Program-made: the position numbers and the translations under genes | Notes under the pieces: generated by a model | Databases searched by the model: none | What the model was told of the DNA's origin: nothing | The model's input: the letters and a program-made list of their open reading frames with translations, nothing else | Virus genome (UHGV): UHGV-0021337 | Source: a virus | Reading direction: 5' to 3' (one strand) | DNA: 64,000 bases | Shown: piece by piece, positions 1 to 64,000 of the stretch | Layout of the letters: each line of letters opens with the position of its first letter | Position numbering within the stretch: position 1 is the first letter of the stretch

Positions 1-1520
1 GGGTTGCCGCAGATGACGACAGCGTTAGAAAGTATGTTGAATATTTGTTGAATAAAATTAACGTAGATAAACATATTTTTGAGTGGGTTATAAATCTTTG
101 CAAATACGGAGATGTATACTTAAGACTATATCGTAAGTCAGATTATGAAGATGACGCGAAGTTCTTTGATAATTATACAAGTAAAAAATCGTTAAAAGAA
201 GCAGTTAAAATTCAAGCATATAGCGACGATGATACATATGCTCATTATGTTGAGATGATGCCAAACCCTGCAGAATACTACGAGTTAACAAAACACGGCA
301 AAACATATGGATACATAAAAGCTCCTGTTATAACTCCTTCTAGTTTTAACACAAACGTAAACAATGTTTTACTGAATAAATTTAGTTACAACTTCAAACA
401 ACAAGATGTAACAGTTTTTGATGCTACACAATTTGTTCATGCTGCATTGTACGACAATTCTAGCCGCACCCCTGAAGAAGTCAACATTAGTACCGAAGAT
501 GATTCGAAGAACTATACATATACTGTTAAAAGAGGTCAATCCTTATTTTACAATGTATTTAAGGTGTGGAGAGAATTAAGACTTCTTGAAACTGCAATAC
601 TATTAAACAGAATAACTAAATCATCTGTTGTTCGTATTGTCCAAGTAGAAGTTGGAGCTATGGATAAGACTATGGTAGGGCCACATCTTATCGGTATTAA
701 ACAAATGTTTGAACAAAAAGCAGCTCTTGACACCGACAAGAGTATGACCGAATACAACAATCCAGGCCCAACTGAAAATAACGTTTACATTCCAACAAGG
801 AACGGAGTTGGAGCAATACAAGTTCAGAATGTGGGCGGAGATACTCCAAATATAACAGGGCTTGCAGATTTAGACTACTTTAAGAATAAGTTTTATGGAG
901 CACTTCGTATCCCTAAACAATTTTTCGGCGAAACCGAAGACGGTGGCGGATTTGATGCAGGAAAATCATTGTCTGTTATATCTTCAAGATATGCTAAGAT
1001 GATTAAACGAATTCAAAACTCAATAATTCAAGCAATAACAGATATGATAAATTTAATGCTTGTTGATGCACAACTTGATTCTTATGTAAATAAATTTACT
1101 ATCAAGATGCTACCTCCGACAACACAAGAAGCACTAGACAGAAGAGACAATACTCGTGAAAAAGTTGGTATTATACAAGATATTATGAATATACTCGGCG
1201 ATGTTGATAATCAAACAGTAAAACTCAAGATACTTAAAACATTGTTGGCTGACACGATTACGGACACAGATGTTGTAAATCTACTTCAGGAAGAAATAGA
1301 CAGAAAAGAACAGGAAGAAGATGAAAGCTTCACTACAACTGAAACAATTGAAGAGACTGAAAATGAAGTTAATCCTGAGCCTGAAAAACGTCGTTCATCT
1401 ATCGATTTAGATAGAGAGTTAGGTCTTACAAATGAACCAGCTGCAGAAGAAATAGAACCTTCTGACGAGATAATACTCCCACAACCAGCGTCATTAGGAC
1501 AAGACTTTACAAACTTGTAA
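1..1520 (+). CDS. portal protein (5' partial; reading frame stays open to the window start, ORF-track start at 45 is TTG)
   Basis: There is no stop between nt 3 and 45 in this frame. The protein is at least 506 aa and sits upstream of the protease/scaffold and major capsid genes. It has a very acidic C-terminal tail (EEIEPSDEIILPQ). Central segments such as DLDYFKNKFYGALRIPKQFFGE resemble portal clip/wing regions. The call rests mainly on synteny. Confidence 0.5.
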   Translation, partial: VAADDDSVRKYVEYLLNKINVDKHIFEWVINLCKYGDVYLRLYRKSDYEDDAKFFDNYTSKKSLKEAVKIQAYSDDDTYAHYVEMMPNPAEYYELTKHGKTYGYIKAPVITPSSFNTNVNNVLLNKFSYNFKQQDVTVFDATQFVHAALYDNSSRTPEEVNISTEDDSKNYTYTVKRGQSLFYNVFKVWRELRLLETAILLNRITKSSVVRIVQVEVGAMDKTMVGPHLIGIKQMFEQKAALDTDKSMTEYNNPGPTENNVYIPTRNGVGAIQVQNVGGDTPNITGLADLDYFKNKFYGALRIPKQFFGETEDGGGFDAGKSLSVISSRYAKMIKRIQNSIIQAITDMINLMLVDAQLDSYVNKFTIKMLPPTTQEALDRRDNTREKVGIIQDIMNILGDVDNQTVKLKILKTLLADTITDTDVVNLLQEEIDRKEQEEDESFTTTETIEETENEVNPEPEKRRSSIDLDRELGLTNEPAAEEIEPSDEIILPQPASLGQDFTNL

Positions 1521-1570
1521 GCGTAAGTTTAACAGGTTTTATACTAAGGTAAATAATTTATACATGATTA

Positions 1571-1625
1571 GTTGTTTCGCCTGAGCAACACCTAAGTGCA
1601 AAGGCGAGCAACCTAATTTTATTTA
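1571..1625 (+). terminator. weak hairpin (TTCGCC / GGCGAG, large loop) followed by a T-rich tract, downstream of the portal gene
   Basis: An imperfect inverted repeat, gttgtttcgcc ... ggcgagcaac, is followed by ctaattttatttaatattt. Confidence 0.25.
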
Positions 1626-1673
1626 ATATTTCAATTTAATTTTTAGCCTGTTATACAGGAAGGAGTTAAAAAC

Positions 1674-2123
1674 ATGGCTTTAACAAAGAATGACTGCTTA
1701 TTACTACTAAGTGAAATTTCTGATAAAGGAATAAACACAGACCAAGTAACTACACAACTTTACGCTCAAAAAGAACTTCCTTTATCAGTTGTAAAATTTA
1801 TAAACGATAATCGCGAGCTAGACTTAACAAAATTCTACAAAAAACTTAGAAAAAGTTACAATGATAAACATTCAAAACTTTACTATAACATTGTAAAAGA
1901 AGTTGATGATACAACTTCAGTATTAACAACTTTAAGCTCGTTACAGCTTCAAATACTGTTATATTCAAAGCAAGCTGATAATATAGAGATGTTTTTGAAA
2001 AATGCTAGACTTTCAGAAATATCATATGTGCTGTTAAACTATGCAAAAACATATGACTTAACTCCGTGTCTCAAAGTGCTCCGGCTCATCAAAGCCGACC
2101 TAAAAGCACTTGAAACACTGTAA
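1674..2123 (+). CDS. hypothetical protein (149 aa)
   Basis: ORF with RBS AGGAGT 8 nt upstream of the ATG. I recognise no motifs. Confidence 0.5.
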   Translation: MALTKNDCLLLLSEISDKGINTDQVTTQLYAQKELPLSVVKFINDNRELDLTKFYKKLRKSYNDKHSKLYYNIVKEVDDTTSVLTTLSSLQLQILLYSKQADNIEMFLKNARLSEISYVLLNYAKTYDLTPCLKVLRLIKADLKALETL

Positions 2124-2291
2124 AAGTAGAAAGATTTTTAGATGTTTCGTCTTTTTGACGAACATATATAATATAACTTACTCATATATGCAATATAGAG
2201 TTAATATGTTATTATATGAGTTTACGAATATAATAACATATGTTTCTATATAAATATATGAGCTTTATAGCTAAATAATTTATTACATTAT

Positions 2292-2317
2292 TACGCGTAT
2301 GCGTACGCACGTGCGTG
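2292..2317. repeat. 26-nt perfectly alternating purine-pyrimidine tract (TACGCGTATGCGTACGCACGTGCGTG) containing nested palindromes TACGCGTA and ACGCACGTGCGT
   Basis: Read directly from the sequence. It is a GC-rich island inside a stretch that is more than 75% AT. The alternating Pu/Py pattern gives Z-DNA-forming potential. Confidence 0.7.
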
Positions 2318-2451
2318 AGCAAGAAATCTAAACTTCTCGACTTTCTTGAATTTGTTAAGTTACTAGAAGTTTCAAGTACTAAATTACTTATCAATTTAAT
2401 TTAATAGTTTTGTATATGATTATAGCTTCTGGAGTTTTAGGTTATAGGTCT

Positions 2452-2465
2452 TGGTGGGCCCACCA
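2452..2465. promoter_or_regulatory. 14-bp perfect GC-rich palindrome TGGTGGGCCCACCA, between an extended -10 (TTTTGTATATGAT, about 2409-2420) and the HNH gene. Possible operator or structured 5' leader.
   Basis: Perfect dyad read directly. It lies inside the region the ORF track assigns as the N-terminus of the 2410 ORF. A -10 TATAAT sits at 2479-2484 and an AGAGG RBS at 2491-2495. Confidence 0.4.
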
Positions 2466-2499
2466 GTTAGCCAGACTCTATAATCACTCTAGAGGTTGT

Positions 2500-3414
2500 A
2501 TGAATACAGGTGAATTAAAGTATAAATTACTAGAAACAGGTTTGTTTATTGATAATAACTACTTAGACAAGTATGTTCAACATGTGTTAACTCAAAATCA
2601 GCTTGTACATGTTAACTATCAAAGTGAAAAGCATCATATAATTCCACGTTGTTACTTTGTCGAGTTACATAAACCTGTTGATAATTCTTCGGAAAACATT
2701 GTAGATTTAATGCGTTCTGATCATTGTATAGCGCATGTGTTGTTAAGCTTATGTGCAAAATCTTCACGATTACAGCAAGCCAACTATACTGCTGCGTATT
2801 ACACATTGCGAACAAAAGGCAAAACTAAAATGCCGATTGAGGATATCAATAAACTTCAATCTTGGTTGCAAGAACTAAATCTTTCAAAAGCTGTGGACTT
2901 TACAAAGAGTGAACAGTTTAAATTTTTACATACACAACTTAGATGGTATACCGACGGTAAGAGTGAGTTGTATATGTCTATAGATAAAACAGTTCCCGAC
3001 GGTTATTTTCCTGGACGACTCAGAACTAGATTACAAGGTCTAAACAAAGGCACATTCTGGGCCAACGATGGAGTTAAAAACTTTAAAGTTACTTCACTTG
3101 ACAGTTTACCTGAAGGTGTACATGCAGGTATGTTACCAAGTGAATCAAAACACTGCAATTGTGGTCGTTTTGAACGCACACAAGCAACAAGAGATAAGTT
3201 AAGTGCTGCTCGTAAAGCTTATTATGCTAAAAATCCAGGGGTACGAAACGCAGGCAATTTTGTTAAAAGACAAGTCGGAATACTTTCTGGTCGTATCAGT
3301 ATAACTAATGGTGTTAAGAATAAGTTTATATTTAAGGAAGACCTTCCTAAGTGGGAATCAATAGGCTGGTACTGTGGATCAACTCAGGTGTGGCATAAAC
3401 GTAAAGGGAAATAA
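2500..3414 (+). CDS. free-standing HNH homing endonuclease (start revised from 2410 to the ATG at 2500)
   Basis: The segment SEKHHIIPRCYFVELHKPVDNSSENIVDLMRSDHCIAHVLL is a classic H-N-H motif (HH...N...H). The basic C-terminal half is consistent with a DNA-binding tail. RBS AGAGG lies 5 nt before ATG 2500. Upstream codons 2410-2499 span a palindrome and a promoter and look non-coding. Confidence 0.7.
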   Translation: MNTGELKYKLLETGLFIDNNYLDKYVQHVLTQNQLVHVNYQSEKHHIIPRCYFVELHKPVDNSSENIVDLMRSDHCIAHVLLSLCAKSSRLQQANYTAAYYTLRTKGKTKMPIEDINKLQSWLQELNLSKAVDFTKSEQFKFLHTQLRWYTDGKSELYMSIDKTVPDGYFPGRLRTRLQGLNKGTFWANDGVKNFKVTSLDSLPEGVHAGMLPSESKHCNCGRFERTQATRDKLSAARKAYYAKNPGVRNAGNFVKRQVGILSGRISITNGVKNKFIFKEDLPKWESIGWYCGSTQVWHKRKGK

Positions 3415-3416
3415 AC

Positions 3417-4907
3417 ATGAGTGATGTTAGTTTTTCATACAAGTCTTTAAGCGAAGAAGAGAAAAAGTCTCGTAATATTCTTGGTAGACTCTCTGGTGTG
3501 CTTGCAGACTTTAAACATCCCACACGAAATGGGCGCTTATATTCAGAAGCGCTTTGGGATAAAACTCTAAATAGTGACTTATTTAAGGAGCAGATAAAAA
3601 ATCGCTGCGTCTTAGGAGAACTAGGTCACCCAGAAAATAGAGATGAGATAGACATAGAAAAAGTAGCTATTTGTTTATCTGAAACACCTACTAAGATGTC
3701 AGACGGCACAATTCAGGGGATATTTGATATTCTTGATACCCCGAATGGACGCATTCTTAAAACATTGTGTGACTACGGATGCAATATTGGGATTTCTAGC
3801 CGCGGGAACGGTGACGTTGAAACAAACGTGATGGGCGAGGAAGTCGTAGATCCTGACACCTACGACTTAAAGTGCTGGGATGCCGTATTGTTACCAGCCG
3901 TTAAAGCTGCAAGAATGCGTGTGGTCGAATCATTAGAAAATAAAAAGTCATTAAAACAAGCATTAACTGAAGCCTTAAATGATGCTGATGAAGATGCTCG
4001 TAAAGTAATGACTGATACATTAAACAACTTAAAAATTGATATTGAAGAGTCCGAAGCCGAAGAAACAGTTGACGATGTCAAAGTTGAAATGGTAAAAGAA
4101 CTTCAAGAATCGATTAAGGCAAAACAATCTTTAGAAACTGAAAATAGACACTTACAAGAAAAGTTGTCAGTTTGCTATGCAAAAGAAACCAGCCTTGAAG
4201 AAGAATTACAAAGATTTAAATCTACTGTAGTTTCATTGTCTGACAGTGCAAAGAAAGTTAAACCTTTACAAACAAAAGTTGAAGCTTTAACTGAAGCATT
4301 AAATGCAAAAGATGAAGTTATCAACAAGATGAATGTAAGAATTCAAAAACTAACTGAAAGTTTGAAAGCTTCAGAAAGTCAACAAACAAGATTAACTGAA
4401 AATTTATCTGCTAAATCAAAAGAGGCTGATAAACGCTTGAATGAAAGTCTTGCTAAAAACAAAACTTTAATAGAGCAAGTTAAGAAATTTGAAGAAGAAA
4501 AAGCACAACTTAAAGAAAGTTTAGAAAACTTACGCAAAGACGCATCGTTGAAAGCAAATGAGTACAAAGCGTCACTTGAAAAAACTTCTAAATTAGTAGA
4601 ACACTATAAACAAGTTGCTAACAATGTTTCCGATTACTACATAAAATCGAGAGCAGCTGCGTTAGGTATTTCTGCACAAGAAATAAAAAATAGACTTGCT
4701 GAAAGTTACACTTATGAAGATGTTAATAAAGTGTGCGATGATATTCGTGATTATCAACTAAATGTGTCGAAACTACCTTTCGACTTAAAACGTTCAAAAG
4801 TGAAAGTTACTGAGTCAAAAGAAACTCTAGCTCCTCTAAAACAAAATCTCGACGACGAAGTCGACGAACAACTTTTAGGGTTAGCAAACTCAATGATTAA
4901 AAAATAA
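3417..4907 (+). CDS. putative prohead protease / scaffolding protein (N-terminal globular domain plus about 300-aa coiled coil)
   Basis: It lies between the portal and the major capsid gene. Residues about 180-480 are heptad-rich and charged (KLTESLKASESQQTRLTENLSAK...), typical of scaffolds. The N-terminal domain (GELGHPENRDEIDIEK...SSRGNGD) could be a protease domain. The protease function is inferred from position only. Confidence 0.4.
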   Translation: MSDVSFSYKSLSEEEKKSRNILGRLSGVLADFKHPTRNGRLYSEALWDKTLNSDLFKEQIKNRCVLGELGHPENRDEIDIEKVAICLSETPTKMSDGTIQGIFDILDTPNGRILKTLCDYGCNIGISSRGNGDVETNVMGEEVVDPDTYDLKCWDAVLLPAVKAARMRVVESLENKKSLKQALTEALNDADEDARKVMTDTLNNLKIDIEESEAEETVDDVKVEMVKELQESIKAKQSLETENRHLQEKLSVCYAKETSLEEELQRFKSTVVSLSDSAKKVKPLQTKVEALTEALNAKDEVINKMNVRIQKLTESLKASESQQTRLTENLSAKSKEADKRLNESLAKNKTLIEQVKKFEEEKAQLKESLENLRKDASLKANEYKASLEKTSKLVEHYKQVANNVSDYYIKSRAAALGISAQEIKNRLAESYTYEDVNKVCDDIRDYQLNVSKLPFDLKRSKVKVTESKETLAPLKQNLDDEVDEQLLGLANSMIKK

Positions 4908-4928
4908 TTAAGAAGGAAAAATACACTT

Positions 4929-6332
4929 ATGGCAACATTGCTTGAAAATTATGCTAAGAAATTAGCGATTTCTGAATCTGTTTATGCCAATGCACATAGC
5001 GGTGCTAAACTTTCTGACACAAAGAAAATAGCAATTGCTACTGTACTTGACAACACATCCAAATTCCTCAACGAAGCTTTTACTAACTCCGTTGGTACTC
5101 AAAGAGCAGATATGGGATTATTTAAACGTTTCTGCTTGAACCTGACTACTGTCACGATGCCAAACCTTATTGCGTCTGACCTTGTTATCGTTCATCCAAT
5201 GACCTCTATGGCCGGATACATTGCATATGTTCAGTATGTAAAAGGAACTAACAAAGGTGAAAGCAAACAAGGCGACCTTATCGCTGATCCTTTCAAACTT
5301 GGAAAAGTTGATGCGAACTATACTGCGGCTAGAGTAGTTGAAACATTCAAAGGTGACGCAACTACTAAAGACTTCACCGTTGCGTGGACTCCTGTTTTTG
5401 ACAAGAAAGATGCTAACGGTAAATACGTTGAACTTAAAGTTTTTGTAAACGGTGTTCAAGAAGCTGATGCTGATATCACAGTTGACAGCGCTACTGGTAA
5501 AATTACACTTAAAAATGCTCCTGGAACAGACGTTGAAGTTCGTATTGCTTATGTTTATGACAACATCGTTATTCCTCAGAACGACCTCCCCATTCTTAAC
5601 GCACAGATGACTTCTATGCCTCTTTTAGCTAAAGCTCGTAGAATCGCTGTTTACTACAGCCAGATCGCTGCTTTCCAAGCTAAACAGGATTATGGATTTG
5701 ATCTTGGTGATCAACTTGCAGAAAAAGCAGTTGCAGAACTTGCTTATGAAATTGATACTGAAATCACAAATCTTCTTATCGAAAATGCAGACGCTGATAC
5801 AACGTTGAGATGGAATAAAGCTCTTCCCACTGGTGTTTCTAAAGCAGAACATTATGCAGGTTTCGGTGAAATAGTTGAAGATGCTGCAAAAGTTATCTAC
5901 AAAAGAACTCAGAAACACATGCCTACTTACATGCTTATCTCTCCTGAAATTAAACCTGTGTTGAAATTTGTTCCTGGATTTACTGCTGCTTCTGTAACAA
6001 CTGTTAATGGTCCTTACTATGCAGGAACGCTTGATGGTTTGAAAGTATTCGTAACTCCTAACATTGAAGATAATAAATTTGTTCTCGGTGTTAATGGAAA
6101 CGATATGATGACCAGCGCAGCTGTTTATGCTCCTTATATGGCCATCGTTCCTACTCAACTTCTACAGTACGCTGACGGCGGAACAAGCCAGGGCTTCAGC
6201 ACAATGTACGATTTGAAAATCCTTAACAAAGACCTTCTTGTTAAAGGCGAAATCTACACTGACGTAACTGAAATCGTTTCCAACGTAGTTGGGTCGAGAG
6301 AAGTTGCTAAAGGCGACAACGGTCAAGTTTAA
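4929..6332 (+). CDS. major capsid protein
   Basis: 467 aa, directly after the scaffold-like gene. It is followed by the strongest intrinsic terminator in the module. Codon usage is consistent with high expression. No motif-level proof. Confidence 0.55.
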   Translation: MATLLENYAKKLAISESVYANAHSGAKLSDTKKIAIATVLDNTSKFLNEAFTNSVGTQRADMGLFKRFCLNLTTVTMPNLIASDLVIVHPMTSMAGYIAYVQYVKGTNKGESKQGDLIADPFKLGKVDANYTAARVVETFKGDATTKDFTVAWTPVFDKKDANGKYVELKVFVNGVQEADADITVDSATGKITLKNAPGTDVEVRIAYVYDNIVIPQNDLPILNAQMTSMPLLAKARRIAVYYSQIAAFQAKQDYGFDLGDQLAEKAVAELAYEIDTEITNLLIENADADTTLRWNKALPTGVSKAEHYAGFGEIVEDAAKVIYKRTQKHMPTYMLISPEIKPVLKFVPGFTAASVTTVNGPYYAGTLDGLKVFVTPNIEDNKFVLGVNGNDMMTSAAVYAPYMAIVPTQLLQYADGGTSQGFSTMYDLKILNKDLLVKGEIYTDVTEIVSNVVGSREVAKGDNGQV

Positions 6333-6351
6333 TCTTTAAACTAACTAAATC

Positions 6352-6383
6352 AAAGAGCAAGTAAAATTTACTTGCTCTTTTTT
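6352..6383 (+). terminator. rho-independent terminator after the capsid gene
   Basis: aagagcaagtaaa / tttacttgctctt forms an 11-12 bp perfect stem with a small loop, followed by TTTTTTGG. Confidence 0.8.
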
Positions 6384-6402
6384 GGTTATTTCTTGTATTC
6401 TT

Positions 6403-6421
6403 AGTATAATTCTTGTATAAT
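6403..6421 (+). promoter_or_regulatory. tandem extended -10 elements (TAGTATAAT / TTGTATAAT)
   Basis: Two TGnTATAAT-like hexamers lie between the capsid terminator and the 6459 gene. Confidence 0.4.
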
Positions 6422-6458
6422 AACTAACCACGACCTCTAAATTGAAGGAGAATATAAA

Positions 6459-6734
6459 ATGAAACCTTTTGTTGTTTATATCAAACCAAATAAGAATGAT
6501 AACATAACACTAACCAAAGAAGAATTTGAACAGTATATTCAAGCAGCTTATGATAAAGGCTATGCAGACGGAGAGGCTGTTGGAGGTGTGACAATTACAC
6601 CTTCGCCTGTAACACCTTTAACTAATCCAGGAACTCCTTTGAACCCCTGGTATAGTACTCCTATTACTTGTGATACTGCTCATCCTAAAACTTGCGAGTT
6701 AAACAAAAGCACTGGCGTCACACTTCATTCATAG
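6459..6734 (+). CDS. hypothetical small virion-module protein, Pro/Thr-rich C-terminal half
   Basis: RBS GAAGGAG. The sequence TITPSPVTPLTNPGTPLNPWYSTPITCD is low-complexity Pro/Thr-rich. Confidence 0.5.
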   Translation: MKPFVVYIKPNKNDNITLTKEEFEQYIQAAYDKGYADGEAVGGVTITPSPVTPLTNPGTPLNPWYSTPITCDTAHPKTCELNKSTGVTLHS

Positions 6735-6819
6735 ATAATTCATAAAACTTTAGTTACATTCAACTAAATTATTTATATCAAGTGTGGTAAAGAGTCTTTA
6801 TGACTTTTACATAGCGCTT

Positions 6820-6850
6820 AAGAGACTAGTCACACCTCCGCTAGTCTCTT
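6820..6850 (+). promoter_or_regulatory. perfect 10-bp stem-loop (AAGAGACTAG / CTAGTCTCTT) whose 11-nt loop carries CACCTCC, identical to the anti-Shine-Dalgarno core of 16S rRNA. It lies in the 5' leader of the 6872 gene.
   Basis: Read directly from the sequence. No T-run follows, so it is not a classical terminator. Confidence 0.4.
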
Positions 6851-6871
6851 GAGTTGCAGATTAAGGAACTT

Positions 6872-7597
6872 ATGGATTTTAAGTCAATTATTGAAGAAGT
6901 AAAATCAAACGTTACCGGCGGTGGTATACTAGAGTGTGAGCTAACCGACGAACAGTTTGGAAAAATTATAGATGCTTCATTTCGCGAAATACAGAGGTAT
7001 ATTGATGATACGCGTCTATTAACTTTACCTTATTCAAAATGTATTGACCTATCTGATAAATCCATATCCGCTGTAGTTCGAGTATACAGAGCAGTTGGAT
7101 ATCTTGCAGGAGATTCTGACACAGTAAGTAACGGAGGTTTCCCTGCTGACCCGATGTATATGGCTCAATGGCAGCTTTTCTCAGGCCCAAGTTCTTTGTA
7201 TAATGTTGACAATTTTGCTATGAATTATGGAGCTTGGAACACTGCGTTGCAAATAAAAAATACTGTTTCGACAGATCTCATATTCAGATATGAAAGATAT
7301 AACTCGAAACTTTATATAAATTGTCCTTATGACGTTCCAGAAAAAATAACAATCGAGTATATACCTCGGTATAACAATGTTGAAGAAATTGTTTCGGACT
7401 TCTGGATTGATAATCTACTTCGTCTATCTATTGCACAAACAAAGATTGCTTTAGGTAGATTAAGAACAAGGTTTACACAAGACAACGCATTGTGGCAGCA
7501 AGATGGTGAAACAATACTTGCCGAAGGACAAGAAGAATTGAAAGAAATACGGGAAAAATTAGATGCAGCAAGCCAGCTGTGCTACCCGGTTGATTAA
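6872..7597 (+). CDS. hypothetical structural protein (start revised to ATG 6872)
   Basis: RBS AAGGAA precedes ATG 6872. The ORF-track start at 6854 is TTG inside the hairpin. Confidence 0.5.
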   Translation: MDFKSIIEEVKSNVTGGGILECELTDEQFGKIIDASFREIQRYIDDTRLLTLPYSKCIDLSDKSISAVVRVYRAVGYLAGDSDTVSNGGFPADPMYMAQWQLFSGPSSLYNVDNFAMNYGAWNTALQIKNTVSTDLIFRYERYNSKLYINCPYDVPEKITIEYIPRYNNVEEIVSDFWIDNLLRLSIAQTKIALGRLRTRFTQDNALWQQDGETILAEGQEELKEIREKLDAASQLCYPVD

Positions 7598-7623
7598 AAC
7601 TAATTGCAATTAGGAGATATTAA

Positions 7624-9354
7624 ATGAGCATTATTCTTAATGAGGCATTTAGACAACTTGAAGCTATGGATCAGGATGTTTTTGATGCTGATAAGGAAGG
7701 ATTAAAAAAGCTTGATGCATTCCTGGACAATGATGAAGCAACCGATGTTTCGGTAGTTATCGACCCAGATGCAGAAAACGAAGATGAGTTGAAAGATTCT
7801 TACATAGGCAAAATACTTTGTCGTTGTGTGGTTTGTCAGTCAGATATAATGAAAGACGAAGATGACCTGCACGAAGACGAGGACTGTCCTGATGTAGTTA
7901 ATTGTGGTGAAGAGTGTCCTATGTGTCAATCTGTTGACGGTTATAAAATTATAGGACGAATTGCCCCTTACGAACTGCAGGATAAAGTAGAAGCTGACTT
8001 AGTAGAAGACTTACATGAAGGCGAAGATAAGAAAGAGCTTGATGATTACTACGACGATGTTGTAAACGCAATGATGGATACGTATTCCTACCTAACCAAA
8101 AACAAAGATGCTCTTATGTTTGCAGTAGATCCTGCTGTGTCTTGGTATGAAGATGATTATATGGATTTTACAGGCGAGTATCCCGACAATCCCGAAGACT
8201 CTATCATGGTGTCGAAAGATGATTTTAACAAATTCTTGAGACATTGGGTCAAACAATCTAAATGGGAAGAAATTCTTGCTGATGGTGTTAATGCGTACTT
8301 TGATGAAAATCCTGATGTCCTTAGAGAAGCTAAAGACGTCACTAAAGGCGAAAAGTCCATTGCAGCTGTTCTAAACAACGCTGAAAATAAAGCTAAAATG
8401 GAAGCGGCTGGTAGCGACGTAGAAAAGTTGAAAAGTGCTGTTTTAGACATACTTGAAGCTGATGAACTTAAAGGTAATAAAGCAATTGAAGACGCTAAAA
8501 GAATTCTTACTAATGCTGAAGGCTTTAAGTTTTTAACAACTCTTACAACTTATATGACTGGCAATAAGATTATAAGCAATAAGAGATATAACAAAAAAGA
8601 TGTTAAAGAAGCGTTTGCAGCTGCAGATTTAGCGGAATATCAAAGATGGGTTGACTTCGACATGAAGAAATATGGACGTATTTCCGATATTACAAAAAGC
8701 AAACTTGATAAAGCAGGCTTAGAAGTTGTTAAAGATGATCATGGAGACTACGAAGTTATCGCAAAAGAGGATGATGGAAAAGTTATAAATGAATCTGTAG
8801 ACAGCGTTGAAGTTAAAGCTGACGGTCAGAAAGTTGAAGTAAAACAAGAAGACGATAAAACTACAGTTGAAGTAAGCAAAGAATGTGAGAAGTGCGAAAA
8901 CGCTGAAACTATTGCTCCTATCGACGAAGTAGAAGAAAAAGAAATTGAAGCTAAACTCGACGCTAACGATGATGAGTTAGACATTGACGAGTTCAGCGAA
9001 GAAGACTTTGACGAATTAGGTGAATCTTATCTTAAACGTGTTTATGAAAATGTAGATGCGTATAAAACTACAAAAGGTTCTGTAAACGGAAATAAGATAA
9101 TGCTCGAAGGCGTTATAACATTCAAGTCTGGAAAGAAAGCAAAAACAAATTTCATGTTTGAATCTGCGAACAAAACAAAATCCGGAAAACTTAAATTCCT
9201 CGGTGAAAATAAACAGTTTGCAAAGAATAAAGCGTTTACTTTAACTGGACATAAAGACGGCAAAAAGTTGTTTATCGAAAGTTTTAACTACAAATATGCG
9301 ATAAAAGACGCAGACGGTAAATCGAAACAACTTTACGGAACTGTTAAGAAATAA
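7624..9354 (+). CDS. highly acidic head-module protein with a Cys cluster (CRCVVCQ...CPDVVNCGEECPMCQ) and a Lys-rich C-terminus
   Basis: RBS AGGAGA. The composition is extremely D/E-rich with a basic tail. It may be an internal or ejection protein, but that is speculation. Confidence 0.5.
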   Translation: MSIILNEAFRQLEAMDQDVFDADKEGLKKLDAFLDNDEATDVSVVIDPDAENEDELKDSYIGKILCRCVVCQSDIMKDEDDLHEDEDCPDVVNCGEECPMCQSVDGYKIIGRIAPYELQDKVEADLVEDLHEGEDKKELDDYYDDVVNAMMDTYSYLTKNKDALMFAVDPAVSWYEDDYMDFTGEYPDNPEDSIMVSKDDFNKFLRHWVKQSKWEEILADGVNAYFDENPDVLREAKDVTKGEKSIAAVLNNAENKAKMEAAGSDVEKLKSAVLDILEADELKGNKAIEDAKRILTNAEGFKFLTTLTTYMTGNKIISNKRYNKKDVKEAFAAADLAEYQRWVDFDMKKYGRISDITKSKLDKAGLEVVKDDHGDYEVIAKEDDGKVINESVDSVEVKADGQKVEVKQEDDKTTVEVSKECEKCENAETIAPIDEVEEKEIEAKLDANDDELDIDEFSEEDFDELGESYLKRVYENVDAYKTTKGSVNGNKIMLEGVITFKSGKKAKTNFMFESANKTKSGKLKFLGENKQFAKNKAFTLTGHKDGKKLFIESFNYKYAIKDADGKSKQLYGTVKK

Positions 9355-9379
9355 TAACTGATAGTGGAGGACGCCGTTA

Positions 9380-11590
9380 ATGAGTAAGTTATATGAAGAT
9401 AACAGAGCTCAGTTGATGGCGGCGAGCCGTTCAGCTCAAAAAGAGAACGACGGAAAAACACGCTATCAAAAAAGACTAAACTCTAGTATAGCGAGTTCTA
9501 ATCGAGAGTACAACCAAATCGACATGAACTCGTTATTCAAGAATAATATTTTAACTGTTAATATTCCCGTCAGAGGAGAAACGGATAACTATATTGTTAC
9601 TTTTTCCTTTGGCGGATTTTTAGATAAACTACACGACGAGCTTGAGCGTAATAACGAACAACTTCAACTAAGAGTTGTTATAAGAGCTGTTGTTGATTGT
9701 TTCAATTCAGACAATGTTTACATACGATGTAATTGTTTACATCCTGATACAGAAATCTTGCTTCTAGACGGGACCAAGGCTCGTGTCGAAGACTTGTGTA
9801 CTCGTTTTAACAGTGGTGAGCAGTTATTTGTCTACTCTACTGACGATAAAGGAGATTTTAAGCCAGGCGTTGTTCGCAATGTTTGGAAATCGGGAAGCTC
9901 TTCTGAGCTTGTCAAAGTTACTCTTGATAGCGGAGACATCATTCAGACAACTCCAGACCATAGATTTATGCTGCGTGATGGCTCATATATTGCCGCCAAA
10001 GACCTAAAAGAACATCAGTCACTGATGCCAATGTATTTTTCAGACTACAACGGTTACCAAACTGTTAAATTTAATAGTACTGGAAAATATCACTCAGTGT
10101 ATAAACAAGTTGCATCAGAGTTACTGGCTGATAAAATTACTGCTGCAGAGATTCGTGAAGCATCAGCCGATAAACACGGACCTTACAAAGTAGCAATTCA
10201 TCATAAAGATTTTAATAAGCGTAACAACACTCCAACTAATCTAGAGCCGCTTACTTGGGAAGAACACTGGATGTATCATGCGTCCTTAGGGTTCAATTCA
10301 TTCCCTAAAGAGACGCAAGATAAGATTAGAACTAGAGCTTCAGAATGGATGCAATGGTTAAACGCACATCCAACTGAAAAGATGTTAGAGCTAAGAAAAG
10401 AATACTGCGAGCGCGGTCGTTTAATGAATTACTTACCTGAACGGCAAGAACAGCAACGACACGTGATGAGTAAAGCAATAACAACGTACTGGCAAACGAT
10501 GTCAGACGAAGAGCGTGAGCGTCAGTCAAAAGCTAGGTCCGAGCGTTCTAAAGCTGCTGCGGAACGGGGATGTCTTAAAACCGAGAAGTTTCACACAGCT
10601 GCACTTAAACGGGGTAAAGATATGCACACAACTGAGCGCGAAAAGCTAATTGTAGCAGGTGTACGTAGATATTGGAACTCTCTTAAGGGTGAAGCTCGAG
10701 AGGCACGTGTTGCTATCTGTAGGAAAAATATTCAGAAATCTATCGACGCACGTCGAGGAACTCCTCTTACGCAAGAACACAAGGATAAAATACGTGCTAG
10801 TCGAGAACGTGAAACTCCTGAACAGCTTGCAGTTCGCGTGCAAAAATGTAACGAAACTAAAATACTTACTGTACTAAATTATCTGATAGATAACAAGCTA
10901 GAATTGACTTTGGACAACTACAACCAAATCAAAAAACGCGAATTCAACTCGTATCCCTCGATTGATAAACGATTTGAATCTATTGATGATGCTGTTAGCT
11001 ATTTCCAACTTAATCACAAAGTTGCAAAAGTTGAGTTCGTGCATCTAACTGACCCCATTGACGTTTATGATATAGATGTTGATACGTGGCACAACTTTAC
11101 AACAGCTGCAGGGGTTGTTCTGCATAATTGCGAGGACTTCCACTATCGTTTTTCCTATTGGGCCACAAAAACTGACATAATAACAGGTCCTAAGGAAAAT
11201 ATACCTTCGGATATAACAAACCCGAGCAACACCTTGGGCAAAGGCTGTAAGCATATAATGCTCTGTCTTTCTAATACCAGATGGTGTATAAAAGTAGCCG
11301 CTGTAATTAAAAACTACATTGAGTACATGGAAAGACATTTACAGTCAATGTATGCAAAAGTTATCTATCCTGCAATTTATAAACGCGATTATGAAGAGCC
11401 TATACAACAGTCAATGTTTGATACAGATGAATTAGAAACTAGTAGCGAAGTAATTGACACTGCAAGTAAAGAGGCTCGCAAGAAAGGTCAATTCCAAACT
11501 GGCAATCCGTATAGATTTACTAAACAACCAGATAAAGACCAAATATCCATTGACGACATCGAAGTTGAGGACGAGGTAAGTGAAGAATGA
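9380..11590 (+). CDS. intein-containing virion-module protein. The spliced extein would be about 271 aa of unknown function.
   Basis: RBS GGAGGA. There is an in-frame insertion bounded by canonical intein motifs (next feature). Confidence 0.6.
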   Translation: MSKLYEDNRAQLMAASRSAQKENDGKTRYQKRLNSSIASSNREYNQIDMNSLFKNNILTVNIPVRGETDNYIVTFSFGGFLDKLHDELERNNEQLQLRVVIRAVVDCFNSDNVYIRCNCLHPDTEILLLDGTKARVEDLCTRFNSGEQLFVYSTDDKGDFKPGVVRNVWKSGSSSELVKVTLDSGDIIQTTPDHRFMLRDGSYIAAKDLKEHQSLMPMYFSDYNGYQTVKFNSTGKYHSVYKQVASELLADKITAAEIREASADKHGPYKVAIHHKDFNKRNNTPTNLEPLTWEEHWMYHASLGFNSFPKETQDKIRTRASEWMQWLNAHPTEKMLELRKEYCERGRLMNYLPERQEQQRHVMSKAITTYWQTMSDEERERQSKARSERSKAAAERGCLKTEKFHTAALKRGKDMHTTEREKLIVAGVRRYWNSLKGEAREARVAICRKNIQKSIDARRGTPLTQEHKDKIRASRERETPEQLAVRVQKCNETKILTVLNYLIDNKLELTLDNYNQIKKREFNSYPSIDKRFESIDDAVSYFQLNHKVAKVEFVHLTDPIDVYDIDVDTWHNFTTAAGVVLHNCEDFHYRFSYWATKTDIITGPKENIPSDITNPSNTLGKGCKHIMLCLSNTRWCIKVAAVIKNYIEYMERHLQSMYAKVIYPAIYKRDYEEPIQQSMFDTDELETSSEVIDTASKEARKKGQFQTGNPYRFTKQPDKDQISIDDIEVEDEVSEE
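9734..11128 (+). mobile_element. intein (465 aa) with HNH endonuclease and NUMOD3-like repeats
   Basis: N-terminal block A is CLHPDTEILLLDG, starting with Cys at 9734. The C-terminal block G is VYDIDVDTWHNFTTAAGVVLHN, followed by Cys+1 (CEDF) at 11129. The internal HNH motif is AIHHKDFNKRNNTPTNLEPLTWEEHWMYH. Several repeats of the H-x-E-x-K-x-K-I/R type (for example TQEHKDKIRASRE) are NUMOD3-like. Confidence 0.75.
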
Positions 11591-12078
11591 AAGATATAGG
11601 TATTCTTTACAACGAACAAAATCTTAAACTACAAAGAATTTACTTTAACCAGATGCTTCGTATGATTGGTATAAAAGTACTTCATTACGCTCCTTTACCG
11701 GGTAAAAGATACACAACATATGCAGAAATAAAAACAGCCTTCGAGGAACCAGTTGTTACTGGATGCGTATTTGAAGAACATCCTACTCAAAAAACAATGA
11801 AGAAGTTAGGCTGGGATTCTGAAAGACAAGAAGATGCTTCTTTGATAAGTGTGCCTTATGACTTAGCTCATGTTCAAGCAGGCTCTCTATTTGCTTTACC
11901 AAGCGGTATTGATAATTCAGAAGCGAGACTATTTAGAGTTGTAGAGATGAGCACTATAATGCTATATCCTGCATCGATAACGTGTAAACTAGTTCCAGAA
12001 TGGGCAAATACAGCTCGAGAATCACAGATTGTTAATTTTAAGACACAAGATTTTAACTTGTTAAGAGAGGAAGAATGA
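11587..12078 (+). CDS. hypothetical head/neck protein
   Basis: ORF in the operon, overlapping the stop of the previous gene. Confidence 0.45.
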   Translation: MKDIGILYNEQNLKLQRIYFNQMLRMIGIKVLHYAPLPGKRYTTYAEIKTAFEEPVVTGCVFEEHPTQKTMKKLGWDSERQEDASLISVPYDLAHVQAGSLFALPSGIDNSEARLFRVVEMSTIMLYPASITCKLVPEWANTARESQIVNFKTQDFNLLREEE

Positions 12079-12833
12079 TTCTAGTAGAAAAGAATTTATT
12101 GTCTGCAAAAGAGACTGATGAACTCTTAACAAAACGTGGCTCAGATAAAACTAAATATCTTGCCTCGAAAGCAAAAGAAAAGTTTGGAAATGATCCCGAC
12201 TATGACGTTTATTCAGACGTTTTAGTCGATAGCTTAGAACAGTATGGTACCGACACAGCACAAAACAAATTTTTACAATACATTGTTACTAAGAGTGCTA
12301 CCCCATTCAATATGCAAAAAAGTCAGCCCTACTTGATTTATAACATTCTAAACAACGCTGAGGCAAATGTTACGACAGGAGCGGCTGCAAAAAGTTCTTG
12401 GTTATATAATCCTAACGCATATAATGGTAGTGATTTTAAGTTGAAAGCTTTAGCGTTTTTGTCTAGTAAAGATGCTGAAAATTATGGTGACCTAAAAACT
12501 AAACCAACGCAGAAAATACTCAATACTACTGATGATAGTGAGATTGAGACATTGCTTAGTAATTGGCAGACTAAAGATGGTGAGTCAAACTCCCGAGTCA
12601 CATATCGCAGAGCTTCTTCAAAAAATTCAGGAACAAATTATTTTAGTAAAGATTCTAAAAAAGTTGCTGCAGACAAAGCTCAAAAACTCAATCTTATAAA
12701 AGACACATATTCTTCGAGCTCTGCAGATATTGCGTCTGCAATTGATAAAGTATATAGACCAGGCATCACAGATGCAGACCTACTTACTGGTGTATCGAGG
12801 ATTTTAGGACAGAATGCTCTTGCTACTAAGTAA
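12075..12833 (+). CDS. hypothetical head/neck protein
   Basis: ORF with an ATGA overlap. Confidence 0.45.
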   Translation: MILVEKNLLSAKETDELLTKRGSDKTKYLASKAKEKFGNDPDYDVYSDVLVDSLEQYGTDTAQNKFLQYIVTKSATPFNMQKSQPYLIYNILNNAEANVTTGAAAKSSWLYNPNAYNGSDFKLKALAFLSSKDAENYGDLKTKPTQKILNTTDDSEIETLLSNWQTKDGESNSRVTYRRASSKNSGTNYFSKDSKKVAADKAQKLNLIKDTYSSSSADIASAIDKVYRPGITDADLLTGVSRILGQNALATK

Positions 12834-13224
12834 CCCGCAGAATCAAGATTTAACTGATTTATGTGATGATATAATAACTAAATTAAGTATAAGAGCTAAA
12901 GATAATATCTGGTATACACCTGGCTTAACTAGTTTGTGGGACAACTATTTAATTGAGTTGTATCAACCTGCTGAAGTTAGTCCAACTGTTGTGCAAATCT
13001 TCGAAGGATACTTCAATAATCTAATTTATGAGCAACAAGGAACTGACTATATAGTAAGAGTTGATCCAAACGCTAGATTAGAAGGTATTGAAGCTACAAT
13101 TCAAGAGTTAGCAAATATAATAAATTATGGCACTTTAGATATGCCTAGTTATCCGATATTTGATAAGTTATTTGACGCAGAAGCAGAAGAACTAACTAGC
13201 GAACAAGAGCAGGAGGATGAATAA
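12814..13224 (+). CDS. hypothetical neck/adaptor protein (acidic C-terminus)
   Basis: ORF overlapping the previous gene by 20 nt. RBS AGGACAGA. Confidence 0.45.
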   Translation: MLLLLSNPQNQDLTDLCDDIITKLSIRAKDNIWYTPGLTSLWDNYLIELYQPAEVSPTVVQIFEGYFNNLIYEQQGTDYIVRVDPNARLEGIEATIQELANIINYGTLDMPSYPIFDKLFDAEAEELTSEQEQEDE

Positions 13225-13874
13225 TGTCCGTAGGACTTTATGATAAAGCTCTTACTGACAAGATAAAAAGATGGGTTGTTGACCCAAATCTTGTTGTTCT
13301 TGGACCAGATGAGAGTGAACAACTATTTCGTTGGAAAGCTGATATAACTAACGATAGACCTATTGAATTACCTTTAATTTCAATACGTCGTGATTCAGAC
13401 ATAACAATAAATTTAACTGCTAAACGAAAGATGAGTTATCAAGGTAAGACCTTTTCAAGCAACGGAAAGACTTCCGACCATTTGAACGGTATACCAATGA
13501 CACTCAGTTATCAAATTGATGTATATACTCGCTATAGAGCTGAAGCTGACGAATATCTAAGAAATTTTGTATATAATATTGTAAATCATCCAAAGATGAC
13601 TATCGACATTCCGTACAATGATTCTAATAAACAGCAAGATTCTTTCATAGCACTAGAAGGGACTGTTACAGATACTTCTGATATTCCAGAACGGTTAATA
13701 GTCGGGCAGTTTACTAGGTACACAATTCCGATAAAGATAATTGATGCTTATCTATTTTCATATAACTTCAAAGATATTCCAAAAGTTGTATGTACAGGAA
13801 TTCAAGCAAACAAAGACTTGTCAAATAAGTCTCCAGACTTTAGTAATAGTGACGAGTTTTATAATATATCATAA
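13224..13874 (+). CDS. hypothetical neck/tail-completion protein
   Basis: RBS GGAGGA, ATGA-type coupling. Confidence 0.45.
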   Translation: MSVGLYDKALTDKIKRWVVDPNLVVLGPDESEQLFRWKADITNDRPIELPLISIRRDSDITINLTAKRKMSYQGKTFSSNGKTSDHLNGIPMTLSYQIDVYTRYRAEADEYLRNFVYNIVNHPKMTIDIPYNDSNKQQDSFIALEGTVTDTSDIPERLIVGQFTRYTIPIKIIDAYLFSYNFKDIPKVVCTGIQANKDLSNKSPDFSNSDEFYNIS

Positions 13875-13894
13875 ATAATAAGGAGAGGTAGTAG

Positions 13895-15241
13895 ATGCCT
13901 AAGATTACAATATATGAATCTGACTTGACAGGCTCTCAATACACAGGAGACGAGATTGTCGTATTTCTCCCTGGTAACTGTATAATTGCAGACGGTAAAG
14001 CAGATAAGAATGGTTGTATACTAATTCCCGAAAAATCAATTTTATCAAACTACATTTATTCAGATTATGTGCAACTGATTACAAATGTGTTGACTGCTAA
14101 AGAAATATTTGTGAAAACAGATTACACAGTTTCTACAGATGATGACAGCAATACTGTACTTACATTTAGTCTCGCAGGAACATATACATCTGCACTAGAC
14201 GCGTTGAACGCTACAAGCATACCTGAAAATGCATACCAAGCTAATGACCAAAAAAAGACAATAACAATTACTAAATATGCTTCCGATGACAGCTATTTAT
14301 TCGCAGAAATGTTGACAAATAAAGGATTCCAAGTGTTATACTATTCTGGCGCTATAAATACTGCACTCTTTGAAAATACTTGGTTCAAAGATAAAAATGA
14401 ATATAACATCAAGTATCTAACAACAGGTATGAACGGTTCACTTCCTGTAGATAAGGGCACAGCATTATATGCGTTGCTCATTTCAATATGCAATAGCAGA
14501 ATGGACTGTGTCGCGTTGATTGACACTTTGAAGCCAACAAAAAATTACACATATGACGACTTGAAAAAAGCTGTTCAAAATGTTAACGATGAAGAAGGAC
14601 GTGCTGCATTATTTGCAGATTGGGGATACATAGACGCATTAAATAACAAGATGATGCCTGGTTCTTATTTCTATCTTAGTGCATTAGGCGATTCTGTCAA
14701 CGCAGGAAAGAAGTGGGATTCTATAGCAGGTGTTAAACGTGGTGTATTGACGAGTTATGTTAAACCTGTAGCTCTTAATCTTTCGAAATACGATTTAGAT
14801 AACAACGTTATGGATTTAACCGCAGAAGGCAACCGTAGTTATAATGGTATTGTTAACATTAGACCTTATGGTTGGACAATCTGGGGGGACAGAACTCTTC
14901 GTCTAAATAATTCTGGCACAGGTTTGAAAGCAACTTCGTTTTTAAGCATAAGAGTTCTTGTTTGCGACATAGCAAAAAGAGCATACCAATCTGCTATAAA
15001 CAATACTTTTGAAAGCAACAACGATGTAACTTGGATGAATTATAAAACTTCCATTACACAGTTGCTTGACAAGATGGTTGCCGATTATAAGTTAGCTGAT
15101 TATAAGATAGTTAAACTTCCTTCAGACCGTGTTGCTCAAATAAAATGTAAAATAAGACTTGTTCCTATTGAACCTGTTGAAGATTTCGACATATACATCA
15201 ACCTCGAAAACGCTACTGCGAACATTGAGGAACAGGGTTAA
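13895..15241 (+). CDS. putative tail sheath protein
   Basis: 448 aa, immediately followed by a roughly 200-aa gene and a strong terminator. Its position relative to the chaperone and tape-measure genes supports the call. No motif proof. Confidence 0.45.
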   Translation: MPKITIYESDLTGSQYTGDEIVVFLPGNCIIADGKADKNGCILIPEKSILSNYIYSDYVQLITNVLTAKEIFVKTDYTVSTDDDSNTVLTFSLAGTYTSALDALNATSIPENAYQANDQKKTITITKYASDDSYLFAEMLTNKGFQVLYYSGAINTALFENTWFKDKNEYNIKYLTTGMNGSLPVDKGTALYALLISICNSRMDCVALIDTLKPTKNYTYDDLKKAVQNVNDEEGRAALFADWGYIDALNNKMMPGSYFYLSALGDSVNAGKKWDSIAGVKRGVLTSYVKPVALNLSKYDLDNNVMDLTAEGNRSYNGIVNIRPYGWTIWGDRTLRLNNSGTGLKATSFLSIRVLVCDIAKRAYQSAINNTFESNNDVTWMNYKTSITQLLDKMVADYKLADYKIVKLPSDRVAQIKCKIRLVPIEPVEDFDIYINLENATANIEEQG

Positions 15242-15252
15242 GGAGAATATAG

Positions 15253-15846
15253 ATGTCAGCAGTTGAAAGTTTACAAAAAGGTGCTTACCACATTGCTAAC
15301 AACAAGATAGAATACAATCCTCAAAGGAAAAGTAATTTTACGCTTATTGTTAATGGGCTAGAAGGGCTTAAGAGAGTAGGTTCTGCACATGACGATTCTG
15401 CAAATGTAATAACAGATGCTCAAAATCAAATTATTCTTGCATTAAAATCTTCAGATGTTCCGAAAGTTGCAATTGGTAAGTCAGAAATAAAACGTGGTAA
15501 CTCAACAATAAAATTTGCAGGTAAGCCTACATTTGACGATATAACATTTACTGTTTATGATTATATGGGCTCGAATGTTAAAGATACCTTACTTGCGTGG
15601 CAAAATCTTGCATACAATACACGTTACGATTATATAGGTAATGCAGCAAATTACAAGAAAACTTGTCAGTTAATTGAATACACTCCAGATGCGACAATGG
15701 TTAGATATTGGGACATAACTGGAGCGTGGTTAAGCAACGTCGAAGCAGATGGCTTTGAAGTTGACGATGAAGGAACCGTAACCGTTAAGGCAACACTCGT
15801 ATTTGATTGGGCTGAAATGCATATGCCAGATGAATTTGAAGGCTAA
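15253..15846 (+). CDS. putative tail tube protein
   Basis: 197 aa. The sheath-tube-terminator-chaperone-TMP synteny supports the call. Confidence 0.45.
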   Translation: MSAVESLQKGAYHIANNKIEYNPQRKSNFTLIVNGLEGLKRVGSAHDDSANVITDAQNQIILALKSSDVPKVAIGKSEIKRGNSTIKFAGKPTFDDITFTVYDYMGSNVKDTLLAWQNLAYNTRYDYIGNAANYKKTCQLIEYTPDATMVRYWDITGAWLSNVEADGFEVDDEGTVTVKATLVFDWAEMHMPDEFEG

Positions 15847-15867
15847 TATTTAAATATATGTTAAAGC

Positions 15868-15899
15868 AAGAGCTATTGCAAAAGCGATAGCTCTTTTTT
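15868..15899 (+). terminator. rho-independent terminator after the sheath/tube operon
   Basis: AGAGCTATTGC-aaaa-GCGATAGCTCT (11 bp, one G-U pair) followed by TTTTTTGTTTT. Confidence 0.8.
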
Positions 15900-15932
15900 G
15901 TTTTATCTTGTATATATTTATATGGAGGAATT

Positions 15933-16694
15933 ATGAACGAATCTGTAATTCAAGAAACCTTTACGTTGCCGTCTCACGGGCGCATCTACAATTGTTCTGT
16001 TAATGAAAACATAACGCTTAGGTCCATGACTACGGAAGATGAATTACGTAGGTTGTCGCCTAGCACAAAGCCGTATAAAACTATTTGTGATTTAATAGAT
16101 AGTTGTATGGCTCAATCTTGTGGTATTTCAAGCTACGATATGTGCATGGGAGATTATCAATATCTTTTGTATAGACTTCGTACTGTAACTTATGGTCCTG
16201 AGTATCCGAACATTTCATATTGCCCTTATTGTGGAAATGAAAACAAAAGCGTGCATAATCTTGACGAAATGCCTGTAAAAGAGTGGACAGACTCTTGCAC
16301 TACTTCGCTTGAAGTTACTCTGCCAGTGTCAGGAAAGACTGTTAAATTACGTTATCTTACTCCCAGAGATATGGACGATATTGAGCAACAAAAGTTCGAG
16401 TTTATGAAAACAAATCCTGAATGTAAACTCGATATGACAATGTTGTTTAACTTAAAGAAAAGCATAGAACTAATTGATAATATGCACTATGATTATGCAA
16501 AATTAGATTATTTTTTGAAAAAACTTCCAATGAGAGACACTAATATTTTATTACAGTCTATCACTAAATTAAATGATGGGATAGGAGTTAACACTTCATT
16601 CACTGAAAAGTGTGATAATCCTGCGTGTGAGTTAGAATATCAGACATCCTTTCGCATCACACAAGAATTTTTTAGACCCACAATACAATTCTGA
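15933..16694 (+). CDS. putative tail assembly chaperone (upstream frame)
   Basis: Positioned between the tube and the tape measure. It contains CPYCG...C. A downstream +1-frame extension overlaps its 3' end. Confidence 0.4.
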   Translation: MNESVIQETFTLPSHGRIYNCSVNENITLRSMTTEDELRRLSPSTKPYKTICDLIDSCMAQSCGISSYDMCMGDYQYLLYRLRTVTYGPEYPNISYCPYCGNENKSVHNLDEMPVKEWTDSCTTSLEVTLPVSGKTVKLRYLTPRDMDDIEQQKFEFMKTNPECKLDMTMLFNLKKSIELIDNMHYDYAKLDYFLKKLPMRDTNILLQSITKLNDGIGVNTSFTEKCDNPACELEYQTSFRITQEFFRPTIQF

Positions 16695-16893
16695 TGGAAC
16701 ACTATATGCTCCTGTCAGATTTAAGCAGATAACATTAGAACGTTTTTACATAACAAAAAACTCTAACATAAGTTTTTATGACACTGGGAAAATGACCCCT
16801 GAAGAAAGAAAACTTGTACTAGGTTGGATTAAAGACCAACTTGATGCTCAACAAAAAGCAATAGAAGAAGCAAAACAAAAGTCTCGTAAGTAG
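16636..16893 (+). CDS. candidate frameshift extension of the tail chaperone (+1 or -2 relative to 15933 ORF)
   Basis: The frame (codon start positions equal to 1 mod 3) is open for 85 codons from 16636 and has no ATG until 16792. It overlaps the last 59 nt of the upstream ORF, including GAATTTTTTAGA. This matches the conserved gpG/gpGT-like arrangement before the tape measure gene. Confidence 0.3.
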   Translation, partial: NIRHPFASHKNFLDPQYNSDGTLYAPVRFKQITLERFYITKNSNISFYDTGKMTPEERKLVLGWIKDQLDAQQKAIEEAKQKSRK

Positions 16894-16902
16894 AGGAATT
16901 AG

Positions 16903-18864
16903 ATGGCAAAAACACTCATTGGGAAAGTTAGTGGATTAGGCTCAACCGACCCCGCTTCTGCAAAACGTGTAGCAGAGCAAGTAAATGCATATAACAAAAA
17001 ACTTCGCTTAGAGACTGAAAAAGCTGTTCAAGCTCTTCGTCAGAAATATGATACTAAATTAGCTAATGCAGATGATAAGACTCGTATAAAACTCGAGAAA
17101 AAACGTGAAAACGAGATAATAAAACGTCGACAAGCTGCAGAAGATGAGCTTGCTGCATATCAACTTCTTCTTTCTTATCAGAATCAAGAAGATGTTAAAA
17201 AGCGTAGAAGAGACATGGATAAAGAGCTAGCGAAGTATCAAGCAGCTGATTTTTCAAAGGGTCTCAGTGCAAATGTTGATGCTCAGCTAAAAAATATCGG
17301 ATATAATGCTGCAGAAGTTGGAAAACAAGCATTTAATGCTATTGCAGGAAGTGTTGAAAAATATTTAGATGTTTATGTTAAATACTATTCTGCAATAAAT
17401 ACACGGCTTCAAAATACCGGACTTACATATAATAAAATAAATGACTTATTCAAAGGTCAGTCTGCAGCTAACCCGTACTTAAAATACGAAAGCTTACTAG
17501 AAAATTTGAACACACTTGTTGAGCTTGGTATTGCAGATAACGTAACACAAAGAGCGTTCTTTGGGTCTATATCAGGCAAAATCGCTACAACGTTCAAAGT
17601 AGCTGAAGCTTCTATGCTCGAAATAATTCGTATACAGCAAAAAGATACAACTGCTGCTCGTTTAGGTATGGAAGCAAATTTAACACGTTTGTTCAATGCT
17701 TACTTTCACGACACTTCATACTTAAATCAAGTATATGACACAGTTCAATCTGCGTTAATTGATACAAGCGCAATGTTTCCTTCAACAGAAGCGTCAGTCG
17801 AGTTTGAATATATAATTCAAAAATGGTTAGGTTCTCTTGGTTCAGTGGGGGTCAAAGAATCTACGCTAACTTCAATTGCACAAGGGATAAATGCACTCGC
17901 AACAGGTGATGTTGATTATTTATCCAGTAACGCTGCAATGCAAAATTTGTTAGTTATGTCTGCTTCCAGAGTTGGAAAGAACTATGGAGAGTTACTTTCA
18001 AAAGGGCTTTCCTCGTCCGATGCTAATTTGTTAATGAAGGGTGTAATTGAGTATATTCAAACAATTCTTCAGTCAAATAACAATGTTGTTAAAAAACAGT
18101 ATGCGTCGTTATTTGGTGTAACAATATCTGACTTAGCAGCATTCTCGAACTTAACAAACGATACAATCAACAATCTATACAACACAGTTCTTTCTTACGA
18201 CGGCACATTAAAAGAAGTTACTGAACAACTTAAGCAAGTAGGTTCTAGAACACACATCTCAGAAATGATTGATAATGTGCTAGAAAATACTTTGATGGGC
18301 ATAGGAACAGGAGTTGCAAACAACTCAATTATGTATGCCACATACAAAGCTGCTGATATGTTAGAGAAGATTACTGGAGGTATTCAACTTCCAACTATTG
18401 GTGCGTTCGGGAACTTCGTCGACTTAAACATGTCACTTGAAGGTATGATAAAAGGCGGAATTCTGGGTATATCAGCCGTAGGAAGTCTTGTTAGTGCTGT
18501 TAGTAACATGATTACTGGAGGATTCCTTGACCCTGAAAAATACAGATTAGAATCATCGGGAGAAGGATTTACAACCTGGAGTAAGCCTGGGGAACTAATT
18601 CAAACAACCTCTGCAACAACTGTTGTGTCGAATGTTAGCGAAACAGGTATGTCTCAAAGTTTAGTTCAACAACAAAAACAAACAGGCGAATCAGTAACAG
18701 GAACGCAACAAGAAACTGATATTGAAAAAGAATACTATCAACCATATAAAACTTCTTTAGAAAGTATAATTGATTTATTGAAAGGAACATTATCCGTCAG
18801 CGTAACAAATGCTGTTCAAATCAGTAACATTTCACAGCCAGGAAGCCCTGGATTAGGACAATAG
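16903..18864 (+). CDS. tail tape measure protein
   Basis: 653 aa. The N-terminal part is a charged coiled coil (KKLRLETEKAVQALRQKYD...). Central and C-terminal Gly-rich hydrophobic stretches (GIGTGVANNS..., GGILGISAVGSLVSAVSNMITGG) are present. The gene follows the chaperone genes. Confidence 0.65.
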   Translation: MAKTLIGKVSGLGSTDPASAKRVAEQVNAYNKKLRLETEKAVQALRQKYDTKLANADDKTRIKLEKKRENEIIKRRQAAEDELAAYQLLLSYQNQEDVKKRRRDMDKELAKYQAADFSKGLSANVDAQLKNIGYNAAEVGKQAFNAIAGSVEKYLDVYVKYYSAINTRLQNTGLTYNKINDLFKGQSAANPYLKYESLLENLNTLVELGIADNVTQRAFFGSISGKIATTFKVAEASMLEIIRIQQKDTTAARLGMEANLTRLFNAYFHDTSYLNQVYDTVQSALIDTSAMFPSTEASVEFEYIIQKWLGSLGSVGVKESTLTSIAQGINALATGDVDYLSSNAAMQNLLVMSASRVGKNYGELLSKGLSSSDANLLMKGVIEYIQTILQSNNNVVKKQYASLFGVTISDLAAFSNLTNDTINNLYNTVLSYDGTLKEVTEQLKQVGSRTHISEMIDNVLENTLMGIGTGVANNSIMYATYKAADMLEKITGGIQLPTIGAFGNFVDLNMSLEGMIKGGILGISAVGSLVSAVSNMITGGFLDPEKYRLESSGEGFTTWSKPGELIQTTSATTVVSNVSETGMSQSLVQQQKQTGESVTGTQQETDIEKEYYQPYKTSLESIIDLLKGTLSVSVTNAVQISNISQPGSPGLGQ

Positions 18865-18865
18865 T

Positions 18866-20050
18866 ATGCAAGCTTTTGACACTAATACATTAGAATATCA
18901 ATATATCCAAGCATTGTTGTACGATACATATATACCTACAATACCTGTATTTTCTTCTGCTCCAAATTCGGACACACTTAGAAGTTTGTATAGTAGTAAT
19001 GTTAGGTCAATAATAGTTTCAAATTCAATTTTAAGAATAACTGAAGAAATACCAAACAAACAATACGCTTTAACTACATTGCATCCTTATACATTTGGAA
19101 AATTTTATAAAGGATTTACAACAAACTTTATAAATAAGCAAAATTACTATAACACCGCATTACACGAGGCGTTAGGAAACTATCTTAGATTTTATAACGA
19201 TTACTACAACATTGACTTGTTGCCTCTGTATAATTGTTTCTCAAACAGATATGTTGATAGTTTTTCGTTGCCTATAAGTTATAATGATTCACTCAACACG
19301 TTTGAAGGAGCTGCAGCAAAAGCTGCTACAAGAACACTTGCAGTGCCTGTTAAAAACAATAAAAGTTATCAGATAGCTATTGAAAGTTCTGGCACCGCAC
19401 TAAATGCTCAACTTGCGTATTTCAATGGTTCAAAATTAGTAAGTTGTAACTCTACATCTGTTTTGCCTTCATACGTTATAGCATCGTCCTTCGATAACCC
19501 CGATGTTATAGATGTTAATATTGAAGGACTTGACTATACATTTGAAAAGTACTTATATCTATTCATAGAGATACCTACTGAAAATACCTCTTCTATTGTT
19601 ATTCTAGAACGGTACTCTAAAAATGATTTGTGTTTGAATCCAACATTGCTTAGGACAAACCTCTACTCTCAAAGAGCATTTAGTGATAAACTTATGCAGT
19701 ATTTAACAAGTAATGCTATAACTCCTGTTTTTAATACACAAACAAGTATTGCAGCATTACAGGATATTATGAGTTCTAAACAATTTGGAGAGATATATAA
19801 GGACCCTGAAGGGCATCCCAGAATTTTGTCAAACTTTAATCGAGGAACTTTTAACACCGGTTATGATAGTATGCATTCCTTCATTTACAATACGTTTAGA
19901 ACTGTAAACATTACTTATCCTGGTAGCGTTGATCCTGAACCGATTCGAGATTTCATGGGATATATTGATAGCGATGTTGAGCAGTTAATACTCGACGCAA
20001 AGTCAATGCCACTTTGCAAAAGTAAGATAATTAGCACTACAGGATATTAA
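18866..20050 (+). CDS. hypothetical tail/baseplate protein (Mu gpN-like position)
   Basis: 394 aa, immediately after the tape measure. The call is by position only. Confidence 0.35.
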   Translation: MQAFDTNTLEYQYIQALLYDTYIPTIPVFSSAPNSDTLRSLYSSNVRSIIVSNSILRITEEIPNKQYALTTLHPYTFGKFYKGFTTNFINKQNYYNTALHEALGNYLRFYNDYYNIDLLPLYNCFSNRYVDSFSLPISYNDSLNTFEGAAAKAATRTLAVPVKNNKSYQIAIESSGTALNAQLAYFNGSKLVSCNSTSVLPSYVIASSFDNPDVIDVNIEGLDYTFEKYLYLFIEIPTENTSSIVILERYSKNDLCLNPTLLRTNLYSQRAFSDKLMQYLTSNAITPVFNTQTSIAALQDIMSSKQFGEIYKDPEGHPRILSNFNRGTFNTGYDSMHSFIYNTFRTVNITYPGSVDPEPIRDFMGYIDSDVEQLILDAKSMPLCKSKIISTTGY

Positions 20051-20052
20051 AC

Positions 20053-20649
20053 ATGGCAACTAAACAATTTGATTTAATTCAAAATTACATATACATATAT
20101 CAATTAGATAAGTACTGTATCATTCCTTCTTATCCAGAGCAGTTAACTGACACGCTTGGGTCAACTTTTGCACAAACAAACGCATTAGCAAGAACAGCTC
20201 CTATATATTCGTATTCTTATTCAGGACCTAGAACAGTTCAGATAACTCTCCAGTTGCATAGAGATATGCTAAATGATGTTAACAGAACAAACTTGGATTT
20301 TTCTGACAAAGTAATTGCACTTGATGATGATTATGTTGATACACTTATCAAATATCTTCAAGCAATGGCATTACCTTCTTATAAAGCACAGGAAGTCTCT
20401 TCAAAGACTGTAAATCCTCCACTGGTCGCTATCAGGTTTGGCAATACATTATTTGTAAAGGGAATTGTTAGTGGTGATGTTCAAGTTACGTGGTCAGGGG
20501 GCTTAACACGAAATAATAAGTACCAAGAAGCTAATGTCACATTCAGAGTTTTAGAAACCGACCCTCAAGACGCAGATTCAATTGCAAAGTGGGGTAGTTT
20601 CCGAGGACTTGAAACAGCTTTAACAAAAGGATTGCATAGGAAAGCGTAA
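20053..20649 (+). CDS. hypothetical tail/baseplate protein
   Basis: 198 aa, within the operon. Confidence 0.35.
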   Translation: MATKQFDLIQNYIYIYQLDKYCIIPSYPEQLTDTLGSTFAQTNALARTAPIYSYSYSGPRTVQITLQLHRDMLNDVNRTNLDFSDKVIALDDDYVDTLIKYLQAMALPSYKAQEVSSKTVNPPLVAIRFGNTLFVKGIVSGDVQVTWSGGLTRNNKYQEANVTFRVLETDPQDADSIAKWGSFRGLETALTKGLHRKA

Positions 20650-20966
20650 TGGAAACAGCTATTGATAAAACATATAAAAAGTATGATTATGTATCTAGAT
20701 ATGAAGCATTTCCATACTACTACAACAAACTCGACGAAAGGTATTTCTACGGAATTACTTCGTGGTTGGACACAACTGCTGGATATGCTCTTTACACAGT
20801 TCGACCTGGTGATACTTATGACAGTATTGCTCTTGATTATTATGGAAGCCCTACTTTCTACTGGGCGATTTGTGACTTCAATAGAATTCTTGATTCTTTT
20901 TCAATTCCAGAAGTAGGCACAAAATTGAAACTTCCTGCGCTTAACGGACTGTCATTTGAGGAGTAA
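20649..20966 (+). CDS. LysM-domain tail protein (P2 gpX-like)
   Basis: YTVRPGDTYDSIALDYYGSPTFYWAICDFN is a LysM signature. 105 aa, in the gpX position before the D-like gene. Confidence 0.6.
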   Translation: METAIDKTYKKYDYVSRYEAFPYYYNKLDERYFYGITSWLDTTAGYALYTVRPGDTYDSIALDYYGSPTFYWAICDFNRILDSFSIPEVGTKLKLPALNGLSFEE

Positions 20967-20968
20967 TT

Positions 20969-22231
20969 GTGGCTGAATTATTATCTACAACTTCAAGAGT
21001 ACAAGTACCTTACATTGTTGTTACAATAGGGAACTATACATTTGGTTTATATGCTAAAACAAAAACAACAGTAGAAGTCGACAGAAAGTACTATACAGCA
21101 ATTAAAACAACATATCCAAATTATATGAAATCTCTTGTTGTTAAGAAAGTCAACGGTACGCTTAATTCATATACTTTGACTATGGAGTATGGTATAACTC
21201 AAGCTGACGATCCAAATATGTTTGAAAAGGTTTTTGGGTCTGTATCAAAGTCAAGAAAGATCACGTTTACTTATGGAGACTGTGCAACTCCGTCGTATAT
21301 GTACCGAAATGAAGAAGCACTTATAACAAATATAACATCTTCTTTAGACACAGCTAATGCAAAAATTACATACACGATACAAGCCGTCAGCTCGGCATTG
21401 AAAGCATCGGCCGGACTATTTAATTTTCCGTCTTACGCTAGTCGTAAACCTAGTGACGTTATTATCGAATTATTAAAGAATAAACAGTATGGATTGCAAG
21501 AAATATTCTATGGTATGCACGATGTATCAAGAGTGCTAAGTAAAGGCGTTATACTGCGTGATGATAAAGCAGTTTCTATTCCTGCACGTAGCAGTATAAC
21601 ACCTTGGGATTACATAGGATACCTTGTTACATGTATGGTGTGCAACACAGACTCTACAACAGGGATGAAAAATACTCGTTATACTCTTACAGTTCATGAT
21701 GATGTTTCCGAGTTTTTGGACGGACCTTATTTTCAAATAAACAGACTTACAACATCGCTTCAAAAATTGACATCAGTCGATTACTACACAATAAATGTTG
21801 GGTATCCTGATAAAGATTTTGTCTCGAGTTTTTCTGTAACTGACGACCAGTCATACGCACTTCTATATAACTATTCTGGTTCTATACAACAATCAAATTA
21901 TGTGTATAGAATCGGTGATGATGGCAACGCAACTGAAATATTTTCTCCTACATTGACAAATTCAAAATCTCTGTATAAAACAACTGAAGCTGATAGAACT
22001 TGGTGGACAGATTTAACACAGTTTCCAATCAAAGCAACTATGACGATTCGAGGGCTTCTTAGAGCTATACTACTTATGTCTTACATAAAAGTAAATGTAT
22101 ACTATTATGGTAAAAAACACATCTCAAGTGGTGTATATGTAGTTACGCAGCAAGAAGACACTATAAATCAGCAAGGGTATTTTACAACACTTTCGTTACT
22201 AAGAGTTGGAGGAGACACTGATGGTAACTAG
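20969..22231 (+). CDS. putative baseplate hub / late-control-D-like protein (GTG start)
   Basis: 420 aa between the X-like and V-like genes. RBS GAGGAG. Confidence 0.4.
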   Translation: MAELLSTTSRVQVPYIVVTIGNYTFGLYAKTKTTVEVDRKYYTAIKTTYPNYMKSLVVKKVNGTLNSYTLTMEYGITQADDPNMFEKVFGSVSKSRKITFTYGDCATPSYMYRNEEALITNITSSLDTANAKITYTIQAVSSALKASAGLFNFPSYASRKPSDVIIELLKNKQYGLQEIFYGMHDVSRVLSKGVILRDDKAVSIPARSSITPWDYIGYLVTCMVCNTDSTTGMKNTRYTLTVHDDVSEFLDGPYFQINRLTTSLQKLTSVDYYTINVGYPDKDFVSSFSVTDDQSYALLYNYSGSIQQSNYVYRIGDDGNATEIFSPTLTNSKSLYKTTEADRTWWTDLTQFPIKATMTIRGLLRAILLMSYIKVNVYYYGKKHISSGVYVVTQQEDTINQQGYFTTLSLLRVGGDTDGN

Positions 22232-22634
22232 AGCATTTATTGAAGAAGTCGACTATGCTAACGCTAAACTTCGTGTTCGAATACCAACTTTGAATGGTGT
22301 TGAAGAAAGTACTACATCTACTCCTACTGACCAGTTGGAATGGGCTTCCATCATTCAAATTCCTGGGGTGGACATAACATATGAAGTTGGAGATGTAGTT
22401 GTTGTAAGTTTCGAAGATAATGACTTGAGCTCACCTATTGTTTTAGGTTTTTTGAAGCTTGTTGAGAATAGTACAAAAAATCTACAAAATAGATTATTTC
22501 TAACAGCTGCAAATCTAACTGTTACAAATAACGTTACTTTACCAACAAACATAGTTTTTAATAGCCCCACAACTGGAACACAAGCATTATCTTTTGAAGA
22601 TTTGTGGGATTCTATACATAAGGAGACAAAATGA
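22221..22634 (+). CDS. baseplate spike protein, gpV/gp5-N-like OB fold (start revised to ATG 22221)
   Basis: KLRVRIPTLNGVEESTTS...WASIIQIPGVDITYEVGDVVVVSFEDNDLSSPIVLGFL matches the gpV family pattern (RVRV...G...W...P..G.....GD.V.V.F..GD...P.VLG). RBS GGAGGA. Confidence 0.55.
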   Translation: MVTRAFIEEVDYANAKLRVRIPTLNGVEESTTSTPTDQLEWASIIQIPGVDITYEVGDVVVVSFEDNDLSSPIVLGFLKLVENSTKNLQNRLFLTAANLTVTNNVTLPTNIVFNSPTTGTQALSFEDLWDSIHKETK

Positions 22635-23002
22635 ACGCAGTTCAGTTTCCAAATATGATATCTAATAATCAAACAAACATTGTGTACGATTACAACGCAA
22701 CGTTACAAAATTTAACTGCATTGATATTATCTTCTAAGAAGACGTTGTTCGGTGACCCTTATTTCGGAACAAACATAAAAAAACTTATATATGATAGAAA
22801 TAGTGCTGTGCTAAGAGACATCGTTATTGATGACATTTTCACAGCAATAACAATGTTTATGCCTCAAATAAGAGTTGAACGTAGAAATATAACAGTAGAG
22901 TCGTCAGGCTCTTCTTTGTATATAAATATAAAAGCTCAAAATTTGTTAGATTACAGTTTTGACGATTACACAATAAATATGTTAAACATAGAGGAGTTAT
23001 AA
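22631..23002 (+). CDS. baseplate wedge protein gpW/gp25-like
   Basis: 123 aa, between the V-like and J-like genes. RBS AAGGAGA. Confidence 0.45.
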   Translation: MNAVQFPNMISNNQTNIVYDYNATLQNLTALILSSKKTLFGDPYFGTNIKKLIYDRNSAVLRDIVIDDIFTAITMFMPQIRVERRNITVESSGSSLYINIKAQNLLDYSFDDYTINMLNIEEL

Positions 23003-26000
23003 TGACCTCGAACGAAAAATCTCTTGCAAACATATCATTTATAAATAAAGATTTTGAGTCTTTATGGACCGAGTTACTTGCATTAGTACCTAAATTAACA
23101 CGTAAGTGGGATCCGAGTCAAGCGAACGAATCAGACCCACTTGCAGTATTACTTAAACTTATTGCAATAGCTCAAGATAAAGCAAACTACAACATCGATA
23201 AAAACATACTTGAGCTATATCCATTGTCTTTGACACAACAATCTTCTGCATTTAATGTGTATGATGCTCTTGGGTACACTGTTGGGTGGTATAGAAGCGG
23301 CTCAGGACAAGTTTTATTGAAATATGTCGGCTCACTTGAAGCACCTCAAGGAGTTACAGTACCAAGATTTAGTCAAGTTAGTAATAACGATAGCTCTTTA
23401 GTTTATACTATAGTTAGTGACGATATTACATTTGCGGATAAGTCAGCTGCAGAAGATAGCAGAATTATTTCTACATTAGTTGACATACTACAAGGACGTT
23501 GTACCGACTTCTTAATAAACGGAGAATCAATCATTACTAGCAATAACCTCGACGCGAATAACCGACTTTATTTCATTGAGCCAAATATTGCTCAAAACGG
23601 CGTGTTTATTAAGTCAGCTGATAATACGACTTCTTGGAAAAAGGATGATGATTGGAAGAAAGTTTCAAACCTGTCTCAAGTTGCAAGTAACACAAAATGC
23701 TATCAATTTGGTGTAGACCCTAGAACTAGTTCTTGCTATATTCAGTTTCCTGATGATATTGGGTCTTTGATTGGCGCTGGGTTGAAGATAAAGTATATTG
23801 TATCTGACGGGGAAAGTGGTAATGCACTTAGCAGAACCATAACACAATTTTACAATAACTTGAAATTATCTTACATAAATAATGAAGGAAATGTTGACCA
23901 AGCAACTGCAAATGATATATTTTCCGTGTCTAATTCAAACGCTATTCTTGATGGTAAAAATCCAGACAACTTAGATACAACATATGATGATTATAAAAGA
24001 ACTACAAATATTGTTAACACACTTGTTACATTACTAGACTACAAGGAATATCTAAGAGACTATATACAGGATAATAGGAATATTGTTTCGAATGTTCAGG
24101 TTGCCGATAGAACTAACGATTTGTATTCTTCATATGCAGTTAAAACACTAGATGAAAATCATCAGTTCTCAACAGAGACACATTCTGCAACAGGTAATGA
24201 ATTATCCGCATACGACCTCAGACTTTATCCACTTGCAAGTTCTTCAGATACTACTACAAAGTTAGGATATGACAATTCTTTCCAGTATCTCGATAACAAC
24301 GAAGAACTGGTTACTGCATTAGATACTGCAAAAACTATAAATCACAACTTTCAAGACCTGGGTTACCCGATAATACTTACTTACGACCTAGCGGGGCAAA
24401 TATATCTCGATTCCAGAGTCACTGCTCAAGAAGCTCGTGAAATACGCGCTAATGTTTTATCTGCACTATATCAATCATTTAGCGCATATAACGTGGATTT
24501 TGGTGCAGAACCGGACTACAAGAAATTAGTTGATACAATTACAAATGCTGACAAGAGAATTCAATATGTAGCTTTACAACCTATTAGTGATTATACACAA
24601 ACATCAAAAGATAACGACCCTATCGAACAAATTGATGTTATTGAAAGGTCTGTATTAGCTGGAAAGACCCCGTGGGCAGTACTTCGCGATAAAGATAATA
24701 CGACAACTATCTCAGACGCTTACAAAGATACAGTCAATATTGCTATGGGACAAGACGCTAAAGCTAACATCGTACTGAATAATAAAGTTGCATCATATCT
24801 ACAAGCAGGTGTTGTGTTAACAGCAGTACAGGGAACAACTACAACATTAGAAGTTGGCCCAAATGAACACATTAGTTTTTTAACACCTCAATATAAAGAG
24901 GACATAACTTACACTAACTACTTATACTACAAAGTGCAGTTAAGTAACGAAATTCCTGCTAACACTCCATATATATTGCAACCAGGAGAGGAAATAACAT
25001 TTTACGAAACAACACAGGATTACGACGCTAACAATATTTATGCTAAAATCTCTGCCGGAACTATTGTCAAATCAAACATATCTCTTGAAACAGATACATC
25101 TAATTATCTTACACTTAATGCAAAGAATACAATTTCTACATTGAGTCCTGTCGAAGCATCTGATTGGGAACCTGGCGACTCTTTCTACTGCAGCTCAGAA
25201 AGTGTGTATAATCGAGTAATGGTTCCTCAAACATATTTTATACTACAATCTGGTGAGTATATTATATATTTGAAAGCATCAGGTGACTTCATAGTTTATG
25301 GCGAAGGAACCGCTGTTGCAACAAGCAATACACTAGACCCTAATGATTTTACTGAGTATCGTTCTGCTTCTAGTACTAACTTAGCATACTATCAAGAATC
25401 AGGTGATATATCCTCCTTGATGTCGTATTTCATACTTATCCAATACGAAAAAGACAAACTAATCTTTGGCGCAAATACAATACTTACATTCGGAGAAGGA
25501 TACAAATTTATTTTTGGAAAGTCAAGTGACGAACCTCTTGATAATTTCTGGGATACGAAATTCACGTCAAAAACGTTACAAACTATGTCGCCAGAATATG
25601 GATTCTATCGTATTACTTCTGCTGACTTACAAGGAACTACATCAAGAAACAATGTCTACTATTCGAAAGATGGTAACAACTGGACTGCTCTTCCAACCGT
25701 TCTTTCATCTCAGACGTCAGGAGCTACGGGATGGAGATTTATTGTGTACTTGTCTCTTGCAGTTTCTCCAAAATCTGAACAAACATTCTATACGTTCTGG
25801 TCTAAAGATTCTACACAAGCGGACGGAACATATAAACAAGACAACACGTATGTTAAACACGTACAGTTACTAGGATACAAAAACCTTGCTAAAACATTAG
25901 TGTCAACATATGATAATACAACAAACATTCCTACTAGCACTTACACATTATCCGCAAGTAAGACCTTACTCAGTAGTGCTACTAGCATACCTGTCGACGA

Positions 26001-26523
26001 AGAAGTTGAATTGTATTCATTTATAATAGCTAATGATAAAGCTTATAACATACGTGACTCTTTTGTGTCAGTAGACGGATTAGGAACATTAAAAACTCCA
26101 AATATACGGAATGTGTACTACATATTGCCTGCAATCAAACGTGGTTCTTCCTCAGTCTCTTACTATTTATATAAACCAGGTAAAACGATAGTTACTACAA
26201 ATATTGATAAAATATCTAGTTTAGTGGCAATATCCACACGCGATGGTAGTAATTTAACTCACTATTACGACGGAGCTGCAAATAAATATCAAACATTAGA
26301 CACACTCTTTTCAACTGCAGGCGCTGATTTTGTTGAGCTCCAGTTAAACGCACGGTATGATGAATTGTTCTCTCCTGCATATATACCGTCCGAAACAGAA
26401 GAGATATTAAACCCTGCTCTTTTTACAACATTTTTCAATAAAAATCACGTGTTCAATAGATATGTAATATCAAAGATAGGAAATACAGATTCCCTTATTA
26501 TAAGTTCCTTGTCAGTACAGTGA
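23002..26523 (+). CDS. baseplate J-like protein with long C-terminal extension (likely receptor-binding)
   Basis: 1173 aa. The N-terminal region (WDPSQANESDPLAVLLKLIAIAQDKANYNIDKNILELY...) is similar to the gpJ N-domain. It is followed by an I-like gene. Confidence 0.55.
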   Translation: MTSNEKSLANISFINKDFESLWTELLALVPKLTRKWDPSQANESDPLAVLLKLIAIAQDKANYNIDKNILELYPLSLTQQSSAFNVYDALGYTVGWYRSGSGQVLLKYVGSLEAPQGVTVPRFSQVSNNDSSLVYTIVSDDITFADKSAAEDSRIISTLVDILQGRCTDFLINGESIITSNNLDANNRLYFIEPNIAQNGVFIKSADNTTSWKKDDDWKKVSNLSQVASNTKCYQFGVDPRTSSCYIQFPDDIGSLIGAGLKIKYIVSDGESGNALSRTITQFYNNLKLSYINNEGNVDQATANDIFSVSNSNAILDGKNPDNLDTTYDDYKRTTNIVNTLVTLLDYKEYLRDYIQDNRNIVSNVQVADRTNDLYSSYAVKTLDENHQFSTETHSATGNELSAYDLRLYPLASSSDTTTKLGYDNSFQYLDNNEELVTALDTAKTINHNFQDLGYPIILTYDLAGQIYLDSRVTAQEAREIRANVLSALYQSFSAYNVDFGAEPDYKKLVDTITNADKRIQYVALQPISDYTQTSKDNDPIEQIDVIERSVLAGKTPWAVLRDKDNTTTISDAYKDTVNIAMGQDAKANIVLNNKVASYLQAGVVLTAVQGTTTTLEVGPNEHISFLTPQYKEDITYTNYLYYKVQLSNEIPANTPYILQPGEEITFYETTQDYDANNIYAKISAGTIVKSNISLETDTSNYLTLNAKNTISTLSPVEASDWEPGDSFYCSSESVYNRVMVPQTYFILQSGEYIIYLKASGDFIVYGEGTAVATSNTLDPNDFTEYRSASSTNLAYYQESGDISSLMSYFILIQYEKDKLIFGANTILTFGEGYKFIFGKSSDEPLDNFWDTKFTSKTLQTMSPEYGFYRITSADLQGTTSRNNVYYSKDGNNWTALPTVLSSQTSGATGWRFIVYLSLAVSPKSEQTFYTFWSKDSTQADGTYKQDNTYVKHVQLLGYKNLAKTLVSTYDNTTNIPTSTYTLSASKTLLSSATSIPVDEEVELYSFIIANDKAYNIRDSFVSVDGLGTLKTPNIRNVYYILPAIKRGSSSVSYYLYKPGKTIVTTNIDKISSLVAISTRDGSNLTHYYDGAANKYQTLDTLFSTAGADFVELQLNARYDELFSPAYIPSETEEILNPALFTTFFNKNHVFNRYVISKIGNTDSLIISSLSVQ

Positions 26524-26530
26524 GGTATAT

Positions 26531-27043
26531 ATGTTTACTACAACACAAAATGTTCCTGCAATATATGTAGAAAAGTCTAGAGATTTTCAACTTCTTTGTA
26601 ACATTGTTGACGTTTTTGTTAATTCAGTTACAGGAAACGCTAATAAAATGCAACTACAAAATTCAGCACAATTCTGTGATGAACGTATGTTGCCATTACT
26701 TGCTACATATGTTGGATTCTTCACACAAGAATATCTACCTGCAGCTGTGCAAAGGAACATTATCTCCGTTTTTCCATTTATCATAAAGAATAAAGGAAAT
26801 AAACAAAGTATAGATGTAGCTGCAAAAGCTGCTTTACGAGTTTATCCTCTTATAAATAGTATTACTACTAACATCAAGAACGACACTTACACTGTGTTCA
26901 TACTCTGCAATTGTCAGAACTGGTTTGATATTGATGAACGGTATATTCGAGAAGTTATGAAATACACGTTGCCTACAGGTTATCTGCTTGCACTTATTCA
27001 AAAAGTTGGAGCGGAAGAGCGGGTACGCTACATAACATTGTAA
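26531..27043 (+). CDS. putative baseplate protein gpI-like
   Basis: 170 aa, directly after the J-like gene. Confidence 0.35.
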   Translation: MFTTTQNVPAIYVEKSRDFQLLCNIVDVFVNSVTGNANKMQLQNSAQFCDERMLPLLATYVGFFTQEYLPAAVQRNIISVFPFIIKNKGNKQSIDVAAKAALRVYPLINSITTNIKNDTYTVFILCNCQNWFDIDERYIREVMKYTLPTGYLLALIQKVGAEERVRYITL

Positions 27044-27073
27044 ATAAACTCAGAAACATATTGTATAACATGT

Positions 27074-27484
27074 ATGAATCTATTAGATAGCACCGTACAT
27101 AATGACACTGTTGTGTGCAGGTTTATGCGAAATACGTACAAAGAGGATGAATTTTCAAGAGTTGTCAATGACCTGCTACAAGTACCAAGCTTTGTAATCA
27201 AGCTAACATCTTTTGAGATACATTTTAATTATTGTAGCAAATATTTTGTACTACCGTTATCTTTATTTGATAAGTTTAGTTCTGTGTATGTTAGTCAAGC
27301 TTATAGCCGCGATGACATGGCAGCAAACAAGAACGATGTAGAAACACTAGTTATTGCACAAAAACATAAACCTAAATCGTTGCATCTACTAGAAAAAGTT
27401 AACAATAAATGGTGTGTACCATTACATAGTCAAATACGAATTACAAAGTCAAAAGATATCGTATTAGATGACGGCGAATTATAA
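27074..27484 (+). CDS. hypothetical protein (136 aa; no clear RBS)
   Basis: ORF with an upstream TTGTATAAC -10-like element. A terminator follows. Confidence 0.35.
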   Translation: MNLLDSTVHNDTVVCRFMRNTYKEDEFSRVVNDLLQVPSFVIKLTSFEIHFNYCSKYFVLPLSLFDKFSSVYVSQAYSRDDMAANKNDVETLVIAQKHKPKSLHLLEKVNNKWCVPLHSQIRITKSKDIVLDDGEL

Positions 27485-27511
27485 GAGCAGATTTACTGCT
27501 CTTATTTTTTT
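27483..27511 (+). terminator. rho-independent terminator closing the structural module
   Basis: AAGAGCAG-attta-CTGCTCTT followed by ATTTTTTT. Confidence 0.75.
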
Positions 27512-27538
27512 GATTCTTTACACTTTGTATATTATAAT
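27510..27538 (+). promoter_or_regulatory. sigma-A-type promoter TTGATT-17-TATAAT (with TGTATAT upstream of the -10)
   Basis: -35 at 27510-27515 and -10 at 27533-27538, 17-nt spacer. It drives the MTase-SbcCD operon. Confidence 0.6.
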
Positions 27539-27544
27539 GTAAGT

Positions 27545-28288
27545 ATGAACGAAAACAACATTGAACTTTATTTAGGTAACTGGAAAGAACGATTTAAAAC
27601 AATTCCCGACAAATCTATTGATTTGATTTATACCGACCCACCGTATGATATAGGCATATTTAGACCAGGTTCAGGTGGCAGCGTTAACAACATAATGAAG
27701 TTAGATAAGACGTTGTTGCCTATAAATCAAATAACCGAAACAAAATACAATCTAACAGAATTCTGCGACGAAGCAGTTCGAGTTATGAAAGATATCAATA
27801 TTTATATATGGTGTAACAAGCCTCAGATAATTCATTACTTCAATTACTTTGTTAACGAGTTAGGATGCAAGTATGATATTCTATTCTGGAATAAAACAAA
27901 TGCTCTACCGACATATTCAAATAAATACTTAACGGATTGTGAGTATCTATTAGTTTTTCGTAAAGGGAAAGCAGCGTTACATCCAGAATGTTATGAAGAT
28001 GCAAAAACTGTTTTTCAAAGTCCTATAAATCGAGAAAACAAGATTTATAAACACCCTAACATAAAACCTCTTGAATTAGTTCTACGTGGTATTAAAAATT
28101 CATCAAAGGAAGGCGATATAGTTCTAGACCCATTCATGGGAAGTGGAACCACTGGCGTTGCATGTAAACAAACCGGCAGGAAATTCATTGGATGTGAGAT
28201 AAATCCAGAATTCTTTGAAACAGCACAGCAACGAATACTTGGAACTGAGTATCAAGTTACGTCTACCAAAGGAGGTTTGTGGGATTGA
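27545..28288 (+). CDS. DNA methyltransferase, beta-class (N6-adenine or N4-cytosine)
   Basis: Motif IV (DLIYTDPPYD) is near the N-terminus. Motif I (VLDPFMGSGTTGVA) is near the C-terminus. The order IV then I indicates the beta class. Confidence 0.8.
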   Translation: MNENNIELYLGNWKERFKTIPDKSIDLIYTDPPYDIGIFRPGSGGSVNNIMKLDKTLLPINQITETKYNLTEFCDEAVRVMKDINIYIWCNKPQIIHYFNYFVNELGCKYDILFWNKTNALPTYSNKYLTDCEYLLVFRKGKAALHPECYEDAKTVFQSPINRENKIYKHPNIKPLELVLRGIKNSSKEGDIVLDPFMGSGTTGVACKQTGRKFIGCEINPEFFETAQQRILGTEYQVTSTKGGLWD

Positions 28289-29349
28289 AGATTGTTTTTT
28301 ATAGCGATGTACATTTTAGTACTTACTCAAGTATTTTTCGCAAACGTGGAAAAACATATTCTGCAAGACTTGAGAGTTGCATAAACAGCGTCGGATGGGC
28401 AGAAGACTACGCAGAGCGGATAGGAGCCGATTTAATTGTAATAGGTGGAGACTTTTTTGATAAAAGTGATTTAAGCGCCGAAGAATTAACTGCGTTGAAA
28501 GAGGTCTATTTCAGTCAAAAAATAAACCACACTGTACTTGTAGGAAATCATGAGATGAAAACTAGAAACAGGTCTCTTACAAGCGCACATCTATTTCAAA
28601 CCCTACACGGTACGTTTGATGTTTTTGATACTCCTGTTGTCTGGAAAGGTCTTGAAATTAACAAAAATTTTAACTATGTTTTTCTACCTTATATAAATGA
28701 AGAAGAAAGGCACGCATTTGTTGAGTATCTTCCAAACAATGATTTACCTTCAATTGTATTCAGTCACAACGACATTGCAGGAATCCAACTAGGTCAGTTT
28801 ACCTCAAAAGAAGGATTTGAAATAAAAGATGTTGAACAATCTTCTGCATTATTCATAAACGGACATCTTCATAACGGAACTTTCCTAAATCAAAAGCATA
28901 CTATTTGTAACGTAGGTAATCTAACAGGAAAAGATTTCGGAGAAAACGGATTTCAGTTTAAGCATCAACTTGCAGTAATTGACACTGATACAATGAGCGT
29001 TGAGTTAGTAGATAATCCTTATGCAGCATATTTCTATAAATTTGAATTTCATAAAAGTATATCCGAAAGTGAAATACAGAATATTTGTAGTTCTCTTGCT
29101 CCTATTTCGTGTATTACATGTAAAGTAGAAATCGACGATGTACAAGTAGTAAAATCCGCACTAGACAATTTACCTTGGGTAGTGGACTATCGCCTGATTG
29201 CGACTAAAGCACAAGGCGAGCAACCCGAAAGTGACAATGTTGTTGACACATTTGCATCAATTGACCACATAGCAGCATTCAAGACTTATATTAAGTCACA
29301 AATCGGTAACTCTGAGTTATTAGAAAAGGAGTTACAAGAATTAGTATGA
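28279..29349 (+). CDS. sbcD: SbcD/Mre11-like nuclease (GTG start)
   Basis: Phosphoesterase motifs are present: DVHFS, GGDFFD, GNHE, GHLH. Confidence 0.8.
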   Translation: MGLKIVFYSDVHFSTYSSIFRKRGKTYSARLESCINSVGWAEDYAERIGADLIVIGGDFFDKSDLSAEELTALKEVYFSQKINHTVLVGNHEMKTRNRSLTSAHLFQTLHGTFDVFDTPVVWKGLEINKNFNYVFLPYINEEERHAFVEYLPNNDLPSIVFSHNDIAGIQLGQFTSKEGFEIKDVEQSSALFINGHLHNGTFLNQKHTICNVGNLTGKDFGENGFQFKHQLAVIDTDTMSVELVDNPYAAYFYKFEFHKSISESEIQNICSSLAPISCITCKVEIDDVQVVKSALDNLPWVVDYRLIATKAQGEQPESDNVVDTFASIDHIAAFKTYIKSQIGNSELLEKELQELV

Positions 29350-31214
29350 AATTACAATTTACACGTATACAGATACACAATTTTATGTCATTTAGTGACG
29401 CCGACATTAGCTTATCCGACCGAGGCTACGTTTTAGTCCGAGGTGAAAACAATAACCCTGTAGATAATGCACAAAGCAACGGTGCAGGAAAAACAACGAT
29501 ATTTCACGCATTATCTTGGTGTTTAACGGGACTAACGCTTTCTGGGATTAAAAGCAATGTAGCAAACATAAAGCTCGACGATGGATGCTGGGTAAGAGTT
29601 GAATTCAGGAATGAAGGACATATATATAGTATTCTTAGGTCAAAAGATTCATCCGAGTATAAGACTGATTTGAAAATTTTTATCGATAACGAAGATAAAT
29701 CAGGCAAGGGAATACGTGATTCCGAAAAACTACTTGAACAATACTTGCCAGACTTAACTTATCAGCTTCTAGGGTCAGTCATTCTTCTTGGTCAAGGGCT
29801 ACCTCAACGTTTTACAAACAACACACCTTCGGGTCGTAAGGAAGTTTTAGAGAAACTATCTAAATCTGACTTTATGATTGAAGACTTAAAGTCAAAATTA
29901 ACATCACGTAAATCCACATTACAGAATGATTTACGACAAGTTGAAGATGCTATACTAACAAAAACTGCAACTATAACCACAAAAGAACAATTCAAGCAAC
30001 AGTTAGAAGCTTCAAATGCTACACTTGATTCTTCCGTAATAGCGGCAGAAGTAGAAGCAGTACAAAAAAGCCAAAAAGAATTGTCTGAAAAGATTTCTTA
30101 TTATGACGAACAATTTTCAGAATGTGGTGTTAAAGACCAAGAGCTGCTTAATCAAAAAGATGCTGCGTATTCTGATTACTTGTCTGAGTTGCTAGGGCTA
30201 CAACATCGTTATGACCCTCAAATTGACGCTGCTCAAAAAGAATTTCAATCCGCTCAGATTTTATACGCTACACAGAGTGCAGAGTTAACACGACTCAAAT
30301 CAATAAAAGATGTTTGCCCTACTTGTGGTCAACATATACCTGGTGTTAGCCGTCCTGACACTTCCGAGCTAGAAGTTATTGTTAACAATCTGTCGCGAGA
30401 AGTTCAACAGATTTCTGACAAATTATCTACGCTAAAAGACGCTCTCAATAAAGAAAAATCAAGCATTACCTCTAGTTATGATACCAAAGCTCGTGAGTTA
30501 ACTATGTTACGCTCTCAGCTCCAGTTTAAGTGCACTGACATTAGAGGAACTCGAGAATTACTTCAATCTCAGTACTCCATTGGAGCAACACGTTTAACAT
30601 CCTTGCAAGGACAACTAGCATCTTTGAACGAAACAAAGATTAAAAATGAAACAACAATACGCACTATAGCTCAAGAAATTGAAGATCTACATTCTGAAAT
30701 CTTGTATAACAATACGAAAAAAGAAGAGTTAACAACACGATTGAGTTTAGTTACAAAAATGTTAACTATTGCAACAAGAGATTTCCGAGGATTCCTACTA
30801 ACTAATGTTATTGACTACATTGACTCTTGTGCAAAAAACTATTGTCAACAGATATTTGAAACTGATAAACTTAATTTTTACCTCGATAGTAACAATTTAG
30901 ACATAACGTATGACGGTAAACTATATGAAGGATTATCAACAGGTGAAAAACAAAAAGTCGACGTAATAATACAACTATCGTTGCGTGATATGCTCTGCAA
31001 GTATATGAATTTCAATTGCAACATTCTTGCTCTTGATGAGGTGTTTGATGGCCTTGATAGCGTGGGGTGCGAAAGAATTGTTAATTTAATAAACAACATA
31101 ACTGACATTGAGAGCATCTTTATCATAACGCATCATTGTAACGATATTGAGTTAAGTTATGATGATGAAATCGTTGTTGTTAAAAATAAAGATGGAATAA
31201 GTGAGATTAAATAG
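29346..31214 (+). CDS. sbcC: SbcC/Rad50-like ATPase
   Basis: Walker A is NGAGKTT, followed by a long coiled coil. A CPTCGQ zinc hook is present. The signature/Walker B is LALDEVFDGLD. Confidence 0.8.
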   Translation: MKLQFTRIQIHNFMSFSDADISLSDRGYVLVRGENNNPVDNAQSNGAGKTTIFHALSWCLTGLTLSGIKSNVANIKLDDGCWVRVEFRNEGHIYSILRSKDSSEYKTDLKIFIDNEDKSGKGIRDSEKLLEQYLPDLTYQLLGSVILLGQGLPQRFTNNTPSGRKEVLEKLSKSDFMIEDLKSKLTSRKSTLQNDLRQVEDAILTKTATITTKEQFKQQLEASNATLDSSVIAAEVEAVQKSQKELSEKISYYDEQFSECGVKDQELLNQKDAAYSDYLSELLGLQHRYDPQIDAAQKEFQSAQILYATQSAELTRLKSIKDVCPTCGQHIPGVSRPDTSELEVIVNNLSREVQQISDKLSTLKDALNKEKSSITSSYDTKARELTMLRSQLQFKCTDIRGTRELLQSQYSIGATRLTSLQGQLASLNETKIKNETTIRTIAQEIEDLHSEILYNNTKKEELTTRLSLVTKMLTIATRDFRGFLLTNVIDYIDSCAKNYCQQIFETDKLNFYLDSNNLDITYDGKLYEGLSTGEKQKVDVIIQLSLRDMLCKYMNFNCNILALDEVFDGLDSVGCERIVNLINNITDIESIFIITHHCNDIELSYDDEIVVVKNKDGISEIK

Positions 31215-32065
31215 TGCAAACATTTTTTAAGCCAAAAGACAAACGTTGGGTTGACTTAGCAATTTGGTGCGACCAAAATGCTTACAAGACAGATTGTGAC
31301 AATAATACTTTATATCAATATCTATATCTTTTGTTTTGGATGTTGTCACATAAGTGGAACTACTTCCACAAAGAATCTGACTATGACGAATTTTGTCTTC
31401 TTGGTGCTCAAACAGTTTATATGCGATTGAAAAATCCTAAACAATTTGACGGAAGTGGTAAGCTACAACCAGTTAAGTCAGTATTGAATTACATAAAGAA
31501 TGTTATATACCCCATATCTGTAACATTTCAAATGCAATCCTTTGCCCAAGGATTTACAATTGAAGATGATTACAATGCGGCATTACGAGCTCAACATATG
31601 CTTAATGAAAAAGCTCGTCACTATAGCGATGACACAATGCGCATGGAATTTGAGCATTGTTTATCTTGTATAACAAATACGATAAAAACATTAGTAAAAG
31701 AACTTCCATATCGTAATGACAAACTAACAACTCACAATATTTATATAAGTTGTTTACTTACAATACTAAACTATTTGAAACTCGACAAAATTAAACTTGC
31801 CCGTCTTAATTATCGAGATAATAAAGGTATGAACAACGAATGGGTAATAAATGAGTTGTATAGAGACACACGATATCAGAAAGCACTCTTATTCCATCTA
31901 CCAGACTCTATGAGCAACTATGTGTCTGTTATTGTTAATAGAGCACTTGCTCTTATGTCAGCTGATTTGATTGGTGTTATTGGAAGTTATCAACCCTCTG
32001 ATGCTATTGTAAAGGCAATCATTGCTTCTCCGTTAGAGGATTATGTGGAGCCAAATAATGACTAA
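31214..32065 (+). CDS. hypothetical protein (283 aa, GTG start)
   Basis: ORF only. Confidence 0.4.
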   Translation: MQTFFKPKDKRWVDLAIWCDQNAYKTDCDNNTLYQYLYLLFWMLSHKWNYFHKESDYDEFCLLGAQTVYMRLKNPKQFDGSGKLQPVKSVLNYIKNVIYPISVTFQMQSFAQGFTIEDDYNAALRAQHMLNEKARHYSDDTMRMEFEHCLSCITNTIKTLVKELPYRNDKLTTHNIYISCLLTILNYLKLDKIKLARLNYRDNKGMNNEWVINELYRDTRYQKALLFHLPDSMSNYVSVIVNRALALMSADLIGVIGSYQPSDAIVKAIIASPLEDYVEPNND

Positions 32066-32453
32066 CAACCAGATTAAAAACTTGAAAGATACCGACTGTT
32101 ATAGTTTAATCTTATTTTGTTTATATAAGCTTTTAGATGTACCAGAATATTCTTCTTTAAGCGAACTAGTATATGTTTTAGATAAACAAAATTTACTCAA
32201 TTTATGTGAGTATTTTGGGGGGCAAACAATTACAATACCCACTATTGAAGAATTAGAGACATTAACATATTCATTACTTCTTTATCAATACGTGAATGTC
32301 GAAAAGAAAGACTACACAGAAGCTCTTGAACTTATAGGACACGAATCAAAAGATTTGCGAAGAGTAAAAAAATTCTACACAAAACTTTGCGAAGTTCTTG
32401 AAAAGTATAGTTTTCTGCCTCGAGATCCTGCACATAAATCGGTGGCTCTATGA
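32058..32453 (+). CDS. hypothetical protein (start revised to ATG 32058)
   Basis: GGAG lies 8 nt upstream of ATG 32058. Confidence 0.4.
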   Translation: MTNNQIKNLKDTDCYSLILFCLYKLLDVPEYSSLSELVYVLDKQNLLNLCEYFGGQTITIPTIEELETLTYSLLLYQYVNVEKKDYTEALELIGHESKDLRRVKKFYTKLCEVLEKYSFLPRDPAHKSVAL

Positions 32454-32647
32454 CACAGGCAGGCATATACAAAATGCTCGAAGAGCTTAGCGAGCATAAG
32501 AGAGACAGACGATACTTGACTCAAATATTCATTCAAGACCGACTTAATAAATCTATAGAAACTTACTATGACGATTTAACGCGTTCATATAATTCATTAA
32601 AACATAAAAATGAATTACACGTTTTAAGAAAATTAAACAAGGCATAA
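32450..32647 (+). CDS. hypothetical small protein
   Basis: ORF with ATGA coupling. Confidence 0.35.
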   Translation: MTQAGIYKMLEELSEHKRDRRYLTQIFIQDRLNKSIETYYDDLTRSYNSLKHKNELHVLRKLNKA

Positions 32648-32652
32648 ATATC

Positions 32653-32979
32653 ATGACAAATGTTGTTGAAGATTTGAATACAATTACATCGATACCTCGA
32701 GCAAATATTTCAAAACTATTTCAAAGAGTGGAGTGGCTTATTTGCAATGCCATATATGAGGCATATATATCGGGAAATGACCTCGCGGAAATAAACTTAG
32801 GATTCGGCAAAATTTCTGTGCTGATAACAGGAAATGAGCTTAAGTATAGATTCCAGCCCTCAAGAAAAACAGAAGCTATGTTACGTGAGATATTTGAAAA
32901 GGGTTATGACCCTATCGCAGCGGAAGCAGAAAAAGCTGTCGTGGGCACAACTTTGAAAGCATATAAGGATTTATTGTGA
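32653..32979 (+). CDS. hypothetical protein
   Basis: ORF. Confidence 0.4.
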   Translation: MTNVVEDLNTITSIPRANISKLFQRVEWLICNAIYEAYISGNDLAEINLGFGKISVLITGNELKYRFQPSRKTEAMLREIFEKGYDPIAAEAEKAVVGTTLKAYKDLL

Positions 32980-33518
32980 GCGAAGAAACTCGTGTAGCGT
33001 TGTCTGATGCTACAACAAAACTAGATAATGAGTCTAATGATATCGTCAATGAACTTGTAGAAACCAAAGACCCGCAACAAATTCAGGACCTTACTGCATT
33101 ATTTAATATAACAAATACTAAAAAGAATGCTTTACGAATAATGCGGTTAGGGGAATTATGGGACGCGTCTTCGTCTGAGTTGTTAAAACGTGTTTCAGAG
33201 CATCCGGATATGCATTCTAATGAAGACTTGGTTAAATACTTATCTATTGCAGAGAGCGGAATGGACCGAGCTGCTAAGACGCTCGGCAATGTGGATGTAA
33301 CACCGATAATCCAAATAAACCAACAAAACAACACTGTAAATATAAACAATGACAATGAATTAAGCCGTGATGACCGCTTGAAAGTTATGGATGTTGTAAA
33401 TAGCATCCTTAAAAAAGTTAAAACAGAAGAATTATTTGATAAAGATAACGATATAACAGATAATTCTACTGTATTAAATAACAATAATGAATTAGGAGAT
33501 GACGATGCCAGTGTCTGA
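32976..33518 (+). CDS. hypothetical acidic protein
   Basis: ORF with a GTG/ATGA overlap. Confidence 0.4.
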   Translation: MSEETRVALSDATTKLDNESNDIVNELVETKDPQQIQDLTALFNITNTKKNALRIMRLGELWDASSSELLKRVSEHPDMHSNEDLVKYLSIAESGMDRAAKTLGNVDVTPIIQINQQNNTVNINNDNELSRDDRLKVMDVVNSILKKVKTEELFDKDNDITDNSTVLNNNNELGDDDASV

Positions 33519-33702
33519 TGATACAATAAAAGCAACAAAAGCAGACCTCGAAGCTGAACTTACTCAGTTACGAAATGAAAACAACAACTTAAATAAGCAA
33601 CTAGAGGAAACACGTAGAGAAGTACAAAACCTAAATGCTCGTTATAACAAGCTTTTTGGACTTTTCGCAAATAACATAGATTACTACCTCGGTAATAAAT
33701 AA
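33499..33702 (+). CDS. hypothetical small coiled-coil protein
   Basis: ORF, RBS AGGAG. Confidence 0.35.
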   Translation: MTMPVSDDTIKATKADLEAELTQLRNENNNLNKQLEETRREVQNLNARYNKLFGLFANNIDYYLGNK

Positions 33703-33711
33703 AGGTGACTA

Positions 33712-34902
33712 ATGGTTAACGACACACTTGCACAGGAACTTATCAATGTAGACATTCATAATTTTGAAGATTATGTAGGATTTCTAGTAGACTCAAAATT
33801 TGACGGAACAGCCGATATTAGCTATCAGGATATTTCGGACCTAGTTTATGATAAACTTGGAATCAAGTATGGTAAAGACTGGTATCGAATTCACGCACAT
33901 GAATTCTTAAAATCAGATGATGTATGTGTAGATGCAGAAGAAAACAACACTGATATTTATGACGCTATTCAAGATTTGAAAAAAGAACGTGTCAAACTAT
34001 CAGATGAACGAATTCAAAATAACGCATACATACGTAGACTTGCTCGTGAAGATACTCTAAAAGAAATTGCCAGAGATGCAGTAGCAGCAATGAACGATAA
34101 ATTCATCCTTCCGTGCCTTGCTAAGAACCTCTCTAATTCTAACACTGAAGGAATTTTATGTCTGAGCGATTGGCACTATGGGTTTGATTTCGTAAATGCA
34201 TTCAATACATATAACCCCGAAGTTGCAGTCGAAAGAGTTGCTAAACTTAGAGATAAGGTAATAGATTACATACAGAAAGAGCACATATCTAAACTTCACG
34301 TCCTCAACTTAGGTGACTTAATTGCAGGAAGAATACATCTTACAATAAGACTAGAAAGTAGGTTTGATGTAATAACACAGATAATTCAAGTTTCTGAAAT
34401 TCTTGCCGAATTGCTACACTCTTTCACACCTTATTGTGAAGTTGATTACTATTCCGCAATAGACAATCACTCGAGACTTGAACCCAAAAAATCAGATTCT
34501 TTAGATCTTGAATCTCTCGCACGTATAACTGATTGGTATATAAAAGACCGTCTGTACGGACAGATAACTGTTCACGAAAATAAATTCGGTAAAGATATAA
34601 TAACACTTGAATGCTTAGGGCATAAAATAATGGGTGTACATGGAGACAAAGATAATCACGTTACAATGATTGATAAATTGTCGATGATGACCCGTGATTC
34701 TTATGACTTAGTACTCGCGGCCCATCTTCACCATTACTCGAGCGACGAGAAAAATATGTGTGTTTCAATTGGTAACGGAACACTTATGGGTGTTGACTCG
34801 TACGCCGAAAGTTTACGTTTAACTAGTACTCCTTCGCAAAATTTAATTGTTGTAACTCCTGAAAATGTTACAGAAAGTATTCATAGAATCATATTAGATT
34901 AA
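33712..34902 (+). CDS. calcineurin-like metallophosphoesterase
   Basis: Motifs are present: LSDWHYG (D-x-H), LGDLIAGRIH (GD..R), AIDNHSR and GVHGDKDNH, AAHLHH. Confidence 0.55.
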   Translation: MVNDTLAQELINVDIHNFEDYVGFLVDSKFDGTADISYQDISDLVYDKLGIKYGKDWYRIHAHEFLKSDDVCVDAEENNTDIYDAIQDLKKERVKLSDERIQNNAYIRRLAREDTLKEIARDAVAAMNDKFILPCLAKNLSNSNTEGILCLSDWHYGFDFVNAFNTYNPEVAVERVAKLRDKVIDYIQKEHISKLHVLNLGDLIAGRIHLTIRLESRFDVITQIIQVSEILAELLHSFTPYCEVDYYSAIDNHSRLEPKKSDSLDLESLARITDWYIKDRLYGQITVHENKFGKDIITLECLGHKIMGVHGDKDNHVTMIDKLSMMTRDSYDLVLAAHLHHYSSDEKNMCVSIGNGTLMGVDSYAESLRLTSTPSQNLIVVTPENVTESIHRIILD

Positions 34903-34963
34903 CTTGAAATCTTAAAGTCCAACACATAAGTCAAATAAGTAAGGGTGTTGGTAAGGAGAATAT

Positions 34964-35401
34964 ATGAAAATTTATGGTAACGATGGTAATGCTTATGCAA
35001 CCGTCAAAGAAGCAAAAGAAGCAGATGAACGTTTTGAATTAGCACAAAAAGAAGCAGCTATCAAAAAAGAACAATCTGAAAAATGTGTTGTTAACGAAAA
35101 GAAAGAACTTTCAAATAAAATTCAAGTGGCTGAGCAGAAATATCAAGACGCTCTTGCTAACTACACGCAACTTAAGAAAGATGCTGAAGATTTAATACGG
35201 GAAGCCAACAAGAAAGCATACAACATTCTTCTTGAAGGCGCAAAAGAAGTAGAAAAGTATTCTAATGAACGTATGAATTTGATAAAAGAATTCAACGATA
35301 AATATGACAGGCCCTTCACACAATTTTACACAGGTAAAGATGCAGAAGAGCAATACAATAAGGTTATTAAGCAGTTTGCAGAAATATTCAAACTATTCTA
35401 A
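34964..35401 (+). CDS. hypothetical coiled-coil protein
   Basis: RBS AAGGAGA. A strong terminator follows. Confidence 0.5.
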   Translation: MKIYGNDGNAYATVKEAKEADERFELAQKEAAIKKEQSEKCVVNEKKELSNKIQVAEQKYQDALANYTQLKKDAEDLIREANKKAYNILLEGAKEVEKYSNERMNLIKEFNDKYDRPFTQFYTGKDAEEQYNKVIKQFAEIFKLF

Positions 35402-35419
35402 TTAAATCTATTTATGCTA

Positions 35420-35455
35420 ATAACTGCAATTATTTTGTTGCAGTTATTTTTTTTG
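35420..35455 (+). terminator. rho-independent terminator
   Basis: ATAACTGCAA-ttattttg-TTGCAGTTAT (10 bp) followed by TTTTTTTT. Confidence 0.75.
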
Positions 35456-35465
35456 TATATAATAT

Positions 35466-35813
35466 ATGAAACAATTTGAAACATTACATTTGACAGACTT
35501 CGCTATTCAATTTTTATATGATGAAGCAGCACCGATAGTAGCTCACGATTTTGTAGGGTACATTACAAAATATTCAACTCACAGTAAGGTCGGCATTGGA
35601 GTAACAATATCAGGAGACATACTGGTATTTTCAATGACCTCTAAACCTTTGTCTGCTCGAAAAATTACACGTATATTGAATAAACTGATTAAAAAGCAAT
35701 TTCTTGAAGTATCAATTGAGCCCTTTCCTGAGTTTTCTGAAAAATTTAATCTGCAATTTGATTTGTCGAAAGCATTTATATTAGACGGCCCATATTTTAG
35801 GAGAGCGTCGTGA
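35466..35813 (+). CDS. hypothetical protein
   Basis: ORF. The TATAAT at 35458-35463 is too close to the ATG for a normal leader, so the start is uncertain. Confidence 0.35.
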   Translation: MKQFETLHLTDFAIQFLYDEAAPIVAHDFVGYITKYSTHSKVGIGVTISGDILVFSMTSKPLSARKITRILNKLIKKQFLEVSIEPFPEFSEKFNLQFDLSKAFILDGPYFRRAS

Positions 35814-36526
35814 AAAAGTATTTTTGTTTCGGAGACGTACACAGTTTTTATACTGAACTCAAAGCTTCATTAGAAACTGCAGGATATGATAAAAATAACA
35901 AAGACCATATAATTGTAAGTTGTGGTGACCTTCTAGACAGAGGCAATGAGTCAATAGAATGTCTAAACTTTGTTAATTCTCTTCCTAAAAATAGGAAAAT
36001 CTTGATTAGAGGTAATCACGAAGACTTACTAGAAGAGTGTATAGATAGAAAAGAGTTCTTATCACATGATTTGCATAACGGGACTCTAAAAACCATCTTT
36101 CAACTGTGTGGTAAAGATGACTCTGAATTTTGGTTTAATGATAACTATAAAATTGTATTTGACCTTATAAAACAATGCAAGCCCTTGTATAAATACTTGA
36201 ATAGTTTACAAGATTACGCAGAAGTTGGTCCATACTTATTTGTTCATGGATGGTTTCCTTTATGTTTAGATTGGACACCCGAAGCTTGGAATAAAGCAAG
36301 GTGGTTGAATGGTATGGCTCAATGGCAAACAGGCCAACGCTATCCTGAAAAAACAGTTGTTTGTGGACATTGGCATACTAGTTGGGGAAATAGCAAACTT
36401 CATAACATCGGAGTTGAATGGGGACAAGATGCATCGTTTGAACCTTTTGTTGATGAAGGCATAATTGCCCTAGATGGTTGCGTTGCATATTCTAAAACAA
36501 TAAATGTAGTTGTATTGGAGATATAA
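35810..36526 (+). CDS. lambda-type Ser/Thr protein phosphatase (PPP family)
   Basis: GDVHSFY...CGDLLDRGNESIECL...IRGNHEDL...FVHGW...CGHWH is collinear with the lambda phosphatase motifs GDLHG / GDLVDRG / GNHE. Confidence 0.75.
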   Translation: MKKYFCFGDVHSFYTELKASLETAGYDKNNKDHIIVSCGDLLDRGNESIECLNFVNSLPKNRKILIRGNHEDLLEECIDRKEFLSHDLHNGTLKTIFQLCGKDDSEFWFNDNYKIVFDLIKQCKPLYKYLNSLQDYAEVGPYLFVHGWFPLCLDWTPEAWNKARWLNGMAQWQTGQRYPEKTVVCGHWHTSWGNSKLHNIGVEWGQDASFEPFVDEGIIALDGCVAYSKTINVVVLEI

Positions 36527-36915
36527 TGAATAACGATATAGTTAATTTTCTATACCAGAATGGTTGTGTTCAAGATGCTAGCGGACATATCACAACAGCT
36601 TGTGGTGATTATGTTACATATGCTAAACTTGATTCTGAACCAATCGCGAATTTTATATATAAACATAAGTTAACTGATTTACAATCAATTTCTACAGCAC
36701 GCGGAGAAGGTTGCGGAGGAGCAGTCGGTATCGGGTTCAATGCTGACGAGCAAAAATGGTATGGATTCACACATCGCGGATTTGGTTCGTTTGGAATTGG
36801 ATTCAAAGTAAAACCTCAATATGCAATTGCTTCTTCTTTACCTGAAGGATTTGAATGCAAAACTCTTGAAGATTGTAAACAAGCCGCTATTGCAATGAGT
36901 GAGTATCTTGATTAG
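36526..36915 (+). CDS. hypothetical protein
   Basis: ORF with an ATGA overlap. Confidence 0.4.
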   Translation: MNNDIVNFLYQNGCVQDASGHITTACGDYVTYAKLDSEPIANFIYKHKLTDLQSISTARGEGCGGAVGIGFNADEQKWYGFTHRGFGSFGIGFKVKPQYAIASSLPEGFECKTLEDCKQAAIAMSEYLD

Positions 36916-36923
36916 AGGAAAAT

Positions 36924-37238
36924 ATGGCAGTTAAAGATTTAGAAAAATACTATGAGAAACTAACAAAACAACATATAGAGTTGAATGAAGAATATCTAGA
37001 CTATGCAAGAAACAATGTGTTAACAGAAGCTGATGAAAAGGAACATCAAGTCGAAGATACAAACTGGAAACGTGTTACTTATCTAATGTATCTTCTACAT
37101 AAACCTACAAAGAAATGCAAGCATAAAAAATATGAATTGATGAATAAAAAATTGCTGGCGACTGTTGGAAAAGAAAATACTGCAGAAGCCGTATTAAAAG
37201 AAAATAAAGACGCTATATCGAGAGTAACCCATGATTGA
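36924..37238 (+). CDS. hypothetical protein
   Basis: ORF, RBS GAGGAAAA. Confidence 0.4.
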   Translation: MAVKDLEKYYEKLTKQHIELNEEYLDYARNNVLTEADEKEHQVEDTNWKRVTYLMYLLHKPTKKCKHKKYELMNKKLLATVGKENTAEAVLKENKDAISRVTHD

Positions 37239-37506
37239 AGATGTTGCAAAGATACTAAAAATTGATAACTTTAACAGTAATGCTAGTGGCGATTCCATAA
37301 CATACACGCTTGACACAGACAACGATTTTGGTTCAGTTTATACTGTATTAGAATCAAACGATGATTTTCAAGAATCACAAGATAACTATATGTTGAATCC
37401 TACGATAGCCAACCTTGAATATGTATATAATAATGATTATAGAATTGAGTTGAAAGGAAATTTTGACTCGAACACATATTCAGTAACAATTACGGAGAAA
37501 CAATGA
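37231..37506 (+). CDS. hypothetical protein
   Basis: ORF. Confidence 0.4.
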   Translation: MIEDVAKILKIDNFNSNASGDSITYTLDTDNDFGSVYTVLESNDDFQESQDNYMLNPTIANLEYVYNNDYRIELKGNFDSNTYSVTITEKQ

Positions 37507-38159
37507 ATATAATAACAGACATCGAAAAACTGTCAAACAGATGTGATGAAGTTCTTGATTTAAGAAAAGAGAATAAAATAGTTCAACAAATAATCTTAGC
37601 TCTTAAGTCTAAGATTAGAGAAGATAAACTTGTAGGTCTAGCCGCTAACCAGCTCGGGTTCGATAAAAGAATAGTTGTTGTCGCATTTGGAGACGATTTA
37701 AGGACTTTCATAAATCCTATAATATCAAATGCAGAAGGATTAACTGTGTCAATTGAAACCTGTCCAAGTTTACCTGACAAGAAATTTTTGCGTTTACGAA
37801 ACCAGAAAGTTTCCGTAACATATACAGACCCTCTCGGTAAAATACTGACTGCAAAAGATTTGATTGGTAAAGCTGCGTTTGTAATGCAAGAACTCATAGA
37901 ACACTTAGATGGAGTAGTTCTTTCGGATATAGGTATGGAACTAGAAAAAGATTTTGACGAAGCGCCTATCGAAGAAAAAGAAGAGCTAATAAAAGCATAT
38001 TGTGACACAATGGATGTAAAATTACGTGATGTTAAGAAAGAAATCGAAGACACTCCAGAACTAAAGAAAATTTCCGATGCTGCTAATTTAATAAATAAAA
38101 TTCAAACAGGCAATGTTAAAGTAGAGCTTGTTGACAAGAGTATAAAGAAAGCCAAATAA
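37503..38159 (+). CDS. peptide deformylase-like protein
   Basis: GLAANQLG matches PDF motif 1 (GLAAxQ). ETCPSLP is in the position of motif 2 (EGCLS). QELIEHLDGV matches motif 3 (QHExDHLxG). The protein is 218 aa. Confidence 0.55.
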   Translation: MNIITDIEKLSNRCDEVLDLRKENKIVQQIILALKSKIREDKLVGLAANQLGFDKRIVVVAFGDDLRTFINPIISNAEGLTVSIETCPSLPDKKFLRLRNQKVSVTYTDPLGKILTAKDLIGKAAFVMQELIEHLDGVVLSDIGMELEKDFDEAPIEEKEELIKAYCDTMDVKLRDVKKEIEDTPELKKISDAANLINKIQTGNVKVELVDKSIKKAK

Positions 38160-38223
38160 TTTTTATATAAACCTTAGTATCTAACTCCTTACTGATTGTA
38201 TATATGATGTAAGGAGTTTTATT

Positions 38224-38550
38224 ATGATTGAAGATAAAGAAGTTCAAACATTGAAGTGCCCTAAATGTGGATATGAATACTTGCCAGGAGAAATTTTTAT
38301 ACCAAACAATTTTGTAGGTAAGCCAACAGATATTTCTAGAACATTTGATGGCAAGATTAAATACTTTGATGGTCTTGATATGGACCCTGATGAAACATAC
38401 GTGTGTGACCATTGTGGGACACCTCTGAAAATACACGCAGAAGTTTCTTTCAAGGTGTCTGTTGATAGTAAAAGAGATTTTTCTAGCGACTATACATCGT
38501 CATTGAAACAAAAGAAAGCTGTTCTTTGGGAAGGCCCTGACAGTGATTAG
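38224..38550 (+). CDS. zinc-ribbon protein
   Basis: CPKCGYEY ... CDHCGT. Strong RBS AAGGAG. Confidence 0.45.
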   Translation: MIEDKEVQTLKCPKCGYEYLPGEIFIPNNFVGKPTDISRTFDGKIKYFDGLDMDPDETYVCDHCGTPLKIHAEVSFKVSVDSKRDFSSDYTSSLKQKKAVLWEGPDSD

Positions 38551-40213
38551 TATAGAAGAAAAACAACCTAAGAAATGTCCAGGACTGACATCGTTGTTTG
38601 TTTCTTTTGATTATCGACCTCAGATTGTTGAAACATTGAAACAAGTTGACGGTGCACAGTATGACAGTAAAAATAAAACTTGGGAAGTACCTCTTCTGGG
38701 ATTACAACAATTACTTGATGCGTTTGCTAATATAGATGATGTTCAAGTTAAACTGTTGAAATCAAAAGCAAAAGAACAACATACATATAGACTTAAGAAA
38801 TACAAAACTGAAGCATTTAAGCATCAAAAAGAAGCAATTCAATTTGGACTAAACAACGAACGATTCTTACTAAATGATGCTCCCGGGTTAGGCAAAACTG
38901 CAACCATAATACATCTTGCTGAAGAGCTTAAATCCAGAGAAAACTTAAAACATTGTTTAGTTGTTTGTGGAATAAATGCTCTAAAGTCAAACTGGGCAAA
39001 AGAAATTGCTAAGCATTGTGACCTTGATTCTATAATAGTTGGGCAGAAAATTACTAAAACAGGTAAAACTGTTGTAACTTCTGTAAAAGAACGCTTGGAG
39101 CAATTTAAGCAAAAGATTACCGAATTTTTTGTCATCATAAACATTGAGTCGTTGAGAGAAGATGCTATTGTAAAGGCAATAAATAATGGCCCTAATAAGT
39201 TTGACATGATCGTCATAGATGAATGCCATAAAGTAAAAAATCCGCAAGCTCAACAGTCAAAAAACTTTCTTAAATTAACAAAAGCAGAACATCGTATAGG
39301 ATTAACAGGAACTGTAATGGTCAATAGTCCTCTCGATTGTTATATGCCATTAAAGTGGATTGGAGCTGAACATTCAGCATTTACTAACTTCAGATATTTC
39401 TATTGTATATATGATGACAAATTTCATAACATACTGATGGGGTATAAGAATACCAAGTTGCTTAAAAACCAACTAGACAATTACTCTTTAAGACGAACAA
39501 AAGACTTACTTGAGTTACCTCCTAAAACTATTATAAAAGAGATAGTAGAAATGGAACCTACACAAGTAATATTCTATGACCAAGTTAAAAAAGGAATAAA
39601 GGACCAAGTAGATAAAGTTAAGTTAACAACAGCAAACGTTTTAGCATTATCTGCAAGATTGAGGCAAGCAACTGTTTGTCCTTCTATTTTAACAACAGAA
39701 AACATTCCTTCTGCAAAACTTGACCGTTGCGTCGATTTAGTTGAGGAAATAGTAGAAAGTGGAAGTAAGGTAGTTATCTTTTCAGTTTTCAAAGAACCAT
39801 TAAATGTTCTACAAAAATTGTTAGCTAAGTATAATCCACTTATTGGAACTGGTGATCTGCCTGACGATGTCGTTTCTAAAAACATCGATAAATTTCAAAA
39901 TGACTCAAAATATAAAGTATTTCTTGGTACACATAGTAAGATGGGGACAGGTGTTACACTTACAGCAGCATCTTATGCCATAATGCTCGACCAGTTGTGG
40001 ACTCCTGCTGATAACTTACAGTCAGAAGATAGGATATACCGTATAGGAACAACAAAGGGTGTTTTCATCTACTATTTGATAACAAAAGACACAATTGATG
40101 AACACGTGGATAAAGTTGTAAACGATAAATCCATAGTTGTTGATTACATTGTTGACGGACAAGTTCCTGCAAAAGCAGTCGACAGACTACGTGAGTTGAT
40201 TACGGATTTATGA
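38543..40213 (+). CDS. SNF2-family helicase
   Basis: Motif I is DAPGLGKT, motif II is VIDECHKVKN (DExH), motif III is LTGTVMVNSP. The C-terminal helicase motifs are GVTLTAASYAIMLD and QSEDRIYRIG. Confidence 0.8.
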   Translation: MISIEEKQPKKCPGLTSLFVSFDYRPQIVETLKQVDGAQYDSKNKTWEVPLLGLQQLLDAFANIDDVQVKLLKSKAKEQHTYRLKKYKTEAFKHQKEAIQFGLNNERFLLNDAPGLGKTATIIHLAEELKSRENLKHCLVVCGINALKSNWAKEIAKHCDLDSIIVGQKITKTGKTVVTSVKERLEQFKQKITEFFVIINIESLREDAIVKAINNGPNKFDMIVIDECHKVKNPQAQQSKNFLKLTKAEHRIGLTGTVMVNSPLDCYMPLKWIGAEHSAFTNFRYFYCIYDDKFHNILMGYKNTKLLKNQLDNYSLRRTKDLLELPPKTIIKEIVEMEPTQVIFYDQVKKGIKDQVDKVKLTTANVLALSARLRQATVCPSILTTENIPSAKLDRCVDLVEEIVESGSKVVIFSVFKEPLNVLQKLLAKYNPLIGTGDLPDDVVSKNIDKFQNDSKYKVFLGTHSKMGTGVTLTAASYAIMLDQLWTPADNLQSEDRIYRIGTTKGVFIYYLITKDTIDEHVDKVVNDKSIVVDYIVDGQVPAKAVDRLRELITDL

Positions 40214-40283
40214 AGTTGATTGTTATTTACTTCTACAATATAATCATTGTATCAACGTTGCACACAATGATTTGTAAACTAAA

Positions 40284-40316
40284 GAGAATCGAGTGTCAAG
40301 CACTTGATTCTTTTAT
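40284..40316 (+). terminator. rho-independent terminator after the SNF2 gene
   Basis: GAATCGAGTG-tcaag-CACTTGATTC followed by TTTTATT. Confidence 0.6.
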
Positions 40317-40365
40317 TGTATTACCATATAATATAACTGTAAATTGAATTATCTGAGGAGATTGA

Positions 40366-41205
40366 ATGTTAGATGACTTGCGAAGAAGTTTAGAGTCTCA
40401 TGCGGACGCTACAATACCTGGTTGGAGACAGCTTTCTAAAATAGAGCTATGTAATAAGTATATAGACATTGATGGTGATAAAGATGCTTATCTTGAGTGT
40501 AGGAATAATCCACAAAAGTCAGCTTATTTTGCAGCAATAATAGCGAAGTATTGGAATTCTATCAATAGGTGTTATAGTAAGGTTTATAAAACTGCGTCTG
40601 TACAAGATTGTTACGATATGGTTGTAGACGGGATTATGTGTGCGTTAAAACTTGCACCTTGGAGAAACCCAAATAACAAGCTATATAACGACCCTAAAGG
40701 TCCAGATAAAGCGATAAATGTATCTATTTCGTCTGCAATTCTTGTGTACTACCAGTTTTCAAATACTTTGAAACGAAGGGCAAACGTTGCGGCAATCAGT
40801 GTCGAATATCTACAAGATGAATTTGGAGATACAGCATTCAAAGAGGCAAATGAATTAGATGAAGAAAAAGACATTGTTGTTGAAACATTAGTTCGACAGA
40901 ATTTTCAAAAACAGAACTATATCGCATCTTTTGTTATTGATGGTGCAGCGTATGGTGACTGTTTGAAATTTACAAAAGAACATAGTGGGTATATAACGTC
41001 TCAGTTTAGTAAACGATTACTTCTAAGACATTTGAGAGCGTTAGATTCAGACTATGTTTCTATTTTTTCAAAAAGATATAGCTTAGATAAAACAAAAGTA
41101 CAGGAAGCAGCAGATATTTGTTTATCTACTTCATCTTCCAGAATTGACACAGTTATTAGAAAAACATTTGAGTCATTACGTCATAGTAATTATTTTGAGG
41201 TGTAG
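40366..41205 (+). CDS. hypothetical protein (possible replication-initiation factor, by position)
   Basis: RBS GAGGAG. It lies upstream of the DnaC-like gene. Confidence 0.45.
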   Translation: MLDDLRRSLESHADATIPGWRQLSKIELCNKYIDIDGDKDAYLECRNNPQKSAYFAAIIAKYWNSINRCYSKVYKTASVQDCYDMVVDGIMCALKLAPWRNPNNKLYNDPKGPDKAINVSISSAILVYYQFSNTLKRRANVAAISVEYLQDEFGDTAFKEANELDEEKDIVVETLVRQNFQKQNYIASFVIDGAAYGDCLKFTKEHSGYITSQFSKRLLLRHLRALDSDYVSIFSKRYSLDKTKVQEAADICLSTSSSRIDTVIRKTFESLRHSNYFEV

Positions 41206-41934
41206 ATGTTAGTGGATTTATTATCAACAGATTGTCAAGTTAGTTATAATTGTAATCTAGCACAGGTTATAGGACTACATGCGTCGATTTATGTTACAGA
41301 GCTAATAAACATAAGTCGTAAAGCAGCACAGAAAAAGAAGTTGTTTGATGATAGGTATTTTGTTGTTGATAGAAAATATATAACAGCTAGAACAACTTTA
41401 GCTCCTGCAGAACAGAAATCAATTGAAAAAGGTCTTGAAGAGTTAAACATTGTTTCGTTTGGAAAAGTTCCGGATTCTGTTTACATTGATTTGACAACAT
41501 TATCTGGCGTTATGATTGGTGATGCAGATATTCAGGAAAAAGCAAAGAAAGCTGCACAAAATCTTGCAACAAAGTCAAAACCTATGACAGCAAAACAGCG
41601 TTGTGCTATTGATATGAAAAAGTATATCTATACTACAAATTCTGAGTTATATTCTGCGTATAGTGAGTGGATTGATGCTGTTTGTGATAAACTCGGATGG
41701 ATGTCTCAAAAAGCCGTAACAGTTGGACAACAAACAGTCGATAATTACGCTAAAGGCGATTTAGACGTAGCGTTGAAGATAATTGAACTTGCAACAGCAG
41801 CTGGGTATCGAGATGTTAATTGGGCAATAAGTGCATTTGAAAAAGATTATAAGTCAAGATTTGAAGCAGAACGAAAAGAGGCGAGTAAGCCAACATTGCG
41901 GATTCGAAAAGAAGTTGGTAACGAGGTGTTCTAA
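41206..41934 (+). CDS. hypothetical protein
   Basis: ORF, coupled to its neighbours. Confidence 0.45.
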   Translation: MLVDLLSTDCQVSYNCNLAQVIGLHASIYVTELINISRKAAQKKKLFDDRYFVVDRKYITARTTLAPAEQKSIEKGLEELNIVSFGKVPDSVYIDLTTLSGVMIGDADIQEKAKKAAQNLATKSKPMTAKQRCAIDMKKYIYTTNSELYSAYSEWIDAVCDKLGWMSQKAVTVGQQTVDNYAKGDLDVALKIIELATAAGYRDVNWAISAFEKDYKSRFEAERKEASKPTLRIRKEVGNEVF

Positions 41935-42611
41935 TGATTGAAGTAAATGATTGCTGGATGAAAGGGCGTTGTCCTAAATTTAATCGTTGCCCCGAATTTT
42001 GCATGAAGTTATTTAAGCTATCCGAATTGTACGATAAAGCTCTAATTTCGTTAAAACAACGACAGCATATTAACCTTAGAGTTGATGCAGATGGAACTGA
42101 CAGTGACAAGTTTGTTCAGCTCAAAGATATTGCAAACGATATAGATAAGTTTGTAGATAACGGAAAAACGTTGTATATTCATTCAAGAAATACAGGAAAT
42201 GGAAAAACTTCGTGGGCCTTACGTTTTGTTGAGAATTACTTTGAAAGTATTTGGTGGAAATCTGATTTAACGTGTAAAGCACTATACATTAGTGTTCCAC
42301 GGTACATATTAGCTCTGAAAGCGAGTATAAGCAAACCTGATGAATATATCAACTATATTCACGAAAATATCTTCAAAGCAGATTTAGTAATTCTCGATGA
42401 AATAGGAATTAAAGCAGCGACAACGTTCGAAATGGAACATTTGTTAGACTTTGTAAATCATAGAATTGAGTTAGGTAAGTCAACAATTTACACTTCGAAT
42501 TTGACAGACAACGAATTACAAGAACGTTTAGGAGATAGGTTGTATAGTCGTATTGCAAATAGTACGTATAACGTTGAATTTTTAGGTCAGGATAAGAGGT
42601 ATTTGAAATGA
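41934..42611 (+). CDS. DnaC/IstB-like AAA+ helicase loader
   Basis: Walker A is GNGKTSWA. Walker B is LVILDEIG. Confidence 0.7.
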   Translation: MIEVNDCWMKGRCPKFNRCPEFCMKLFKLSELYDKALISLKQRQHINLRVDADGTDSDKFVQLKDIANDIDKFVDNGKTLYIHSRNTGNGKTSWALRFVENYFESIWWKSDLTCKALYISVPRYILALKASISKPDEYINYIHENIFKADLVILDEIGIKAATTFEMEHLLDFVNHRIELGKSTIYTSNLTDNELQERLGDRLYSRIANSTYNVEFLGQDKRYLK

Positions 42612-43888
42612 TTCAGTTACAAGTTTTAAATCGTGTTCTAAGTAATCATGATGCATCAATGTTATTAACAAATAACTTGAATCAAGAGTTCTTTAGCGAT
42701 TACATTTCTGAATATAACTTTATTCAAGAGCACTTACGAAAATACGGAACGGTCCCGGACGAAGTAACATTTCTTGCTAAGTTTCCTGACTTTGATGTTA
42801 TAAATGTAACAGAGACAGACAGTTATCTTGTTGATGCATTGTTTGAAGATAGAAATAAACGAATGCTTGCAAGAGTATTTAATCGTGTTCGTGAACTCCT
42901 TAATGCAGGAAAAGTTGACGAAGCGATGAAAACATATATGGCAGCGTCAAATGATGTTGTTAAAGCAACACATCTTGATTGTGTAGACATTTTAACAGAC
43001 ACTTCAAGATATGACGCATATGTTGAACGAACAGAATATTATAACAAGTATTACGTTAAAACAGGCATAAAAGAACTAGATGATGTTATTGGTGGTTGGG
43101 ATAGGAAAGAAGAACTTGCAACAATAGCTGCACGAACAAACGTTGGTAAGTCTTGGATACTTTTGAAAGTAGCAATTGCAGCAGCACAACAAGGGTTAAA
43201 TGTTGGTATATATTCAGGCGAGATGACAGAAAATAAAGTTGGATATAGAATTGACACTCTAGTTTCACATATTTCAAACGGTAAGTTAATTCACGGCGAC
43301 AGCTCAATTGAAAATGATTATAAAAGATATCTTGAAGGATTAAAAGATAAGATTCCCGGCTCTATAAAAGTTTTAACTCCTGCAATGATAGGGTGTACTC
43401 CTGGTGTTACAGCATTAAGGGCGTTTATTGAAAAGGAAAAACTGGATATGTTATGCATTGACCAACATTCTTTGTTAGAAGATGACAGAGGTGCTAGAGA
43501 CCCTGTCCAAAAAGCAGCAGATATATCCAAAGATTTGAAAACACTACAAGTATTAAAACAGATACCTATTATTGCAGTTTCGCAATTAAATAGAACAGCA
43601 GTAAATTCAGAGACTGGGCTTGATCCCTCGCACATTGCACAATCGGACAGAATTGCTCAAGATAGTACGATAATCATAGGGCTCGAGAAGAAAGAAAATG
43701 TTATGACATTAACACTGTTGAAATCAAGAGATAGTTTAGTTGGTGCAAGATTAAAATACGCTCTTGATTTAGATAAAGGTATGTTTATTTTTATTCCGAA
43801 CGAAGATGACGCGACAAACGGACAGGGTTGTGAAGAACTTAAAAAACAATTTGAAGCAGTTGAAAGTACAGGGACGGACGTTTTTTAA
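42608..43888 (+). CDS. DnaB-like replicative helicase
   Basis: Walker A is ARTNVGKSW within a RecA-like C-terminal domain. An N-terminal helical domain is present. 426 aa. Confidence 0.75.
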   Translation: MIQLQVLNRVLSNHDASMLLTNNLNQEFFSDYISEYNFIQEHLRKYGTVPDEVTFLAKFPDFDVINVTETDSYLVDALFEDRNKRMLARVFNRVRELLNAGKVDEAMKTYMAASNDVVKATHLDCVDILTDTSRYDAYVERTEYYNKYYVKTGIKELDDVIGGWDRKEELATIAARTNVGKSWILLKVAIAAAQQGLNVGIYSGEMTENKVGYRIDTLVSHISNGKLIHGDSSIENDYKRYLEGLKDKIPGSIKVLTPAMIGCTPGVTALRAFIEKEKLDMLCIDQHSLLEDDRGARDPVQKAADISKDLKTLQVLKQIPIIAVSQLNRTAVNSETGLDPSHIAQSDRIAQDSTIIIGLEKKENVMTLTLLKSRDSLVGARLKYALDLDKGMFIFIPNEDDATNGQGCEELKKQFEAVESTGTDVF

Positions 43889-44829
43889 TGGAGTTAGTAA
43901 TCAACAACAAACTAATAGACACACCCATAACAACTATACTAGAGACATTAAGAGAAGAAAGTAACAGAGGTTTATTTGCTCAAATCCACAACAAAGGTGA
44001 CAATATAATGACGAATTGTCCGTGTCACAAAAATGGACTAGAGAGAAAGCCTTCTTGTAGTATTTATAACTCCACAAGTGGTAGCACTCAATACGGTTGG
44101 GTCCACTGTTTTGCTTGCGGGTATAATGTTCCACTATATAAAATGGTCGGAGATGTTTTTGGCGAAGACGAGAATTTTGGTAAAGACTGGTTATTAAATC
44201 GGTTCGGAAATACATTAGTTGAAAACATAAAAATACTTGATGAGATAAAGTTAGAAAAACCTAAACAAGAATTTTTAGATGATTCTGTTCTTAGACAGTA
44301 CAACTACCACACTAATTATTGGGCTACCAGACAGATAAGCGATGAGGTCATACAAAAATTTGAGCTCGGCTACGATATTCAGAACGATATGGTAGTTTTT
44401 CCTATGCGTAACGCACAAGGAAAATTGGTTATGTTAACAAAACGTAGTACAAAAACAAAATTTTTTCAAATCGATGAAGATAAAGAAAAACCTGTTTATT
44501 TGTTGTACTATTGTATTAAAAATAATATAGATACAGTTGTTGTTTGTGAGTCTCAGATCAATGCATTAACATTGTGGAGCTGGGGTATTCCTGCTGTAGC
44601 GTTAGTGGGGACAGGCTCAGTTTCGCAGTATAAAGTTCTTAAACGCAGTGGAATAAGACATTACATTTTAGCATTTGACGGAGACAACGCAGGAGATAAA
44701 GGAACACAACGATTCATATCGAATATGCCAAAAGACATTTTGATAAGTATTAAACGAATACCTCGTGGTAAAGATGTTAACGATTTATCTAAAGAGCTTT
44801 TTGAATCTTTACCTGAAGATATCATATAA
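43888..44829 (+). CDS. DnaG-like primase
   Basis: Zinc finger CPCHKNG...HCFACG. TOPRIM residues VVCESQ (E) and FDGDNAGDKG (DxD). Confidence 0.75.
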   Translation: MELVINNKLIDTPITTILETLREESNRGLFAQIHNKGDNIMTNCPCHKNGLERKPSCSIYNSTSGSTQYGWVHCFACGYNVPLYKMVGDVFGEDENFGKDWLLNRFGNTLVENIKILDEIKLEKPKQEFLDDSVLRQYNYHTNYWATRQISDEVIQKFELGYDIQNDMVVFPMRNAQGKLVMLTKRSTKTKFFQIDEDKEKPVYLLYYCIKNNIDTVVVCESQINALTLWSWGIPAVALVGTGSVSQYKVLKRSGIRHYILAFDGDNAGDKGTQRFISNMPKDILISIKRIPRGKDVNDLSKELFESLPEDII

Positions 44830-44869
44830 TAATTGTATAAATAAACGTAATAAATTGGAGGATCCTTAG

Positions 44870-45832
44870 ATGGGAAGAATTTCCGAAGAAGAACTCAATG
44901 CTACTTCCAGTAGCAATACTAATCAGAACGACTCTCCTTACTATTGGTATTTTGGTCTCGCAAAAGAAGGCGATAGTGCAATAGTAAGAATAATGGACAA
45001 CTCTCGAGAGGATTTAGAGCCTCTTGCTACGCACCCTGTAAAGATTAAGGGTAAGTATCGCAGAGTAAGTTGTTTACGCGACACAAAAGAACCTCTTGAA
45101 TTGTGTCCACTTTGTGCGGCTGAAGCTCCAAGAGAGAAAAAAGTTTATATTCATTTAATCGAATACATAACTGCAGCTGACGGGTCTGTAATTCCTACAC
45201 CAAGAGTTTGGGAAAGACCTACTGGGTATATAAACGAATTAAACGAGTATATGGCAGACTATGCTCCTTTATCTGATAATGTATTTAAGATAAAAAGAAC
45301 AGGTCAAGGTGCAGGAACCAGATATGCATTGATTCCGCTCAATCCTGCAACTGTGAATATATCTAAATATCCAAAAGACGAATCATTCTTTGCAAACTAT
45401 AAAGCGCTCGGTGTGAATGTTCAAGTAAGAGATGCCGAAAACATCATAAAGGGTATGTCAGATGGAACACTTACGTTTGAAGTGAAACAAGCGGAAGCTC
45501 AAGCTACTCCGGATGCAACAACGTTAACACCTAACGCTGTGCCTGAAGCTCCTGTCCAGCAAACTGTAGAAACTCCTGTGTCGAGTGTTGTTCCCCCCGT
45601 TATAACACCTTCAGCAACAGTAGCTACTCATAACCAAGACAATATATCTATCGCTCCTGTAACACCTGTTGCTCCGCCTGTTGCGCCTGTTGTACCACCC
45701 GTTACGCCGGTAGCTCCTGCTACAAATAATAATCCTTGGGCGCAACCTGCTCCAAGAAGGACATATACTCCCTCTACTCCTGTAAATAATTCAGCTCCTG
45801 CATCTGGTTTTAGACCTATTCGTAATGTATAA
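44870..45832 (+). CDS. putative gp32-like ssDNA-binding protein with a Pro/Val/Ala-rich C-terminal tail
   Basis: The H-x12-C-x10-C-x2-C arrangement (HPVKIKGKYRRVSCLRDTKEPLELCPLC) mirrors the His/Cys3 zinc subdomain spacing of T4 gp32. The C-terminal 90 aa are PVxP repeats. It lies between the primase and the polymerase. Confidence 0.45.
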   Translation: MGRISEEELNATSSSNTNQNDSPYYWYFGLAKEGDSAIVRIMDNSREDLEPLATHPVKIKGKYRRVSCLRDTKEPLELCPLCAAEAPREKKVYIHLIEYITAADGSVIPTPRVWERPTGYINELNEYMADYAPLSDNVFKIKRTGQGAGTRYALIPLNPATVNISKYPKDESFFANYKALGVNVQVRDAENIIKGMSDGTLTFEVKQAEAQATPDATTLTPNAVPEAPVQQTVETPVSSVVPPVITPSATVATHNQDNISIAPVTPVAPPVAPVVPPVTPVAPATNNNPWAQPAPRRTYTPSTPVNNSAPASGFRPIRNV

Positions 45833-45897
45833 CACTTGCACTAATAGTTTAACGAATAAGTGTTAAGTTTATAAAACAAGTGTTAGATGGAGGATAG

Positions 45898-48396
45898 ATG
45901 GCAGGATCATTGTGGGGCGAGAGTTTCGAGATTCCTGAAACTCCAAAAGTTGTTAAAAAAGTACTTGAGAAAGTAAATCATCCGAAAGATACAAAAGTTT
46001 CAGTTACAAAGACTATTAAATCTAACAAAGTTTCCGACAGAGATAAGTTGGTTTTAATTCGTGAAAATGTCAACAGAATTTTAGGCAAGTATGGTGATGA
46101 TACTCAGTTAATAAAAACAAGAGAAGAGTTAACAAAGTACATTGACTTTGCAATAAATTGTAGTGAGATAGCAATCGATACAGAAACAGATAATAGTTTG
46201 GACCCGATAACGTGTAAGTTAATGGGTGCGTGTATCTATTCTCCTGGACTTAAAAATGTTTATATTCCTGTAAATCACGTAGATATAAATACTCGTGAAC
46301 GATTTGATTGGCAGCTTACAGAGGCAGATATCAAAGAAGAATTTGACCGTTTAACAGCTGCCAAAACAAAAGTCATAACGCACCATGGAAAGTTCGATTA
46401 TGAAGTTCTAAAAATGACTACAGGTTATGTAATGTCTGTTTATTGGGATACTCTTGTTGGTGAAAAAATACTTGATGAAAACAAGCATGAATACGGCTTG
46501 AAACATCTTTATAGAGATAAATTTGACCCCGAACAAGAAAAGTATGACATAGAAGAATTGTTTGAAGGTGTCGAGTATGCAATAGTGGAGCCTGAGTTGT
46601 TTGCGTTATATGCAGCAACAGATGCTTACATGACTTACAAGTTATATAAATGGCAATTAGAACAATTTGACATTCCTGACCATAGCAGAATTAAGAATTT
46701 ATTTCTTAGCATTGAAATGCCTGTCTTACAAGTTTCCGCAGAAATGGAACTTGCAGGTATATGCTTAGATCAAGAATATGCAAAGAGGTTAAGTGCTAAG
46801 TACGCAAAGAAGCTTGAAGATATTGACGAAAAAACAGAAACGGAAGTTGCTAAATACGAAGACATCATATCTCAGTGGCGATTAACTACAGACGCAAACG
46901 AACATCCTATCAAGAACGGTAAGATGCAGAGGTCAAAAAGTGAACAATTAAAGTTTCCTGTAAACCTTGATAGTCCAACACAGCTCGCTATCTTATTGTA
47001 TGATGTTCTTAAATGTGGTGTTGTAAATAAGAAAAAGCCCAGAGGAACTGGAGAAGAAGAACTTACAGCTATTTATGCAAAGTACAAGATAGAACTTTGT
47101 AACATAATACTAGAGAGAAGAGGTCTTCTTAAGTTGATTACAACATATATAGATAAACTTCCACAGTGTGTAAATCCAGCAGACGGAAAACTCCACGCTA
47201 AGTTTAATCAGCTCGGCGCGGGCACAGGCAGGTTTAGTTCTAGTGACCCAAATCTTCAAAACATTCCGTCTCACGAAAAATCAATAAGAATGTTATTCGA
47301 AGCAAGTCCAGGGTGTTGCCTTTGTGGTGCGGATTTCTCGGCCCAAGAACCTCGTCTTTTAACACAGTTCAGCCAGGATTCTAAGATGCTTAACGCATAC
47401 AAAGAAGGAAAAGACTTGTATGCAATAATAGCTCAACAAGCCTTTCATAATGGATACTGGGATAACATGGAGCATTACGAAGATGGTTCTCCTAATCCAG
47501 AAGGCAAGAAAAGACGTGGTATCGCAAAAACTTTGCTCTTAGGAATAATGTACGGAAGAGGTTGTGCATCTATTGCAGACCAAATAGGGTGTAGTATTCC
47601 CGAAGCTCAAAAAATCATTGATACATTCTTCGAAAGTTTTCCTAAAGTAAGGGATTGGGTGACTAAAACAGAACAAGATGCTAAAAAACTAGGTTATGTT
47701 GAAGACTATTGGGGACGTAGAAGACGACTTCCTGATATTATGAAGCCTAAGTATACAATAACTGCTAAGGGTGAAGACACATCTATTTCAAAAGATTTCA
47801 ACCCGTTGTTAGGTGCATTAGGTCTCGTTAAAAATACACAGGGCACATTGACTGAAAAATGGCAGAATGCATTGTCAAAAATGAAAGGTCGTAAAGAGTA
47901 CGAGCAGATAAAATTGAACGCTGCAAAAGAAGGTGTGACGATAATCGATAATGGTGCATTTATAGCACAAGCAGAAAGGCAGTGTGTAAATGCACGTATT
48001 CAAGGTTCTGCTGCAACGTTAACTAAACTAGCAATGATTGAAGTATTCCACGATGAAGAACTTAGAACTCTTGGATTTAAACTTTTACTTGCAGTTCACG
48101 ACGAGTTGATTGGAGAATGCCCGATTGAAAACGTGAAAAAAGCAGCTGAACGTTTGTCTTATGTTATGGTTAATGCTGGAGTTAAGAATAACGTCGATAC
48201 ACCTATGAAGTGTGATGCAGAAATAGAGGACCATTGGTATTTCAACGAATATAAAACATTGATTAGGAAGGAATACGCAAAATATATTAGTGCAGGAGAT
48301 AGCAAAGAAGTTGCGTGGAGCAAACTTTGTGAGGAGCATTGTGAATCAACTCCTGAGCAGTTAAAAATAATTCTTGAAAGCGAGGAGGTAGCGTGA
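45898..48396 (+). CDS. DNA polymerase, family A with 3'-5' exonuclease domain
   Basis: Exo I is AIDTETDN. Motif A is ADFSAQEPRLL, motif B is RRGIAKTLLLGIMYG, motif C is VHDELIGE. Confidence 0.9.
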   Translation: MAGSLWGESFEIPETPKVVKKVLEKVNHPKDTKVSVTKTIKSNKVSDRDKLVLIRENVNRILGKYGDDTQLIKTREELTKYIDFAINCSEIAIDTETDNSLDPITCKLMGACIYSPGLKNVYIPVNHVDINTRERFDWQLTEADIKEEFDRLTAAKTKVITHHGKFDYEVLKMTTGYVMSVYWDTLVGEKILDENKHEYGLKHLYRDKFDPEQEKYDIEELFEGVEYAIVEPELFALYAATDAYMTYKLYKWQLEQFDIPDHSRIKNLFLSIEMPVLQVSAEMELAGICLDQEYAKRLSAKYAKKLEDIDEKTETEVAKYEDIISQWRLTTDANEHPIKNGKMQRSKSEQLKFPVNLDSPTQLAILLYDVLKCGVVNKKKPRGTGEEELTAIYAKYKIELCNIILERRGLLKLITTYIDKLPQCVNPADGKLHAKFNQLGAGTGRFSSSDPNLQNIPSHEKSIRMLFEASPGCCLCGADFSAQEPRLLTQFSQDSKMLNAYKEGKDLYAIIAQQAFHNGYWDNMEHYEDGSPNPEGKKRRGIAKTLLLGIMYGRGCASIADQIGCSIPEAQKIIDTFFESFPKVRDWVTKTEQDAKKLGYVEDYWGRRRRLPDIMKPKYTITAKGEDTSISKDFNPLLGALGLVKNTQGTLTEKWQNALSKMKGRKEYEQIKLNAAKEGVTIIDNGAFIAQAERQCVNARIQGSAATLTKLAMIEVFHDEELRTLGFKLLLAVHDELIGECPIENVKKAAERLSYVMVNAGVKNNVDTPMKCDAEIEDHWYFNEYKTLIRKEYAKYISAGDSKEVAWSKLCEEHCESTPEQLKIILESEEVA

Positions 48397-48659
48397 CTTT
48401 TACATTAGATGGCGTAGAGGCAATAGGACTAGTAGCTACAGTCATTCTTGTTGCTTCTATGTGTTTCAATACTAAAACTTTTATCGGAACATTACTTATG
48501 CGAGTTTTGAATCTTGTATGTAGTGTTGTGTGGATTATATATGCCTGTGCTCATACGCCAGGACTTTTATCAACTTTGGTTTCAAACATTTTGTTAACAA
48601 TTATCAATTTGTATTTTCTTATCATTGCCGTAAAAAATAAAGATAACTTTGGTAAGTAA
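48393..48659 (+). CDS. small 3-TM membrane protein (GTG start, overlaps the polymerase stop)
   Basis: Three hydrophobic helices, loosely SemiSWEET/holin-like in size. Confidence 0.4.
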   Translation: MTFTLDGVEAIGLVATVILVASMCFNTKTFIGTLLMRVLNLVCSVVWIIYACAHTPGLLSTLVSNILLTIINLYFLIIAVKNKDNFGK

Positions 48660-48683
48660 ACAAAATAGTTTGTATACATATAT

Positions 48684-48743
48684 AGAGGGATGTTCAGTTG
48701 TCTACTCCCGCCCTCTTAAAAATAAATTAAAACGGAGACTATT
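48684..48743 (+). promoter_or_regulatory. candidate preQ1-I-like riboswitch / structured leader upstream of the YhhQ-family transporter
   Basis: AGAGGG-(21-nt loop AUGUUCAGUUGUCUACUCCCG)-CCCUCU is followed by the A-rich tail UAAAAAUAAAUUAAAACGGAG. For comparison, the B. subtilis preQ1-I aptamer is AGAGG-UUCUAGCUACA-CCCUCU-AUAAAAAACUAAGGA. The loop CUCC can pair with the SD GGAG. The loop is longer than the consensus. Confidence 0.3.
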
Positions 48744-49463
48744 ATGAAGAAATTATTAAACGAATACAAAATTTTATTACGAAATGTACCTAGTCTAATT
48801 GTTGGCTTGTTTATTGTTGCAGTTGTTAGCTGTAATATACTTGCAAATAAAACAATTGTAAGTGTTGGAGATTGGTTCGCACTAGATGGAGGAATTGTTG
48901 TTAGTTGGCTTATATTCTTGTGTATGGATATGGTAACTAAACGATTCGGACCAAAAGCAGCAACGCGTTTAACTTTAGTTGCAGCAGGTGTTAATTTACT
49001 TGTGTGTGGTTTATTCTACATTGTTAGCGTTATACCTTCTTCAGCTGATGACTATACAGCACTAAATGGAATTTTAGGCGGTACTTGGTTTATTCTGATG
49101 GATAGTACAATAGCATTTATTGTCTCAGGAATAATCAACAATTTTGTAAACGCTGGTATAGGTAAAGCGTTCAGGAAAAATCCAGACGGAAAACTTGCAT
49201 ATGTTTCAAGAACTTATGTATCTACGTTTATTGGACAATTTATTGACAACTTAATTTTTGCAGTTTTAACCTTTATGGTATTCAGCCCTATTTTCTGGGA
49301 CGGATTTAGTTGGACATTCTTACAGTGTGTAACGTGTTCTTTAACAGGAGCAATTGCTGAATTATTGATGGAAATCATCTTCTCGCCTCTTGGATATAAA
49401 ATTTGCAATAAATGGAAAGCAGAAGGCGTTGGCAATGAATATCTTGAATTGGTAAAAGCCTAG
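48744..49463 (+). CDS. yhhQ: YhhQ/COG1738-family queuosine-precursor (preQ0/preQ1) transporter
   Basis: About 6 TM helices. LDGGIVVSWLIFLCMDMVTKRFGPKAATR aligns with E. coli YhhQ TWGAFSFPFIFLATDLTVRIFGAPLARR. FIDNLIFAVL aligns with NVSDTLAFF. Confidence 0.7.
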   Translation: MKKLLNEYKILLRNVPSLIVGLFIVAVVSCNILANKTIVSVGDWFALDGGIVVSWLIFLCMDMVTKRFGPKAATRLTLVAAGVNLLVCGLFYIVSVIPSSADDYTALNGILGGTWFILMDSTIAFIVSGIINNFVNAGIGKAFRKNPDGKLAYVSRTYVSTFIGQFIDNLIFAVLTFMVFSPIFWDGFSWTFLQCVTCSLTGAIAELLMEIIFSPLGYKICNKWKAEGVGNEYLELVKA

Positions 49464-49474
49464 TTCATACAGAG

Positions 49475-49511
49475 ACGACACGAAATACGGCATCGTGTCG
49501 TTTTCTTTTTG
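49475..49511 (+). terminator. rho-independent terminator after the transporter
   Basis: ACGACACG-aaatacggcat-CGTGTCGT followed by TTTTCTTTTTG. Confidence 0.75.
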
Positions 49512-49640
49512 ATTTATTCTTTGATTACCTTTATAATAAATGTATAAGTTAGGAGAAAGCTAACTTGAACATTGAAGAAATTAAAAAATCTAATCAAACA
49601 ACCTGAAAAGGTGAATTTATGAGTAGAGTTGGAGGTAGAT

Positions 49641-49901
49641 ATGAACTGGAAAAAAGAATTTATCAAATTATTAGAATCGAGAGCCTTTGCGACTAATTCA
49701 GAAATCGATGATTACGCTGACGAACACAATTTGCCAGTAGCCGACGTTTGGCAGTGTTTCTCGGAATATATGGAAGATTGTTTAATTAAACAGTCAATCG
49801 GAACACCTTGCGAAGGTTGCAAATACGTTGTTCAAACAAAAGGCTCGATACCTTGTTATGAGTGTTGTCGAAATAAGGCTGATTTTTACAAAAAGATATA
49901 A
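49641..49901 (+). CDS. small Cys-rich (zinc-ribbon) protein, start revised to ATG 49641
   Basis: RBS GGAGG. PCEGCK...PCYECC. Confidence 0.45.
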   Translation: MNWKKEFIKLLESRAFATNSEIDDYADEHNLPVADVWQCFSEYMEDCLIKQSIGTPCEGCKYVVQTKGSIPCYECCRNKADFYKKI

Positions 49902-49930
49902 CAGAAGACACGTTTCATTAGGGGGTAATT

Positions 49931-50092
49931 ATGCGTAAAGAACACGACGGGAAGATTTACTTCCCACATTATGAAGAAATTTTGCTCGAGGATGCTTTGA
50001 CCGCGATGGTTAAAATTATGCAGGAAACTGGACATTTGTATTACGTTGAATGGAACGGAAAGTTCTATTACAGCGACGAGGTAAAAATATGA
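49931..50092 (+). CDS. small hypothetical protein (53 aa, not in the ORF track)
   Basis: RBS GGGGG 6 nt upstream of the ATG. ATGA-coupled to the next gene. Confidence 0.35.
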   Translation: MRKEHDGKIYFPHYEEILLEDALTAMVKIMQETGHLYYVEWNGKFYYSDEVKI

Positions 50093-50292
50093 GATTCAAC
50101 GGACAAAATATGATATACACTGCAGACGACGAATTTCCCAACTGTAGCGTGTGTGAAAAACAAGACTTCTGTTATTTATGCATGGAGTGCGGTCCAAGCT
50201 TTGCGTGGCAACACTACGAAAGATCTGAAGACAATGCTGAGCTGAATCGTCTGTACAAGGAGCTTGAGAGGTACAAGAAACAATATGATTAA
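50089..50292 (+). CDS. small zinc-finger protein (start revised to ATG 50089)
   Basis: CSVCEKQDFCYLCMEC. Confidence 0.4.
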   Translation: MRFNGQNMIYTADDEFPNCSVCEKQDFCYLCMECGPSFAWQHYERSEDNAELNRLYKELERYKKQYD

Positions 50293-50470
50293 ATACTACA
50301 CCGAGCGTGAGCTTGATTACAACGAAATTGAAACTCCATCCTCATATCCAAAAGAAGTAGTCCTAGACAAAATCAAAAATCTAGATAAACGAGATATAAA
50401 GTTTAAGCCTGTACTCGATCCTCAGTGTGTTATAACTACAACTTGGACTATAAGTAATGACGATAACTAA
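50285..50470 (+). CDS. small hypothetical protein
   Basis: Coupled ORF. Confidence 0.35.
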   Translation: MIKYYTERELDYNEIETPSSYPKEVVLDKIKNLDKRDIKFKPVLDPQCVITTTWTISNDDN

Positions 50471-50522
50471 TTGATTGTTTATATAAATTATATTATAATA
50501 AGCATATAAGAGAGGTGTATAT

Positions 50523-50747
50523 ATGAATAACGAGAAACACGAAGTAACAAAAGAAGAAGTTGGAGAACAGATCTGGGAACTTTTCAAAGGTGACTCTAAA
50601 AAACATAGAACGCATAACTATGAAAAAACATATGATGGAATTAGTCAATGTTTCACGTTACGTAATAGTAAACGATATTTAATAACACAGAATTCAAAAG
50701 ATAACAACGATATAAAAGTCGAAAGATATATAAAAAATCATCACTAA
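50523..50747 (+). CDS. small hypothetical protein
   Basis: RBS AGAGAGG. Confidence 0.4.
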   Translation: MNNEKHEVTKEEVGEQIWELFKGDSKKHRTHNYEKTYDGISQCFTLRNSKRYLITQNSKDNNDIKVERYIKNHH

Positions 50748-50761
50748 GGTTTAAGTTAATT

Positions 50762-50965
50762 ATGAACTGTCCTAGATATATAAAAGACAAAATTCTTTTA
50801 CGAGCAAAATACGCTATGAAATTTATGAAATTAGATTGCGATATATGCAATTGGATGCAGGCTAATAATATAGATAGTGAATACTCTCTTCCCGGATATG
50901 TAGAAAGTCTGTGTGGTGGTTACAGTGCAGCTGAAGAAACACTTCAAGACATTGAAAATTCATAA
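50762..50965 (+). CDS. small Cys-containing hypothetical protein
   Basis: ORF. Confidence 0.4.
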   Translation: MNCPRYIKDKILLRAKYAMKFMKLDCDICNWMQANNIDSEYSLPGYVESLCGGYSAAEETLQDIENS

Positions 50966-51020
50966 AATTCGTGTTAATTAGACATAAGTTATTGTATAAC
51001 AAATACAAACAGGAGGTATT

Positions 51021-51971
51021 ATGCCATATTATTTTTCTGGAGCATATAATCAGGCCTTGAAAATACGGTTAAATGTTGACCAACTATTCTCAGTGTATCA
51101 TGAGAAAAAATTGATTGAAAAAACAATCTTATATAAAAGAGAACATCCTGAATATACCGCAAAAATTTTCTTAGACAGTGGAGCTTTCACGCATTTCCAG
51201 AATATGAAGAAAAAGGGAATCACGCTTACTGACAACGACATAAAGGACTACACAGATAAATATCTTTCTTTCTTAAATGAATGGGGCGAAGACTTGGAGT
51301 GCTTTGTTGGCGTCGATAGTGTACCAAATCCAGAACACGTTGACCCAACGTTTGTTCATAAAACTTGGGCAAATTATTTGTATATGTGGGAAAGGTTAAA
51401 ACCGAGTATTCGTCATAAATTGATTCCTGTTTTCCACTTTGGGGAAGATTTCAATGAATTGAAGAAGTGGCTTGAATATAGACATCCAGATGGAAGTAAA
51501 GTTGAGTATCTTGGTCTTGCAATTTCGTTGGAAGGAAATCGAAAAGTAAGAATTGCTTGGGGACAAGAAGCCGAAAGAATAATCAAAGCATCTTCTAATC
51601 CAAATGTTAAGACTCACGCGTTTGGTGTTGGGGTTAAGAGCGTTATGGAAAATATAAACGTAACTTCGACGGATGCCACGAGTTGGTTGAAGCGTGCAGC
51701 ATATGGAATGATTTCGGTAGACGATAAGACTGTATATATAAGTGACTTGCAAGAACAGAAGTCCGACGGCAGACATCTTAAAGATAAGTCACTAGCTTAT
51801 CAAGAAGAAGTATTTAAGAAAATAAAAGAAAAAGGCTTTACGCTTGAGCAGTTAGCTACAGACAATTACGCGAGAGCGGAATTTAACATTTTGGATACGT
51901 TAGAATGGTATAATAAATTAGAAGCATCAAAACGTATCGAAAAGGGCGCAAAGGTTGATTTAGGTTGGTAA
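51021..51971 (+). CDS. dpdA: DpdA-like DNA-guanine transglycosylase (TGT superfamily, no zinc subdomain)
   Basis: IFLDSGAFTHFQ matches the TGT catalytic DSGGFQ motif. HAFGVGVKSVMEN matches LMGVGKPEDL. VTSTDATSWLKRAAYG matches FDCVMPTRNARNG. RBS AGGAGG. Confidence 0.6.
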   Translation: MPYYFSGAYNQALKIRLNVDQLFSVYHEKKLIEKTILYKREHPEYTAKIFLDSGAFTHFQNMKKKGITLTDNDIKDYTDKYLSFLNEWGEDLECFVGVDSVPNPEHVDPTFVHKTWANYLYMWERLKPSIRHKLIPVFHFGEDFNELKKWLEYRHPDGSKVEYLGLAISLEGNRKVRIAWGQEAERIIKASSNPNVKTHAFGVGVKSVMENINVTSTDATSWLKRAAYGMISVDDKTVYISDLQEQKSDGRHLKDKSLAYQEEVFKKIKEKGFTLEQLATDNYARAEFNILDTLEWYNKLEASKRIEKGAKVDLGW

Positions 51972-51982
51972 TCTCAGACGAG

Positions 51983-53869
51983 ATGAAACAAGATGTTGTT
52001 GAGTTCTATAAAACAAACTCAACAACAATTACTTGTGAACAATTTCATATAACTTGGGACAGGCTTAAAAAGATACTGGCTGAATATGATGTAGCTCCAC
52101 ACGATGCAAAAATTAATAGAGAACTGACATCGTTATACAGATTCGGAGTTACTAATGCAGGAAAATCTGTAGAGTTACAGGAAAAAGCAAAACAAACAAC
52201 AGCGTCAAGATATGGTAGTTCAAATTACAGGAATCACGACAAAGCTCGTCAGACCCGTATAAACAAAGATGGCTCATTAGAAGCATCATATAGAAAAGCT
52301 CAGAAAAGACAAGAAGAAACGAACTTGGCTAAGTATGGAGTTAAAAGTTATTTTCAAACTGAATTATTTCAAGAACAGTCTAAGGATACTTGCTTAGAAC
52401 GTTACGGCAAAGAGTTCTATCGTCAAACTCAAGAATATCAGGACCGCGTTAAAGAAACATCTTTACAAAAATATGGAGTAGAACACTATACTCAATCTGA
52501 CCAGTATAAAACAAAAGTAAGAGATACTTGCCAAGAAAGATACGGCAACGATTCGTGGTTTGGCTCGGAAGCTGGTAAGAATGCTATCAAAGACAGTTGT
52601 TTACAGAGGTATGGTGTTTCTAACGCTATGCAGTCGTATGAAGTGATAACGCGAGCAAAAGAAAAGCTTGTTCAGAAATATGGTGTTGACAACGTTATGA
52701 AATCTTCAGATATCAGAAGTAAGCAAGCACAGTCGAGTCGTTGTTCTAATTTTGAGCAAGAAGTTCAGCATTGGTTGTCAAATAGAAACGTTGCTTTTAC
52801 TACTCACTATGTTATTAAACAAGGAGGTTTGATTCACGAGTTTGATATTGCTTTATACGAAGGTAATCAGCTCGTTTGTCTAGTAGATTGTGACGGGACT
52901 TACTATCATGGATACAACGACGATATAAATGGTAGATCTGTAAACCCATACATAGATGAATATAGAATGCTGCTTGTTCCTAAAGATGTTTTATTTCTTG
53001 TGTTACTTCCAGACACTTGGCAAGAGCAGCTTGAAGAATACTTTAATAACAAACAAAGTTACGAGCAAGTCATATTCACCTGGTGTAAATCTATAGACTT
53101 TCCATATCCTAACATAGACAATGTTGAGGCTTCCTATAAGTCACTGGTAAAGGCAGATGTGAGTAAATTTTCGATGAACGCTCGATATGGAATGCGAGTT
53201 ATCGACGCTTTTCATAAATCTATCTGGAAAGCAAATAGAAAAGGTTTCTTGAGCCCTTATGCTGCTTGGCGTGATGAAGAATTGCTACGCAGATGTATCA
53301 ATAATCGTATAATTTATAAAGGTACTAACTTAGACCCTTCCAAGGTTCTATACGGTTTTAGTGCTGCAAAGATTGCTCCTAAAGTGTCGATATTTAATCC
53401 TTATCTGGCTAAGTATTTGATAAATAAGTACTTGAACGAATTTACAACTGTTTTTGACCCTTGCTCTGGATATAGCGGCAGACTTTTAGGCGCAACATCA
53501 TTGGGTAAACATTATGTAGGACAAGATATAAATGCTACAACAGTTGAAGAATGTTTACAAATACGTGATAAGCTCAATCTCGACGCTGAATTATCTGTTG
53601 TTGATTCTTTGAGTACTACAGGAAGTTATGAGGCTTTATTTACCTGTCCTCCTTATAGTGACAAAGAAAACTGGAACCAAGAAATTTTGAATCTAACATG
53701 CGATGAATGGATTACTCGATTTATAGAAAACTATAAATGTAAAAGATATTTATTCATTGTAGACAAAACAGAAAAGTATAAAGATTATATTGTTGAAGAA
53801 ATAGAGAATAAATCACATTTTAGTGAGAATATTGAATATGTTATATTGATAAATAGAGGTAATATATGA
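51983..53869 (+). CDS. tri-domain protein: eight tandem YG repeats of about 22 aa, a Vsr/DUF559-like PD-(D/E)xK nuclease domain, and a C-terminal MTase-like domain
   Basis: Repeats are of the type ..(K/R)YG(V)...(Q)..(E/D)....K.. T (KYGVKSYFQTE..., ERYGKEFYRQTQ..., QKYGVEHYTQSD..., and so on). The middle domain is HEFDIALYEGNQLVCLVDCDGTYYHG (D...(V/I)DCDG..H, Vsr/I-Bth0305I-like). The C-terminal domain has FDPCSGYSGRLLGA (motif I) followed by LFTCPPYSD (motif IV-like). The start codon is uncertain (TTG 51965 or ATG 51983/51992). Confidence 0.5.
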   Translation: MKQDVVEFYKTNSTTITCEQFHITWDRLKKILAEYDVAPHDAKINRELTSLYRFGVTNAGKSVELQEKAKQTTASRYGSSNYRNHDKARQTRINKDGSLEASYRKAQKRQEETNLAKYGVKSYFQTELFQEQSKDTCLERYGKEFYRQTQEYQDRVKETSLQKYGVEHYTQSDQYKTKVRDTCQERYGNDSWFGSEAGKNAIKDSCLQRYGVSNAMQSYEVITRAKEKLVQKYGVDNVMKSSDIRSKQAQSSRCSNFEQEVQHWLSNRNVAFTTHYVIKQGGLIHEFDIALYEGNQLVCLVDCDGTYYHGYNDDINGRSVNPYIDEYRMLLVPKDVLFLVLLPDTWQEQLEEYFNNKQSYEQVIFTWCKSIDFPYPNIDNVEASYKSLVKADVSKFSMNARYGMRVIDAFHKSIWKANRKGFLSPYAAWRDEELLRRCINNRIIYKGTNLDPSKVLYGFSAAKIAPKVSIFNPYLAKYLINKYLNEFTTVFDPCSGYSGRLLGATSLGKHYVGQDINATTVEECLQIRDKLNLDAELSVVDSLSTTGSYEALFTCPPYSDKENWNQEILNLTCDEWITRFIENYKCKRYLFIVDKTEKYKDYIVEEIENKSHFSENIEYVILINRGNI

Positions 53870-54162
53870 AAAGTTATTATCATTATTATGATGTATGTTT
53901 TACAAAAGATGCTGCTGTTTTTGATAGAGAATTTACAACTGATGACTGTGAAGTAATTGAAGGTTTAGATGATGTTACATCAAATGAATTACAACTAATC
54001 ATTAAAGTGATTGAATACGTTAGACCCGATATTGAAAGAATACGTGTATTATATAATGTATATGAACATGACGATGATGCTGAAGATGATATATGTTTAA
54101 CATGCGATAGCATATTAGATGTTGTTAGAGATAATGAAGGTAAATTTGTTTTAAATTGCTGA
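53866..54162 (+). CDS. hypothetical acidic protein (very AT-rich gene)
   Basis: ORF with ATGA coupling. Confidence 0.4.
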   Translation: MKSYYHYYDVCFTKDAAVFDREFTTDDCEVIEGLDDVTSNELQLIIKVIEYVRPDIERIRVLYNVYEHDDDAEDDICLTCDSILDVVRDNEGKFVLNC

Positions 54163-54235
54163 TATAATGAATTTATTACATTTTAGTTGATAAATATTTG
54201 TTTTTATGTTACAATAAAATAAAAAGAGGTTTATT

Positions 54236-54637
54236 ATGTTAACTAAAAATAATTGGCAAAACGCTTTTGATATGTTAAATGATTATGCTAATATTGATGA
54301 TAGATTTTACGGTGGTGTATGTTCTTATAAATTTTTAAGTTTTGAAGGTGTTAAAAAGTTAGTTGAAAATAAGTATTTAAATTTAACTGAGAGACAAAAC
54401 TATTCACCTATGGTTAAAAATTGGATTAAATTTATAGAGACTAATAATTTACAAGACAAAATATTTTTTCATGGTTATATTGTAGAGAAAGGTAGATTTG
54501 ATAGACGTATTTCTATAGAAGGTATACAAGCTAACGCCAATATTAAATTTTCAGAGGATGAATTAAAATCCATTGTAGATTTTTGTTATGGCGCAGATAC
54601 ACTTAGAATCTCTCCATTATATGTTTGGTGGGATTAA
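54236..54637 (+). CDS. hypothetical protein (very AT-rich gene)
   Basis: RBS AAGAGG. Confidence 0.4.
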   Translation: MLTKNNWQNAFDMLNDYANIDDRFYGGVCSYKFLSFEGVKKLVENKYLNLTERQNYSPMVKNWIKFIETNNLQDKIFFHGYIVEKGRFDRRISIEGIQANANIKFSEDELKSIVDFCYGADTLRISPLYVWWD

Positions 54638-54728
54638 ATTAAACTATAATCATTATGTCTAATAACGATTGTAATGAATCTGATGACTTCTAGATAGCTG
54701 CTAAATTAAAAATATAGGAGATATAGTT

Positions 54729-54896
54729 ATGCCTAAATTAAATATAAATGAAGGTTTTGATGAATTATATAATCATAAGTGTGCAGATGTTTTACGTGCT
54801 GAATTAGATGGAAATTATGATGATAATGTGCATGAAGATAATTTATTACAAGATGTTTTATTTCATTTTGAAAACAGAGTAGATAAAAATAAATAA
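54729..54896 (+). CDS. small hypothetical protein (55 aa, not in the ORF track)
   Basis: RBS AGGAGA 7 nt upstream of the ATG. Confidence 0.35.
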   Translation: MPKLNINEGFDELYNHKCADVLRAELDGNYDDNVHEDNLLQDVLFHFENRVDKNK

Positions 54897-54917
54897 AACT
54901 TCGATGTTGTGTTATAA
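54895..54917 (+). promoter_or_regulatory. extended -10 promoter TGTGTTATAAT
   Basis: TGnTATAAT at 54907-54917. Confidence 0.4.
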
Positions 54918-54979
54918 TATAAGAAAGTAAGAAAATAAACTGAGAGTAAATATTTTGGAGACTTAAATAGGAGCAATTT

Positions 54980-55129
54980 ATGAGATATAGTAATTTTCAC
55001 CGTCATTCCATGTACAGCAATTTGCCCGCCGGGATTATAATGATTTGTTTAGGGATGTGTGAGCTCTTTCAAGGGCTATCATCGGAAGTACGCAAAAGAA
55101 CAATAAGTCAGTATCACGTATTTAGTTGA
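54980..55129 (+). CDS. small ORF (49 aa) in a locally GC-richer segment
   Basis: RBS AGGAG 7 nt upstream. The composition (CCCGCCGGG...) differs from the flanks. It could be non-coding instead. Confidence 0.25.
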   Translation: MRYSNFHRHSMYSNLPAGIIMICLGMCELFQGLSSEVRKRTISQYHVFS

Positions 55130-55181
55130 TTCTTCCTCGATAATCCCTTATAATAAATGTAATAAATAAGAGGTAGATAGT

Positions 55182-55505
55182 ATGAAATTTTCAGATATGG
55201 ATGCAAGACAACAAAAAGCTTTTCGCAACATTAAATACGCAGCAGATGATTTGTTAGGTGGTTTAGAAAACACGTTACTCGATTATGATGAACAAGATCA
55301 AGAATATATCGACGCCGAAAAATTACTCTCGAATCACTCCGAACTTGTTAATCAACTTTATAAGAAGGCTACTACAGAACTTTACGGGCCAGGTTTTTGT
55401 GGTTTTGGAAAAGAGGCTCAGATGATTATTCGGGATATAAATTTCTGCGGCAAAGTGTGGTTGATGGAACGTTGTGAAAAACGAATAACAAAAGAAGGCT
55501 ATTGA
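55182..55505 (+). CDS. hypothetical protein
   Basis: RBS AGAGGTAG. Confidence 0.4.
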   Translation: MKFSDMDARQQKAFRNIKYAADDLLGGLENTLLDYDEQDQEYIDAEKLLSNHSELVNQLYKKATTELYGPGFCGFGKEAQMIIRDINFCGKVWLMERCEKRITKEGY

Positions 55506-55550
55506 TTGTAGCATAAACATTGTATAACATAAACATAACAGGAGGTATAA

Positions 55551-56273
55551 ATGGCAACAGCATTAGTTACAGGAACAAGCTCGGGAGTGGGTAAAGCAAC
55601 AGCTCTTAAACTTCTAGCTATGGGAATAGATGTTATAGGTCTTGATTGGAAAGATAGTACAATTCATAGACCTCATTATTTTCACTTCAAATGTGATGTA
55701 AGCAAGTATGAAGAACTTCCTTCGCTTGACAGTTTAGGAGGCATTGAGTACATTGTTAACAATGCAGGAATAGTAACACCTAAAGCAGACGCTATCGCAG
55801 TTAATCAGATTGGATATATAAATGTATTGCAAAAATATGCGGATAACAATCCGAAGTTAAAAAGCATTGTAATTATTGGTTCATCTGCCTCGGTCAAGGG
55901 CTACGACAATCGAGAATATTGCACTTCGCAAGGTGCAAGAGATGCATTAACCAAGTGGGCCGCTAACAACTATGGTAACGACCCTAGACACGTTTTAGTC
56001 AACGAACTTCGTCTCGATGGTATTGTAGCAGCAGACCCGGAAAAGGGTATTGAAGGTACTACTTTGGAACCTGAGCTTTATGCAGCAGATGGATTGATGG
56101 ACCAAATAGCTAATCTGAGCATTTTAAAAAGGTTGGCTACTGTCGAAGAGATTGCAGAATGGATTTATTTTATTCTTGTAGTTAACACAATTGTAACTGG
56201 GCAGATAATAGATGTTGACGGAGAACTCATGGGAGCTTTCAAATTTGTTCCTTACAAAGGGTGGAATGACTAG
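55551..56273 (+). CDS. short-chain dehydrogenase/reductase (SDR) family protein
   Basis: N-terminal Rossmann motif ALVTGTSSGVGKA (TGxxxGxG). NNAG motif VNNAGI. The catalytic YxxxK is non-canonical (YCTSQ). Confidence 0.7.
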   Translation: MATALVTGTSSGVGKATALKLLAMGIDVIGLDWKDSTIHRPHYFHFKCDVSKYEELPSLDSLGGIEYIVNNAGIVTPKADAIAVNQIGYINVLQKYADNNPKLKSIVIIGSSASVKGYDNREYCTSQGARDALTKWAANNYGNDPRHVLVNELRLDGIVAADPEKGIEGTTLEPELYAADGLMDQIANLSILKRLATVEEIAEWIYFILVVNTIVTGQIIDVDGELMGAFKFVPYKGWND

Positions 56274-56274
56274 T

Positions 56275-57156
56275 ATGAAGATAATGTGCTTAACACCTTG
56301 TCTGATGTTAGATAATACCAGAGCAATAAACGCTAAGTCAATACAAAATAACATAGATGTTCTTAAACTCGATGAATATGTAATCTATGACCAGATGTTT
56401 GCACCTAGCGATTTTAACTCGAAATGTACATATATAGGTCACGCAGATAAACGAATGGGCTGGGCAGTACCAAGAAATGCTTTACTTAAGTATTTTTATG
56501 ATTCTGACTTTGACTATGCGTTTTTTATTGATGCAAATTCTGTTCCGTCTAAACCTACGCTAAATGATTTACTGAGCATAATAAGAAGTCTTAGAGCAGG
56601 TGAGTTATCTTTCTGCGACGCTATTTTTAGCACATTAGGTATGTGGGTAAGTCAAGAGCGTATAATGTGCAAATCCTTACCTGACCACCTCGAAAATGTT
56701 CATCTAGTACCCGCTCGTTGTGATAAAAGTTACAACTGGATGCACGGATTATTTGTAAAGAATTTCAAGAAGTATTATGGCCAGGAATTCTATATGGATG
56801 AAAGATGTCATGTATTAGAAGGAACTCCAGAAGATGTATTCTTTGCTCGTCTATTAAGGAAGTATGCAAATTGTTGGGTTGCTCCTACAGTGGTAATCAA
56901 CAAACCTTCTTCTAATGCTTCTTGTACAATGGCAAATGGTAAAGGTACTTATGATTATCCGCCTGTATTGTTTGATAAAGAAGATGAATACATTTCTGAA
57001 CTCTCTCAGAAAAACGGATATCATCACTGTAATAGAAGTGTACGACCTAGCGAAGTTGTTATACCTCGCGTTTCGGAGTATAAAGATTTAGTTACTCCGT
57101 ATAAATCAAGACAAAAGAAAGTACAAGAAACTTCAAGAAAACAAGTACTTTTTTAA
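56275..57156 (+). CDS. family-2-like (GT-A fold) glycosyltransferase (start revised to ATG 56275)
   Basis: GWAVPRNALLKYFYDSDFDYAFFIDANSVP fits the GT2 pattern (G.A.ARN.G......DYI.FLDADD). RBS AAAGGGTGG. The gene overlaps the SDR stop. Confidence 0.45.
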   Translation: MKIMCLTPCLMLDNTRAINAKSIQNNIDVLKLDEYVIYDQMFAPSDFNSKCTYIGHADKRMGWAVPRNALLKYFYDSDFDYAFFIDANSVPSKPTLNDLLSIIRSLRAGELSFCDAIFSTLGMWVSQERIMCKSLPDHLENVHLVPARCDKSYNWMHGLFVKNFKKYYGQEFYMDERCHVLEGTPEDVFFARLLRKYANCWVAPTVVINKPSSNASCTMANGKGTYDYPPVLFDKEDEYISELSQKNGYHHCNRSVRPSEVVIPRVSEYKDLVTPYKSRQKKVQETSRKQVLF

Positions 57157-57186
57157 CATATTCTTTAGTAATCACGAAAATGCTTT

Positions 57187-57196
57187 TGTATATAAT
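57187..57196 (+). promoter_or_regulatory. extended -10 promoter TGTATATAAT
   Basis: The same motif recurs at 27526, 35455 and 6414. Confidence 0.4.
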
Positions 57197-57219
57197 TTCA
57201 AATGGAGGACAATTGAATA

Positions 57220-58341
57220 ATGATTATTAGAACTGAAAAATTACAGCCTGCTTGTAGTAAGTTACTTCCTGCAGTAGACTCAACCGCTATTGCAGAAATA
57301 ACCGATGTACTCGAGTTAAAAACTGTATGTAAGATGCTCTATATAAATGTTACGAATAGAGAGTATTTTGCACAAGTTAAAATTGAACTTGACGATGTTG
57401 TTGATTTCCACGCAACTGTTAGTGCAAACCTGTTTTTAAGACTTGTTGCTCAGATTACGACCGAAACCGTTGAGCTCAACATTTCAGACACAACTTTGAA
57501 AATGAAAGGTAATGGGTCTTATGACATTCCGTTGATATTTGACAACGACAAGTTGATGGACCTTCCAGCAATCGAAATCAAAAATCCGACTGCAGAACTC
57601 TCTGTAGACAGTGACATTCTTCAAAGCATCATGAACTACAACTCTAAAGAACTTATGAAGGATTTGATTCTTCAACCTGTTCAGAAAATGTATTACATTG
57701 ACCAAGAAGGTTGTATTACATTCACGACTGGAGCGTGTGTAAATAACTTCCATCTTGACCAGCCGATAAAAGTACTTCTTAATCAGCGTCTTGTTAAACT
57801 TTTCAAGTTGTTTAACAATGGCAAAGTTAAAGTAACTCTCGGTCATGATCCGTTATCAGAAACGATAATTCAGACAAAGATTAGATTTGAATCAGATATG
57901 GTTTGTTTAACTGCAATACTTTCGTGTGATGACGATATGGTCAATAGAGTTCCGGCAGTAGCTATCAGAGGAAGAGCTAATAAAAAATATCCGTACAATA
58001 TTACTATTAGTAAAGCTGAATTGAATGAAACGATAAACAGACTTCTTCTTTTCTCGAGCACAAGTACTCTTAATAGAATTAAAGCAGATAGTAAATTTGT
58101 ATTTGAAAATTCTTGTGTTAGAGTTTACGACGTTACTCAAGCAAATGTAGAAAAAGTTTACTATAAAACTGGTGTACTTCCCGAAGGTGAACAGTATGTA
58201 GCAACGTTTGACTTAAACGATTTAAAACACGCACTAGATAGCAGCGATGATGACTTCGTTACATTTGGTTTCGGAGACCACGCAGCTCTTGTAATTATTT
58301 CTAAATCAGTTAGACACGTTGTTCCGGAAGTAGCTGCTTAA
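57220..58341 (+). CDS. hypothetical protein (373 aa; weak sliding-clamp-like length and pattern)
   Basis: RBS GGAGGA. The length matches DnaN-type clamps, and there is a loose N-terminal resemblance (KLQPACSKLLPAVDS...). No firm motif. Confidence 0.3.
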   Translation: MIIRTEKLQPACSKLLPAVDSTAIAEITDVLELKTVCKMLYINVTNREYFAQVKIELDDVVDFHATVSANLFLRLVAQITTETVELNISDTTLKMKGNGSYDIPLIFDNDKLMDLPAIEIKNPTAELSVDSDILQSIMNYNSKELMKDLILQPVQKMYYIDQEGCITFTTGACVNNFHLDQPIKVLLNQRLVKLFKLFNNGKVKVTLGHDPLSETIIQTKIRFESDMVCLTAILSCDDDMVNRVPAVAIRGRANKKYPYNITISKAELNETINRLLLFSSTSTLNRIKADSKFVFENSCVRVYDVTQANVEKVYYKTGVLPEGEQYVATFDLNDLKHALDSSDDDFVTFGFGDHAALVIISKSVRHVVPEVAA

Positions 58342-58823
58342 TGGTAAATCGTGGTAAGCAGTGGGAAAAACGGTTTGAAGAAGATTGGCGGCGCTGTTAT
58401 CCAAACGGCGTCGTCATACGTATACCTGACCAACAAAGTGGATTAAGAGGCAGTAAAAATCTTTGCGATTTTATATGTTTTGACGGTGAGCATCTATACT
58501 TAAACGAGTGTAAGACTATCACAGGTAATACGTTCCCAATCGGAGGATTTACCCAGTTAGAAGCCTTGTTGCCCTATTGTAACTACCATAATATTCGGGC
58601 AGGGGTCGTAATATGGTATAACCAGCACAATCGTGTAGTTTATGTTCCTGCAAAAGCATTTAAGAAAGCTATTGATGACGGGTTAAAATCAATCAATATA
58701 AACAAGACTGATTTTGCGAAATACAGGATTGTTGAAATTCCTTCGATAACAAAAAGAGTTTTTCCAACGTGCGATTATAAAATACTACAAACTTTAGGAG
58801 ATGATTATGGAGAATGTAGTTAA
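58341..58823 (+). CDS. Holliday-junction-resolvase-like PD-(D/E)xK nuclease
   Basis: CDFICFDGEHLYLNECKT contains D...E.K. Confidence 0.5.
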   Translation: MVNRGKQWEKRFEEDWRRCYPNGVVIRIPDQQSGLRGSKNLCDFICFDGEHLYLNECKTITGNTFPIGGFTQLEALLPYCNYHNIRAGVVIWYNQHNRVVYVPAKAFKKAIDDGLKSININKTDFAKYRIVEIPSITKRVFPTCDYKILQTLGDDYGECS

Positions 58824-59361
58824 TCAAGATGATAAATTGATAGCAACATTAAACGAAACAGACGTTGCTACAGAACAACTTACACAGATTGCTGACCAGA
58901 TAGTTCAGTCATATTCTTACACATTAGATAATTTAATGCAAAGGATATATCAAGATATCGTTAGTAATAAAGACTCTTCAGACCAAACACTTGAAAAGTA
59001 TTTTCTTGAATTATCTAGCACTTTGTATTTCATAGGCGAACAGGTCGAGCACCTTGGCATAAGTAATGACTATGCAGAAGCAAATTTCAAAGAAAAGTTC
59101 AACCGTGCATATCTGAATTGTGCTGCAGAAAAAGACGAAAAAGGAAAGTCTCTTAGAACTGTCAACGAAAACAATGCATTAGCCGCTGAAAATTCAAAAT
59201 ATGAAAGTACTGTATCAAATTTACAGTCAAGAGCATTAGACCTACTTAAGTATAAAGTTACTTCTGCTCAGACAATGGTTGGCACACTAAGTAAGATGAT
59301 TTCGAAGAAGATGAGTGATGCATCGTTGACAATGACTTCAAGTAGAGGAACAGCTGAATGA
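58807..59361 (+). CDS. hypothetical protein
   Basis: RBS AGGAG 7 nt upstream of ATG 58807. Confidence 0.4.
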   Translation: MENVVNQDDKLIATLNETDVATEQLTQIADQIVQSYSYTLDNLMQRIYQDIVSNKDSSDQTLEKYFLELSSTLYFIGEQVEHLGISNDYAEANFKEKFNRAYLNCAAEKDEKGKSLRTVNENNALAAENSKYESTVSNLQSRALDLLKYKVTSAQTMVGTLSKMISKKMSDASLTMTSSRGTAE

Positions 59362-59882
59362 TAAAATTTGAAAAAGTTTCGTGGAACGAGTATCTTAGTT
59401 CATATAAAGAATTCGTGGAAATAAATTGTCTTAACAAGGATATCGACGAAACCGTTTTGAAAATTGAGTATGACTATATGAAATTACCGAAGCGTAGTAC
59501 TTCCGGTAGTGCTGGGTACGATTTCTTCGCTCCGTTCGCCATAAGTGTGCTTACTCATGATATGCCTGCTGTAGCGTACCCTACAGGTATACGTTTTGTT
59601 ACAGATAGAGATGATGTGTTTCTTGCTTGTGTACCCAGAAGTGGGTTAGGGTTCAAGTATAATTTAGCGTTAAAGAATACCCTAGGCATAATTGATGCAG
59701 ATTATCAAAACTCTGACAACGAAGGGCATATAAAAGTTAAACTTTCTGCACAAACTCCACTAACGATTGAACCTGGAAAAGCATTTATGCAAGGAATTAT
59801 CTTGCCCTTCCTTAAAACTGATGATGATTATTGTATAAATACTCGTAATGGTGGATTTGGTAGCACCGATAAACAAAATTGA
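59358..59882 (+). CDS. dut: dUTPase (trimeric type)
   Basis: SGSAGYDFFAP is motif 2. PRSGLGFKYNL is motif 3. GIIDADYQ is motif 4. Confidence 0.8.
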   Translation: MIKFEKVSWNEYLSSYKEFVEINCLNKDIDETVLKIEYDYMKLPKRSTSGSAGYDFFAPFAISVLTHDMPAVAYPTGIRFVTDRDDVFLACVPRSGLGFKYNLALKNTLGIIDADYQNSDNEGHIKVKLSAQTPLTIEPGKAFMQGIILPFLKTDDDYCINTRNGGFGSTDKQN

Positions 59883-59890
59883 GGTATTAA

Positions 59891-61036
59891 GTGGCAAAAT
59901 TAAGTGAACTTGTAACAATTGTTTGTAAAGAGTATAAAGATCAAAATCTAATTGTAAAAAGCACAGTCAATCCGAAGCATAGAAAATTAGCTTGTGGTGC
60001 ATTTGGAATGGACTATCCTCTGTTTGGAGGATTACCTTATGGTAGAATCTGTACATATTCAGGCCAAAATCATTCTGGTAAAACCACAGCTGCGTGTGTT
60101 GAATTAGCTGCATACCAGAGAGCTAACCCGGATAAAATGTGTGTTTACGTAGATGTAGAACACTCTCTTGACTTAAAATTCCAAGCAAATATGACAGGGT
60201 TAGATTTAGACAAGTTGTATTACATGAACCCAACGCAGCTTTCTGGTGAACAAATACTTGATGTTATCGTTGACTTGCAGAAAGACGCTGATGACATTGG
60301 TATGATTGTTTTAGATTCTATTCCTGCACTTCTTCCTGCTGATGTTTTAGAAAATGATATAAGTAAAGACGTGGGAATGAGAGGAACTATTGCAAAGCCT
60401 TTGCATAAATTCTTGATTGAAATGTCAGCATTGTTAAACAAACGCGATAACATTCTTATTCTTATAAATCAGGTCCGTCAGGTCGGAACTACGTTTACTG
60501 GAGCTCCGATATATAAAGAACCAGGTGGAGATGCTCCGAGATACTACTCTTCCGTTAGCGTTAGATTCGGCACAAGAACATTTACGCTTGGAGATAACGT
60601 GGATGCGTGTAAACCCGATGGTGAAGGAGCTGACGGGTTCAGGCTTAGATTTAAGATTGTTAAAAATAAGGTTTCCCCTTGCAATAGAGGTGGCGGATTT
60701 ATTACATTCAGATATTCTACAGGGCTTGATTGGATTCACGACTTACTCGAAATTGCAGTTCAGTTTGACTTCATTCAGCGTTTGAATAACATTACATATC
60801 AGTTGATTGATTTAGAGACTGGTGAGGTTTTGAAGGATGAAAATGGAAAAGAGCTTAAAGGTAAGAAAGCAGACCTTGTAGATTATATAAAAACAAATAT
60901 CGACTTCCAAGTTAAGTATTTGAATATGCTAACTAAATACATCTCTGCAGACGATACTTCTTACGGCTCTTTGCTTGACGAAAGAACTTCTAAAGAGATT
61001 GACCAAGAAGATGCTTCAGTTGATAGCGGTAAATAA
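59891..61036 (+). CDS. RecA/UvsX-like recombinase (GTG start)
   Basis: Walker A is SGQNHSGKTT. Walker B is MIVLDSIPAL. ILILINQVRQ corresponds to RecA IFINQIR. Confidence 0.8.
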   Translation: MAKLSELVTIVCKEYKDQNLIVKSTVNPKHRKLACGAFGMDYPLFGGLPYGRICTYSGQNHSGKTTAACVELAAYQRANPDKMCVYVDVEHSLDLKFQANMTGLDLDKLYYMNPTQLSGEQILDVIVDLQKDADDIGMIVLDSIPALLPADVLENDISKDVGMRGTIAKPLHKFLIEMSALLNKRDNILILINQVRQVGTTFTGAPIYKEPGGDAPRYYSSVSVRFGTRTFTLGDNVDACKPDGEGADGFRLRFKIVKNKVSPCNRGGGFITFRYSTGLDWIHDLLEIAVQFDFIQRLNNITYQLIDLETGEVLKDENGKELKGKKADLVDYIKTNIDFQVKYLNMLTKYISADDTSYGSLLDERTSKEIDQEDASVDSGK

Positions 61037-61038
61037 CA

Positions 61039-61416
61039 ATGGCATTTGGACTGGTTACAAGAGAAAAGAACGGTCAAAAGAAACCTACTCGATATTACAG
61101 TAGTAAACAAGAAAAAGCTGTAGCAGAGGCAACAGGTGGTAAACAAACTTCTAACTCCGGAGCAACAAACTTTGGAGGAAAGGGGGATGTTCTACTTCCT
61201 GGTCACAGCTTTCTTATTGAGTGTAAAACAAAAACAACTCCATCTGACTCTATATCGATTAGAAAAGAATGGATTGAAAAGAATGCTCAAGAAGCTGTAT
61301 TTGAAGGCAAGGCATATAGTGCTATTGCATTTAATTTTGGGCCAGGAGAGCGAAGTTACTACATAATCGATGAATTTTTATTTCAAGACTTACTAGAATA
61401 TAAGAAAAATAACTAA
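61039..61416 (+). CDS. second Hjc-like PD-(D/E)xK nuclease, paralogue of 58341-58823
   Basis: GDVLLPGHSFLIECKTKT has the same D...E.K layout and a similar N-terminal Gly-rich segment. Confidence 0.45.
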   Translation: MAFGLVTREKNGQKKPTRYYSSKQEKAVAEATGGKQTSNSGATNFGGKGDVLLPGHSFLIECKTKTTPSDSISIRKEWIEKNAQEAVFEGKAYSAIAFNFGPGERSYYIIDEFLFQDLLEYKKNN

Positions 61417-61424
61417 AGAATTTT

Positions 61425-61455
61425 AGAGCTAGCCCTTGTGACTAGCTCTTTTTTA
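61425..61455 (+). terminator. rho-independent terminator
   Basis: AGAGCTAG-cccttgtga-CTAGCTCT followed by TTTTTT. Confidence 0.7.
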
Positions 61456-61469
61456 TAGTATAACAATAT

Positions 61470-62603
61470 ATGAAAGATACGATTAAATGGTCACACAGTA
61501 AACTTGCAACAATTTTAAGCTGCCCGATGTCTTATTACTTGAATTACATACAAGGTATTCAACCTAAGAAAACAAAGCCTGCTTTTGAAATAGGAAGTGC
61601 AGTCCATTGGGGTATAGAACACAATACATACGACTTGAGGGAATACTACATTGAAGAAGAAGCACTTGGAGAAGAATTTACTCAAGAGCAGCTTCTTGCA
61701 CAAGCAATGGATTACTTTTATTTATCTTTTAAAGACAGCATCTATGGAATGATTCTATGTGACAATAAAACTGGTGAAAGATACAATTTATTAGAAGAAA
61801 AGCACGAAGGTTTTATGAATGCAAAGTTAGACTCTTATATAGATGAATTAGAGCCGCACAATTTCTTGGGAATTGTCGATTTGCTTTTTAGAACAGACAA
61901 AGGATTCATCATAATTGACTTCAAGACTTCTAGCGCAGAACCAGACTGGAGCACATATTTAGAACAGCTTTATAGGTACATATATCTTGTTAAATCTCGT
62001 TATCCAGATGTTCCTATTTTGAAAATAGGTATTGTAAATATTCGTAAAGCTCAGATATACAAAAGAAAGGATACGCCAAGTCAAGACTATTTTAACATTC
62101 TGTGCGAAGAATACTTTAAGCATCCGGAACAGTATTTAGACTATCATGAGTTTCCTACCGAAACAATAAACGAAAAGTTTATGGAAGAATATATAAAGAA
62201 TTTATCTCGAATGGTAGATACTGCATATACTATTGATAAAAACGCTGCTTGGTATATAAACTTTGCAGAGGCTGAGGGAAAATATGGAAAATCAGATTAC
62301 TATGATATTTTCTATAAAACAAAAAATGCGTATAAGAAATACAAAATAAAAGATAAAGTCTGGTCTGAAGAGAAACAAGCCCTTGTAAAGTTTAGAGAGT
62401 GTATTCCACTAGATATGGAAGTTATCGACAATAGAAAAATTGTAAATCATTATAACGATTATGTTAAACTAGAAAAAGAACATCCTGATAATTTTATAGA
62501 GTGGATTAAAGAAAATTACATCATTGACGACAGTCTAATTCGACTATATGAATTGACAAAATTAAAAATAAAAGAAAAGAAACTAGAGGAAGAACGAATA
62601 TGA
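61470..62603 (+). CDS. RecB/Cas4-family PD-(D/E)xK exonuclease
   Basis: The N-terminal region is SHSKLATILSCPMSYYLNY...GSAVHW. The catalytic region is IVDLLFRTDKGFIIIDFKTS (D...D.K). Confidence 0.55.
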   Translation: MKDTIKWSHSKLATILSCPMSYYLNYIQGIQPKKTKPAFEIGSAVHWGIEHNTYDLREYYIEEEALGEEFTQEQLLAQAMDYFYLSFKDSIYGMILCDNKTGERYNLLEEKHEGFMNAKLDSYIDELEPHNFLGIVDLLFRTDKGFIIIDFKTSSAEPDWSTYLEQLYRYIYLVKSRYPDVPILKIGIVNIRKAQIYKRKDTPSQDYFNILCEEYFKHPEQYLDYHEFPTETINEKFMEEYIKNLSRMVDTAYTIDKNAAWYINFAEAEGKYGKSDYYDIFYKTKNAYKKYKIKDKVWSEEKQALVKFRECIPLDMEVIDNRKIVNHYNDYVKLEKEHPDNFIEWIKENYIIDDSLIRLYELTKLKIKEKKLEEERI

Positions 62604-62914
62604 TAAGTAAAGAACTATATGACACTTCCACAAGATACGCTTCTGATGGGTATAGTTTTAAAGCAAACAACACTGAAACTCTTCTAAGAATGATTAAACT
62701 TGAAAGAAAGCATAGAGACGTTCTTGATGTAGTTGAAGATAAGCTAATGGAAATTAGAGATACAGACTCAGAATCTATTCATTTTGATTGTCCTAAGACG
62801 GATTATGAAGAAGTCAAAGAAATGCTGAAGTGGTATAGATTTGGTTATTATGATAAAAACATTAAAATAATAAGTAAAGATACTTTTACTTATGATGTAG
62901 AATTATTTGTGTGA
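62600..62914 (+). CDS. hypothetical protein
   Basis: ATGA-coupled ORF. Confidence 0.4.
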   Translation: MISKELYDTSTRYASDGYSFKANNTETLLRMIKLERKHRDVLDVVEDKLMEIRDTDSESIHFDCPKTDYEEVKEMLKWYRFGYYDKNIKIISKDTFTYDVELFV

Positions 62915-62923
62915 GGAAATAAG

Positions 62924-63181
62924 ATGTTAAATAAATCAACAACTATTAAACTAATAACTCAAATTCGAGCTCTTGATAAGTTAGAGCAAAATATATCTAA
63001 GTTATTTGATTGCAGTATAAGTCAAGTAATGTCGAACATAATCGATGAATTATCGGCTGCACTTGAAATTGGATTTGATGTTAACTGGACCGACGAGTTA
63101 TATGATAAGATATATAACAAAGATATTTCGGAGTATGACTTGTATGATACTCTATGTCAGTTAGAAGAAGACGATATATGA
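62924..63181 (+). CDS. hypothetical protein
   Basis: RBS GAGGAAA. Confidence 0.4.
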   Translation: MLNKSTTIKLITQIRALDKLEQNISKLFDCSISQVMSNIIDELSAALEIGFDVNWTDELYDKIYNKDISEYDLYDTLCQLEEDDI

Positions 63182-63393
63182 AAAACTATAAAGTTGTGTC
63201 TGTGATACTGCCTGTACTTAAAAATAAAGAATTAGCGTTAGAACAGGTATTAACCTACTTGGAAGAAAAACTATCAGAAGGTTTCAAAGTTGAACAAATA
63301 CTCGTGTATACAGATAAAGAAATACAGTTGTTGTGTTCAGAAACCGGATCATATCATATAGAAGATGATATCTTTTTTAATCATTTAATTTAA
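63178..63393 (+). CDS. hypothetical protein (start revised to the ATGA-overlap ATG at 63178)
   Basis: ATG 63178 overlaps the stop of the previous gene. Confidence 0.35.
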   Translation: MKNYKVVSVILPVLKNKELALEQVLTYLEEKLSEGFKVEQILVYTDKEIQLLCSETGSYHIEDDIFFNHLI

Positions 63394-63454
63394 TTGATTC
63401 ATTTGTTAAAATATCTTACAATATAGACATAAAATAAATTGGAGGTGTTCTTAG

Positions 63455-63793
63455 ATGAGAACCAAATTAACGGATTTTGAAGTAGACAAAAAGGTAAGAC
63501 TTGCTTATACGCAGTATGACAGAAAAAGAAAGCTTTCTGACAGGAATGTTGAAACGATTAAACGTAATCTTATGAAAGGCAAAAAGACTATTGCTCAACT
63601 TGCAAAGAAATACAAGGTTACGGAACATACGATTCGTTATAACATAGATCCTGAATATCGTCAGAATGCCATCAATATTCGTAGCGGTAAACATTACGGC
63701 GAAGGTCATATAACTGTCGAGAACAGAATTGCGTATAAAAGAAAACTTCTTAGAAACAGAACTTATCTCAGAAAAGTAGGAGTTAGAGGTTAA
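63455..63793 (+). CDS. basic HTH-like DNA-binding protein
   Basis: RBS GGAGGTG. KKTIAQLAKKYKVTEHTIRYNI is a helix-turn-helix-like segment. Confidence 0.4.
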   Translation: MRTKLTDFEVDKKVRLAYTQYDRKRKLSDRNVETIKRNLMKGKKTIAQLAKKYKVTEHTIRYNIDPEYRQNAINIRSGKHYGEGHITVENRIAYKRKLLRNRTYLRKVGVRG

Positions 63794-64000
63794 TGTTAAC
63801 TACCGAACAGATTGAACAAAATAAACAAACATTTATAAGTATACTTCGTTCTATAAACAGAGAAGGAGCAAACATCGAAGGAATGATCTATAAACTTGAA
63901 CATTCCGACTTCTTTGACGCTCCGGCAAGCGTGCAGTATCACAACTCCTTCAAGGGAGGACTTTGTCAACACTCTTTGAATGTACGTAATGCTTTATTTC
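63793..64000 (+). CDS. HD-domain phosphohydrolase-like protein (3' partial, open to the window end)
   Basis: PASVQYHNSFKGGLCQHSLNV fits the HD/YhaM-like pattern (H..F.GGL..HSL.V). There is no stop before the window end. Confidence 0.35.
   Translation, partial: MLTTEQIEQNKQTFISILRSINREGANIEGMIYKLEHSDFFDAPASVQYHNSFKGGLCQHSLNVRNALF

Follow-up and report, generated by a model that had tools for sequence, protein, structure and literature searches.

In the window, which is the whole 64,000-nucleotide stretch of viral DNA analysed (UHGV-0021337), the gene immediately downstream of dpdA is probably a free-standing, intergenic homing endonuclease, Vsr-like (EDxHD/DUF559) in type, to whose C-terminus a DNA methyltransferase is permanently fused, a reading to which a probability of roughly 0.72 is assigned. 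Its reading frame (51965..53869, on the plus strand, as are all features given below) is intact, extending from either a TTG at 51965 (634 aa) or an ATG at 51983 (628 aa) to a stop codon at 53867-53869. The preliminary description of three domains within one ORF is upheld, the frame being uninterrupted and each domain supported by profile and fold searches; the fold check it had suggested for each third of the protein supported the nuclease and methyltransferase folds (AF2, Foldseek), with the qualifications that motif IV of the methyltransferase is atypical and that a helical domain (aa ~351-470) separates the two as a fourth conserved module.

An HTH-like segment at the N-terminus (aa 1-47; 51983..52123) is suggested by the precomputed domain lists of relatives, in which HTH Pfam families (PF13384, PF13518, PF04545) stand ahead of DUF7487. 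It is followed by a DUF7487 array (52100..52732; Pfam E 5.5e-45), presumably a DNA-binding and targeting module, comprising eight 23-aa repeats with (K/R)(Y/F)G cores at aa 53, 76, 117, 140, 163, 186, 209 and 232. The eight copies previously reported at about 22 aa are thus all present, with a corrected period of 23 aa and a 41-aa gap separating copies 2 and 3. Their proposed resemblance to modules of phage homing endonucleases is borne out by the DUF7487 match, by matches of the protein to PHROG ‘homing endonuclease’ families (E 1.5e-19 and 2.8e-17), and by the occurrence of the same repeats in an enzyme of E. coli phage PC3; these PHROG families and the PC3 protein are the only matches on the characterised side, obtained mainly via the repeats.

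The Vsr/EDxHD-like PD-(D/E)xK nuclease domain (aa 251-350; 52733..53032) has a Vsr-like restriction-endonuclease fold and includes the conserved residues E258, D288, D302, D304, G305, H309, D314, D325 and R328; with the domain classified by HMMs across the family, the composite EDxHD motif (E258, D288, D304, H309, D314/D325) is kept in 43 divergent domains. Judged from spacing, window residues probably correspond to D196, N208, H213 and D222 of I-Bth0305I, which scores at least as high as Vsr. A phmmer search of the window protein against all PDB sequences returned no match at E≤10, including 3r3p and Vsr, so that fold and motif pattern are the basis for calling the domain a nuclease; on these grounds, the fold search and the conserved EDxHD positions both support the Vsr/I-Bth0305I-like nuclease originally proposed.

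The helical domain (aa 351-470; 53033..53392), marked by the motifs WCR..FPYP, NR.IY and APKVS.FNP.LAKY, is found wherever the methyltransferase occurs and looks like the motif X region of N6_N4 methyltransferases; in relatives, PF01555 (N6_N4_Mtase) aligns here and over motif I. The window protein misses the gathering score of this profile (13.6 bits against a cut-off of 26.7), and some nuclease-less relatives reach 27-31 bits. The class I Rossmann methyltransferase domain itself (53393..53866) is identified by fold, motifs and weak PADLOC Type II methyltransferase matches, and contains motif I FDPCSGYSGR (aa 491-500; 53453-53482), motif II YVGQD (53513-53533) and motif IV FTCPPY (aa 553-558; 53639-53656). 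The AF2 model of aa 245-628 has a pLDDT of 87.9 and a pTM of 0.86, and Foldseek matches its C-terminal part to class I methyltransferases, best to Trm11 (E 2e-8), followed by METTL5, METTL16, TGS1 and RsmD; the nearest solved folds are thus RNA methyltransferases, and the sole match in an NCBIfam scan of the protein was Trm11-like and sub-threshold. The methyltransferase-like Rossmann domain with CPPY that had been noticed at the outset is therefore confirmed as a class I fold with motifs I and IV located. The SAM-binding motifs DPxSGxSGR and G.D are kept family-wide, with motif content near-identical across genomic contexts, whereas motif IV is non-canonical, Cys taking the place of D/N/S in the family form TC(P/S/T)PY, with TSPPY in one member only (L045); catalysis or substrate may consequently differ from those of standard DNA amino-methyltransferases. 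On its computed fold, the helical and Rossmann module is probably a DNA methyltransferase akin to the N4C/N6A enzymes, and in a BFVD fold search giant-virus ‘N4-cytosine methyltransferase’ proteins align over the whole nuclease–helical–methyltransferase core (TM ~0.5).

Mobility of the gene is indicated most directly by a pair of near-identical phages that differ by its presence at a precise intergenic site. The empty-site phage (L142) is 96-98% identical to a carrier (L005) on both flanks and possesses dpdA without the fusion gene, and no methyltransferase gene was found at its empty site; a terminator hairpin lies 17 nt past its dpdA stop codon, and the ~1.9 kb indel that distinguishes the carrier falls exactly between the dpdA TAA and this hairpin. 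The flank looks co-converted: the 3′ end of dpdA shows 23, 17, 9 and 11 mismatches per 100 nt beside the junction against a background of 0-3, and identity between the window and L005 climbs towards the gene from 70% through 85% to 93%. The 3′ ~400 nt of dpdA are therefore a probable co-conversion tract, as far as the alignments indicate, and the homing target probably lies in or adjoining them; two isolated divergent patches between L005 and L142, at 700 and 1200 nt, imply that general mosaicism contributes to the divergence gradient. An intron-borne origin was rejected on the basis of an Rfam scan of 48000-58000, which gave no hits and hence no intron RNA around the gene.

Across the wider family, a Gp23-type (T4-type major) capsid gene flanks 34 of ~80 fetched loci and is nearly always upstream of the family gene. 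The 34 loci were defined by single-linkage clustering, 7 of 9 sampled cluster members passing the Pfam Gp23 threshold; tblastn with a single capsid protein recovered only 14 of 78 capsid-adjacent loci. Distribution is sporadic, with the gene or its remnants present in only a few of ~35 related capsid loci that have enough downstream sequence. The dpdA context is confined to the lineage of the window among the fetched loci, and a scan of IMG/VR for close DpdA relatives yielded one locus only.

The upstream neighbour in the window, a DNA guanine transglycosylase homologue (dpdA, 51021..51971; phrog_887, E 2.5e-38), ends close to both candidate starts: the ATG follows the dpdA TAA by 11 nt, and a frame opened at the TTG shares 7 nt with dpdA (TTGGTAA). 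A queuosine-precursor transporter homologue is also encoded near dpdA. In the closest relative of the window (L005/P0001), the ATG of the window is replaced by ACG, and the TTG is both the first in-frame start past the upstream stop and the sole start covering the N-terminal part. Translational coupling to dpdA, as first proposed, is plausible given this placement of TTG and ATG and the ACG of the relative, and the link is positional only. Neither promoter nor terminator is evident between the two genes, making co-transcription probable and accounting for the apparent coupling, which reflects where the gene has landed, 5′ of the dpdA terminator.

At its other end, the window copy is chimeric by nucleotide identity. 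Upstream of ~53720 it is 93-97% identical to L005 and ~63% identical to a capsid-locus copy of the family (L002), whereas 53720..54896, a block encoding the last ~45 codons and ORFs of 98, 133 and 55 aa, is 82-88% identical to L002 and unrelated to L005, showing that this block came from a capsid-locus copy. Neither the 98-aa nor the 133-aa ORF matched anything in Pfam, PHROG or PADLOC. On the right, the inserted material is bounded by 55115..55181, a diverged counterpart of the post-dpdA segment of the empty-site phage with its terminator hairpin and TATAAT promoter segment, within which a promoter-like site is found at 55126-55154.

The first homologue search returned 791 matches, with the same architecture retained down to ~31% identity, and a full scan detected 24,848 representatives (clusters at 50% identity) at E≤1e-3 and 1,920 at E≤1e-30. 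Estimates of dN/dS are 0.09-0.25 across all four parts of the protein (0.25 for the nuclease domain), pointing to purifying selection on every part, and the fusion architecture is, on these comparisons, old, widespread and non-accidental. The modules occur in several arrangements: the nuclease–helical–methyltransferase fusions bear variable N-termini (DUF7487, NUMOD3, HTH or zinc-finger); the nuclease may be a separate ORF beside a helical–methyltransferase ORF (L076/77, L080, L046/47); and DUF7487–methyltransferase proteins without nuclease, DUF7487–nuclease proteins without methyltransferase (PC3, L091, L100) and methyltransferase-only ORFs (L042, L072) all exist. The suggested check for a solitary methyltransferase in phages was accordingly positive, at loci other than the site occupied in the window. 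Separate matches to the modules occur in Lak phages, the best methyltransferase-only match being ~38% (Lak megaphages, tblastn). Searched with megablast, 50,697 phage records contained no match to the region, and tblastn against cultured phages gave partial, distant matches only, with the full architecture in none. Literature searches found nothing relevant on DUF7487 or on fusions of homing endonuclease and methyltransferase, and for Vsr with methyltransferase returned only the Dcm/Vsr type.

In the proposed mechanism, the HTH-like segment and the eight DUF7487 repeats would bind a long DNA target, and during co-infection the Vsr-like domain would nick or cut the genome of an element-free relative in or beside the dpdA 3′ end. 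Recombinational repair would then copy the gene between the dpdA stop codon and the terminator, carrying donor dpdA sequence along, a result that the genomic comparison of L142 with L005 shows; the inserted gene would probably be transcribed with dpdA. The methyltransferase may mark the carrier genome, protecting it against cutting by its own nuclease or by relatives of that nuclease, or may alternatively supply anti-restriction methylation that repays carriage of the element; the former role is weakened by the diverged dpdA flank of carriers, which could alone confer target immunity. Throughout the family, the cleavage, the site targeted and the base methylated are inferred.

Two explanations offered in the preliminary description fare differently against this evidence. 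Tailoring of the DpdA-inserted deazaguanine, in which the methyltransferase would act on the inserted base (e.g. dPreQ1 to mdPreQ1) with the nuclease and repeats helping it to reach DNA, draws on the position of the gene directly 3′ of dpdA with probable co-translation, on the neighbouring transporter homologue, and on the guanine-N2 methyltransferases Trm11, RsmD and TGS1 among the nearest folds; yet the empty-site phage keeps dpdA without the gene, capsid loci, rather than dpdA, are the commonest setting of the family, the methyltransferase motifs are near-identical in any context, and DpdM, the enzyme validated as methylating dPreQ1, is a DUF3109 metalloprotein and unrelated. Hardly any credence attaches to this explanation, and on the homing reading the gene has no part in the deazaguanine pathway. 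Insertion of an endonuclease into a methyltransferase gene captured the endonuclease nature of the protein and is wrong for this locus, where what was inserted is the fusion in its entirety. A recent in-frame insertion into a resident methyltransferase gene, giving an accidental fusion, agrees with the separate occurrence of the modules in phages, but the indel comprises the entire fusion, the empty site lacks a methyltransferase gene, and the fusion is conserved in hundreds of proteins under purifying selection, leaving the idea with next to no plausibility. As an ancient origin of the family such an insertion is plausible, since proteins combining DUF7487 with either the nuclease or the methyltransferase, and methyltransferase-only proteins, exist separately.

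Rivals that dispense with homing were also considered. A single-chain weapon akin to restriction-modification, protecting its own genome by methylation while the nuclease degrades unmethylated host or competitor DNA and spreading by ordinary recombination, is in keeping with the constant linkage of nuclease and methyltransferase (fused or adjacent), the conserved catalytic residues, the weak PADLOC matches, and the annotation of giant-virus relatives as N4C or restriction-modification methyltransferases. It is nevertheless unlikely, given that long repeat/HTH arrays typify endonucleases with long, rare targets, that the insertion point is single, precise and intergenic with a one-sided gradient of flank divergence, and that one class of site, beside the capsid gene, is strongly preferred. 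That the nuclease fold is catalytically dead, helping the methyltransferase only to bind DNA or recognise its target, is very unlikely: many PD-(D/E)xK folds are non-catalytic and DUF7487–methyltransferase proteins work without a nuclease, but acidic residues and His are kept at the EDxHD positions in 43 divergent members, with the dN/dS of 0.25. Even less probable is a chain of Dcm/Vsr type, in which the motif IV Cys would make 5-methylcytosine and the Vsr-like domain would repair the T:G mismatches arising from deamination; the C5-methyltransferase motifs PCQ (IV) and ENV (VI) are absent from the family consensus, no C5-methyltransferase occurs in the top 50 fold matches, the xPPY aromatic platform and fold neighbours are of amino-methyltransferase type, one member has TSPPY, I-Bth0305I scores no lower than Vsr, and both the DNA-binding arrays and the signs of mobility match what is seen in homing endonucleases.

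Selfish nuclease elements come in two classic kinds, homing endonucleases and restriction-modification systems, whose kinship has usually been argued from common nuclease folds. A tentative extension of the homing reading, possible though on balance doubtful, is a single-gene ‘homing restriction-modification’ element, in which the same long-target array would guide both nuclease and methyltransferase, and methylation of its own recognition site would make the carrier immune. Were this true, the element could target invariant sequence beside essential genes (the capsid gene, dpdA), nuclease-less DUF7487–methyltransferase paralogues would be immunity-only alleles protecting a phage against invasion or cutting by relatives, and the family would form a mechanistic bridge between the two kinds of element as well as a natural scaffold for long-site-specific DNA methyltransferases. 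On the homing reading itself, a large, unstudied phage family (~1,900 clusters at 50% identity, E≤1e-30) would have a single mobile gene encoding both a DNA methyltransferase and a nuclease of homing type; fused, split and nuclease-less forms exist, as does a near-identical filled/empty phage pair. A tempting mis-annotation, the deazaguanine-tailoring label for a methyltransferase beside dpdA, is averted, and should the repeats confer long-site specificity, programmable nickase or methyltransferase scaffolds are conceivable.

Among known systems, DpdM, the phage dPreQ1 methyltransferase, resembles the window protein in being a methyltransferase encoded near dpdA, but belongs to DUF3109, carries the metal-binding motif CxxxCxxCC and has a fold other than Rossmann (PMC10516641); the window protein has a Rossmann fold and no DUF3109 Pfam match. 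With N6_N4_Mtase (PF01555) and Trm11/RsmD-type enzymes it shares the Rossmann fold, a DPxSGxSGR-type motif I after a motif X-like helix and the PPY platform, differing from N6_N4_Mtase in motif order (I...IV against the beta-class IV...I) and in its Cys for D/N/S. Type IIG/IIC enzymes (MmeI, BpuSI, DrdV) are cellular defence genes with gamma-class NPPY adenine methyltransferases and a C-terminal target-recognition domain, whereas in the window protein, which has neither feature, the targeting modules are N-terminal, motif IV is TCPPY, the methyltransferase core ends the chain, and the gene is a mobile phage element. Compared with I-Bth0305I (PDB 3R3P) and the phage Hef proteins (PMC3239194), which are EDxHD (Vsr-like) homing endonucleases, the window protein has no detectable sequence match, DUF7487 rather than NUMOD2 repeats, a free-standing rather than intron-borne gene, and an added ~280-aa helical and methyltransferase module. 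The DUF7487 and DUF559/MTES_1575 ‘homing endonuclease’ of E. coli phage PC3 (Ackermannviridae; URX65812.1), whose homing annotation is itself inferred, has a homologous array and nuclease (BLASTP E 9e-18) without the methyltransferase domain, and lies directly after gp23, the favoured site of the family 3′ of the major capsid gene. The genes of the free-standing T4 Seg and Mob endonucleases occupy intergenic sites next to conserved genes, spread through repair of double-strand breaks in which flanking markers are co-converted, and occur sporadically among relatives; although the enzymes differ from the window protein in having GIY-YIG or HNH nucleases and no methyltransferase, the window family shows the same intergenic insertion, flank divergence and sporadic distribution.

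The fusion gene downstream of dpdA, a DNA guanine transglycosylase homologue (window 51021–51971, + strand), is best read as a free-standing homing endonuclease of the Vsr-like (EDxHD) type to which a DNA methyltransferase is fused. Its reading frame is intact on the + strand, with a stop at 53867–53869 and possible starts at ATG 51983 (628 aa, the numbering used here) or TTG 51965 (634 aa). The N-terminal repeat array corresponds to Pfam DUF7487 (E 5.5e-45), and two ‘homing endonuclease’ families of PHROG match it as well, bearing out the likeness to phage homing endonuclease modules proposed in the preliminary description; the eight repeats counted there are present (cores at aa 53, 76, 117, 140, 163, 186, 209 and 232), with a period of 23 rather than about 22 aa, one 41-aa gap, and a (K/R)(Y/F)G rather than a strict (K/R)YG core. 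In the nuclease that follows, E258, D288, D/E302, D304, G305, H309, D314, D325 and R328 are conserved across 43 divergent domains, agreeing in pattern and spacing with the E-D-x-H-D signature described for I-Bth0305I (PMC3239194), the homing endonuclease to which this domain had been likened.

Sequence methods pick up the methyltransferase weakly (N6_N4_Mtase, 13.6 bits; NCBIfam Trm11-like model, E 0.016; phrog_12517, 4.5e-15; PADLOC Type II methyltransferase models, ~1e-5), and the protein has no matches among PDB sequences. An AlphaFold2 model of aa 245–628, built with 62 homologues as input (pLDDT 87.9, pTM 0.86), nevertheless places the C-terminal ~170 residues in the class I Rossmann methyltransferase fold, as anticipated from sequence, with (D/N/S)PP(Y/F) enzymes nearest in Foldseek searches of the PDB: Trm11 (E 2e-8), METTL5, PH1948, METTL16, TGS1 and RsmD. 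Motifs DPxSGxSGR (I), G.D (II) and TC(P/S)PY (IV) are near-invariant with or without the nuclease; since one member carries TSPPY in motif IV, the cysteine looks like an isosteric swap for the serine of N4C-type SPPY motifs. Wherever the methyltransferase occurs it is joined by a conserved helical domain (aa ~351–470), the fourth module of the protein. Every domain is under purifying selection: comparing the window with its closest relative gives dN/dS values of 0.09 for the repeats, 0.25 for the nuclease, 0.14 for the helical domain and 0.19 for the methyltransferase.

A word-indexed search returned 791 relatives, among which the full-length architecture is kept down to ~31% identity and the nuclease–helical–methyltransferase core also occurs with NUMOD3, HTH or zinc-finger N-termini, or none. 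In an exhaustive profile scan 24,848 representatives passed E ≤ 1e-3 and 1,920 passed E ≤ 1e-30; the profile covered the repeat region, so the weaker matches take in other proteins with DUF7487 or a methyltransferase. Mapped with HMMs, 78 IMG/VR loci showed mostly the fused core, alongside nuclease-less DUF7487–helical–methyltransferase proteins and, at some loci (L042, L072), the helical–methyltransferase portion alone, an arrangement the preliminary description had regarded as a trace of endonuclease insertion. At split loci (L076/77, L080, L046/47) a DUF7487–nuclease ORF precedes a separate, overlapping helical–methyltransferase ORF; the occurrence of the same two modules both fused and split argues for a functional link between them. 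In some phages two family members lie only a few kb from each other: the two full copies of L019 are ~3.7 kb apart (5338–7134 and 10794–12626), and in L001 (10680–12728) a copy with the nuclease and a DUF7487–methyltransferase copy without it stand on either side of the dehydrogenase gene. The whole core aligns structurally with proteins of Pithovirus, Satyrvirus and salmon gill poxvirus in BFVD (357–397 columns, TM ~0.5), some of them annotated as cytosine-N4 DNA methyltransferases, a hint that the fused core may also occur in giant viruses.

Genomic location is variable and sporadic. The dpdA context is limited to the window's own lineage (the window, L001 and L005–7), whereas elsewhere the gene lies downstream of a capsid gene of the T4 Gp23 type, as in L002–L004; by neighbour clustering 34 of ~80 fetched loci have such a capsid gene in the flanks, nearly always upstream, and the Pfam Gp23 threshold was passed by 7 of the 9 cluster members sampled. 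In a capsid-anchored search, the majority of related loci lacked the gene, and a few had the fusion, an ORF with the nuclease alone, or degraded pieces of the methyltransferase. Inserts of ~0.3–2.6 kb break the Gp23-type major capsid genes of many related phages (L127, L130–L132, L134, L138–L140 and L002, 4459–7903), and this locus seems to attract mobile elements in general, for example introns, inteins or endonucleases. DNA polymerase A, whose gene is whole in the window (45898–48396, 832 aa), is encoded in three pieces in L001 (139–4920), split by ORFs with HNH_3 and NUMOD3 matches that look like further homing-endonuclease insertions.

The sole close DpdA relative in IMG/VR, phage L142 (128.9-kb contig), provides a precise empty site. 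It is 96–98% identical on both sides to the carrier L005, the window's closest relative, and lacks the fusion gene; DpdA therefore occurs without it. In L142 the dpdA TAA is followed by 17 nt, a terminator hairpin (AGAGTCGGCTATTTTAGTTGACTCTTTT), a TATAAT-type promoter and a 107-aa ORF, and in L005 and the window the gene sits exactly between that TAA and the hairpin. Over the 400 nt of dpdA by the junction, L005 and L142 differ by 23, 17, 9 and 11 mismatches per 100 nt against a background of 0–3, with a flat right flank and, more distant on the left, two isolated patches (700 and 1200 nt); window–L005 identity climbs toward the gene (70%, 85%, 93–97%). Both gradients are consistent with the pattern that co-conversion during homing would produce. 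A 105-aa ORF adjoining the element in L005 (11977–12337), flanked by a duplicated promoter-like segment (TATAATATAAGTAT) and missing from L142, looks like a second, independent moron-type insertion.

The 3′ end of the window gene is chimeric. Upstream of ~53720 it is 93–97% identical to L005; from there on, its final ~45 codons and the three ORFs after it (98, 133 and 55 aa; 53866–54896) match the capsid-locus copy of L002 at 82–88% identity and are unrelated to L005, so family copies in different phages recombine and swap flanking cargo. These ORFs, at 80–90% protein identity to those following the L002 member, have no Pfam, PHROG or PADLOC matches; a 133/135-aa homologue (~50% identity) also lies 3′ of the family gene in L003, L004 and L008, and the 133-aa ORF may travel with the element.

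The proximity to dpdA had suggested translational coupling and a tailoring enzyme for the inserted deazaguanine. The close spacing is real (an 11-nt gap from the ATG, or a 7-nt overlap with the TTG, the first available start in L005, where the ATG position reads ACG), and is explained by insertion upstream of dpdA's terminator. Tailoring is rejected because L142 retains dpdA without the gene, capsid loci predominate in the family, and the known dPreQ1 methyltransferase, DpdM, is an unrelated DUF3109 protein. Better candidates for any deazaguanine-related role are a queuosine-precursor transporter homologue (Vut_1/YhhQ type; 48744–49463; TIGR00697 E 3e-12, just below cut-off) and a short-chain dehydrogenase (55551–56273), which flank the dpdA region, are both retained in L142 and belong to the resident module. 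Also variable in this module is a 314-aa ORF overlapping the end of the dehydrogenase gene (56212–57156): L001 has it at ~60% amino acid identity, and L005 and L142 lack it. The other proposal, an endonuclease inserted into a methyltransferase gene, fails at the window locus but is a plausible account of how the family arose long ago. As a homing endonuclease–methyltransferase, the protein would cleave the empty allele through its nuclease; we infer DNA methylation by the methyltransferase domain, and likewise its target base, with self-immunity or anti-restriction as its probable purpose.

A search of the accessible literature found no description of such a homing endonuclease–methyltransferase fusion, and we know of none. 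The E. coli phage PC3 encodes, immediately after gp23, an annotated 621-aa ‘homing endonuclease’ with DUF7487 and DUF559/MTES_1575 matches, which is homologous to aa 48–309 of the window protein and, unlike it, lacks the methyltransferase.
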